Below, piece by piece: positions 1 through 64,000 of a stretch of DNA of 64,000 bases. The stretch is from Sphagnum compactum (Eukaryota). The stretch lies in NCBI GenBank assembly GCA_965153455.1, contig OZ234493.1, positions 11,026,213 to 11,090,212 of the forward strand. Reading direction: 5' to 3'. The position numbers and the translations under genes were made by a program. How positions within the stretch are numbered: position 1 is the first letter of the stretch; every line of letters begins with the position of its first letter. The notes beneath the pieces are model-generated. The model searched no databases. It was given only the letters and a program-made list of their open reading frames with translations, and was not told the DNA's origin.

Positions 1-1029
1 CACTCACTACTATATATTGAGGTTACTTATAATTCTTTATAAAATTAGTTTTCAAGGTTGTTGACAACACAACCCACACATTCACTTTAATGCTTAAATT
101 ACACATGTTTCTTGAACTAAGCAAACATCAATGGAAATAATGCTATGTACATACATAAGAAAACAAGTTCACTTAGGCCTTCACGCATACATTATTTCCT
201 CCTTTCATGGTTGAAAGGCTCAACAAAAGATAATATGAGCTTCAACAAGGGGAAAGGTTTACTCACAAACGAGGCCTTCATTTGAATAAGCGAAATGATA
301 AAGCCTGAGTTCAAAAGCAGTCCTTCAAGCTCAATGGATAAGACCTATTCACTCATTTACAACTCATACATACATCCCTATGCCATAGAGATCTTGTTTG
401 TGGTGCAAGGCTTTGTGAGTTTTGTGGTCTCTTAATGACTTGTAGGAAAGATTGAAAAAAAATTGAATTTTTTAGAAAAAGAAAAATGTCTGATAATCAT
501 TGTGTTTCCCTAACAGCAAAACAAGATATTTGTTAGTAGAATATGAAATTCAGTAAACTATAAACTCAATTTTTGGACCCAAGTTTGGCCTTTCGAAACC
601 ATTTCTTTATATATTTTGCAGGACAGGTACTTCCCAACAAGTAACAATTAGAAAATAAAATACTGCTAACAAGAATTGCCAAACGGTGCACAAATGGAAT
701 GTGTGAAATGAACTTGTTGAAAGACTTGAGCATAAGCTAATTCATTAGGCTTCAAAATTGATAGCATATTATGTAACAGGTAACTTCCCAAAGAACATAG
801 CGGTTTGAACCATTTTTTTCCCCCAAAGGACTTGTGTGTTTTGAGCCATTTTTTCACTCCTTTGTTTTAACCAAATACCTGGCTAAGATCCATGAAACGA
901 TACCATGGAATCACCAATGGCACCTAAACACTATAACCCTCCAACAATTTACTCTTCTACCCAAATGACAAAAAATTTGCTGCACCCCATTTAAGTCATC
1001 CCCTCCAGGATTGGACAAACAATGACTCG

Positions 1030-1830
1030 TCTTTTGCATCACATCACGATTCCTGTTCATCCCTCTGACATTTGACCTGATCTAGTTTTTGCATCATGTT
1101 TTCAACTCATCCCTGCAACATCTCTCACTTTTATCCCACTTATGAAGATCCCTTTGTTTGCATCATGTTTTCATCTCATCCTTCCAACACTGGTTGTCCC
1201 TATTGCCCAAATGATGAAGATCCCTTTATTTGCACCATGTTATCAAGTACATCCTTCCAATGCTTGTTGTCCATATTGTCCAAATGATGAACATCCCATT
1301 TGTTTGCATCATGTTATCAAGTTCATCCTTCCAACGTTTTGTTATCCTTATTGTCCAAATGATGAACATCCCTTTATTTGTGGGCCTTTATTTGCACCAT
1401 GTTATCAAGTTCATCCTTCCAATGCTTGTTGTCCATATTGTCCAAATGATGAACATCCCATTTGTTTGCATCATGTTATCAAGTTCATCCTTCCAACGTT
1501 TTGTTATCCTTATTGTCCAAATGATGAACATCCCTTTATTTGCGGGCCTTTATTTGCATCATGTTTTCAGCTCATGCTTCCAACATTGTTATTCCATTTG
1601 ATCTAGATAATGAAAATCCCCTTTGTTTGCATCATGGTTTTCACCTCATCTGTCCAACCTCGTTCTCCCCTTTTTATCCAGATGATAAAAATCTCCCTTT
1701 TTGCATCAAATATTCAGCGCATCCCTCCATCATTTTTCTGGCCTTTTGCATCATGTTGAGCTCATCCTTCCAGCAATTTACCCTTTTTGTTGAATTGAAG
1801 ATCCGTTTTTTGCATCATGTTCAGCTCATC
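1030..1830. repeat. Degenerate tandem repeat (about 70-80 bp units) with a near-perfect 162-bp higher-order duplication
   Basis: Core TTTGCA(T/C)CATGTT...TCATCCTTCCAA...CCAAATGATGAA(C/G)ATCCC recurs about 10 times. TGCACCATG at 1231 and 1393 gives the 162-bp period, which explains the 54-aa repeats in ORFs 1142..1606 and 1230..1601. Confidence 0.9.
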
Positions 1831-2042
1831 GTGAGCTACATTTCTGCTTCAGACGGCGTATCCATCCAAGCTGTAATGAAGAGGCTATCATGCTAAATAA
1901 GTGTGCACACTTGGGCAGGCAGGCAGACCCCATGGTTGAATAGTGGGGAGCTGTGAGAAGGAAGGAGCGTTCTGACAGAGACGACATAACGTGGCATAAT
2001 CTTCACCCTCCATCTTCGTAATCAATTTCTCTGAAGTCCTTG

Positions 2043-2060
2043 CCCTAACCCTAACCCTAA
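2043..2060 (+). promoter_or_regulatory. (CCCTAA)3 telo-box-like motif near the probable 5' end of the SMI1/KNR4 gene
   Basis: CCCTAACCCTAACCCTAA at the start of a GC-richer stretch, followed by a strong donor (CTG|GTATGT, about 2274) typical of a 5' UTR exon. Confidence 0.35.
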
Positions 2061-3218
2061 CTGGAGCGAATTTGCGGGTTTTGCTGCTGGTGTTGCACGA
2101 TCACCGCTCTCGGCTTCGTCGCATGACGTCTGAAGATAATAATGTATGCGTGATGATGTAGCTGCGTCGTCGTTGTTTGGAATTTGAGGGCGGGAGTGAT
2201 CTGACGTATCGGGAGGTTTTGGGAGAATTTGCACCGGCAGAAAGAGAGGAATTCTGAGCAGGATCTCGCACCTGGTATGTAACTTAACCTTTTTGTTCCT
2301 CATCGCGCACAACCGGTTTCCTTTTCCAGCAACTCCCGTAGACTGTGTTGTTATTCTTCCTTGGTTTCTCTGGAATTCGTAGACGTTCTTTTTTGTGTAA
2401 TTTTTTCTCTTTGTAGTATGGAGTCGAATGTGTTGTGAAGCCTTTTTATGGGGATTGCTGAGTTTTTTGTGGTTTGATGAGTTCTAAGTTGGATGTTGTT
2501 TGGAGCTCGGTCGTTGGGCTGTGATTAGGAGGTTGAAAACGGAGATCTGTGTTGACAAGAAGGCGAGTTGGAGCTAGGGTTTTACTTGCTTTCAGTGGTT
2601 TGGTCCAGAAGTTTTTGTTTGTTTGTTTCTCTGGTATGGGACTTGGAGGCTAAAATTTCCGCTAATTGTCACGACATTCACAAATCTGTCTCTGCTTCTG
2701 TGGAATTCTGGGAAAAGCTAGAACATGCAAGAGGAAAAAGGATATGAACTTTGGTCAAATCCTTCTGCCCTGGAAGATTTCCTTCGGTTGAAAAAACAAT
2801 TCGAAGTGATTTTAGATCAAGGTGGATATCAAACATTTTCAACTCAAAAGGTGAACCCTAGTAGCTAGGGTTGAAACAATGGAATCCATGTGAAGTTAAA
2901 CACCCAATGCTGAAAGTATTCAAGCTGCCAAGCTGTCATTACAACCTGCCAAGCCATAGAGGTCTGGGGGTGGCAGTGAAACATATATATTACTTAATGG
3001 TAGCACAGTCCTGTGTGTGGCATTTAGATGGAGAACATAGGTTTCCAAATTGAAATCAAAGGTGGGGTTATATTGGAGTCTCCCCTGTGCAATCATCTTG
3101 TTACTGGGAGCTGGGACATTCCATTACCTCTGCTGTAGACTATGTTCAAGTGTTGGTTAATCCTATCCCATGGGCCATGGCAGGTGGTGATCTGTCAGGA
3201 ATGGAATATTGAATCAGT

Positions 3219-3791
3219 ATGGAGGATCTTTGCCCTTTGCTCTCCTTGGAAGAACGAATTGAGCGCTTGCAAATTCATATTGCTGCAGTTGGGTTGAACC
3301 TTGGGACACCTCTCACTGAATTGGAGGTACTGGAATTTGAAAGAGCAAATGATGTTCAAATTCCAGAGGACTATCGTGCCTTCATTACCTGTATTGGCTG
3401 TGATGGTGATGGGCCTCCATACTATGGCCTAGAGTCTATCAAGTCAAAGGCAGTAAGGGAGTACACTGCTCACATGGAGCGTGTTTTCCCCTTCTCAAGA
3501 CCATGGTTATGGGAAGATGGGGAGAAGTCTGATGAGGGAACTTATGAGCAAGTCAAGGATGGCATCCTCTACTTGGGCACTGATGGGTGCTCCATGGATT
3601 GGGTCTTGGTTGTCACAGGTCCACAGCGAGGGCAAATCTGGCAGCATTGTGATGTGGCTATTAATCCTGGTGATTCCCAAAATGTCTTCTCATGGAGCTT
3701 CTTGGACTGGTATGAAGACTGGTTGGAGAAGTTTATGATGGGGGAGGTTGACCTTCCATTTTTCCAATTAAGAAATAGACGACCATTGTGA
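3219..3791 (+). CDS. SMI1/KNR4 (SUKH superfamily) domain protein, 190 aa, intronless CDS
   Basis: SUKH signature LTELEVLEFERANDVQIPEDYRAFI, then GDGPPYYGL, FPFS, GILYLGTDGC, VLVVTGPQRGQIW and C-terminal SFLDWYEDWL. In-frame TGA 9 nt upstream fixes the start. Acceptor CAG at 3181-3183 implies 5' UTR intron(s). Confidence 0.88.
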   Translation: MEDLCPLLSLEERIERLQIHIAAVGLNLGTPLTELEVLEFERANDVQIPEDYRAFITCIGCDGDGPPYYGLESIKSKAVREYTAHMERVFPFSRPWLWEDGEKSDEGTYEQVKDGILYLGTDGCSMDWVLVVTGPQRGQIWQHCDVAINPGDSQNVFSWSFLDWYEDWLEKFMMGEVDLPFFQLRNRRPL

Positions 3792-5660
3792 AGAACTTAT
3801 GTGGCAAACTTGCTTTGACATGGAGACCTTAGTTCAGTGACCCTAGTTTCATTTGTAGACTTTTGAGATGTGTGCAAAGTACTGGTTGTCTTAGGAATCT
3901 GGTTTTGAAGCAGTTGATTAGGTCTCAAGTGGGATCTCAGCTTCTCAGCATCTGTTGCTTGAGCTCATTGATATTTATTGTCCTGCTTTCTGCATGGATT
4001 ATCTGATAGAGGAATGGTTTGAGTCACATAGTGTTGGAGTCAATGATGTGTAAAACATGTGGATGATGTATAGTACATGGTGGGGGGTTCTTCACAAGGA
4101 TCTTTGTTCTTCCAGGCAGCAATATGTATTGAAGTGTTCAGCACCCCTATTAAGTTTTTAGGGCCTTCGTGTGTGCAATGTTTTCTTAATTTGCAGTGGT
4201 CATGGGACCTGTATAGGGCTGCAGGACTTCAAAATGGGAGAAATTTTTTAGTACTATTGTCCTTTTGAACTCTGGAGTTACAAATGATCAGCTCTGGTAA
4301 ACATTGTTTGTACAGTCTCAATGTTTATAGACTTATTGGTATTTGAGTCTGTTGTGCAGCCCTGGTGTGGACCCTGATTTCTCTTCAAGGTAATGGAAAG
4401 TATGTAGTGGTGGAGTATTTCCCATACACCTACCCATAAAAGTATCTTGTATAGAAAGGGATGTTCTGCACCATGAGGAAAAGGTGCATGCCCTCAACAG
4501 AACCAAGTAGATTGTCTATGGGCTACACTCTGTTGCAGACCCATCTCAAATTATCTCAGATTGTGTGGTTATCATGGTCATCACTAACAACCTGGGTGAA
4601 AATTGCAACAAGTACAAGCTAGCTGTGGGTAGATTGAGGAATTGACTCAATGCAAACAGGGGCCATGCTCATTTGTTAGGTCACAGGCCCATGTGTGCTC
4701 GCAAGCCAACACAGAAGCATGATCCCATTCTCCTTTAGATTCAAACTTGAGGATCAAGAAACAAAACTCAACACTTCTCAGATACAGCATCCTCTGAAAT
4801 CCTCAAAAAGCAATCAGTACCATCAGTTGTAACAACATAACAGTAGCACACAAAGCATGCAATGGAAGATGATCAGATTATCTCGAGAGCAGCAATTGAA
4901 AGCTGAAAACATGACAAATATTGCTCATAATGTGTGGCCATGAGGTTGGATTTTGACATTATATTTGGTAGGACCTGTACTTCACAGGGTCAGTTACTAA
5001 ACAGCTGCAATGAGCCTCAAGCTAGAGAAGCTATGCCTCAACAAAAACATCTTGCCCAACTACCAGAAAGAGAGATGAAGTGCAAGTCCCAATGAATGAA
5101 AGTGACTTGGAAAGACCAGCCTACCATACTAGCATAGGCAAAAGGACAGCCACCACTGCAATCTGCAAACATGCAAATATGCTGTCTCTTCCTCACTTTG
5201 GCTGGTTTATCTCCCGAACAGAAATCTGGAGGATGTTAGGATTAACTCACACCAGAGATGCTGCATACTCAGGTCATGGAATGTTACTTCACAATTGAGA
5301 ATAATTATACAAAATGGAGTATAGCAGATATGTGAGGCACAGAATGGATTTCCTGCAACAAGGGGCTGGTCAGCAAGAAAATATTGTTGGTAGGGTTGCA
5401 GTAATCCACAGAACTATGTAGGATAGAGGATTGGGACCTATGTCCACCAGAAATGGATAAGCAACCCTAACCAGAAGGACAGCATCACCAAATACTGACA
5501 CCATTCAATGTTTACTTGTGGCAGTGTTCACACAATTTTCACCCCATGATCTATGAGGTCTTTATTGACTGTACTGTCCAAGGTATCACGTTGGTCTGAA
5601 AACAGAAACCAATTCATGAATACTACACATTTGCAAATTTAGAGTTTAACAGTTTTTGCC

Positions 5661-7678
<2,018 letters not shown>

Positions 7679-10600
7679 GACTACTACAGGAATGAGGCAA
7701 ACACTTCACGCTCCAATCCACTTCACAGCGCCCACCCTCGCTGCTGCTTGAAGTGCTGCTGTTCTCTTCTGCTGTTGTTACTCTTCGCAGTCCTGTCCGG
7801 GGCGCTCTTCTCCTCTGCTGACGTCGGGATTGATGGATCGCGATTGCAGTGCGTAAGCTTGGTGTGATTTTTATATGCGCGTCGATTAATAAAAGTCTAG
7901 CTTCACGCATTGCAGACGACATCCATGGCGAGGCTTGACGTGAAAAACATGCAGATTTGCTTCACTCATACGGTCAACAAACTATATATATAATCAAACA
8001 ACTCTCTTCTCTTCTCTCGAAGGCTCCGAAGATCGACAAGTTATTGTATTCTGCGCATCTGCACGTACATGTAAAAGAAGAAGGAGATGCCGCTTTTTTC
8101 TTCCCGGAAATGAGCAAAGCCATCTCCTGATTTCCGGGGTCAATTCTGTCACCTAAAGGTCAAACCTTTGAACAGGATACGTACCTTGGTACTACTGCTT
8201 CCAGTACCTCTTGTGGGGTCTGGGATGAGCATTGAGAATCGTTGCAGCAGTCGAACCCCTTAATCCGCTTCCCATGTTCCTCTGCAATCAGGGTTCTTCA
8301 GAGTAGTGGATCCTCTTTGCATTCTTTCAGGAAGGATTGCATATTTTCTTTCCTCCTTCCCGTGAATTCTCTGGCTCTGAAGCTTCACTTTTACAGCAGG
8401 GAGGTTTTAGTCAGAAGAGTTCAGTTTTTCCCAGATAACCAAGAAGCATGGTGCTTGAATCAAGGCCTCTTCTCCATGTTTTATTCTTCCTTCCTCTAGA
8501 CAATGATCATCTTGCAGGAGTGGGAGTATGTGCCTCGTACCTAACCATTTCTCATGGAAGGACACAAATGGATTTCAAGTTTTAGGGTTTGTAAATCCTT
8601 GAAGAAATCCCTCTCAGTATGACAGTCTAAGAAGATGGCTTCTTCAGTGGTATATGGCTCACTCTGGCACATCACTTGTAAATGTTTATTACTGCAGTCT
8701 GCTGATTGAAAAGTGCAAGACACTCAGAAACTGGAAATTTGTGTACCATGAAGGCTTTCCTCAACACTTCTGGTTTGCAGCAGGATTTCCTCAGGCCTGA
8801 ATGCATGAACATTTTGTTTATGCATTCGTTTGTTTATATGTGCCATGGGCATTTCTCTCTTAGTGAGTATGTGATCATGCTAGATATTAATCTGATCCCT
8901 GCACAAGACAAATGTACAAGGTGGATATGCAATCAGCAAAGAGTTTCCCTCTTGTACCGAGCTTGACCTCCTTTCCAACTGATGAATAGTTGTTTAGCTG
9001 GTAACTTTCTCCTGGAAAACACTATCACATCTGTGGTGTATGTTCTGTTGGCAAGTAGCCTCTGTATCTGCAATTGTCACGAGATACCAAGATATAAAAC
9101 ATTTGAATCCAGATTCACTATCTGTTTGTTGGTTTGTCTGTTCTAAGAGCATCGATATGTGGGTGGAGGAGTTCATCCAGCACACAAATTGTGTGAACAG
9201 ATATGCTGGTAAAGGAATTTTGAGCATGTGCAAATGTTATGAGACTGAGAGTCATTGCAGGGCATGGGATTGGGATTTGTTGATATGGCAAAGAGGAAGG
9301 TAAAATGGTGCAGACTGTGATTTTTTCTCCCAATGTTGGCTGGCTGTGATGATCAATATTTTCTTGGATGTCAGAGAAGATGTTGTATGGCCTGTAGAGG
9401 GCCCCGATAGTGTTCATATGCATTTCTTTTGCAAGTGTTGTTTCCAGCACAATACTTAGGAATGTACATTGAAGTCACCACAGTGAAATGATTACATCAC
9501 TGTGACCAACTAGAGCGGAATTGCATAGCTGAGAAGGCTTCAGTAGTGGATCTTTTGTGATGATTTGCATCAGAGTTGTAAAAGCTTTGGTTATGCATCA
9601 AGTAAGCAAATTAACTTCATGGGGTCCTATCATGTCAACTGTTTCCTGTCAGGAAAACTGAACCTCATAGTAAGACAATAGTAGAATGATGTAAGTGCCA
9701 AATGGTAATTGACAGAATGTAGGTTTCAGAATGTGCATGGCTCCAGGGAGGCAAAAACAAGTCTGATAATGTCATATTTCTTACATCACAATAAGTGGAA
9801 TATACCCACACTTTCTTCCCTCAAGGGATTCAATATGGTACATGTAAGTACATGCACTGATGTACATATTTTGTGGGAACTATTGACAAACAATTGTTTT
9901 TCACAGTCCTGAAGATGGGCAAGAGGTCTTACAGCTTGAATATCTAGTTGGAGAGCACTTTCAAACAGACTGGTAACTTTGAACTTGATCAAGAGTCAAC
10001 TAGGGTTTCTGATCTTGATTTCTAGAGACTGGATTTTGGCTTTCAAATCTCATATGTGCAAAATGCTTTGTTTTGGTTCGATGTAGTATGAGTTCTAGCG
10101 ATTTGGAAACTCTGAATTGACCTGTGCCCTGAGGTTGGAAGCAATCAACTGATATTGTCAACTAGTAGCTGGATCTCCCTGTGTGCTTCTTGTGGCTTCA
10201 ATCTTCTGCAGCTTTGTGCTTTGTGGTTCTGGCAGGTTGGTGCGGTCGATGACACTAATCTGGTGGTAACTGTTTCTTCAAGAGGCTTTTCTCTCTGTGT
10301 TTAATGTATCATAGTTGCAATCTATATAGCATCATTTTAAGTTTCATAAGTGCCATGGCTCTGGCAGTTGTAGAATTGGAGTGGTTGACGACACTAAGTT
10401 TTTTAGTGACCCAGCTCATGCAGCATGTATGGGTGGTTCTCCATGTGATTGCTCTGGGTGTAACTAGTAGGTTTTCCCACCATGATCTTCTGCAAATTGA
10501 GAACATAGAGGTTTTAGGATTAGGTATGCTTGGTCTGAAATTTGTTGGAAAGCCTATGTAATGGCTTGCCAAGTCATTAGTTTAACAGTTGGAACTGATA

Positions 10601-13600
10601 TTTCTTTCTCTAAGTGTAGCAAAGTTGCAATATGGAGCTCTTCAGGGACTCAGTATTTTGAAGGGTCCTTGCACAAGTTTCTTGATGATTCCGCTCTAGT
10701 GAGTTGGAAGACTTTGACCACGTATAGCAAAATATTAATGTGACAGAGATCTCAGATTGCTCCAGATGAAGCTAAGTATAGCATCATGGCCAAACTTCTT
10801 CAATTTGGTACCCGCATCTTTGTGCACACCCATGCAGATTTTGATCATCTTACTATTTCTTATTGGAATCCTGAACACAACAACAAATATGTACTTGCAG
10901 ATCAGGAGAGATCCATCGTTTGAGTTGAATAAGCCTCAACCTTGGTCCAATAATTCAACCTGTCTACTTATCCCAAGTCCTGGGGGAAGTGTTCTCAGTT
11001 CCATTTTGCTCCTTTGCTGCAGATAGAGCTAATTAGAAGAGAAAGCAGTGACAAATGGATTGGTGATACATGATCAGGCTTGGTTGGCAGACACAGGATA
11101 ACTCAAAATATTTTTTTCATGCTGAAGGACCATGCAGCCAATGCTATTCCAATTTATTCACCTTTCCCTTTTTCAGAAGCATGATGTTGTGAAGGGGAAT
11201 GGTGCAGTTGCACAACACAAAGCATTAGTCCAAACAACCAAATACACTCTAGTACACAAGACAAACATGATATAAACATGACTTTTCAGAACATGGTTTG
11301 AAGAGTATGATGTTGTTACAAGACCTATAAAAGCTATGTCCAGGCTATATATTCCATCTGCACTTTATAGAAATGAAATTACATCCAATTCTTCAAAGAG
11401 ATTCCTAGACTAGGATTCATGAACTTTTGTTTTGTGCTTGATGCCTCCCAATTACAATACAATAGCTTTTGAGTGTGCAACGAGTAACATTGCCATTCCA
11501 TTGTGCTTGAGTTCTATTATTTGCTCCCCTGAGTCTCAACTACGGCAAGTGGGAGGACTAAAAACTCAAGATCCTGATAAACATTAGAGAAAGGACATTT
11601 CACATTTCCTTGGTTCATTAGAATGCCTATTCAAGTTTCCTCATGTGCCACTTGAGCCGTCAAACACATCCATCCTTGACAAAAATTTCTCAAGCATATT
11701 TAAGTGAGGGTGTTCCATCCTTGCTCATGGGCATTTCCATACATTGGTTGGAACTAATATATCCATGCTTGAATCCTTCAATTATGTAATCAACTTTAGA
11801 TCTGAAATGAAACCACCCCTATGAGTAACAATGAATCCTCTATCCTTATTGTCCCCACTCCCTTATTGTCATCACTGATTTCTATCTGCTTTGATCTTCC
11901 CTTTGTTCTCATTTGGTGACCTATGAATACTCCTTTGAAAGCAATGTTCCTTCTCCTAAGCTCTTTCAGCCATATATGCACACATCATTTTGATAGCTTT
12001 TCAAGCTGCCCATGGGGGTTGAGGAATAAAGCTTTTCTTTTGGTAAGCTATATGGACTTCAATGGGACCCTTGACAAACTCTTGCTTGGAGTGTTATGTC
12101 ATCTTTGAAACACTTAAAGCAACAGTTTGTGCCATTGTTTTTATTGCAGTCCAACATGCCAAAAATACCTGCCAAAAGACCATTTGTAACTTTCAAGAAC
12201 AAGTGAACTCCATCTATCATAAGTACTCAAAAAAACAACACTAAGAATTGTACAGACACATGTAGAAATCACAACTAGGACTGAATATGAACCAATGGGT
12301 ATGGGGAGTCGAGTACCTTGCACTTTCCCCATTTTTCTGGTTTCCAACAGTTTGTCTGTAGCCATGTAAAAGCTGAGCTACAACCAGGATACATGCTTCA
12401 AACTAATGCTTCAAAAAATCAACCAAAATGTAATCAAGTTGAAAAGCATTCAAACTGTGAGAAAACTCTTTTGGAGAGCTAGCATTCCCCTACTTAGGAG
12501 AAATCAACTCACTTGAGTTAGCACAAGAGCAAAGTTAACCAAATCGTTGACTGAATGGATTGTGCAGAACTTAATTCCAACCTGAATAACAAAGATGATC
12601 AGGTTAGAGGATTAATGGCAACATGTGCTGTAGCACTGATGTGTGCATTATGTTCATCATGAGATTGACCCCATCTTCTTCTTGTTTTCCGTCACTATTC
12701 AGTAGTCTCACTACATTTGCTTTAGGGAACAAACATGGCCCTTAGTTAAACACAAACCTAAAAACAATTTTAGCAGACAAGCCATTGATGCACGTGCATA
12801 GTGTTCGTCATGAGACTCACCATCTCCTTCCTTTCCATCCCTGGCCTGGATTTACAACATTTCCTCCTTGACCTAATTCAGGGAACAAGCATGGCCCTCA
12901 CCTAAGCTTAGACTTAGAAAATAATGACAATAGACAACCCACACTACCAAGGCGTATCTATAGCACAATTCACAGCTATTGCAAAAACAATGTAGCCCAA
13001 TTTTTTGATCTCTATGACCTACTTCACTTTTCCAAAAAAAACTTTCAGATTTGTTCACATAGGATCTCAACTTTCTTCACTCAAACTATATTACCTATAT
13101 AGAAGAATTGATTTGGCTTTTCATTACCTTAAATGCCACACAAGAACTTCATTGTACATTCCCCATACAGAATTAAAGGCATGACAATAACAGCTCGAGT
13201 GAACTCCATCAGCACATATCACCATGTTGTTTTCAGACTCTTCTTCAGCTAATTTATCAGGCCTTCTTACTGCACCATAAAAACATTACTTTTAGGAGCA
13301 AAATACCATCAAAACCCAAAGAAAGCTACAAATACTTGTTGGGTAACTGAAATTTGGTTTCTCACAAAGTTGCCATGTGCCATCTATGAACATCAAATCT
13401 CAAGTTGAAAATCCCAAATGATTTGTACTAAAAAGAAAGATGAATTGATGTGGTGATGAGAAAAAATAGGGGAAACAATTGATGACACAAACATGAAAGT
13501 GGATATGAACAATGTCACAAAGATTGTAGTTTTGCTTTTGCTTATAAGGAAGGATGTTACCACCATGTACATATATTGTGTAGAATTGTCCATGTAGTAG

Positions 13601-13925
13601 ACCTACAATACTATATTGTGATGTAAAACTGTCAAAGGGAGACTATGTGATGTGATGAGCGCCCTATACTAGTGATCTTGTCATGCAATTTGCAATTGTT
13701 TTACTCTTGAAACCAAAGCCCCAAACCCATTTGGTTAATCTTCCACATGTGCAAGATACGAGGCTAAAAACCTAAGATACGTGCAAGGAAACCAAAATTT
13801 TGGAAGGATGCATGCTCCTTACAAAGCTTCACAAAGGCTATGTTCCTTTTCAATTCTTGTTGTTCCGCTTGAGCTCCCAAGATACACCAACCTCTTAGGA
13901 TTAGATGGCGCCACAAATCCACTCC

Positions 13926-16900
13926 CTAATATCGAGCCGCACGTTTGATCAACCTGTCCTCATAATCCCCGTGCACCTTTTGAAATGGGCGTTTCTCATT
14001 GCCTCGCATTACTATCATGCCTTCTTCTGTTGGGACTGCTGATTCAAACACTTTTTCCTCAACTATCAAAGGTTTCGCAACAACGTCAAAACTCTTCCAA
14101 ATTGGCGAGTTTTCAAAGTTTCCCTTACAAAAGGCGATAAGCTTCTCATTTTTGCTGCCCAAGTATATTGTCGAAATACTGGTGAGGAGAGATATAGAGG
14201 CAGGTAGGGTGTGAAGAAATATACAATCATCAAAATCTAACCATTGCAACTTGGGCATGGCACCTTCCTCCACCTCAGGAAATTCAGCAAGCCAAGACTG
14301 CCCAAGGTTAAACAATTTAAGAGCTGGAAAGGCACCTCGACGTGTGAATGATTGCGGAAGCTTTTTGATTGACAGTCTAAGGACCAATGAACCTAGCCTA
14401 GGAAGATTATCTAAGGCAGGCAAGCATACTAAATTGGGACAATTGGTCAATGCTACATTTTCTAAATTGGGACAATCATTCAATGTTAAATTGACTAAAT
14501 GGGGACAATGATTCAATGTTAGGCTTTGTAAATTGGTAAGAAGGCTCAATCTTAAGGTCTTGAGATTTAAGAATGAATTCATCTGCGAGGTAAAGACTTT
14601 GATTTTACCGGTATGTAATGTGAGGTCTTCAAGTTCTTCCGTTGATTTCAGTTGATCAAGTGTGGAATCTGAGCCTTTATGGATAGTTAATGACCTCACA
14701 TGTGAGGTTCCATACCATGGAAATAAATTATGATTATCTATCTTTAGATTTGTAAGACTAGGTAAGACCCTTCCAAATGCTCGAGAAAGACGACAACCCA
14801 AGAGGTTAAGGGATTTAAGTCGTATCAAACCATGAAATCTGACTGGCAGATATTTCACTGCAGAACATTGATATAAGTTGAGAGTTCTCAACATTTTAAG
14901 TTTCTGTATTGACAATGGCAGTCTCTCTAAACGTACACAACTTTCAAGATCAAGGACCACCAGCATTTGTAACTCCCCTAGCGAGTAAGGAAGTTTTGTG
15001 AAGGAACAAAATCCAAGGTGAAGATAAATCAAATGCTTGAGATTGGTAAACCCTTTTGGGAAAGCTTTTAGGGACCTGCCAAAAGTTAGGTCCAAACTTA
15101 TCAGTAAACTACAGAAATAGTTCTCAACTTTGCAAAAAGTGGTTAGTCATCCATTAGGAGAAATTTTGTTCAATTTTAACAGTTCTAATCTAATTTGTGA
15201 AGTCCTTACACATAATCATTAAAAACTCTCACATAATGCAAGCTTTAGATACATCAAATGATTGTCAAGTTCGTTGGGCAAAGATTCTCACTTGTTGAAA
15301 CTTAAGTCCAAAACCTTGAGATTTTGTTGAATGCCTTTCAAGAAGCCAGTTGGCAAATCCTTCAATTGTTCATTGTGAGAAAGAAGAAGTGTCTGCATAT
15401 TGGGTGCAGATATCTTGGTAGGGAGTCTCTTCAAGTTGTTGTCATTCAGTGATAGGCGACGAACAGCAAGTGACTCCTTAGCATTTGTTCTCCACTCTTG
15501 TGGGAATTCTTCCAAATGGCGACCAGGTTGATAGAGAGCAAGTTGCTTTTTTTCATCTGCATCATGACTTTGTATAATGTGGAATGCCAAGTCTCTCAAG
15601 ACACGATGAATTTTACAACACAACTTGTTTTCAATATCAGACCCTAGTTCAATGAGTGATCGACCTATCAACAACCCCAACACATGGTAGGTATCTCCTT
15701 CAGGATCATCTCGAAAGTCTCCTGGAACCAACCCTTCTGCAACCCAATATTGAAACAACCTGTCTTGCTCCAACAATTCATCTTCACGAAATGCTGCAAA
15801 GTAAAGAAAACATTCCTTGGCATTGGCATGATCAGCATTCTCTAGATCATCGTAGCTAGTCTTTAGGCAATCAAACAACTGCTTTTCCACATCTTGATGT
15901 GTCATGCGTGATTCCTGTAGCTTTTTAAGTTCTCGCTCCCACTCTCCAGGCGACTTCTTGCCAATCATCACTCCACCTATCACTTTAAGAGCCAAGGGAA
16001 GACCTTGACATTCCTCAACTACTAAATGGGCCAATCCCTCTACTCCAGGGGGAATGTTATTTTGGCCAAATGCATGCACACAAAACAACCTCCAACTATC
16101 TTCTTCTGAAAGCTTGTCCATGGGTAATTTTGTTGCTTCTGTTACTCCTGCTGTCAGTAATACACCTTCCTTTCTACTAGTCCATAGTGTAACACTACCA
16201 GGTCCTTTAGCTACGTCCAGCCATTCTATGACACCCTCTTCCCAAACATCATCTACAATGAAAAGTGCCCTCCTACTTGAAAACTCCTGGTACAATATAT
16301 CCCTGTAATGAGTTTGACTCAAGGTGTTGAGCTGTACAAGATTTGGACACAATTTCTCACTCAAAGTTCGATAGAGTGACCTGATGTCAGGATCTTTTCC
16401 AACAGTCAGCCAAATGATATTTGCATTTCCAAAATGTTGTTGCACCTCCATGCTATTGTGGACTTTTCGAGCAAGAAGTGTTTTCCCCACCCCACCTTTG
16501 CCCCAAACTCCAACAGAATGAGGATCTGGACCACACTGTCTTGAGAGTAACAATTGTTGCAGCGTCCCAATAGACTCGTCCAAACCAAAGACAAGCTGAG
16601 GCACATGTAACTTTGGCGAAGGTTGTTGAGGGTCAATCGTTGCCAAAGTCTCCATCGCATTGTCATGGTCATCAGATGCCTTCAAATTTTGCAAAGCAGT
16701 TATGATTGCAACAGTTGCTTCCTCAGGTTTCAACGCCTTACCAATAGATGGCTTGAAACATTGTCGTGTAACATCCTCCAATTGTCGTGCGACATTCGGC
16801 AATTGTCGAGTGACAATCGACAATTGGTTCTCCACAGATTGCAGTGCATGTTGAGTGTCTTTGGTCGCATTTTCGACTTTTACCGATATAGACAAAGCCA

Positions 16901-17285
16901 AATCCACCCCAACCAGAGGTGCTTGTTGCAAGAGCGCCTCCACACTCTCCGTTAATTTGTTAATTTCTTTGGCTGCACGATGTGTAGACCAAGGAGCTGC
17001 GAATCTTGGATGTTGCTCATTGGACTTATTCAATGTTGTCTCTGCGGCCTTCAATCGTTCCTCAAGTTCAGTCAACCATTTCTCCACCAAGCTCACATTC
17101 GAACTCAGATTAGGGGCCTGGTTTGCTATGTGTTGTAGAAGAGGCTGTAATCTCAAGAGGAGAGCACTTAATTTTGTACAACTCTTGTCATACTTCAAGG
17201 TAATTTCTACAGCATCAATCACTCGTTTTAATAGGGGTTGCAACTGCCCAAGAATCCCAAAAACTAACCCAGGCTCTATCAACAT
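13926..17285 (-). CDS. RPW8-like CC-NB-ARC-LRR immune receptor, copy 1. Exons 17285-15292 and 15108-13926, about 1058 aa; C-terminus shortened by a frameshift
   Basis: N-terminal four-helix RPW8-like domain; P-loop GKGGVGKT; kinase-2 LFIVDDVW; RNBS-B GSVTLWTSR; RNBS-C LSEEDSWRLF; CQGLPLALKVIG; RNBS-D CFLYFAAFRED; MHD position is IHR; LxxLxLxxC LRRs. Phase-2 intron AA|GTGAGA...TGTAG|T joins the two ORFs in frame. Confidence 0.93.
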
Positions 17286-17392
17286 TTTGGATCACACTTT
17301 TGCACTCTCGTGACATTGAAAAAACTAGGTAAAATCTCTCGCTCAATCACTAAATCCTTCCTCTCAACTTTGAACCTTTGCTCTAGTATAGT

Positions 17393-20300
17393 GACCATGA
17401 AACCTCTAACAAAATGTCCATCAGCAACATTTTGCTCAGCCAAGGAAATGACTTTGTGTTCAGTTTAATCATTTCCTTCAATATCCGTGTTCATCTAATG
17501 ACAAAACAGTGAACAAAAACAAGCCAAATCAACACTCAACAGAAAGAAGGTAGACGTTCATATGCCAAAAAACTTGACCTTTCATGCTGATCTTGAAAAG
17601 CCACAAAATTCCTTCCGGTAGTCTACTCCCGACCAAGAATTTGGGGGAGATGAACAAAGCTAAAAGAGATTCGAGACTCCCCCAAGTTTGACTAATGACA
17701 TTCCTGCAACTTCACCCCTCCAACGAACTGTCTCAAGCCTCTTCTCTACTGAACCAAAAAAGAAAAAAGAAAAGTAGAAGCTTAAAGCAATTCCTGATGA
17801 CGGTGTGTTGTTGTAGTTTAGTGTCTAATCCTTGGCATTCCACCCCCACAACCCCTGAACAGACAGATGGTGGTGGTCTGAATAGGTCCTGGCAATATAT
17901 AATGGGCCAGACAGAACCAGCACCGATGGAGAACTCTGTGCGCAGCGTTCTGTAATTTGTAATCCCAGTAAAGCACCTTCCTTGAAAGTTTGTGAACCGC
18001 GTATATCATTCACATAAGTGATTTTGATGTCCATTCACCAAACTCTTCACCTAACCCCTGTAATTTCCTAGGTGATACAAGGGAAAAGTATTAAATCCGC
18101 CAAAGGTCTTGAATGGCAGCAGTACAGAAGTATTGCTGCAATTTTTTTACTCGAACTGGCCCATTTTGCAGGATTCTCTTTTCACCTTTCACTCGGAACA
18201 CAGGTTTTGTGTCCATCTTATTTATTTGCTAGATATGTTATGGATATTATATACCCTTAGTGGGTACCCATAATATATATACACCCAGTATCCATCACAT
18301 GGCAGATTATGGGAAAAGAAATTGTCTGGGCATGACCCGATTTTTTGGGGAAAATATTAATAGGGCCAAAGGGTAGACAGGGCAGAAAAGAATGCAGCAG
18401 TAGTTGTGAAAGACCTTTGGCCGACTAAATATTTTTCTGACCTTTGGACTGGGACAAGTCCTTGTTTACTGGTTTCACTTTTGGTTGTGCAAGTTGTGGT
18501 CTGATTCATGTATTAGATGATTCCACTTTCAATTGTGACGGTTCCATTAGTGATGGGATCATTGCTCCAGGACACCAGTTACTCGTTCCAAGAGGGCCTG
18601 GTAGAACCAGTTACCAACTGACACAACCTCTTCCTGCCATCCCAGCTTTGATGCATTCCTAGGTGGAATGTGCCCTACCAAGTCCATTTCATAGGCATGT
18701 GTTGAAGGAGCCTTTCACCTAGTTGCAAGAGTGAAAATTTGGTAGTTTGTTGTGTGTTTACGTGCTTTTCTCTCGTCGGAGAAAGTTTTAAGAAGTGCCC
18801 TCCTCCTTACTATAAAAACATTTTTTTAGTTTTTTCACACACTCGTGCTTATCTGTAACTTCGACGCGTGTGGTTCATAGGTTTAGGTTTTAGTGTAACA
18901 AAATAGGTTTGAAACATAAATTCAAAGTGCAAAGAAAAGTGAAAAGAATGCATAAAAAACACATCTGACCCTTTCAAATTGCATAGCTTGTAGTGCAAGC
19001 TTCAAGTGATAATTCTGACACCATCATAACTTGGCCATCATGTCTGCTGATGTCTAAGACATGTCAGTTTTCAGAAAATTAATTGGCAGAGTCTTGATGA
19101 ACCTGCTACGAAGCATCTTTTAGAATATTTTATAATATTTTATTTGTCAAAATGGAAATTTCAAAATTAGAGAATTATTTGGCAGAGTCTTGATGAACCT
19201 GCTATTCAACTACGGTATATAAATTGTGGGCGGTGGCCTCCAATAAGTAAGACAATTGGTCAGTTTTGACGCGTATATGCAGGCACATAAATAGCCACCC
19301 ACCACCGCTTACACTCCGCTTCCAACATGCTTCTCAATCTTCACCTACTCCAACTTGAACTTTCTGCAGTACCTTTCTCATCACTTCTTTCAAAGCATTT
19401 TCACCACACATCTGTAAAATATTTTTATTGGCAAGGATACTATGTTTAGATTCATATAGAGTATAGTAGCTTAAGGGATTTTGGCCCCTAGGTGATAGGT
19501 CTATTTTTACATGAGGATTTTTGAAAGATGATATTTTCGCTTGTGTTGAAACTTGAAATTAGTTATAGAGTTATAACAGCTTGAAGGATCTTGGTTTTTT
19601 TAAAGGATTCTTTGAAGATATATTTTTGCATGGTGAAATATTTGAGTTTCCATAATTCTTCTTTTGCCTTAAGATGCTTTTTAATTTAAATGGCAAGGCC
19701 ACAGTGTGACACAATCCTTGTTAAATCTTGGAGCAAGATAGCGCAAATCTCCTTGCTCTCTGTTCAAAATAGCCCAAAAAATAGATTTTTGTATTGTGAA
19801 TTTGGTTAGTGACAATTATTTGTCCAAATGTACATGAGCAAATGGTCTTTCACTGGTTGAACTGACTTTCTTGATTTGTGGGGACATTGAGCATTAAACA
19901 TCAACATATTTTAATGTAAATGTGTAGAGAGAACTAACAATGTGAGGTGGAGATGCCCTCCAGCTTCTCAATCTCCACCTACTACAACTTGGAGTTTTGG
20001 ACTTTCTTTCTGCAAAGTTTGGCAGGGTTTCATCATCATTTTGGACTTCCAGGATGGCCTTTCCCACCAGGTCTTCCTTCAGGCTTTTCTCACCCAACTT
20101 GAGAAATTTCCTAGTGGATTGGAATGCACCTCATTTCTCTGGACTTTCTGCATGATTTGGGCCCCTAAAGCACTCTGAGAAATTTCCTAGTGTACTTGGA
20201 AGGCACCCTATTTCTCAGTGCACCTAGTCTTCGGCTCCTTAATGCGAGAATATCACCACTTTGGGGCTTTACCCTACACTTTCCGATCAGACCGACACGA

Positions 20301-20850
20301 GGTTGTTGGACATCTCATCAAATGTATGGCCAGAATTAGCCCATCAACAACTCCAAGGGCAAAGCTGGGCTGTCAGTTACCGATGTCTCCTTTTGTATTT
20401 TCAATCCGAAACGAGTAGTATGCTGTGTACTTGATGGCTCCTCTTTTTGAAAACATAAACTAACACCACCAAGCAAGTGTAAATAGGATCACAATTGCTC
20501 TCTCCTGAAGGCATCAAGGTTACTATATAAGAGCCATCAGGATTCCTAACTTGAGCCTGGTACTAACCATGTACTACATGGCCACAGTGGCAAACACCAT
20601 GTCCCACCTATGCCATTAAGTCAGAAAGAGGTTTTCTCCAATTTTTAAAATTTTAGGTAATTAAGGACTGAAGTTTATGGGGATTTTGGAATTTTGCAGA
20701 TCTAAGTAGGCTGTTGAGCTGGAAAAAAATAATTAGTTTGATTCTGGATTCCAGTTAAGGGTTTGTCTCCTATAACATATCCCCAATCCCGCACACCTTG
20801 ACTCCAGTGTCTTACCCTCTCTGATTTTGCGTTGATCCTTGAAACCATAG
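17393..20850 (-). repeat. NLR-upstream module U1 (promoter/5' region plus decayed transposase-like sequence)
   Basis: Homologous to 43381-46804 (U3), 20870-23555 (U2) and 53507-57277 plus 63260-63540 (U4). Confidence 0.85.
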
Positions 20851-20869
20851 GGTAAGCTGGCCCAAAGCT

Positions 20870-23555
20870 GGGAGATGATCAAAGCTAAAAGACAACTTCA
20901 CCCCTCCGGTGAACTGTCTCAAGTCTCTTATCGACTGAAAAAGAAAAAGAACTAGAATCTCAAAGCAATTCCTGATGAAGGTGTTGTTGTAGTCTAGTGT
21001 CTACTCCTTGGCCTTCCAAGGTCCACCTTCACAACCCTGACAAGATAGACGTCGGTGCTCTGATTAGGTCCTGGGAAATAAATAATGGGCCAGAGTGAAC
21101 CAGCACTGATGGAGAACTCTGTACGCATCGTTCTGTAATTTGTCTCCCAAGTTAAGCACCTTCCTTGAAGGTTTGGAAGGCGCGTATACCATATCCCCTA
21201 CCTATAGTTCATTATATTAATTCAATGGGGGTGACTCTAAAAGTTTAAGTTTTTCTTTTTGCAATGAGCCAATCACAAAATAAAAACTCAAACTATGGAG
21301 GCTCCCAAAATTAGAAGGTTCTATTTTGGTGTGTGGAGACCCTTCCTTCGGCCCACCTATATAGGTGAAAGGACAACATTTGCCAAAAGTATATGGGATT
21401 AGTGAGGTGCTATTGGGAACACGCTACAGGAACACATTGAGAACCTGATGGGAACATTGTGGGAACCCCAAAAAACTCCAAAAGAAAGAATCTGATGCCA
21501 CTTCGGTGCATGTTGTGCCATCTCATTGCTTGCATGTAACTTTTATTTTCAAAATTATTGGTCACCATTTTCAGCCTTGGCTAATACCCTTGCAAAGAAC
21601 TGTGGTATCCCCCCCCCCCCCCTCCCCCACAGGAAGGACCCTTCATTCCATGAGGCGCCTTCTCATTGGTTGCATGGAAATTCTATTCCTCAAATTGGCT
21701 TCCTAAGAACACCCTACCTATTTGGTTCGACTTTTGGTTGTGACCGCTCTACTAGTGATGGGATCAGTAGCTATTGGCTGGGGACACTGGTTTCATGTTG
21801 CAGCAGTGCCTGGTAGGACCTGTTACCAACTGACACAACCTGTTCTTGCCATACCAGCTTTGATGCATCCCTAGGTGGAATATCCATATGCATGTGGTGA
21901 AGGACCCTTTCACCTAGTTGCAAGAGTGGAAATTTCTCAATTTCTTGCGCGTTTATCAGCTTTTCACCTAGGTGCAAGAGAGGAAATTTCACAATTTCTT
22001 GCGTGTTTACATGCTTTTCACCTACTTGCAAGCGCTGAAATTTTGCAATTTCTTGTGCGTTTACACACTTTGCACCTAGTTGCAAGAGTGGGAATTTCAC
22101 AATTTCTTGAGTGTTCACACACTTTCCACCTAGTTGCAAGAGTGGAAGTTTCGCGATTGCTTGTGCATGTTCATGCTTTTCATCGGAGAATGGTTGAAGA
22201 AGTGCCCTCTTCTTACTAAGAAAACAATTTTTAGATTTTCTAAGCACTCGTGCTTATCTAAAACTTTGACACTTTTGATACATAGGTTTAGGTTTTAGTG
22301 TAGCAAAACAGGTTTGAAAAATAAACTTAAAGTGCAAAGAAAATTCTAAAATGTACAGAAGAGACATACTTTATGACTCTTTCAACTTTGATAGCTTTTA
22401 GTGCAAGCTTCAAGTGATAATTCTAACACCATAAAAAACCTGGCCATCATGACTGTAGTAGGAGGGCACCTTACATGAAAGAATCTTACATAAAAGAATT
22501 CTTTTTCTCATGGCATTTCATTTGGAAGAATTAGTTACTTTGAGCATTTTTGTGTTACATTTATTGCGTTTTAGTGTACCCTCAAATGATAAAATATCTA
22601 TCAGGAGTATTAAGTTGAGTCTTTTGAAGGGTTTAACCTTTAACACTACACTTTTAGCATCTGCCAGGCTTACTGCATTCAGAAAAACCTGCTGGTTGTT
22701 TTTCATAGTGTATCTGAAGGACGCATTACAGGGCATAAATCGCTGATGGGCTTTTTAAAAAGTGTGATGCCTGTGGAGGTGAGCATTTCATTCTTTGAAA
22801 TGGCCACCGGCTTTTAAACAAATCTCCCACACCACATCCCACAAGAAAATGAATTTGATGGCAGTTTTTATGTTGTGTAAAGCCCATGGACCATGGCTTT
22901 ACGGTAATTCAGGACCCCCTTGGCTCCCACCTTGAGGTCCCTTATTTCTGTAATGACTTTGTCCTTGGACATTATCATACACAAATTGTGACACTTTAGT
23001 GGCCTTACCTGTATTGACTGCAAGGTAGGGCCCTTAGGAGTGGGGCATTCCTGACATATGGGCCTTTTGCTGCAATGTAAGAGTCTAGCACAGGCCCAAA
23101 ATTTTGGAATGTCTCACTAATTGATAGAAGTATTATGTGAAATACCCTAGTTGAATAGCAGGTCTGGCAAAAATAATATTCTTTTTAGACATGCTGAAAT
23201 TTTCAAAAAATAATTTTCTCAATGAAATTCTGTTTTGTAAAAACATTGAGCATCTTATGGAATATTCTGTTTGTGAAAATTGAATTTTCAAAATTAAATA
23301 ATTATTTGGCAGAGTCTTGACAAACCTGCTATTCAACTACAGTATTGAAATGATATTCAACCTGCCCTTGAACACGGAAGAAAAGATGGTCAGCTTTGAT
23401 GGGTAGCCTATATGCAGGGACATACACAGCAACCCACCACCGCTCACACTCCGCTTCTTACATGCTTCTCAATGTTCACCTACTCCAACTTGGACTTTCT
23501 ACGGGACCTTTCCCATCACTTCTTTCAAAGCATTTTAGCACACATTGGTAAAGAT
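20870..23555 (-). repeat. Orphan copy U2 of the NLR-upstream module
   Basis: GGGAGATGATCAAAGCTAAAA... matches 17645 and 53762. Closest to U4, sharing the 54-bp array and the 21190-21720 insert. Confidence 0.85.
21905..22185. repeat. 54-bp tandem repeat, about 5 units
   Basis: TTCACCTAGTTGCAAGAGTGGAAATTTCxCAATTTCTTGxGxGTTTACAxGCTT repeated. Minus-strand ORF shows an 18-aa repeat KCVNxQEIxKFPLLQLG. Confidence 0.9.
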
Positions 23556-26500
23556 TAGAGTCAAATCCAACCATGTATTAAAGTCCCATTCTATTCAATT
23601 CTACCCTGATTTAACATACTTTTTAGAATCATGGTCTAATCACAAGAGGTGGAAGCTTGTAAGGCCTGCCAAAGCAAACACTATTAAGTTGTTGAAGGCT
23701 TGGGCCAGGAGGCAACAAGTAGCCATGAATCCCAATGTGCCTTGTAAGTGTAGATTTAGTGTGCCAAAACCATCAACTACAAATAAAGAAAAAGTCCAAC
23801 ATACAATAGCAAACACACATCAAATAGCTAGGGCTAATAGAATTCTTGTGAAAGTTGTAAGAAGAAAGTGGACATATTAAGCATTACAGAAAGCAATGGA
23901 GGTAGTGGAAAAGGGAACAAGCACAATGAGAAAGGCAAGTAGGAATTGGGGTATACCATTGTTTTTTCTTGGAAATCATTTGAATGGTAGAATAAATAGC
24001 AGAAGGATTAGATTTGGAGTGGTACTATCAGATGAAGAAAATGTTGCCATTGTCCGGTGGGTACTCACAATGCAAGAAGTGGGCTTGCCTATCACCTTGC
24101 AACAATTAAAGATGAAAATGGTTGAACTCACACAAACTAGACCTGTTCTGTTCTACTATGGAATACTTGGTGCTAGTTTGTGCTATTGGTTCAAACATTC
24201 CCACCTTGAATCCAACATCAGGCAAGCTAAAAGGTTGGAGGTTTGCAAAGCCCATGGCTTGACCAATAGTGCTTGCCAAACGTCTTACACCAATTTGCAA
24301 CTACTATACACTAAGCACAATTACAGCACAAATCACATTTGGAACTTTAATGATACTAGAACTCAAGCAAGGAAGCAAAGCAAATTTAGCACGTTAACCA
24401 ATTGAGGATCCCAACAAGTATACAACAAGATTCCAAAATTTAGAAAATGATGAACAATCTATTATGGTGGGGGGTTTATATTAACATTTTACATATTCAA
24501 GGGAGAAAAATTGTGTGATAATTACATCCAATACTACAAACCCTGCAACTTATGTGAATGCTTGCAAAGCTTGGATGACTTCAACCTCATGTAAAGGAAT
24601 TCCTTTAATTCTCAAGAGGTTAGTACCAGGGGGGGCAGGACTTCTCAATCTAATTATCATCTTTTAATCTTAAATGGGCATGGTTCTCATGTCTCATTGG
24701 AGGCTATAGAACATGCCCAAAAATTCGGCTTGGATATGCTTACACTACCTAACCACTCTTCTCACAATTTATAATTGTTGGATATATCATGCTTTAACCA
24801 TTCAAGACTACATTCAGAAAAGAGAGTGATGGGGCAACGGCAAAGAACAATTATCTAGAATGCAACAAAATCATACTTGTAGGTTGGATGTACAAAATAT
24901 TAGATCAAACATTGAATAAGAGGACCTTCATATGAGGATTTAGGGCTATTGGAATTTGGCCTTTTAACCACAAAACTGTGGATGCAAAGACCCAACCTAG
25001 AGATATATACATCACAAAGCCATACAAGGCATTTGACCAAGAACAAAACAATTCAAATGATGTAGATTTGAAGATACAACACAAGGAAAGGATGATATTG
25101 TTGCGACAAAATTTTTGAACATAACAACAACTATTGAAGCTACAAAGTTTGAGCTTCTTGCTTAGTACCAATCAAAACCAAAATATTGTTTTTATGTTGA
25201 CGTGCCTAGGAGCCTTGGTGAGGAATAGTTGGAACATGAAACCATCAACCTAGAGTTTAACCCTTGACTTTTAAGCAACAAGATGAGCAGTACAATCCAA
25301 CAATAGAAACCAAGGAAGCTTCGAGGATGTACAACTTGTTTTCACCACCCCACCTTACAAGGAAAACCCAAGGGAAGGCACCATTAATTGACTATAGTTA
25401 ATTTCATGTGATCACCTTGGATGAATATTTGGACATTTTACAAAGGAAGATAATTGAAAAGGAAAATGTAGTGAAAAGTACAGAATCAAAACGTAAGGAA
25501 AGGGAAGAGAAGCAAAATAAGAGGATTATTGATGAAGGGATTATAATTGATCAAGCAAAACAAAGGTCAAGAGAGAAACATGCAAAGGTTGAATTTATAG
25601 ATCCCAAGTCTTTAATTGTAGTTGTGAGATGTAGGAGACTAAAAACAAGAGGATTATAATGACCAAGAACAAGACGAATGCAAGATTGGGTGGCTCGCTT
25701 TTTATGTCCCTTTGGAATTTTTTGCAAGGTGTAATGAATTAACATTCCATTAACATGCCATAAAACCATTTATATGCCAAATCGGGACTTGGTTTAAGTT
25801 TCTCAACTTTAATAAAAAATAATTTATAATAGTTTGTGCACAATAAATGTGCACCCATTATGTACTAATGGACTTTTGAAGTGAATATATATATATGGAC
25901 TATCCCAACCATCTACACTCCCCATACACATGAAATTCTCCATATCATTTTTTGAAAATATATCTCATAAGGACCTAATATTTGATAGATGAAAGAAAAA
26001 CAAACATAGATTTGAAAACTTCATTATAAAAGCTTTAGCCAAAATATAGTTATGGACTTTTGAATGACAAAAAGTTTGACCTTATTTTCAAAAGTCTTTA
26101 CATGGGTCAATTTTTGTTGGATTGATCATTTTTTTTCCCTTGTAACATGTGTGTCAAGATGTCTATGTGGGTATATTTTCACATGAATTTTATTAGCTCA
26201 TTAAACAACATGTAGTCCCCCCCCTTTATGTTAATTCGACACAAAACAAAAGACTTTTATGGACTTCTTATTTGTCGAAAATGAACCACTTAACATTGCA
26301 TCTATTCAATAGGAGGAGCAGGGGGGAAGAAGCAGAACTTCTGCCTGCTGCTGAAGAGATGGATCAAGAACACATGAAAAGGAATGCAACAATGATGAAC
26401 AACGGGGGAAGCTAAAAACAAAAGGATCATGACATGACCATGAACAAAAAGAACGAGGGAAATGTGGAATTGCTATATGATCACTCCTAGATTGCAATGA

Positions 26501-26840
26501 ACCTAAGCACCACACTTAGTGTTGTTTAAGAAAGAATGAACTACACACAAAAAAGATGGCATTGAAAACCAATAACATCAAAAGAATAACACCAAAAACT
26601 ATTTAAGCTAGAATTACTATTTGAAAAAAAGGACCAAGAACATGAAGAGGAATTGGATGAACATGAAACCTAGCTTGAAAATTGCTACTACTACTTGAAA
26701 GAAAAACCAACAACATGAAGAAAATTACAATGAACACAAAATGAGAATGATTGTTGGTGATCATTGTGCATTTGTCCATTCACATTTTAAGTTTAGGCAA
26801 CACCCTAGATTACCCACAATTTTAGATGGGGTATCCCATT
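23556..26840 (+). mobile_element. Decayed pogo-type (Tc1/mariner superfamily, DDE_1) transposon body
   Basis: HTH_psq-like EVVEKGTSTMRKASRNWGIP; CENP-B-type HTH VLSDEENVAIVRWVLTMQEVGLPITLQQLK; DDE_1 relics HIWNFND and HLLILNGHGSHVSLEAIEHA...LDMLTLPNHSSH. Many stops and frameshifts. Confidence 0.88.
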
Positions 26841-27169
26841 CAAACAAATTTTGCTACCTTTTGATATTTTCATATCTTTTTAATACATTTTTGAACATTG
26901 GTCTTGGTCACTAGTTATGTGTCACCCTCTTTATGCATTTCATAACTTGTAGGCTTGGCGCTTTCATACAATTGGTTATGTCCGAAACCCTTAGCGCTCT
27001 TGCTAATTACTTAGTACATGCTTTGATATAATTGGTTATGTCTAGTAACACTATAGGTCTTGCTAATTACCTAGTCCATGTTTGCATGAATATTTTAGTA
27101 ATGAATATCATTTTCATTCTAGTGGTGTTTGGTGTTCAACTAGTGTTTGCTTTGAATTAAATTCATTAA

Positions 27170-27550
27170 GGTTTAAGGAAAACCAAGGGGAAGGCGCCAT
27201 TAATTGATTATAGTTAATCTCATGTGCTCACTGTGGATGAATATTTGAACATTTTACAAAGGAAGATAATTGAAAAGGAAAATTTAGAGGAAATAAGGAA
27301 TCAAAGAGTAAGGAAAGGGAAGAAAAGGAAAATACGAAGATTATTGATGAGGGATTACAGTTGATCAAGCAAAACAAAGGTCAAGAGAGAAACATGCAAA
27401 CCCAAATTAATTCAAACCCAAAAAAGGATTTTTATGGATTTTTTATTTGCCAAAAATGAGCCATTTAACTTGCATCTATTCCACAGGAAGAGGGGCGGAA
27501 AAAGTGGAGCTTTTGCTTGCTATTGAAACCAAGAACACACGAAAATGAAT
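27170..27550 (+). mobile_element. Additional 3' fragment of the same pogo element
   Basis: AAGGAAAACCAAGGGGAAGGCGCCATTAATTGA...GAGAGAAACATGCAAA repeats 25360-25586, then jumps to sequence matching about 26240-26380. Confidence 0.75.
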
Positions 27551-30478
27551 GGAAGTAACACCAATTGTAAGGAGCATCTCATTAACATGGGAAAATGCCA
27601 TTGGACAAGATATCCCAATTAGATCACATATTTTGCTACCTTTTGATATTTTCATATCTTTTTAATACCTTTTTGAACATTTGGTCTTGGTTAGTAGTTA
27701 TGTGTTTCATAACCTGTAAGCTTGGCGCTTTCATACAATTCGTTATGTCAAGTAACCTTAGTGCTCTTGCTAGTTACTTAGTACATGCTTTCATATAATT
27801 GATTATGTCTAGTAACCCTATTGCTATTGCTAGTTACCTAGTTTATGTCAACATGAATATTTTGGTAAGGAAGTAAGTTCTCATTATAGTGGTGTTTGGT
27901 GTTTAGTTGGTACTTGCTTTGAATCAAATTCATGAGAAAATGTGGCTGCCTAGGTCCTATAGAAGAATCATATTAAAAATCTTGCACAAAAAACAATGTC
28001 CACATGATCACAAAGTGACATGCCCTTTTGGGCGAGACCAAAAGTGGGTTCACCTGATGGGTCACATGCCAGGACTAGGATGGGGTGGCCCTCATGTCAG
28101 CATGGGTGGAAGGATTTGAATGTCAATCCGGGTCTCAACTCCCAATGTGATAAGTTGATGCTTAACATAACGGTGTGTTAAAATAGGTGGAGGTGAGGAG
28201 GGGCTTTGACGTTTCTCTAAAATGAGTCTAAGTGTTAGACTTGCGGTTGGGTTTAGGGATAGAATTGGGGGACTTAGGACAATGAAACCTTGAACTATTT
28301 GGGAAGTCTACATTTGGGTTGAGTCCCTTAAAGGGGAGGGAAAAACTTATGTTAGTGAATTGGTCCAAAATTGAAATTTCAGATGGGAAATTTATTGGCA
28401 CGTGGTTTGGCCAGTGTCCAGGTGAATTATAGTTGTTTTAGGAAGTCGAAGAGTGTGGGGATGCACTGAGGGGCATTGGGGGTGAAATAAAAACACTTGT
28501 TTACACAAAGGAATTTGCAAATTCACTCCTTGCACACACTATCCTGTAGGAAAACAACACACAAATATTATTTTATCAAATTAGCAGTTGAGAGATAGTT
28601 CAAAATGACATCCCTATTCAGCCATCAATATCCACCAACATGGAACATCTTCCCTCTTCATGCACATATGCACAATATTCGATGGCCCTTGGCTGTATGC
28701 TTGAAAGTTATATAACACAGAACTTTCCATCATACATGTTCTATACCACCATGCAATTAACCAATGTAGTTGGAATTGCTTATTTCATGATTTCAAGAAT
28801 TACGTCATAAAATTCTGAATTTTTTGCCATTAAACAAGATTGATTCTAGGAAAGTTGCACATAGATGACAACTGGCTTAAGCACATGTAATGATGACATT
28901 GAACATCAATATTGTTAATGTGGTCTCCCCTTTGTAACTATAGCAGAACCATGTTTTATTCAAAACATAGGTAGTCCCATGAGAACCCATTGATTGTTAC
29001 CTAACATCAAGTGTATCTAGGTCATTAGCTTTGATCGAAAGCTACAAATGCTTAATGACAAGACCATACATCACGTACATGTTTGCAAATGTTTGCCACA
29101 TGTTATAAGGACAAATTGTAACTAGGAAGTTAAAGCTTATTTTCCACAAACTTGTGGTTAAGTGTAGGGTGAAAGTATCCTTGGGTGGTACCACTAGGAA
29201 CCACCTCAAGGAATAAAAAAGGAATAGAAAATTACCAAATCATTTTCCTAGGCCCTTTACTTTAAACGTTTTCACAACTATATATATTTTTTCATGTTTA
29301 TTAATTGCATGCATTAATATATGGTTTAAATTTTTTTTTGGAATTTTTTTTGAAATTGTTAATTATTATTATTTTTAAAATTAAAATGGCCCTTTCATAA
29401 ACTAATAGCCTTAAATTTGGAAATTCATAACTAAATTATTCATATTCAATTAATTTCCTGATAAAAACCTAAAAATAGAATGACTTCCAAATTTGCCTAA
29501 CTTGGTTTTTTTGTGATTACATGAACTTCATTCTACCTTTGAAATGTTGATAATTGGAAAAAGTCTACTTCCTCATGCCTATCTCTTGATTTGTTTGTTT
29601 TCAAAATTCAGCTATGTTGTTTAACCAAAAACAAAAATTGTACAATCCCTCTCCCTTTGAATTGGGTGCAAAAATTAGTGCAAATAACATATGAGAATGT
29701 GGGTTTCAACTTTCCTTTAAGGCTTCTGCATTAGGTGCTTAATACTAATGAGTTCATTTTAGATTTATCATCATCCAAGAATCTTTGAAATTGAAACCAA
29801 GGAAATGGTTTTTCTTCATTGTGCCTTTGCAAGTTGTCCAATTTTTAGAGCATTGTGACTAACCCATGATTCATACCTTCACATGACTTGGTGCACTAAC
29901 TTGCAAGTGTTTACTTAATTTGCAAAACTGGATTAATTTGTTAAACATATTGTCAACTTAATGGAAAGGACCACATGACAAAGTAAAGTTCAATCAAGGA
30001 TTTTACAAAGGACAAACCTTTCTTGTGGCTGAATAAGAACCAACTCTTTGGATTCAATGTGGGTTGTACAAGCCTAGCCTTTTTTTACTGGATGATGTTG
30101 AACTCCATTCGTATTCAAAATTCAAATGCAATCTTCCTTCCCCAATGTTAAATGGAAGGAATGCTACCAATAATGTGGAGGAGAGGTATAAGGTCCACAC
30201 ATAACAATCCTGTTAGTGAAGAGAAGGGGGGTGTTAATAGAGTATTTCATTTCCCTTTTGTATTATAACTTTTATATTGAAAATTACCTTTGGATCAAAG
30301 GTTGACCTCTTGAAAGAACATTGTTGTAATGAGACACATATAATCCACCTTTGAAAATGAACATTGTTGCCATAGATGCACATAACCCACCTTTGAAACA
30401 AAACCTTGGAATATATAGGTGACCTCCCTAGAGATCATTTTTCTAAATATGCATATAACTAACCTTTGAAAGATTGTT

Positions 30479-31394
30479 TGTCGTAACTCTAGCCTTGGGC
30501 TCACAACCAAGGCAAGGGCTTGCAAAGGTGTGGGCCAAGAGTGAAGCCTTGGAATCACATTTCGTGCTCCTAAGAGTGTGGGGGAGTGTGAGGGAATGAA
30601 CCCCCACACTCCCAAATGAGTTTGCACTTTGGGAGTTGGAGTCCTGATGGACTCCCAAATTTTCAAAGGGCGATTGTAGGGTTCAAAACTCATTGGATTG
30701 AAGAGTTCCTTATATCATTGAAAATATCTTGTAACTTAGATGTTTAAAATGGGCTGGCATGCCCCATTTGGGTATTTATAACATAAGTTAGTGGCAAAAG
30801 AAGGGTTAGGAGTCAAATTGTTAGTTTGATTCTTAGCGACTAAAAGTTGGGAATCGCCCAATTTACTTATGTGAAGGTGGCGTGCCACATATTGTTGGAA
30901 AACTTTCGACGAAGGCGACAACTTTTCTTCAAACCTCACCTTAGTTGGAGATTTGTACAAGTAGTTATGGACCTCCAAACTTGTGGAAGTACCCATTTTA
31001 GGAAATTCGGGACTCCCACCTTGGGAGTCTTGGGACAAAATGACATTTGAGTGTAGGCCCCCTGACAAGGCACAAAGAATACTATAAGGGGAAAGGTGGT
31101 GCCTTCTCCTAAGTCCGGCCGTGGTGAGTCTTGTGAATTCGTATTTGCTCGTGCCTCGTCCGTGCACCAAAAGTGCTCCAACTATGCACTAACCAACGTG
31201 TTGTTTGGTTTGTGTAGGTCCGTGTGAATAATTGACTTGCTTGTCACTCATTTTAGTCTTCATCTTGGAGCTCTAGCACGCCCCTCTACCATTGAAGTGT
31301 TGCGAGCCAGGGAGCATGCCCCAACCTCTTATCGTTCTGCTGTTTTCACCTTAGGTTCACATTTGAGTCTATCAAAGAGCTTGGGAGTGCGTTA
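30479..31394. mobile_element. Solo LTR (916 bp) with 5-bp TSD TTGTT
   Basis: TTGTT|TGTCGTAACTCTAGCCTTGGGCTC ... GAGCTTGGGAGTGCGTTA|TTGTT; termini TG...TA (decayed CA). The flanks rejoin as a short repeat array. No gag/pol nearby. Confidence 0.8.
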
Positions 31395-34300
31395 TTGTTG
31401 CCAATTGCCCACCTTCAAATGCAATGTTGTTACAAAATGCATGTAACCCACCTTTGAGAAAAGAATATTGTCACAAACATGAATAATGTTTCAATATGTG
31501 TAGTTGAATTCACATATGAAAAATATCAACATTGCAAAAATGGATAGAATACCCCTCCCCTTCTTTGGAAAGTAAACTTACCATTGTTTATGGTTTCAGG
31601 AAGAAACTCTTTATCATTATGTCAATTTCATCAAAGTCTTTCTTTCAACACACTAATAAAAAATAATAACTTGTGAAAGTATGTTGTAAACTATATTTGA
31701 ATTTTTTTCTTTTCATGGTGCAAAAAAGTTACATTAAATTACCACCTCCATATAATGAGAGAATGATTACTTTAAATGAACTACTATTTCCATGAGTACA
31801 ATTTGTATGTAAACCCAAAATTTCAAGTTCCCTCTTTTTTAAAAGCTTTGTTGCAATGTTTGAAAAATAGGTAGCAAATGTGTCAATGTGAGTAGTTGGT
31901 GGAGAAACTTCGAGTAAATTTGACCTATTCTAAGGCCCATTCAATCAACAAGTATTGCATTGATGGGATTCTATGTGGTACTTCCTAGTTGTGCATTGTG
32001 TGACAACATGGGTGAGTTTTAATTCTAAACATGGTTATCCATCTAGTTCTATATTACATGCCTCACAATCATTTTCAAGAAAACCGTAAAGATACTTCAA
32101 CCATTGTAATCCTACATTTTCAAATAAATTGCTACCTATAAAAGTAAGAACAACATGATGAATGGCTGAGATTTGGACCTAGAAAGACCAATCCCTTATG
32201 CTTAAATATAAATCCATTCAATTTGCATGTCTCCATATTCATAAGTTTATGTTAATGTTTAGGGTAATGGAGATTCCTATCCAAACTTGGACATTTTAAA
32301 GTTGTTCAATTTCCCCCATTTTTCGCTCTTTCTATTATAAATAATGAGAACCAAAATATTTACTCCAAGAAATCTAAAACAACAACACCACTAGAGTTGG
32401 TAGCCCCGACTAAAGAACCCATGCAAACCTAATTGGAACAATTCGTTGTCATCTAGGACCAAACACCAAAATGTGCAATACCTAAATGGAATTGAAAACT
32501 CAACCTGTTGGTTTGCATTATCATAATACCATACTATCTTCCAAATTGGTTGTTCCAATTTGGAAGGTTTATGGTTTTTTTTACTAAATATAAATATTTT
32601 TGAACTTTTGAATGAATTTGTGATATCATTTAAGATTATTGAGTTTACAATAAAGGAAAACTAGAGAAAATGGCGCAAAATGATCAATCTACAATATGCC
32701 AACTTAATCATTTTCAACCAATTCTAGGTAATAGATGACCATACCCTAATTGATGATAAAAACATTTTTTCAATGCTATATTTGCTTAGTTGGTGTCTCA
32801 TCACAGTGTAAAATATTACTAGATTGAGAACTAATGAATTTTGAAAAGCTCATCAATAACCTAAACTAAAGGGGATTGGCATTCGAACCCTACCTAATAC
32901 CTTGCAATAGTGATACTTATACTTACCATGGACAAACTTGTGTATATTTGTGTCCCATTTGGTATGCAATGTTGGTGGATGCCCAAACAATTTTATCAAA
33001 CGTTTTACTATAATCATGGTCAAAATGCACATGAATTTTTAGACCCAAAAATCTAATTGTTAATAAGATTATGATTTTATGGACATGAGTTTCTAGCATT
33101 TGTGTGGAAAAAGAGCCTATAAAATGTGGTGGTTTTCTTGGAAGGTGGCATTCAAGGTCTGAAAATGTTGGACTCCAACAATTGAAAGCTAGACGTGTAA
33201 CATGGTTATAAAAGTTAGACTCTGCATGTTCAAATGGGTTTTTGGATGGAAGGAATGAGAGGATGAATGGGTAGGGCAAAGGCCCAAGGGACGTTCGCAA
33301 ATGTGCATGAGTGGGAATGTCCTCAATTTTAAAGGACGACCTAAACATACCAAGATCCCCGGGCCTAAGAGGGGGAGCGTTCTTAGGCCTACACCTTGAG
33401 AATGGGAGGGATCTGATGGATTCCAATCTGGATTGTGAAGGTCTTAATTATATGTTTTGCAAGAAAGTTCTCCAATTTTGTGATGTCACCAGGTTGGTGA
33501 TCATCCATAAGCCAATTTGGCTATTAACAAGATATGAAGGGAAAAACATTTGAACATCCTTATATATCACTGGCTACCCTACATTAACCGTCTATACAAA
33601 TCTGATGATTCTTCCAGATATTTTTGAAATTCTTTTCATTTTTTGGCATTAAAAAAAATTCATTGAATTTGCAGGCGACATCCATGGCGAGGCTTGACGT
33701 GCGAAACATGCAGATTTGCTTCACTCTGACGGTCAACAAACAATCTATAAATTAAACAACTTCCCTCTCTTCTCCGGAAGTCGCCGCAGATCGACAAAGT
33801 TTTGTTTTCTGCGGATCTGCACGTACATGTAGATGAAGAAGGAGGCGCTTTCTTCTCCCCGAAAATCAGCAAAGCCATCTCCTGATTTCCGGGGTCAATT
33901 CTGTGGCCTAAGGGTCAAACCTTTGAGCAGGATAGGTACCTTGGTGCTACTTCTTCTAGTATATCTTGTGGGCTTTGGGATGAGCGTTGAGAATCCTTGC
34001 AGCAGTGGAATCCCTTAATCCGGTTCCCATGTTCCTCTGCAGTCAGGGTTTCTCAGAGTAGTGGATCCTCTTTGCATTCTTGGAGGAAGGATTGCATATT
34101 TTCTTTCCTCCTTCCTGTGAATTCTCTAGCTCTGAAGCTTCACTTTTACAGCAGGGAGGTTTTAGTCAGAAGAGTTCAGTTCTTTCCAGATAACCAAGAA
34201 GCAGGGTGCTTGAATCAAGGCCTCTTCTCCATGTTTTATTCTTCTTTCCTCTAGACAATGATCATCTTGCAGGAGTGGGAGTATGTGCCTCGTACCTAAC

Positions 34301-37300
34301 CATTTCTCATGGAAGGACACAAATGGACGTCAAGTTTTAGGGTTTGTAAATCCTTGAAGAAATCTCTCTCAGTATGACAGTCTAAGAAGATGGCTTCTTC
34401 AGTGGTATATTGCTCGCTCTGGCACATCACTTGTAAATGTTTATTACTGCAGTCTGCTGATTGAAAAGTGCTGGACACTCAGAACCTTGAAATTTGTGTA
34501 CCATGAAGACTTTTGCTCCTTTGAGGTGGGCTTTCCTCAACACTTCTGGTTTGCAGCAGGATTTCCTCAGGCCTGAATGCATGAACATTTTGTTTATGCA
34601 ATTTTTTGTTTATATGTGCCACGGGCATTTCTCTCTCAGTGAGTATGTGATCATGCTAGACATTGATCTGTGCAGGAAGATCCCTGGACACGACAAATGT
34701 ACAAAGTGGACATGCAATCAGCAAAGAGTTTCCCTCTGGTACCCTGCTTGACCTCCTTTCCAACTGATGATAGTTTTCTCCTGGAAAACACAATCACATC
34801 TGTGGTTTATGTTCTGTTGGCAAGTAGCCTCTGTGTCCGCAATTGTCATGAGATACCAAGATATAAAACATTTGAATCCAGATTCACTATCTGTTTGTTG
34901 GTTTGTCTGTTCTAAGAGCATCAATATGTGGGTGGAGCAGTTCATCCAGCACACAAATCGTGTGAACAGATATACTGGGAAAGGAATTTTGAGCATGTGC
35001 AAATGGTACGAGACTGAGTGTCAGTGCACGGCATGGGATTGGGATTTGTTGATATGGCAAAGAGGAAGGTTAAATGGTGCAGACTGTGATTTTTTCTTCC
35101 AATGTTGGCTGGCTGTGATCATCAATATTTTCTTGGATGTCAGAGAACATGTTGTATGGCCTGTAGAGGGCCCCAATAGTGTTCCGATGCATTTCTTTTG
35201 CAAGTGTTGTTTCCAGCACAATATTTAGGAATGTACATTGAAGTGCCTGGTCTCGCCACAGTGAAATGATTACATCACTGTGACCAACTAGAGCGGAGTT
35301 GCATAGCTGAGAAGGCTTCAGTAGTGGATCTTTTGTGATGATTTGCATCAGAGTTGTAAAAGCTTTGGTTATGCAATAAGTAAGCAAATTAACTTCATGG
35401 GGTCCTATGATGTCAACTGTTTCCTGTCAGGAAAACTGAACCTCATAGTAAGACAATAGTAGAATGATGTACGTGCCAAATGGTAATTGACAGAATGTAG
35501 GTTTGAAAATGTGTATTGCTCCAGGGAGGCGAAAACAAGTCTGATAACATCATATTTCTTACATGACAATAAAGCGGAATAGAGCCACACTTTCTTCCCT
35601 CAAGGGATTCAATATGGTACATGTAAGTACATGCACTGATGTACATATTTTGTGGGAACTATTGACAAACAATTGTTTTTCACAGTCCGGAATATGGGCA
35701 AGAGATCTTACAGCTTGAATATCTAGTTGGAGAGCACTTTCAAACAGACTGGTAACTTTGAATATCAGGAGTCAACTAGGGTTTCTGATCTTGATTTCTA
35801 GAGATTCAAATCTCATATGCGCAAAATGCTTTGTTTTGGTTGGATGTGGTATGAGTTCTAGCAATTCGCAAACTCTGAATTGACCTGTGCCCTGAGGTTG
35901 GAAGCAATTAACTGATGTTGTCAACTAGTAGCTCGATCTCCCTGCGTGCTCATTGTGGCTTCAATCTTCTGCAGCTTTGTGCTTTGTGGTTCTGGTATCA
36001 TAGTTGCAATCTATATAGCATCATTTTAAGTTTCATATGTGCCATGGCTCTGGCAGTTGTAGAATTGGAGTGGTTGATGACACTAAGTTTTTTAGCGACC
36101 CAGCTCATGCAGCATGTATAGGTGGTTCTCCATGGGATTGTTCTGGGTGTAACTAGTAGGTTTTCCTACCATGATCTTCTGCAAATTGAGAATATAGAGG
36201 TTTTAGGTTAGGTATGCTTGGTCTGAAATTTGTTGGAAAGCTTTGGTAATGGCTTGCCAAGTCATTGGTTTAACAGTTGGAAGTGATATTTTTTTCTCTA
36301 AGTCTAGCAAAGTTGCAATATGGAGCTCTTCAGGGACTCAGTATTTGGAAGGGTCCTTGCACAAGTTTCTTGATGATTCGCTGTAGTGAGTTGGAAGACT
36401 TTGACCGAGTATAGCAAAATATTAATGTGGCAGAGATCTGAGCATTCTGCAGATAAAGCTAAATATAGCATCATGGCCAAACTTGCTCAATTTGGTACCC
36501 GCATCATTGTGGACACCCATGCGGATTTTGATCATCTTACTATTTCTTATTGGAATCTGGAACACAACACTGAATATGTACTTGGAGATCAGGAGAGATC
36601 CAATGTTTGAGTTGAATAAGCCTCAACCTTGGTGCAATAATTCAACCTGTTTACTTATCCCAAGTCCTGGGGGAAGTGTTCTCAATTCCATTTTGCTCCT
36701 TCCCTGCAGATAGAGCTAATTAGAGGAGAAAGCAGTGACAAATGGATTGGTGATACATGATCATGCTTGGTTGGCAGACACAGGATAACTCAAAATATTT
36801 TTTTCATGCTGAAGCACCATGCAGCTAATGCAATTCCAATTTATTCAGCTTTCCCTTTTTCAGAAGCATGATGTTGTGAAGGGGAATGGTGCAGATGCAC
36901 AACACAAAGCATGGGTCCAAACAACCAAACACACTCTAGTACACGAGAGAAGCATGAATACTCCACTTTTCAGAACATGGTTTGAAGAGTATGATTTTCC
37001 TTGTTACAAGAGCTATAAAAGCTATGTTCAGGCTATATATTCCATCTGCACATTATAGAAATGAAATCACAGCCAATTCTTCAAAGAGATTCCTAGACTA
37101 GGATTCATGAACTTTTGTTTTGTGCTTGATGCCTCCCAATTACAATACAATAGCTTTTGAGTGTGCAATGAGTAACATTGCCATTCCTCATGCGAATGGT
37201 GACTATGCTTATGCATCTTTTGCCATGTCTCAGTACTATGATGATATGGATGTTCAAGGACCATGTTCCATTGTGCTTGAGTTCTATTATTTGCTCCTCT

Positions 37301-39537
37301 GAGTCTCAACTATGAGAAGCAGGAGGACTAAAAACTCAAGATCCTCATAGACATTGGAGAAAGGACTTTTTTGCATTTCCTTGGTTCATTAGAATGCCTC
37401 TTCAAGTTACCTCATGTGCCACTTGAGCCATCAAACACATCCATCCTTGAGAAAAATTTCTCAACCACATTTAAGTGTGGGTGTTGCATCCTTGCTCGTG
37501 GGCATTTCCATACATTGGTTGGAACTACTATATCCATGCTTGAATCCTACAATTATTCAATTAACATTGGAGCTGAAATGAAACCACCCCTATGAGTAAC
37601 AATGAATCCTCTATCCTTATTGTCACCACTCCCTTATTGTCATCACTGATTTCTATCTCGTTTTGTCTTCCCTTTGTTCTCATTTGGTGACCTATGAATT
37701 CTCCTTTGAAAGCACTATTCCTTCTCCTAAGCTTTTTCAGTCATATATGCACACATCATTTTTGATGGCTTTGCAAGCTGCCCATGGCGGTTGAGGAATA
37801 AAGCTTTTCTCTTGGTAGGCCATATGGACTTCAATGGGACCCTTGACAAACTCTTGCTTGAAGTGTTATGTCACCTTTGAAAAACTTACAGCAACAGTTT
37901 GTGCCATTGTTTTTATTGCAGTCCAGCATGCCAAAAATACTTGCCAAAATACCATTTGTAACTTTCAGGAGCAAGTGAACTCCATGTATCATAAGTACTC
38001 AGAAATACAACACTAGAAATGTACATAAACATGCTGAAATCACAACTAGGATTGCATATGAATCAAGGGGTATGGAGAGTCAAGTACCTTGCACTTCCCC
38101 CATTGTTTTGGTATCCAACAGTTTGTTTGTAGCCATGTAAAAGCTGAGCTGCATCCAGGGTACATGCTTCCACTAGTGCTTCAAAAAATCAACCAAAATG
38201 TAATCAGGTTGAAAAACATTCAAACTGGGAGAAAACTCTCTTAGAGAGCTAGCATTCCCCTACTTAGGAGAAATCAACTCACTTGAGCTAGCACATGAAT
38301 AAGGTTAACCAAGTCGTTAACTTAATGGATTGTGTAGAACTCATTTCTGACCTGAATAACAAAGATTATCAAGTTAGAGGATTAATAGCAACATGTGTTG
38401 TAGCACTGATGTGTGCATTATGTTCATCCTGCTCTTGTTTTCCATCGCTATTCAATAGTCTCATTACATGTGCTTTAGGGAACAAATATGGCTCTTAGCT
38501 AAACAGAAACCCAAAAACAATGTTAATAGACAAGCCATTGATGCACATGCAAATTGTTTGTCATGAGACTCACCATTGCCTTCCTTTCCATCCTTGGCCT
38601 GAATTTAAAACACTTCCTGTTTGACCTAATTCAAGGAACAAGCATGGCCCTCACCTAAGCTTAGACTTAAAAAATAATGACAATAGACAACCCACACTAC
38701 CGAGGCATACCTAGAGCACAATTCACAGCTGTTGCAAAAACAATGTAGCCCAATTTCTTGATGACCTACTTCACTTCTCCAAAAAACACTTTCAGGTTTG
38801 TTTTCACATAGGGTCTCAACTTTCTTCATTCAAATTTGTTTTGGCTTTTCATTACCTTAAATGCCACACAAGAACTTCATTGTACATTCCAAAGACAAAA
38901 TTTAAGGCATGACAAGAACACCTCGAGTGAACTCCATCAGCACATATCACCATGTTGTTTTCACACTCTTGTTCAGCTAACTTATCAAGCCTTCTTACTG
39001 CACCATAAAAACATTATTTTTAGGAGCAAAATACCATCAAAACCCATAAAAACTACAAATACTTGTTGGGTAACTAAAAATTCGTTTCTCACAAAGTTGT
39101 CATGTAGCATCTATGAATATCAAATCTCAAGTTGAAAACTCCAAATGCTTTGTACTAAAACAAAGATGAATTGATGTGGTGATGAGAGAAAAAAAGGGGA
39201 AACAATTGATAACACACAAATAGGAAAATGGATATGAACAGTGTTACATGATTCAAAGATTATAGCTTTGTTTTTGGTCATAAAGAAGGATGTTACCACC
39301 ATGTACATATATTGTGTAGAATTGTCCATGTAGTAGACCTACAATACTATATTGTGATGTTAAAGTATCAAAAAGAGACTATGTGATGTGATGAGCCCCT
39401 TATACTAATGATCTTGTCATGCAATTTTCAATTGTTCTACTCTTGAAATCGAAGCCTCAAAACTATTTGGTTAATCTTCCACATGTGCAAGATATGAAGC
39501 TAAAAACCTAGGTTTCCCTGAAGTAATACTCTTTGTG

Positions 39538-42500
39538 TTAGGTAACGCAATCAAAATTTTGGAAGGATGCAACCTCCAACAAAGCTTCACAAAGGCCATG
39601 CTCCTTTTCACTTTTTGTTGTTTCTGCTAGGCTTGAGCTCCCAAGATACACAAACCTTTTAGGAGAAGATGGTGTGAAGAAATCACTCCCCAATATCGAG
39701 CCTCCACGTTTGATCAACCTCTCCCCATCATCCCCATGCACCTTTTGAAATGGGCGTTTCTCATTGCGTCGTACTATTGTCGTGCCTTCCTCCATTGGCA
39801 TTGTTGACTCAAACACTTCTTCTTCAGGTATCAAAGGTTTCCCATCCACAATAAAATTCTTTCGAATTGGTGAGTTTTTAAAATTCGTCTTACAAGAGGT
39901 AATAAGCTTCTCATTTTTGCTTCCCAAGTCTATTGTTTGAATATTGGTGAGGAGAGAGATAGAGGTAGGTAGGGTGTGAAGAAATGTACAATCATGAAAA
40001 TTTAGCCATCGCAACTTGGGCATGGCACCTTCCTCCACCTCAGGAAATTGAACAAGCTTAGACTGCCCAAGATTGAACGAGTTAAGAGCTGGGAAGGCAC
40101 CTCGATGTGTGAATGATTGTGGAAGCTCTTTGATTGACAGTCCAAGCATCAACGAACCTAGCCTAGGAAGACTATCTAAGGTAGGCAAGCATACTAAATT
40201 GGGACAATTGGTCAATACTACATCATCTAAATTGGGACAATCATTCAATGTTAAATTGACTAAATTGGGACAATCATTCAATCCTAGGATTTGTAAATCG
40301 GGAAGAAAGCTCAATCTTAAGGTCTTGAGACGTAAAAATGGTTTCATGTCTGAGGAAATAAGGACTTTGATACTACCTGTATGTAATGTGAGGTCTTCAA
40401 GTTCTTCCATTAATTCTAGTTTGGAATAATATGTGGAATGAGAGTTATTGTGGATAACTAATGACCTCATATGTGGCATTATATTACGAGTTATATTACG
40501 ATAATCTATCTTTAGTATTCTAAGACTTCCAGGTAAGCCCCTACCTCGTACATCAAGACCACAACCCAAGAGGTTAAGGGATTCAAGCCGTTTCAAAGAA
40601 GGAAATTCGAATGGTAGAAATTTCAATGCAGAACATTGAAATAAATTGAGAGTTACCAACATCTCAAGTTTCCCTATCGACCCTGGGAGTTCCTTTAAAT
40701 TTGCACAACTTTCAAGATCAAGGACCGCCAACATTTGCAATCCCCCTAGCGATTTAGGAAGTTTTGTGAAAGAACAAAATCCAAGGTGCAAAGTTTCCAA
40801 CTTTTCTAGTTTACCTATTGAGTTTGGTAGATTCTTTAAGCGTATGCAATATTTAAGGTTAAGATTCTTCAGGTTTTTAAGATTCCCCATTGCTTCTGGT
40901 AGTCTTTGTAAACCATCACAACGTTCAAGGCATAGAGACACCAACATTTGTAGCCCCCCTGTTGATTTTGGAAGTTTTTCTAAACCTTGACAATTTCCAA
41001 GGTGGAGATAAATCAAATGCTTCAGATTGCTAAACCCTTTGGGGAAACCTTTGAAAGACCTGCCAAAAGTTAGGTCCAAACCCATGAGTAAACTTCAAAA
41101 TACATCTTAACCTTGCAAAACAAGTTAGTCGTCCATTAAGAGTAATTTCCTTAAACCTTAAAAGTCCTAATCTAATTTGTTAAGTCCTTATACATAATCT
41201 TTAAAAAATCTCTCACACAGCAAGTTTTAAATAAATCAATTGATTCTCAAGTTCATTGGGCGAAGATTCTCACTTGTTGAAACTTAAGTCCAAAACCTTG
41301 AGATTTTGTTGAATGCCTTTCAAGAAGCCATCTGGCAAATCCTCCAATTGTTCATTGTGAGAAAGAAGAAGTGTATGCATATTGGGTGCAGATATCTTGG
41401 TAGGGAGTGTCTTCAAGTTGTTGTCATTCAGTGATAGTCGACGAACAGCAAGCAACTCCTTAGCATTTGTTCTCCATTCCGGTGGGAATTCTTGCAAATG
41501 GCGACCAGGTCGATATAGAGCAAGTTGCTTTTTTTGATCTGCATCATGACTTTGAATAATGTGGAATGCCAAGTCTCTCAAGACCCGATGAATTTTACAA
41601 CACAACTTGTTTTCAATATCAGACACTAGTTCAATGAGGGATCGACCTATCAACAACCCCAACACATGGTAGGTATCTTGTTCAGGATCATCTCGAAAGT
41701 CTCCTGGAACCAACCCTTCTGCAACCCAATATTGAAACAACCTGTCTTGCTCCAACAATTCATCTTCACGAAATGCTGCAAAGTAAAGAAAACATTCCTT
41801 AGCATTGGCATGATCAGCATTCTCTAGATCATCGTAGCTAGTCTTGAGGTAATCAAACAGCTGCTTTTCCACATCTTGATGTTTCATGCGTGATTCCTCT
41901 AGTTTCTTTAGTTCTCGCTCCCACTCTCCAGGCGACTTCTTGCCAATCATCACTCCACCTATCACTTTAAGAGCCAAGGGAAGACCTTGACATTCCTCAG
42001 CTACTAAATGGGCCAATCCCTCTACTCCAGGGGGAATGTTATATTGGCCAAATGCATGCACACGAAACAACCTCCAACTATCTTCTTCTGGAAGCTTGTC
42101 CATGTGTAATTTTGTTGCTTCTGTTACTCCTGCTGTCAGTAATACACGTTCCTTTCTACTAGTCCATAGTGTAACACTACCAGGTCCTTTAGCTACGTCC
42201 AGCCATTCTATGACACTCTCTTCCCAAACATCATCTACAATGAAAAGTACCCTCCTACTTGAAAACTCGTGGCACAATATAGACCAGTAATGACTTTGAC
42301 CCAAGGTGTTGAGATGTACAAGATTTGGATACAATTTCTCACTCAAAGTTCGATAGAGTGACCTGAAGTCAGGATCTTTTCCAACAGTCAGCCAAATGAT
42401 ATTTGCATTTCCAAAATGTTGTTGCACCTCCATGCTATTGTGGACTTTTTGAGCAAGAAGTGTTTTCCCCACCCCACCTTTGCCCCAAACTCCAATAGAG

Positions 42501-43276
42501 TGAGGATCTGCATCACTATGTGTTGAGAGTAACAACTGTTGCAGCCTCCCAATAGACTCGTCCAAACCAAAGACAAACGGAGGCACATGCAACTTTGGCG
42601 AAGGTTGTTGAGGGTCAATCGTTGCCAAGGTCAATGGTAATGCCTCGATCGCATCGTCATGGTCATCAGATGCGTTCAACTTTTGCAAAGCAGTTATGAT
42701 TGCAACAGTTGCTTCTTCAACATTCAACGACTTACCAATAGATGGCTTGAAACATTGTCGTGTAACATCCGCCAATTGTCGTGTGACATTCGGCAATTGT
42801 CGCGTGACAATCGACAATTGGTTCTCCACAGATTGCAGTGCATGTTGAGTGTCTTTGGTCGCATTTTCGACTTTTACCGATATAGACAAAGCCAAATCCA
42901 CCCCAACCAGAGGTGCTTGTTGCAAGAGCGCCTCCACACTCTCCGTTAATTTGTTAATTTCTTTGGCTGCACGATACCTAGACACAGGAGCTGTCCATCT
43001 TGGATGTTGTTCATTGGACGCATTCAATGTTGTCTCTGCGGCCTTCAGTCGTTTCTCAAGTTCAGTCAACCATGTATGCACCAAGCTCACATTCGAACTC
43101 AGATTAGGGGCCCGGGTTCCTGTGTGTTGTAGAAGAGGCTGCAATTTGAAGAGAAGATCACTTAATTTCCTATAACTCTTATCATACTTCAAGGTAATTT
43201 CTACAGCATCGATCACTCGATTTAATAGTGGTTGCAACTGCCCAAGAATCCCAAAAACTAACCCAGGCTCTATCAT
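39538..43276 (-). CDS. RPW8-like CC-NB-ARC-LRR immune receptor, copy 2, apparently intact. Exons 43276-41274 and 41092-39538, about 1185 aa; possible alternative 3' micro-exons
   Basis: Same motif set as copy 1 (GKGGVGKT, LFIVDDVW, GLPLAL, CFLYFAAF, IHR), a longer LRR, and a conserved phase-2 intron AA|GTGAGA...TGAAG|T. Confidence 0.95.
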
Positions 43277-43380
43277 GATTTTGGATCACACTTCTCGTGA
43301 CATTGAAAAAACTAGGTAAAATCTCTCTCTCAATCACTTCATCCTTCCTCTCAACTTTGAACCTTGGCTCTAGTATACTG

Positions 43381-46300
43381 ACCACGAAACCTCTAACAAA
43401 ATGTCCATCAGCAACATTTTGCTCAGCCAAGGAAATGACTTTGTGTTCAGTTTAATCATTTCCTTCAATATCGGTGTTCATCTAATGACAAAACAGTGAA
43501 CAAAAACAAGCCAAATCAACACTCAACAGAAAGAAGGTAGACGTTCATATGCCAAAAAACTTGACCTTTCATGCTGATCTTGAAAAGCCACAAAATTCCT
43601 TCCGGTAGTCTACTCCCGACCAAGAATTTGGGGGAGATGAACAAAGCTAAAAGAGATTCGAGACTCCCCCAAGTTTGACACATGACATTCCTGCAACTTC
43701 ACCCCTCCAATGAACTGTCTCAAGCCTCTTCTCTACTGAACCAAAAAAAAAGAAAAGAAAAAAAGCTAGAATCTTAAAGCAATTCCTGATGAAGGTGTGT
43801 TGTGGTAGTTTAGTGTCTACTCCTTGGCATTCCACCCCCACAACCCCTGAACAGACAGATGGTGGTGGTCTGATTAGGTCCTGGCAATATATAATGGGCC
43901 AGAGAGAACCAGCAGCGATGGAGAACTCTGTGTGCAGCGTTCTGTACTTTGTAACCCCAGTAAAGCACCTTCCTTGAAAGTTTGTGAACCGCGTATATCA
44001 TTCACATAAGTGAATTTGATGTCCATTCACCAGACTCTTCACCTAATCTCTGTAATTTCCTAGGTGATACAAGGGAATGAATGGCAGCAGTACAGAAGTA
44101 TTGCTGTTTTCTTTTTTACTCGAACTGGCCCATTTTGCTGGATTCTCTTTTCACCTTTCACTCCAAACACAGGTTTTGTGTCCATCTTATTTATTTGCTA
44201 GATATGTTTGGATATTATATACCCTTAGTAGGTACCCATAACATATATACACTCAGTATCCATCACATGGCAGGTTATGGGAACAGAAATTGTCTGGGCA
44301 TGACCCCATTTTTTTAGGAAAAATATTAATAGGGCCAAAGGGTAGACAGGGCAGAAAAGAATGCAGCAGTAGTTTTGTAAGACCTTCGGCTGACTAAATA
44401 TTTTTCTGACCTTTGGCCTGGGACAAGTGCTCGTTTGCTGGTTTCACTTCTGGTTGTGCAAGTTCCACTTGTGATCTGAATCATGTATTAGATGATTCCA
44501 CTTTCGATTGTGACTGTTCCACTGGTGATGGGATCATTGGTCAGGGACACCAGTTACTGGTTGAAACATGGCCTGGTAGCACCTGTTACCAACTGACACA
44601 ACCTCTTCTTGCCATCCCAGCTTTGATGCATTCCTATGTGGAATGTGCCCTACCAAGTCCATTCCATAGGGATGTGTTGAAGGAGCCTTTCACCTAGTTG
44701 CAAGAGTAGAAATTTAGTAATTGCTTGTGTGTTTAAGTGCTTTTCTCGTTGGAGAAAGTTTTAAGAAGTACCCTCTCCTTACTTAAAAACAATTTTTAGT
44801 TTTTCCACACACTCCTGCTTATCTGAAACTTTGACCATGTGGTTCATAGGTTTCGGTTTTAGTGTAACAAAATAGGTTTGAAACATAAATTCAAAGTGCA
44901 AAGAAAAGTCAAAAGAATGCATAAGAAACACATCTGACCCTTTCAAATTGCATAGCTTGTAGTGCAAGCTTCAAGCCATAATTCTGACAGCATCAAAACT
45001 TGGCCATCATGTCTGATGGTGTCTAAGACATGTCAGTTTCCAGAAAATTAATTGGGAGCGTGTTGATGAACCTGCTATGAAGCATCTTTCAGAATATTCT
45101 ATAATATTCTATTTGTCAAAATGGAATTTTCAAAATTAGATCATTATTTGACAGAGTCTTGATGAACCTGCTATTCAACTACTCTCTCTGAATGGTGTGA
45201 GGTGCCCTCCAATAAGTAAGGAAAGATGGTCAGTTTTGACGCGTATATGCAGGCACATACACAGCCACCCACCACCGCTCACACTCCGCTTCCAACTCAA
45301 TCTTCACGTACTCCAACTTGGACTTTCTGCAGGACCTTTCACATCACTTCTTTCAAAGCATTTTCACCACACATCAGTGAAGATTATTTTTATTGACAAG
45401 GATATTGTGTTTAGATTCAATATAGAGTATAGTAGCTTAAGGGATTTTGGCCCCTAGGTAATAGGTCTATTTTTACATGAGGATTTTTGAAAGATGATGT
45501 TTTCGCTTGTGTTCAAACTTGAGAATAGTTATAGAGTTATAACAGCTTGAAGGATCTTGGTTTCCTTCAGAGGATTCTTTGAAGATTATATTTCTGCAGG
45601 GTGAAATGTTTGAGTTTCCATAATTCTTCTTTTGCCTTAAAATGGCAAGGCCCCAGTGTGACACAATCCTTGTTAAATCTTGGAGCAAGCTAGCGCAAAT
45701 CTCCTTGCTCTCTGATAAAAATAGCTCAAAAAATAGATTTTTGTATTGTGAATTTGGTCCCTGACAATTATTGGTCCAAATGTACAGGAGGAAATGGTCT
45801 TTCACTAGTTGAACTGCCTTTCTTGATGTGTGGGGACATTGAGCATTAACATCGACATATTTTAATGTAAATGTGTAGATAGAACTAGCAATGTGAGGTG
45901 GAGATGCCCTCCAGCTTCTCAATCTCCACCTACTACAACTTGGAGTTTTGGACTTTCTTTCTGCAAAGTTTGGCAGGGTTTCATCATCATTTTGGACTTC
46001 CAGGATGGCCTTTCCCACCAGGTCTTCCTTCAGGCTTTTCTCACCCAACTTGAGAAATTTCCTAGTGGATTGGAATGCACCTCATTTCTCTGGACTTTCT
46101 GCATGATTTGGGCCCCTAAAGCACTCTGAGAAATTTCCTAGTGTACTTGGAAGGCACCCTATTTCTCAGTGCACCTAGTCTTCAGCTCCATAATGCGAGA
46201 ATATCAGCACTTTGGGGCTTTACCCTACACTTTCCCATCAGACCGACACGAGGTTGTTGGACATCTCATCAAACGTATGGCCAGAATTAGCCCGGCGACA

Positions 46301-46804
46301 ACTCCAAAGGCTCTGGCAAGGCTGGGCTGGCAGTTACCTATGTGTCCTTTTGTCTTTTCAATCCAACACGAGTAGTATGCTGTGCACTTGATGGCTACTC
46401 TTTTCTATAACATAAACTACACCACCAAGCAAATGTAAATAGGATCACAATTGCTCTCTCCTCAAGGCATCAGGGTTACTATATAGGAGCCGTCAGAATT
46501 TCTGAATTGAGCCTCGTACTAACCATGTACTACATGGCCACACTGGCAAACACCATGTCCCACGTATGCCATTGAGTCAGAAAGAGATTTTCTCCAATTT
46601 TTAAAATTTTAGGTAATCAAGGACTGAAGTTTATGGGCCTTTTGGAAGTTTGCAGATCTAATTAGGCTGTTGAGATGGCAAAAACAATTTGTTTGGTTCC
46701 TGATTCCAGATAAGGGTTTGTCTCCTATAACATATCCCCAATCCCGCACAACTTGACTCCAGCATCTCACCCTCTCTGATTTTACGGTGATCCTTGAAAC
46801 TGTA
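43381..46804 (-). repeat. NLR-upstream module U3
   Basis: Colinear with 17393-20850. Confidence 0.87.
45290..45860 (-). pseudogene. Decayed transposase-like sequence (Sola2-like motifs) inside module U; also at about 19330-19900 and 56400-56700
   Basis: LLYIWTNNCQGPNSQYKNLFF..FLS followed, in the uninterrupted U4 copy, by TDVL*NCFERSDGKGPAES. This resembles the xSDGxxxQYKN ... WNFFxxxHGKGxxDG pattern of Sola2-type DDD transposases. Confidence 0.4.
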
Positions 46805-49800
46805 GGGTAAACTGGCCCAACCGCGTTCACAGGCCTCCCACTGAACAACCCAGTAGTGCAGGGCACAGCCATCAATCGAACATTCAGCATCTGGCGTTTG
46901 TGTACCTAAATGCTGAAGACTGAATGCTCGGTTTCTAAAATTGGGCATGTAGTTTTTGCAGAAAATGTGTTTGGAGTGTTGTTTTCGATGTTTGGTTTTC
47001 AGAACCTTGTGTGGTATGAAAAATTGTTTGGACATCTTTTTCATATTCTTATTTGTTCGCATGTTTACACATGTTTGGTTTAGGGCTCACAATGGGTGGT
47101 GACTGATGGGGGAGTGCACAGCCAAGGGGGGTGAAGGGACCAACAAAGAGGGAGAATGTTTGGTGATGGGCTATCAAGTGTGCACCCAAAGAGGTTAATG
47201 TTTGGTAAAGGGTGTTGGAGTATTCAGTTTAGCAAAGGCCATTTGAACAGACAAAAAGGTTAGGGTTGAACTCATAAACACAACAACTAACTAGAGACAT
47301 TTATGAGCACCCTAAAGAGTCCAAATTACAAATTCCCCCAAATTTGGCTGCACTGAGTTCCCTGCACAATTATAGCTAGCAGATCCAACAACATTCACAA
47401 GTTCTCCCTCTAGAATTATAGCTAGCAAATCCAACAACATTCACGAGTTCATAGAGCAAAGTTGAGTATAATTCAATGCCATGTTCTCATTTTAACCTTT
47501 ATAGGCATGTTTAGCTAAAATCTATTTTGAAAAGAAATTTCTACCTAATGTAAAGCTTGTATTTCTTGCAACACCATGTTTGAGAGCAAACTGGCTAAAT
47601 TAGAAAACATTGGTCAAGGTAAAAGATGTAGATGAATGTAAACATTCTCATAGCAAGGTGAAAATACAGACTATAAATGAACGTTCTAATGAGAAGGTTA
47701 GGATCAAAGTAGAATGTATAGATGAACTAAAACATTCTAATGAAAGGGTTAAAATCAAAATAGAACATACAAATCAGTTGAAGCATTTTGATAGTGAGCT
47801 TAAGGGCAAGATAGAGGAGCTACAATCTAAAATTATGTGTCAAAATAGTAAGCTAAGGATTCATGAAGGTGAAGGAGAGAAGAAAGGGGTTGATTAATAC
47901 ATAGATAGACTTTACAATTTCAAGTATAGGTATGTTGAACACAATAATCAACAAGACCAAACTATGGGGCATGAAGTTCAATGAAAGGTAGGTTTCAAAT
48001 GACTGCAACTTAGTGGAGTATGAGATACATTCCAACAACCTACACAACAAAAAATGATGTTGACATAATCTGTGAAAACTTTATTGAATTTTATAGTTTA
48101 GTCAAATCCAACCATGTATTAGAGTCCCATTCTATTCAATTCTACCCTAATTTAAAATACTTTTTGGAATCATGGTCTAATCATAAGAGGCGCGAGGTTG
48201 TAGGGCCAGATTAAACACCATTAAGTTGTTGAAAGCTTGGGCCAAGAGGCAACAAATAGCCATGAATCCCAATGTGCCTTGCAACTGTAGATATAGTGTG
48301 CTAAAACAATCAGCTACAAATAAGGAAAACATCCAACAAGTAGGAGCAAACACACATAAAACAACTAGGGCTAATAGAGTTCTTATGAAAGTTGTAGGAG
48401 GAAAGTGGACATATTAAGCTTTAAAGGAACCAATGGAGGTAGTGGAAAGGGGAACAAACACAATGAGAAAGGTAAGTAGGAATTATGATATATCATTGTT
48501 TTTTCTTGGAAATCATTTGAATGGTAAAATAAGGAACATAAGGACTGGATTTGGAGGGGTACTAACAGATGAAGAAAATGTTGCCATTGTTAGGTGGGTA
48601 TTCACAATGAACGAAATGGGGTTGCCTATCACCTTACAACAATTAAAGATGAAAATGGTTAAACTCGCCCAAACTAGTCCTACTCCATTGTACAATGGAA
48701 TACCTGGTGTTAGTTGGTGGTATTGGTTCAAACATCGCCACCTTGAATTCAACATCAAATAAGTTAAAGGGTTGGAGGTTTGTAGAGCCCAAGGTTTGAC
48801 CAACAGTGCTTGCCAAACGTCTTATACCAATTTTCAAATGTTATACACTAAGCACAATTACAACACAAATCACATTTGGAACTTTCATGATATTAGAATT
48901 CAAGCAAGGAAGCAAAGCAGAACTAGGATGTTAACCAAGTGAAGATCCCAACAAGTATACAACACAATTCCAAAATTTTAAGAGTGGTTAACAATCAATT
49001 ATGGTGGGGGGTTTAAACTAACATTTTACATATTCAAGAGACAAAAATTGTGTGATAATTACATCCAAAACTACAAACCCTACAACTATATGCTAATACA
49101 AAAGAAAGTTTGGATGACCTCAACTTTATTTAAAGGAATTCTTTTAATTTCCAAAAGGTTAGCACAAGGGGGAACTTCTTATTTTAATTCTCATATTTTA
49201 ATCTTAAATGGGCATGGTTTTCATGTCTCATTGGTGGCTATAGAACATGCCTAAAAATTTGGCCTAGATGTGCTTACATTACCTAACCACACTTTTCACA
49301 TTTTATAATTATTGGATGTATTATGTTTTGAACCATTCAAAACTACATTCAGAAAAGAGAGGCATGGGGCAATGGTAAAGAACAATTATCTAGAACCCAA
49401 CAATATCACATCAACAGGTCGGGTGGACAAAGCACTAAATCAAACATTGCCTAGGAAGAACTTCATATGAAGATTTAGGGCTATTGGAATTTGGCCTTTT
49501 AACCTCACAACTGTGGATGCAAAGACCCAAGCTAATGAGATATGCATCACAAAGCCATACAATGCATTAGACTAGAAGCAAAACAATTCAAATGATGTAG
49601 ATGAAGATACAACACAAGGAAGGGTGATATTGTTGCAACAAAACTTTTGAACATAATAACAACTATTGAGGCTACAAAGTTTGAGCTTCCTACTTAGTAT
49701 TTCAAAACCAAAATATTGCTTCTTATGTTGACCTACCCAGGAACCTTGGTGAGGAAATAGTTGGAGGATGAAACCATCAACCTAGAGTTTAGCCCTTGAC

Positions 49801-50621
49801 TTTTAAGCAATAGGAAGAGCAATATATTCCAACAATAGAAACCTAGGAAGCTTTGAGGATGCACAACTAGTTTTCACTACCCCACTTTTCTGCAAGGAAA
49901 CCAAGGGGAAGGTGCTATTAATTGACTATAACATATTTCATGTGGTCACCTTGGATGAATATTTGGACATTTTACAAAGGAAGATAATTGAAAAGGAAAA
50001 TGTAAAAGAAATTAAGGAATCAAACCGTAAGGAAAGGGAAAACAAGCAAAATAGGATGATTATTGATGAGGGGATTATAGTTGATCAAACAAAACAAAGG
50101 TCAAGAGATAAACATGCAAAAGTTGAATTTATAGAATTCTAGTCTACAATTGTAGTTGTGAAAAGTAGGAGACCAAGAACAAGAGGATCATAATGACCAT
50201 GAACAAGGTGAATGCAAGATTGGGTGGCTCACTTTTTGTGTCCTTCTGCAATTCTTTACAAGGTGTAGTGAATTACCATGCCATAAAACCATTTATATGC
50301 CAAATTGGGACTTGGTTTTAAATTCTCAACTTTAATAAGAAACAGTTTATATAATTTGTGCCTAGTAAATGTGCACCCATTATGTAGTAATGGACTTTTG
50401 AAATGAATAAATATACGGACTATCCCAACCATCTACACTTCCCATACACATGAAATTTTCAATGTCATATTTTGAAAATATATCTTATAGGGATTTAGTA
50501 TTTGATAGATGAAAGAAAATCAAACATAGATTTGAAAAATTCACTATAAAAGCTATAGCCAAAATATAGTTATGGGTTTTTAAATGACAAAAATCTAAAC
50601 CTTATTTTCAAAAGTCTCTAT

Positions 50622-51251
50622 GGGTGAAAACGCACTAAGGTGTAACACTTTTAGGCATATGTGAAAGTCCATAATTGACTAAATTAACATTACGAAGGTA
50701 ATGTGAAGGTAGGATACCTTGAATCACACAAGTCAGTTTACAAGTTATCATTTGAAATTTATTATAAAAAAAATTTCAACCTTAGTTTGCCTTATGGCAA
50801 ATTAAAATTTGAAAGATGAACGTTTAAAATATTACTTTCATTAAATAAATGATTTAATAAGAAAAAACATAATTCAAGGTACATAAAAAAATTGGTCATC
50901 AAAATCCTTCCAAAATATTTTGTTTGGTATCAATCTTACCACATCATATTACCATTGAGTCTTTTTCTCATTAAAGAACATTATGTGAAGGTGTATAAAG
51001 TCCATATAAATTAATTATTGATTGTTACAGATTTTTGGGTACTCCTTTGAAAGTTCATTATGTTATGGCTATTAAAAAATTATCCATGAACTTCATACAA
51101 CATGTTATTATATTATATATAACATTGTAATGTTGAATCATTTTTCATCCTAGTTGACTATATTTAATCACATGGTCAATTACAAAGTTTAAAATCTTGT
51201 AAAAATTGCCTTGTGATAACATTTTATGGATAATGTAGTGTGCTTTCACCC
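50622..51251. mobile_element. Non-autonomous TIR element (630 bp), GGG...CCC termini, degenerate 4-bp TSD; Sola2-like
   Basis: CTAT|GGGTGAAAACGCACTA ... TAGTGTGCTTTCACCC|TTAC. Empty site AAAGTCT-TTAC-ATGGGTC at 26091-26108. Confidence 0.8.
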
Positions 51252-51574
51252 TTACATGGGTCATTTTTTATTGGATTGATGATTTTTTCCTTGTAACATG
51301 TGTGTCAAAAAGATGTTTAAGTGGGTATATTTTCATATGAATTTTATTAGTTCACTAAACAACTTGTGGTCCCCCTTTTATGTTAATTTGACACAAAAAG
51401 GACTTTTATGGATTTTTATTTGCCAAAAACAAGCCATTTAACACTACATCTATTCAACAAGAGGATTGGGGGGGAGAAATGAAGCTTTGACCTACTACTG
51501 AAGAGATTGACAAGAACATATGAAAAGGAATGCAACAATTATGAACAAGGGGGAGGCCAAAAATAAAAGGATCA

Positions 51575-52217
51575 GGGTGAAATCACATTAAGGTGGACCA
51601 AAAATGGCAACTACAAAGTCCATTTTGGGAGATTTTTTAGTGTATTTTTTAACATAAAAAATTGGACAAAAGCAAAAAACCTTGAAACAAAATTAAGGTT
51701 GGCATATTTTTCCATGTCCAAGCTAATGATGCACTAATTTCAACCATTTTGAACACCTCCATTTAGTTTTGGTCATGAAAAAAATTATTTTGAATATGTG
51801 TTGGACTTTCAAAAAAATTAGACTATTACTACACATAATAAACAATTATAAAGTCCATCATATACTTCAATTTCTCCAAAAACTTTAATCTCAAGTGTCA
51901 TAACCCTTGAAAGTATAACATGTCCCACATTTGTGGAAAAAATCTTCAATCTTCTTATAAACAATGTGTCCATAACATTTTTTATGATTGTGACCTAGGA
52001 ATGACCTATATTACAAAGTCCATCTTTCATTGAATATTAATGTTATTGGTGTAATTATTTGAAACTTAGGAGGAGAAAGAAGTTAGCTTCATTTATTTGA
52101 GTCCATTTGTTATGGAATTCTCAACTTGCATATGGGTTTTATCAATAATATGTATTTAACACAGAAAATTTTGCCTTTGTGGCATCTAAATAAGTCCATC
52201 TTAATGCGTTTTTACTC
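51575..52217. mobile_element. Non-autonomous TIR element (643 bp), GGG...CTC termini, TSD ATCA; Sola2-like
   Basis: ATCA|GGGTGAAATCACATTAAGGTGGAC ... GTCCATCTTAATGCGTTTTTACTC|ATCA. Empty site AAAGG-ATCA-TGACATGACC at 26421-26439. Confidence 0.87.
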
Positions 52218-53506
52218 ATCATGACATGACCATTAACAAAAGGAACAAGGGTGAAAATGGAGTTGCTATATGATCACTCCTAGATTGCAATGAACATGAG
52301 CACCACACTTAGTGTTGCTGAAGAGAAAATGAATTACACAAAAAAAGGACGGCATTGAAAACCAAGAACATAAAAAAAATAACACCAACAACTATCTACG
52401 GTAAAATTACTATTTGAAAAAAAGAACCAAGAACATGAAGAGGAATGTGATGAACATGAAAAACCTAGCTTGAAAGTTGCTACTACTACTTGAGAGACAA
52501 ACCAAAAACATGAAAAGAATTATGATGAATACAAAGTGAGAGTGGTTGTTGGTGACCATGGTGCACCTAACCGTTCACATTTTAGGTTTAGGCAAAGCCT
52601 TAGATTACCCACCATTGTAAATGGGGTATCCCATTTGAATAAATGTATTTTTATACATGAGTAAAAATATACGGTGCAATATATTGGTTGTTGGGTGAAA
52701 GTTATAAGTTAAATAGTTTAAAAATAAGATACATTTTATTCAAATAATTAATTTAATTATAATATAAGTCATGTAATAATATGAAATAATGGATTATAAT
52801 TAATATAAGGTGACTTTAATATATATATATATTAAAAATTGAATAATAATAAGATAGTAAAAAATAGGTTGAACAATTATTTAATAGCCCTTAAAAATGG
52901 TCGTTTGACATACAACAATCTCAAATCTTACACACTATGTTCTCCCCCATGTTTGGTACATGCAATGTATGTATTACTCCAATAATGGTTGGTTTATCCA
53001 ATCCTAGGTAGCAAAATGTTTGGAGATGTTTTTTTTCCTATCCAATACTAGGTTTCAAAATGTGTGGTAATGGGGGTGCAAGTTGAACATTGCGTTATTT
53101 TAAAAATGAAAGACTCCCCTTATTTTGGGGGCGGATAACTTTTTACATCATTCACGGAGACTGATGATTTAAATGTCATTTGGTGTGCTTGGTCATGGGC
53201 TACAAGTTTCTTTAGACACATGGGTGATTTGGACCATGACCAACCATGTTCATGTGATTTGGTCTGTTCTAAAAACTTACTTTGGTCGTTGGCTAGCTTA
53301 CCTTAACCAATTGTTGAAAGTAACATGAATTGCAAAGAGCATCTCATTAACATGGGAGAATGCCATTGGACAAGAGATCCCAATTAGATCACATATTTTG
53401 CTACCTTTTGATATTTTCATATCTTTCTAATACCTTTTTGAACATTTGATCCTGGTAACTAGTTATGTGTCTCACCCTCTTTATGTGTCTCATAACCTGT
53501 AAGCTT

Positions 53507-56500
53507 CGACCATGAAACCTCTAACAAAATGTCCATCAGCAACACTTTGCTCAGCCAAGGAAATGACTTTGTGTTCAGTTTGATCGTTTCCTTGAATATC
53601 ATTGTTCATCTAATGACAAAGCAGTAAACAAAAAAAACAAGCCGAATCAACACTCAACAGAAAGAAGGTAGACGTCAATATGCCACAAAACTTGACCTTT
53701 CATGCTGATCTTGAAAAGCCACAAAATTCGTTCTGGTAGTCTACTCCCAACCAAGAATTTGGGGGAGATGATCAAAGCTAAAACAGCTTCAAGACTCCCC
53801 CCAAGTTTGACTGATGACATTCCTACAATTCCACCCTCTGATGAACTGTCTCAAGCCTCTTCTCTACCCAAAAAGAAAAAAATCTAGAATCTCAAAGCAA
53901 TTCCTGATGAAGGTGTTGTTGTAGTCTAGTGTCTACTCCTTTGCCTTCCAAGGTCCACCTTCACAACCCCTGACAAGATATAGGGTGGTGCTCTGATTCA
54001 GTCCTGGGAATAAATAATGGGCCAGAGTGAACCAGCACTGATGGAGAACTCTGTACGCATCATTCTGTAATTTGTCTCCCAAGTTTAGCACCTTCCTTGA
54101 AGGTTTGTGAGCCACATATAGCATATCCCCTACCTATAGTTCATTATCTTAATTCAATGGGGGTGACTCTCAAAGTTTAAGTTTTTCTTTTTGCAATGAG
54201 CCAATCATAAAATAAAAACTCAAACTATGGAGGCTCCCAAAAATGGAAGGTTCTATTTGGTTTATGGAGACCCTTCCTTTGGCCCACCTATATAGGTGAA
54301 AGGACAACATTTGCCAAAAGCATATGGGATTAAGTGAGGTGCTGTTGGGAACGCGCTACAGGAACACATTGAGAACCTGATGGGAACATTGTAAGAAAGA
54401 ATTTGATGCCACTTCGGTGCATGTTGTGCCTTCTCATTGGTTGCCTGTAACTTTTATTTTCAAAATTATTGGTCACCATTTTCAACCTTGGCTAATACCC
54501 TTGCAAAGAACTGTGGTGTAAAAAAAACTCAGCCCCCACAGGGGAGGACCCTTCACTCCATGAGGCGCCTTCTCATTGGTTGCATGGAAATTCTATTCCT
54601 CAAATTGGCTTCCTAAGAACACCCTACCTATTTGGTTCCACTTTTGGTTGTGACCGCCCTACTAGTGATGGGATCAATAGCTATTGGCTGGGGACACTGG
54701 TTCCCTGTTGCAGCAGGGCCTGGTGGAACCTGTTACCAACTGACACAACCTCTTCTTGCCATACCAGCTTTGATCATCCCTAGGTGGGATGGGCCCTACT
54801 AACTCTGTTCCATATGCATGTGTTGAAGGACCCTTTCACCTAGTTGCAAGAGTGGAAATTTCGCAATTTCTTGCGCGTTTACAGGCTTTTCACCTAGGTG
54901 CAAGTGTGGAAATTTCACAATTTCTTGAGTGTTTACATGCTTTTCACCTACTTGCAAGAGAATTTTTTTGCAATTTCTTGCATGTTTACATGCTTTGCAC
55001 CAAGTTGCAAGAGTGGAAATTTCACACTTTCTTGGTTTACACACTTTCTGCCTAGTTGCAAGAGTGAAAGTTTGGCGATTCCTTGTGCATGTACAAGCTT
55101 TTCATCGGAGAAGGGTTGAAGAAGTGCCCTCTTCTTACTTAAGAAAAAAAAATTTAGGTTTTCTACACTCACGCTTATCTAAAGCTTTGACACTTTTGGT
55201 ATATAGGTTTAGGTTTTAGTGTAGCAAAACAGGTTTGAAAAATAAACTTAAAGTGCAAAGAAAATTCTAAAATGTACAGAAGAGACATACTTTCTGACTC
55301 TTTCAACTTTGATAGCTTGTAGTGCAAGCTTCAAGTGATAATTCTAACACCATCAAAACCCTGGCCATCATGACTGTAGTAGGAGGGCACCTTACATGAA
55401 AGAATCTTACATAAAAGAATTCTTCTTGGCATTTGGATTTGGAAGAATTACTGACTTTGGGCATTTTTGTGTTACATTTATTGCGTTTTAGTGTACCCTG
55501 AAATGATAAAATATATATCAGGATTATTAAGTTGAGTCTTTTGAAGGGTTTAACCTTTAACCCGACACTTTTAGCATTTGCAAGGCTTACTGGATTCAGA
55601 AAAACCTGCTGGTTGTTTTTCCTAGTGTATCCGAAGGACACATTACAAGGCATAAATTTGCTGATGGGCTTTTTACAAAAGTGTAATGCCTGTGGAGGTG
55701 AGCATTTCATTCTTTGAAATGGCCACTGGTTTTTAAACAAATTTCCCACACCACATCCCACAGAAAAATAACATTGATGGCAGTTTTTATGTTGTGTAAA
55801 GCCCATGGACCAGGGCTTTACCGTAATTCAGGACCCCCTTGGCTCCCACCTTGAGGTCCCTTATTTCTGTAATGACTTGGTCCTTGGACATTATCATACA
55901 CAAATTGTGACACTGTAGTGGCCTTACCTCTATTGATGGCAAGGTAGGGCCCTAAGGAGTGGGGCATTCCTGACATATGGGCCTTTTGCTGCAATGTAAG
56001 AGCCTAGCACAGGCCCAATATTTTCGAATGTCTACTACATGATAGAAGTATTATGTGAAATACCCCAGTTAAATAGCAGGTCTGGCACAAATAATATTCT
56101 TTTTAGACATGCTGAAAATTTCAAAAACTAATTTTCTCAATGAAATTCTTTTTTGTAAAAGAATAGAGCAGCTTTTGGAATATTATGGAATATTCTGTTT
56201 GTGAAAATGGAGTTTTCAAAATTAAATAATTATTTGGCAGAGTCTTGACGAACATGCTATTCAAGTACGGTATTGAAATGGCATATATTGAACCTGCCCT
56301 CCAACACGGAAGAAAAGATGGTCGGTTTTGATGGGTAGGCTATATGCAGGGACATACACAGCCACCTACCACGCCTCACACTCGGCTTCTGACATGCTTC
56401 TCAATCTTCACCTACTCCAACTTGGACTTTCTGCAGGACCTTTTCCATCACTTCTTTCAAAGCAATTTCACAACACATCGGTAAAGATTAAATTTACTAA

Positions 56501-57277
56501 ATCTTGGAGCAAGATAGCGCAAATCCTGTTGCTCTCTGATAAAAATAGCCCAAAATGTTGTGGTCATTTTAATATTTTAAAATAGATTCTTTTAATTGTG
56601 AATTTGGTCATTGACAATTATTGGTTCTAATGTAAAGGTGTAAATGATCTTTGACTGGGTGAAATGACTTTCTTGACGTGTGGGGACATTGAGCATTAAA
56701 TATCAATATACGTGTAAATAGAACTAGTAGTGTTGGGGGTACTACAACTTGGACTTTTGAACTTTCTGCATGATTTTGCACCTAAAGCACTCTGAGAAAT
56801 TTTTTAGTGTATTTGGAAGGCACCCTATTTATCAGAAATATCTTAGTGGATGTGGAGGGCACCTTATTTCTGTAAATAGCCCCCTTAGAAAAGAGTAAGG
56901 ATCTTATGCCTACCATTTTGGGGTAGGCCGAGTCTTGGGCTCCTTAATGCAAGAATATCACCACTTTGGGGGCTTACCCTACACTTTCCCTTCAGACCGA
57001 CATTAAGGTTGGACATCTCATCAAGCGAATGGCCAGAAGTAGCCCAGCAACAACTCCAAGGTCTCTGGCAAAGCTGGGCTGGCAGTTACCTATGTCCCTT
57101 TTTGAATTTTCAATCCAACAGGAGTAGTATGCTGTGCACTCGATGGCTTCTCTTTTTCAAAACAAATCTACGCCACCATGCAAGTGTAAATAGAATTACA
57201 ATTGCTCTCCTTAATGTATCAAGGTGACTGTACAGGAGCCATCAGAATTTCCAAATTGAGCCTTGTACTAACCACAT
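53507..57277 (-). repeat. Orphan copy U4 of the NLR-upstream module; resumes at about 63260-63540 after a 6-kb insertion
   Basis: GACCATGAAACCTCTAACAAAATGTCCATCAGC matches 17393 and 43381. ACATGGCC..AAACACCATG at 63261 continues the alignment with about 20576. Confidence 0.85.
54830..55105. repeat. 54-bp tandem repeat, about 5 units (paralog of 21905-22185)
   Basis: Same unit, with small frameshifting indels. Confidence 0.88.
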
Positions 57278-59971
57278 AAGGTAAACAGGCCGGTGCCTGA
57301 ACACTTAGTGTGTTAGTCAGCTCTAGATCTTTCAATTTGTCTCCTTTGTTTCTGATGTCTAAAGATAAAGTGTGGAGGAGTTGATGGTGCACCCCATGCA
57401 CTTATACACCTCTAAAGATTTGGGGATAAAAAAATGTATGAAAAAATTTCAAACACATGACAATCCATGACAATCCATGACAATTTACTTGTTCACGTAA
57501 AACCAAACAATGATATGCTCATTAATGAATGTTACAACCTGAAAATGTGAAAATTAAGATCCTCAAAATGACTGTTCAATTTTCAACATGTGACCATGAT
57601 TTGAACTAAATCCAGGGCTAAAAATTTGATGGTAAAAGGTCCTATTCACCAAACCTGTCGGATGTCTGTGGGCGCAACGATGGGCCCAGGATTTTTGGTT
57701 TCATCACTAAGAATAGTGCGTCACTAGGGAGCTATTTAGACTTCAGTTTTCTATGTATGTCTCCTGTTCATTATTTTTTCATCGTTATAGCTCTTCATAC
57801 GATATTTTGAGATTACCATTCAAGATTAAGGATGTAATCCTAAATTTTGACTAGATTTTATTTTCATTGCTTCTAAGTACAAAGATTCCTTTTTACTCCA
57901 AGCTCCTATGAAATCTGAGCTATAATTCACATTAAGCAACATGGATCATTTTTCACATTTTCATTGCTCTTATTTGAAGATTTGAAAATATTCAACTATA
58001 CCAGTTATAATTTTTTATACAATTCATCAAAATTCTCATGCAATTTCTAAGAATTCTCTTCATCCAATTTTTCAGTTAATTTTCACGGAATCTGACAAGA
58101 AGGTAGGGCATTACTTATTATAGAACTTACGCGGAGTGAAGAAGAATCCACATACTGCAGTGGTAAGCTGCAGCTGTAGACGCACAGATGCTTGGAGGAT
58201 ACATTAGAATTTTGTTCCTAGGTGATATTCAAAATATATATAATATAGATTTGGGTGCAAACATGGGACATGCATATGCTACTTAGAAAGATGTCTACTG
58301 AATGGCCAAGAAGCAAATGACAAAAACTAAGAAAATGTGTTCTGATGGGACTCCTAGAAAATGTCAAAAGCATATCTGAAAACCCTCAAGGAGTATCTAG
58401 AAAATAGAAATTGTAGAAGTGTCCAGAGTCTAAAGGTGATACTAAAACCCTCAACTAGAGAGGCAACTTTTTGACATTTTTGGTGCATTTTCCTGAGTTG
58501 GAAAATTCAGTATTTAGAGCCGATCCCAAGTAGCACCTCCCCAATTGCCCACCAATTGAATTCTAGGCATGACTGGGACATGGTAAGGCTCAGTTCTATC
58601 CAAAAGAAATCCAGGGATGATTTCAGCAAATCATGATGTTTGCTCTCGAAGGATGCCATTTTTGTGTAAGGCAAGGCATTGATACAATTAGTATGGCCAC
58701 TAATGCACCACTACCAAAATATTATTGTTCAACTATGCTATGATTATAATTCCTGAAGTGGGGACCCTGATGACGCAGAAGGTAAGACAGCCTGCAATTC
58801 AGGAATGCCCTCATTTGTGGGCCTTACTTACTTGGCATAATAGCCTTATTTTGTCATTTTACCCACATGATACTTGGTTGGTACTCATGGGGTAGGAACC
58901 TTTCAAAAAACCAAAAGTTCCTTGTGCACTAGCATGTTTTTCAACAATTCTGATAGTTATTCTATTTGCTATAGTTCCCAAATCTATTGGTCATTTGGTT
59001 CATTTATCCTTTCTTTCCTTTCTTTTTTCTTCTTTGATTTCCTCTAAAGCTACTTTGTCCATCAAATTTTTCCTTAAAATATTTAGGTATTTAAAAGAGG
59101 TCACAACATGTGACTGAAAGTAGTTAAATAATGGCTCCTTTCCTTTGTGTGTATGGCAAGTAATAAAAGTAATGAAAGCTAAGTCGTGCAATTTTATGGC
59201 TTCCTTGGTTAAATTTGGAAGGTTATGGGTTTCCTACACCAACTTAGGAATAACCTCATTTAGGTTTACAATTTCTTTTTGTTGCTCTTTTATCATAGTA
59301 AGGCTTGAAAACACGTCTACATAGTACTATTGGTTAATTTTTAATCTATTGGTAGGATGATCTTCATGTGTTGTTTGATGGATTGTTATTTCAACTATAT
59401 GCAAAATTTTTGTAGTAGAAAATTCCTGGCCTCATTATTAACCTTGATTGTGATAGTTTCTTCATTTGATGTGTATTTTTCTTCATTTCCATGGTTATTG
59501 ATGCTTGTCGCATTGTAAATTTCTAAAGGTTGAATCTTGTTGTCAATTGCCTTAAAGTTGAACAAACAAACACACAAGTGATTACTTTTAGACAGAGTTG
59601 TATCCCTAAACTTTTTGAATGTTGTTTTAAATGGTTGAAAACACAACACATATAATGATTGTAGAACATATGATGTATGGGATGGTAAGGTAATCATGTC
59701 TAACTCAAATTCTTGTGCATGTTTTATTGCTTCTAGGGCAACATGATTGGCATGCCCATTTAGAATTAATAAGTGTTGATTGGTAATAGACATTCCACTT
59801 AGAACAAGCTTATTGAAGAAAGCTAAAAACTTCTTAAGCAAGAAAGAAGACATCCAAGCTCTCTTTTGCATTGCCATGTAGGTTCTTGGTTGGCAAAGTT
59901 TGATCTAATCATTTTGCAATCTTTCACCTTTGAAATTATAAAACCTTGATATAACACCTTTTGTAGCATTT

Positions 59972-62900
59972 GGGTGAAAACACACTAAGGGTGAAACACT
60001 TTTCACCAAAAAAAAATGGTGTATAACAAATATTCTAATACATAGTAAGTTCAAATCTTGATGACATCTTTGATTATCCCATACATAAATAAAAAATTTT
60101 AAAATTTGCATGACAACATTTTGAAACCCAAAGTTCATTTTGAGTGAAAGTTAATCTTGATCCAATGGTTAGATGAAAAGGATTGAATAAAATCAATGTA
60201 CATAAATTATGTAATTTACATTTTTTTCATCACCATAAGGCTCATGTTGGTGATTCATGAAACATTACCAAATAAAAGAAAATTTTAAAAAAATGCAAAG
60301 TTCATTTATAAAATCTTTTCTTCTTTCATATAATAGTGGTTCTTTTCTTAAAAAAAGACATTATTATGCATTTATTATTAAAAAATTGTAAAAACACATT
60401 GTTTTTAATGGATTTTTCACCGAGAATTCTAAAATTTTAAATCATCTCAAATTTAATTAATGTATATCACGCTAGTAAAAAAACACTAATTTGCAACTAC
60501 AATTTGTGACTAAAAAATAATTGCAATCAATTTTGCAAGTAAAAATCCCTTAGTTACATAAATGAGGTCGCATTAAATCTTAAGTTGCAAATGATGATTT
60601 ATTGTGATGTCAACACATTTTGCATGGATGAAGTATATGGTCAACATATACATTTCCATCCTTGCAGTAATGTATAACATTTGTCATTACTAACCATTTT
60701 TTTGCAATTAGTAAATAACACTATTACTAATTGCCATTCGTTAACACAATAATTATTTGGTAAATAGGTAGGTAAAATTATGTGTGCAAAAAATACCTAC
60801 CTACCTAGGATACGTACCTACTTAGGTTGTTTATTTGCCCACCTACTTGAATAGGAAGGTAAAAAGGTAGGTGAATTAAAAAGTAACCATATAAAATATT
60901 TTATTTTATTTTATGTTTTTTAAAAAAAAGTTTAAGTTTATGTGAATTCATCCAAATGGCATATGATTTTTAATGTGAAATCAAAAGAAAAGGCATCTTT
61001 TTTATATACTTTGTGAAATGACATTAAAAGATAAAACATCTATTAGACTATTTAGTATCACTTTAGTCATAAATTTAGTTGCAACAAAAAATGATTCTCC
61101 CACAAACTTTGTTTTTGTTTATAATGTTGAAAATTAGACAACTAAATTGGTAAGAAATAAATTTTAAAAAAATTATTTCAAGAACTAATCCATTAACATT
61201 TAATTAATTAATCAATTATTGATTATTCATTAAAGTTAAATTTGATGTATGTAATTATTTGGCAATTATTTATAATATAATAATTTTCTATTTATTTAAA
61301 TAAAACTAACTTTTTACCTCTGAAAATAAAACTTTTAAAATACTAGTGATCAACTAATTAAACGAAAAAGAATTATATATTAATCAACTATCCAACAAAA
61401 TATATTTTAAACTAATTGGTAATTCCTAAATATTAACTATAAATAATTAAGTTTCTAAATTATTAACTTAATTAATAGATATTAAATCAGTTTCCATAAA
61501 CTATTCATATTAACTAAATAATTTAACTCATGAATCATTTATTTAGTTTTATTTTATAATAAATAACTAATACTTAGTTAATAATTATTTGGTATTAACC
61601 TGAATTCTTGATAAATAAATTCTAACTTTCACATAGGTTAATAAATATAAATAAAAGTTTAAATAAATAACTTATTTATATTTAAACAATATTAACTGAT
61701 TAAAAAATAAATAGGACACAAAAATGATATAATATGAATTTTATTAATTTATTTAATAATATTAAATCAGTTTTAATTAATTATTTATAATAATCAGAAA
61801 AATTAATTTGTGAAGAATTTATTATTTATTATTCATTGGCTAAATGAATAATTACTAGTTAGTAGTCATTAGCTATTAATCATAATTATTGATTCATTGG
61901 TTAAATCAAACTATTGAAATATTTCAGAAATAATCATATATTTTAGAATTAATTTAATAAGGAATAACTCATAAATAATGATGAATGATTATACGAATTT
62001 ATGATTTAATATCTAATTAATGAATGATTTTTTGAAGTAATTAAAAATAATAATTGATTTCTTAATTAGTTGGTGTTAATTAAAATATAATTAATGAATA
62101 AGTAAAATTATTTAGTTCATATTTTATACTTATTAATAAATTATTTGATAATAATAATTTATCAATAATTAATGCTCATTTAAGACAATGATTATATCAT
62201 ATTAATATGACCTCACTAATACAATTTAATCATACCTTAATAAAGATGGTATAGTTTTATTGAACCATACAAAATGAAAATGACAAATTTTCAATCTAAT
62301 ATGCCCATAATATGGGCAAATATATGTTTAATATATCTAAAATAAAATCCATGTAGTATGTTTTTAATGCAGTTCACAAAACCTTAATGTACATTAAATG
62401 TTTAAAATCACCATAATAAATAAGCGAATTGCAACTAATTTTGCAACTAGATGAACATAGGTGCCTATTATTTAGATGAAAAATATAAGAAGATAGTCAA
62501 TATGGATGGATGTGTAATTTAATAGTTACGCCATGATTGAAAAAATAATTGTAAATTTCAAAAGATGATGACTATTTATAAAAATGATAAAATAGAGTTG
62601 CAAATGATAGATAGTTGGATGTAGTCACATGTAGTTGTGACTTGCAAATTGAATGGTTACACATTACAAGATTTCTTGTAGTGTCAATGTCATTCATCAC
62701 AAAAAAATTCAACGCATAATTTTAGTTTTGAAGTATATATGTAATTTTTCATGTTTTGTGACAAATATTACTTCGTCACATATATACTCCATATGTTCAA
62801 GTTCTTTAACATTTGTTATTTAAAAAAAATTGATTAATTTAAATATAAAGCTAATAAACATTACTTTAAACAAGCAAAAAAATCCAATATGTGATCTCCA

Positions 62901-62978
62901 TATGTTACAAAAAAAACTAAATATAAAAATATTGTACTTGTGACAACAATTTTTGGGGGGCTTATTGTGCTTATGCCC
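59972..62978. mobile_element. Sola2-like non-autonomous TIR element (3.0 kb including the nested insert), TSD ATTT
   Basis: ATTT|GGGTGAAAACACACTAAG ... CTTATTGTGCTTATGCCC|ATTT (13/18 TIR match). The host reading frame rejoins across it. Confidence 0.78.
60470..62683. mobile_element. Non-autonomous CACTA (En/Spm) element, TSD TCA, extremely AT-rich
   Basis: TCA|CGCTAGTAAAAAA ... TTTCTTGTAGTG|TCA; the right end reads CACTACAAGAAA on the minus strand. Subterminal TTGCAACTA/TAGTTGCAA-type repeats at both ends. Confidence 0.75.
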
Positions 62979-64000
62979 ATTTACTACACAATTTATAGTT
63001 CACCATTCTTGAGACTTAGGGATGGTGCTACAAATTACATTTGATCTTTTCGTAGTTTTTTTTGTTTGCTAGCTTGAATGTTAGTTTCATTTGAATTCCA
63101 TACATGATCTATGATGTCGTTGGCAATATAATGATTATAGGTTGGTGTAGAATGAATTGCAAAGAAATGGATGTCAGTCCATTTGCTAACTAAATTTCTA
63201 GTCCTTGTGCTTGTCCAATGTTGACTTTTGGGGGGGGGGGGGGATGTTTATTTGACAATTACATGGCCAGATTGGGAAACACCATGCCCCACCTATGCCA
63301 TTAAGTTAGAAAGAAATTTTCTCCAATTCTTAAAATTATAGGTAATTAAGGCACGAAGTTTATGGGCATTTTGGAATTTTGTAGACCTAATTAGGCTGTT
63401 GAGCTAGAAAAAATAATTTGTTTGATTGTTGATGCTGGCCAAGTAAGGGTTGGTCTCCTTATAACATATCCCCAGTCCTGCACAACTTGATTCCAACATT
63501 TCACCGTCTTTGTTTTGATGTTGATCCTTGAAACCATAACTAATTGTTGGGAGTATCACCAATTGTAGGGAGCATCTCTAACATGGGAGAATGCCATTAG
63601 ACAAGAGATCTCCAAATTATATCACATATTTTGTTGCCTTTTGACATTTCCAAATCTCCCTAATACCTTTTTGCACATTTATTCCTGGTCGTTAGTTGGT
63701 TGACCTTCATGACTCACCCTCTAATGTGTCCCATAACCCGTATTACTTGGTGTTCTCGTACAATTAGTTATGTCCGATAACCCCAATGCTTTTCCCAATT
63801 ACCTAGTCCATGTCTGCATGAAGATTTTGGTAGTGAACTAGGTCTTCATTATAGTGGTGTTTGGTGTTGAGCTGGTACTTACTTTGAATCAGCTTCATGA
63901 GAAAGTGTGGTTGCCTGGGTCCTCTAGAAGCATCACTTTAAGAATGTTACGCAAAGAGCAATGTGCATGCAATAACACAAACACTTGTTTACTCGAAAGA

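Follow-up and report, generated by a model that had tools for sequence, protein, structure and literature searches.

Both NLR genes in the window (the whole 64-kb stretch of Sphagnum compactum DNA analysed here) encode arginine at the position of the MHD aspartate, and this IHR motif has been inherited across a clade, where it is tolerated, rather than being damage to a single copy. With this arginine, the known MHD switch gains a new natural variant. The MHD Asp is the residue most often mutated to turn plant NLRs on, and models of NLR auto-inhibition derive almost entirely from flowering plants. A moss family that is expressed, has many copies and carries the opposite charge at this residue offers a ready test of the Asp, which may be indispensable for the off state or just one of several solutions that work.

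The motif and its register

On the minus strand, positions 15617-15585 of copy 1 read tgt aaa att cat cgt gtc ttg aga gac ttg gca. The copy 2 counterpart is identical except for cgg in place of cgt, and the peptide from both genes is C-K-I-H-R-V-L-R-D-L-A. Re-translation of 15603-15611 (ATTCATCGT) and of 41585-41593 (ATTCATCGG) gives IHR each time, confirming the earlier note, which had reported IHR in both paralogs with different Arg codons. Both copies have the His of MHD position 2, with Arg instead of Asp at position 3. In a phmmer search against solved structures, ckIHRvlrdl pairs with ckIHDmvrdl of ZAR1 and with tQHDvlrdl of the RPW8-type NLR 8zf0. Because IHR aligns to IHD and QHD in these two proteins, the Arg occupies the position of the MHD Asp.

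Gene models and tandem duplication

The coordinates of both genes are given in Table 1. Exon 1 of copy 1 opens with a predicted four-helix CC domain starting MLIEPGL. Its intron is supported by four polyA RNA reads joining 15073/15075 to 15290/15292, and Sphagnum orthologues read LDLSFNK/SLKA over this position. A further 11 junction reads pass from the exon 1 end into letters matching the exon 2 start of copy 2. Exon 2 of copy 1 encodes 72 aa (three LRRs) fewer than that of copy 2, seen as an alignment gap, and a 1-nt deletion between 13940 and 13941 leads to an early stop, with loss of a conserved C-terminal tail of ~45 aa. The copy 1 model is 1047 aa long, against 1174 aa for the whole protein of copy 2, whose tail is complete, like that of the Sphagnum fallax orthologues.

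Table 1. Positions of the two NLR genes, their motifs and the duplicated units in the window
Feature	Position	Strand	Evidence
Copy 1, MHD-site codons ATT CAT CGT = I-H-R (Arg561 from Met)	15603..15611	-	re-translation
Copy 1, coding exon 1 (CC, long linker helix, NB-ARC, first LRRs)	15292..17285	-	ORF, Pfam, RNA-fixed end
Copy 1, intron, 216 nt, GTGAGA...TGGCAG	15076..15291	-	polyA RNA joint and Sphagnum orthologues
Copy 1, coding exon 2 (LRR domain)	13926..15075	-	Pfam LRR_14, alignment
Copy 1, P-loop GKGGVGKT (clade-specific K at position 2)	16479..16502	-	alignment and translation
Copy 1, RNBS-B / sensor I, TSR replacing TTR	16173..16181	-	alignment and translation
Copy 2, MHD-site codons ATT CAT CGG = I-H-R (Arg564 from Met)	41585..41593	-	re-translation
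Copy 2, coding exon 1, starts MIEPGL	41274..43276	-	ORF, Pfam
Copy 2, intron, 214 nt, GTGAGA...TGGCAG	41060..41273	-	homology
Copy 2, coding exon 2 (LRR domain, full C-terminal tail)	39538..41059	-	Pfam, orthologue comparison
Copy 2, P-loop GKGGVGKT	42461..42484	-	translation
Copy 2, RNBS-B TSR	42155..42163	-	translation
Tandem segmental duplication unit 1, carries copy 1	7910..20865	.	self-BLAST
Tandem segmental duplication unit 2, carries copy 2	33669..46820	.	self-BLAST

Based on self-BLAST, the two units of ~13 kb share four collinear blocks with 86-93% DNA identity, and the exon 1 proteins are 89% identical. Both genes lie on the minus strand in direct orientation, 26 kb apart. They are recent tandem duplicates, and IHR is common to both by descent; since the genes sit in a tandem segmental duplication, the motif in both copies is not an independent coincidence. 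The earlier note took a shared Arg with one synonymous codon change to suggest a tolerated or selected feature, but such sharing between recent duplicates tells almost nothing.

Domains, motifs and predicted fold

The encoded proteins have the make-up of plant NLRs, with an NB-ARC domain above the Pfam threshold (PF00931, 151.4 bits, cut-off 23.5, E 3.5e-44), a winged-helix domain (PF23559, 31.4 bits, cut-off 27; WH_DRP is matched in copy 1 exon 1) and C-terminal LRRs (LRR_14, 64.7 and 91.9 bits, cut-off 40). A phmmer search matched 26 solved NLR/Apaf-1 sequences, among them ZAR1 (1.1e-28) and NRC1 (1.4e-26). An extra Pfam domain, such as an integrated decoy, was found in neither protein.

The other motifs had been described as canonical. 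This holds for the catalytic residues (GxxxxGKT, hhhhDD and GLPLAL are intact), but P-loop position 2, RNBS-B and RNBS-D differ from relatives. The two copies and 17/17 clade rows all carry the nucleotide-binding motifs GKGGVGKT, LFIVDD, TSR (with the sensor I Arg) and GLPLAL. P-loop position 2 is K in the clade and M in 111/116 relatives, RNBS-B reads TSR where 113/116 relatives have TTR, and RNBS-D reads FRED in 14/17 clade members, compared to FPED in 102 of the 116 relatives.

An AF2 model predicts N-terminal helices at 8-32, 36-61, 66-92 and 100-122 (pLDDT 63-85) and places the Arg as the first residue of WHD helix 563-576, right after strand 557-560 (P0001 numbering). Resting, ADP-type structures are nearest to this model (rmsd 3.8 over 424 columns for the NRC2 resting state, 3.0 over 350 columns for the NRC1 NB-ARC, 22-35 for resistosome chains), although a closed AF2 model is typical of the method and says nothing on the real state of the protein.

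Distribution of the arginine

The nearest database matches of both NLRs are Sphagnum proteins. The site is covered in 18 of the 23 proteins with at least 83% identity, and 16 of these read IHR and two IHH; a third His copy was seen in DNA (CAT, locus L007). A tree built from 54 NB-ARC rows places the 17 clade rows together in a single group (SH-aLRT 99, stem length 0.32), with P0143 (IHD, GMGG, TTR) as sister sequence. The alignment proposed as a check in the earlier note, together with this tree, shows that IHR marks one Sphagnum CC-NB-ARC-LRR clade. Across 133 aligned NB-ARCs, 112 have D, 15 read IHR, two IHH and one each VHS, VHA and MHG, with one row misaligned; outside the clade, Asp is found in 112 out of 116.

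A phmmer search against 1.84 billion representative proteins gave 18,893 matches at E <= 1e-3. Among the best 150 of these (153 aligned stretches), Arg after x-H occurs in the query's own cluster only, and the next match is at most 51% identical. An additional, longer protein search returned mostly distant angiosperm NLRs. The clade members with a species name belong to S. fallax, S. troendelagicum, S. compactum and S. tenellum. Judged from these comparisons, the clade is a small, Sphagnum-restricted CC-NB-ARC-LRR family.

The stem branch saw changes at several positions that are highly conserved elsewhere, namely K265, 344-346, S372, V417 and R563 (P0001 numbering), with the P-loop going from GMGG to GKGG and RNBS-B from TTR to TSR. 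The step from GAY to an Arg codon needs two nucleotide changes. His562 (P0001 numbering) is unchanged in 98/98 rows of alignment A1.

Transcription and maintenance of the reading frames

Stranded polyA RNA provided 708 reads at >=96% identity, all oriented as expected for a minus-strand gene; 293 of them match at >=99%, while reads at 96-99% identity are not assignable to a single paralogue. The motif site is covered, with a depth of 56 at both 15600 and 15634, and the LRR exon is thinly covered, by 1-11 reads. The GT..AG joint in the RNA agrees with the annotated junction of orthologues. Metatranscriptome contigs from runs X1, X2 and X4 carry a relative of exon 1 that is 96.4% identical, with none of the 31 listed differences (of 33) in 15603-15611. 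These contigs were not counted as proof of expression, because such libraries can contain DNA.

At about 9% divergence, frames of 1047 and 1174 codons are still open. In neutral simulations with 294 random substitutions, 0/2000 stayed open, with a mean of 11.4 stops. Over 11 exon 1 copies, dN/dS is 0.56 overall, 0.30 for HD1 and 0.38 for WHD; across the clade, CC and NBD reach 0.71-0.78 (NBD 0.71), and copy 1 against copy 2 gives 0.75. An NBD value of 2.4 between the two copies (3 synonymous and 24 non-synonymous changes) was discarded as not significant, with a binomial p, calculated by hand, of about 0.11. The reading frames of the clade appear to be under weak purifying selection.

These data bear on neutral drift in a family that is on its way out, in which a relaxed stem would have left expressed relics or decoys without switch function. 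The number of highly conserved positions changed on the stem fits this idea, as do dN/dS values near 0.7-0.8 in CC and NBD, the frameshift and LRR deletion of copy 1 and the stop codons in the related metagenome loci L009, L013 and L014. We nevertheless consider it very unlikely, given the open frames and the outcome of the simulations, the lower dN/dS of HD1 and WHD, the intact catalytic motif residues, the strand-specific transcription with correct splicing and intact members in at least four named Sphagnum species. Based on the polyA reads, splicing and ORF simulations, IHR is not confined to untranscribed or decaying copies, the finding that the earlier note had said would speak against its proposal.

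Codon changes at the arginine site

Only two sites vary in the stretch 554-569 (P0001 numbering), which is invariant otherwise, and the Arg site is one of them. Its codons in 12 DNA copies are CGT (7), CGG (2), CGC (2) and CAT (1), and over 11 DNA copies there were three synonymous changes and one non-synonymous change (p about 0.11, not significant). The earlier wording, a tolerated or selected feature, can be kept for its first half, the motif being clade-wide and transcribed, but this 3:1 ratio does not carry the second. As the clade is young (dS about 0.1), Arg would be expected to be kept in most members even without selection.

His replaced Arg at least three times, probably through a CpG transition, CGT to CAT. 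The IHH members were also considered as intermediates of a path from D over H to R, since one of them, P0135, branches first in the clade, with a support of only 82. However, the IHH sequence P0132 is nested in the clade, L007 (CAT) adjoins IHR sequences, and recurrent CGT to CAT changes account for the pattern at least equally well.

A proposed switch with arginine

With moderate confidence, we lean towards working receptors that are still auto-inhibited, in which the His-ADP latch is kept and a basic helix-cap residue is allowed by a remodelled pocket. Expression and conservation suggest that the receptors are probably auto-inhibited. The change from Asp to Arg took place on the stem branch, along with Met to Lys in the P-loop and TTR to TSR in RNBS-B, after which the IHR family continued to grow in tandem, being transcribed and spliced and retaining long ORFs. 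The invariant His, which bonds the ADP beta-phosphate in solved NB-ARC structures, would retain the latch, and the residue capping the next WHD helix could be basic (Arg, sometimes His). Such a residue might be tolerated because the surrounding pocket is remodelled; following directly after the latch His, it might, as we infer, shift the ADP/ATP set-point. In the NRC1 crystal structure, the MHD His contacts ADP and the Asp is absent from the ADP hydrogen-bond table, so the role of the Asp in holding ADP, put forward in the earlier note, is at most an indirect one.

A rule coupling the P-loop Lys to the Arg was rejected, as GKGG-type loops also occur with VHD, IHD and LHD among the best 150 representatives. 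Since this Lys is also found in relatives keeping H-D, the joint remodelling of the pocket may be coincidence.

The Arg might instead be a gain, acting like the sensor-II arginine of AAA+ proteins and reaching the beta/gamma phosphate with the P-loop Lys, so that the switch would be rewired. In the predicted fold it comes right behind the phosphate-binding His, as the opening residue of the WHD helix; K265 and R563 (P0001 numbering), two added basic residues close to the phosphate-binding loop, date from the same branch; and clade members that lack Arg have His here, not an acidic or hydrophobic residue. GKGGVGKT presumably resembles the deviant Walker A motif of MinD/ParA-type ATPases. Yet a P-loop Lys goes with a normal H-D in other relatives, and the three Arg to His changes, probably CpG transitions, fit a loosely constrained site equally well, which makes a gain quite unlikely in our view. 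A rewired switch would bring a tighter ADP latch or an ATP-tolerant closed state, with activation departing from the ADP-release logic of angiosperm D-to-V mutants, and this is improbable to the same degree.

Another possibility might be a primed or constitutively active receptor, in which loss of the Asp weakens the closed state, as in engineered D-to-V mutants or rice RGA4 (TYG), and which is held by a partner, by low expression or by turnover. MHD point mutants are often autoactive, and the Gly of RGA4 at MHD position 3 is likewise linked to autoactivity. In addition, the predicted N-terminal helix bundle and the MAEPL-like start are intact, so that the protein could kill cells, and RNA depth over the LRR exon is low. 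A partner is harder to find: none of the 64 further ORFs of at least 85 aa in the 64-kb window has an NB-ARC or LRR match, no second NLR type or head-to-head partner is seen among them, and the two copies are in direct orientation. Moreover, the ADP-contacting His is kept, a dangerous allele is hard to square with a family that has grown to several copies in a genome, such as three for S. fallax, altered MHD motifs in Pikp-1/2 are not autoactivating, and WAI3 (MHH) needs a gain-of-function mutation. We therefore regard a primed receptor as unlikely.

The altered but still auto-inhibited receptor that we favour can be addressed with a defined trio of substitutions for swaps, M to K, T to S and D to R/H. 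If the Arg turns out to be neutral, autoactivity of bryophyte NLRs should not be predicted from the MHD motif; an Arg that tunes the switch would offer a new handle for engineering NLR sensitivity.

Comparison with known NLR systems

The Sphagnum proteins differ from RNLs, which have QHD. Their motif starts with Ile, their RNBS-D reads CFLYFAAF(RED) against CFLDLGxFP, and the RPW8 Pfam similarity of the N-terminus is weak (E 1e-4, 22.3 bits, under the 30.4 cut-off), which places them outside the RNLs. Sequences of S. fallax with RPW8-like N-termini and CNL-type NB-ARC motifs were already described by Van Ghelder et al. (2019). The M(L)IEPGL start resembles, at the level of sequence, the MAEPL motif of non-flowering-plant CC domains, and the closest Sphagnum relatives start MVEP[MLI]. 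Like the CC(MAEPL)-NLRs of non-flowering plants, these are CC-NLRs from a non-flowering plant with a predicted four-helix N-terminal bundle. In Chia et al. (2024, PMC11218826), which deals with CC(MAEPL)-NLRs, the MHD motif is mentioned 0 times. A literature search returned no paper joining MHD, IHR and NB-ARC; these S. fallax motifs may already be visible in Supplementary Fig. S2 of PMC6691002 and in the PMC11218826 data sets.

Natural variants of the motif are known from rice, with IHP in Pikp-1, LHH in RGA5 and TYG in RGA4, and wheat WAI3 reads MHH at this site in the alignment to solved structures. WAI3 needs a gain-of-function mutation in the LRR for activity. These four are natural, functional receptors whose third motif residue differs from Asp, as it does in the Sphagnum clade, and the minority form I-H-H of the clade matches the x-H-H type of RGA5 and WAI3. 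However, each of Pikp-1, RGA5, RGA4 and WAI3 is either a single gene or part of a head-to-head pair with integrated domains. Pairing of the RGA4/RGA5 or Pik type was not seen within the 64-kb window, and in Sphagnum an entire tandem family is fixed for a charge-reversing Arg, with no partner NLR within 64 kb.

Compared to ZAR1 of Arabidopsis (IHD) and NRC1 of tomato (VHD), the domain order and fold, the flank ckIH-vlRDLa and the ADP-binding His are the same. The Sphagnum family departs from both in having Arg or His for Asp, GKGG for GMGG, TSR for TTR and mostly FRED for FPED.

Motif and distribution

Re-reading the minus strand confirmed the claim of the earlier note that both NLR copies carry IHR at the MHD switch. 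The text around 15603-15611 is TGT AAA ATT CAT CGT GTC TTG AGA GAC TTG GCA, and the text around 41585-41593 is identical except for the Arg codon, CGG. In a phmmer alignment against solved structures, the window's ckIHRvlrdl lies opposite ckIHDmvrdl of ZAR1, tQHDvlrdl of an RPW8-type NLR and kMHHvirql of wheat WAI3. This puts the Arg at the position of the MHD Asp. The exon-1 proteins of the two copies are 89% identical, and because the genes sit in a tandem segmental duplication, the shared IHR is not an independent event.

The closest proteins (83-91% identity) carry the source names Sphagnum fallax, S. troendelagicum, S. compactum and S. tenellum, accompanied by fragments from S. jensenii and S. 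balticum and many metagenome proteins; S. fallax has three of these genes on one chromosome-scale contig. The MHD site is covered in 18 of the 23 near proteins, with 16 reading IHR and two IHH. The next relative, protein P0143 (59% identity over the NB-ARC query), reads IHD, and the further Sphagnum NLRs among the matches listed all read [VLI]HD. The 17 clade rows group together (SH-aLRT 99) in an NB-ARC tree of 54 rows; their stem is 0.32 substitutions per site long, and P0143 is the sister of the group (support 93). Across an alignment of 133 rows, one of them misaligned, the third position of the motif is Asp in 112, Arg in 15, His in two and Ser, Ala or Gly in one each. At E <= 1e-3, 18,893 matches came from an exhaustive phmmer search among 1.84 billion cluster representatives. 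Among the best 150 of these (153 aligned stretches), Arg was found solely in the query's own cluster, and the other genuine non-Asp states were MHG (three), MHN (two), IHH, VHH, MHP and VHG; the second-best match had at most 51% identity. Based on the clade counts, the tree and this search, IHR is the mark of a single, young, Sphagnum-restricted family, so that the question whether it defines a clade, raised in the earlier note, can be answered positively. Outside this clade, the MHD Asp has been lost singly in P0156 (Sphagnum compactum, VHA), P0235 (VHS) and P0031 (MHG).

Gene models, locus and transcription

Pfam identified an NB-ARC domain in both copies (E 3.5e-44 and 7e-41), together with an NLR winged-helix domain and LRRs; the N-terminus is RPW8-like, with a score under the curated threshold. 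Annotated Sphagnum orthologues span the same splice junction, with LDLSFNK before it and SLKA after it.

Features of the locus (window positions)
Feature	Position	Strand	Remarks
Copy 1, NLR open frame	15288-17291	minus	
Copy 1, LRR frame	13926-15146	minus	
Copy 1, gene model	exon 1 15292-17285, exon 2 13926-15075	minus	1047 aa, Arg 561 from Met
Copy 1, intron	15076-15291	minus	GT..AG joint in stranded polyA RNA reads
Copy 2, NLR open frame	41270-43285	minus	
Copy 2, LRR frame	39538-41094	minus	
Copy 2, gene model	exon 1 41274-43276, exon 2 39538-41059	minus	1174 aa, Arg 564 from Met
Tandem segmental duplication units	7910-20865 and 33669-46820		86-93% identical; carry copy 1 and copy 2
Further duplicated blocks	20892-27166 vs 48100-56490		82-90% identity, rearranged order
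Degenerate tandem repeat block	1088-1747		self-matches offset about 70-300 bp, 72-79% identity
Neighbouring feature	3213-3788	plus	
Neighbouring feature	5664-5936	minus	
Neighbouring feature	48418-48759	plus	
Neighbouring feature	59398-59904	minus	

The rearranged blocks past the NLR-bearing unit indicate that the locus is a larger, reshuffled tandem array with a period of about 26 kb. The neighbouring features comprise a SUKH-1/SMI1-KNR4 domain ORF (E 1e-7), an IspF/YgbB-type gene exon (E 1e-19) and Tc5/pogo-type transposase remnants (HTH_Tnp_Tc5, DDE_1).

Relative to copy 2, copy 1 is without 72 residues (three LRRs). The loss of 1 nt between 13940 and 13941, where an RNA depth of about 3 is too low to exclude an assembly error, also removes a C-terminal tail of about 45 residues that is kept in copy 2 and in the S. 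fallax, S. compactum and S. troendelagicum proteins. From the frameshift and the LRR loss, copy 1 is partly decayed; copy 2 shows no such decay. The copy-1 tail (13926-13990) is legible in another frame.

RNA evidence came from one stranded polyA run labelled with the species of the window's best-matching records. At >=96% identity 708 reads were found, all oriented as for a minus-strand transcript; 293 reach >=99%, and those of 96-99% are not assignable to a single paralogue. They cover 29 of 30 bins, with a depth of 56 at both 15600 and 15634; in the difference rows listed (49 weaker ones lie beyond these), nothing deviates at 15603-15611. Four reads contain the copy-1 splice joint. As 11 further junction reads go on into the exact opening sequence of copy-2 exon 2, a copy-2-type transcript is spliced likewise. 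The possibility that IHR occurs only in untranscribed or decaying copies thus falls away, with stranded, spliced RNA over the site and copy 2 undecayed.

Four RNA reads skip 948 nt at 15794-16741 (minus strand) in frame and with GT..AG ends. This would remove approximately residues 182-497 (linker, NBD and HD1), so that the CC would directly precede the WHD and LRR; the reads could stem from a minor isoform or from a paralogue at another site. A depth spike of 95 with many loose read ends at 15780-15815, coding for RNBS-D, is probably due to partial mapping of other Sphagnum NLR reads onto this conserved segment. Upstream of the start codon, 17326-17778 shows transcription on the strand of the gene at a depth of 44-62, more than in the first coding bins. 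This stretch is part of an element with at least four window copies (17393-18009, 20893-21192, 43380-44001 and 53508-54124) and could represent a 5' UTR, an independent transcript or a repeat.

Companion changes and the switch

Stem-branch changes were called by comparing the 17 clade rows with the 116 other rows. The second P-loop position is Lys in the clade (GKGGVGKT) and Met in 111 of the others; RNBS-B is TSR where 113 others have Thr; LFIVDD stands where others have LLVLDD; and Leu replaces Met two residues past the Arg. RNBS-D reads FRED in 14 of 17 clade members versus FPED in 102 of 116 others. The sister P0143 retains GMGG, TTR and IHD. Walker A Lys/Thr, Walker B Asp-Asp, the sensor-I Arg, GLPL and the MHD His are intact in the clade, and this His (His562 in the numbering of protein P0001) is unchanged in 98 of 98 rows. 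The other motifs, described in the earlier note as canonical, are so in their catalytic residues, but not at P-loop position 2, RNBS-B and RNBS-D. A P-loop Lys is also present in relatives keeping H-D, so its coupling to the Arg is not strict. The GKGGVGKT loop (16479-16502, 42461-42484) bears a possible resemblance to KGGxxGK[ST], the 'deviant Walker A' motif in ATPases of the MinD/ParA/NifH type; GKGG-like loops also occur in a small number of further NLR representatives of bryophyte type (P0323, P0342, P0315). A gain of the sensor-II kind, with both the Arg and the P-loop Lys reaching the phosphates, is rather improbable; the analogy with sensor II is drawn in the literature.

The ADP hydrogen-bond table of the NRC1 NB-ARC crystal structure includes the MHD His (NE2 to O3B), and the Asp is absent from it. 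Reviews likewise hold that the His-beta-phosphate bond keeps the WHD against the NBD. In an AF2 model of exon 1 (mean pLDDT 77; 87 over residues 561-570), I-H ends a beta hairpin and the Arg opens WHD helix 563-576. Structures of the resting ADP type superpose on this model (rmsd 3.8 for the NRC2 resting state, 3.0 for the NRC1 NB-ARC and 4.6 for Apaf-1-ADP), and resistosome chains do not (rmsd 22-35); such a closed form is typical of the method and says nothing on the protein's actual state. We lean towards a functional receptor that would retain the His latch on ADP, tolerate a basic residue capping the WHD helix within a remodelled pocket and possibly have a shifted set-point. A primed receptor dependent on restraint seems unlikely, given that no partner NLR is found among the 64 other window ORFs, the two copies are in direct-repeat orientation, the family has expanded and WAI3-type precedents exist.

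Frame maintenance and selection

After 294 random substitutions in a neutral simulation, 0 of 2000 copies were still open (mean 11.4 stops), and after 147 substitutions 0.15% were; the open frames are therefore not accidental. Pairwise-summed Nei-Gojobori dN/dS over 11 exon-1 DNA copies (both window genes plus nine metagenome loci) is 0.56 overall, with 0.78 for the CC, 0.71 for the NBD, 0.30 for HD1 and 0.38 for the WHD; copy 1 versus copy 2 gives 0.75 over the whole CDS. Maintained ORFs and a constrained WHD/HD1 make a drifting relic family the least credible reading. Exon-1 relatives on metagenome contigs with in-frame stops (L009 with two, L013 with one and L014 with six) are pseudogenised members of the same family, which is a typical fast-evolving NLR cluster with live and dead members.

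In 12 DNA copies the Arg codon is CGT (seven), CGG (two), CGC (two) or CAT, encoding His (one). On a DNA tree of 11 rows with this codon masked, it changed at least four times, three synonymous and one non-synonymous; by hand calculation on these rows, selection is not significant (p about 0.11 against a 1:2 neutral expectation). His arose at least three times, in P0132, nested inside the clade, in P0135, basal with weak support (82) in the 54-row tree, and at locus L007, whose nearest proteins read IHR. CGT to CAT is a CpG transition. Within-clade dS is only about 0.1, so most clade residues are unchanged anyway; the Arg site is one of just two variable sites in stretch 554-569. This shows that a basic or imidazole residue is tolerated, with no reversion to Asp, and that positive maintenance of Arg is unsupported. 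Of the 'tolerated or selected' feature proposed earlier, the first half holds, as IHR is tolerated, clade-defining and expressed; selection does not follow from the 3:1 codon counts.

Comparison with known systems

Variation at the third MHD position is already known. Documented natural forms other than x-H-D include IHP in Pikp-1, LHH in RGA5 and TYG in RGA4, the Gly of the latter being linked to autoactivity; Pikp-2 reads VHD and RNLs QHD. The deposited chain of wheat WAI3 has MHH at this site, and its activating mutation, L619F, lies in the LRR. Van Ghelder et al. describe S. fallax sequences joining RPW8-like N-termini with CNL-type NB-ARC motifs, and Chia et al. 2024 (PMC11218826) treat the MAEPL CC of non-flowering plants and leave the MHD unmentioned. 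MHD, IHR and NB-ARC together had no match in the literature searched, and a search for the MHD motif in bryophyte NLRs found nothing on the IHR variant; alignments in supplements may show the motif. Together with the documented departures from x-H-D, this makes IHR a new natural version of an established switch motif, within a receptor class that is itself known. As a clean experiment of nature, it bears on the NLR switch residue used most, in a lineage whose NLR regulation has barely been studied.
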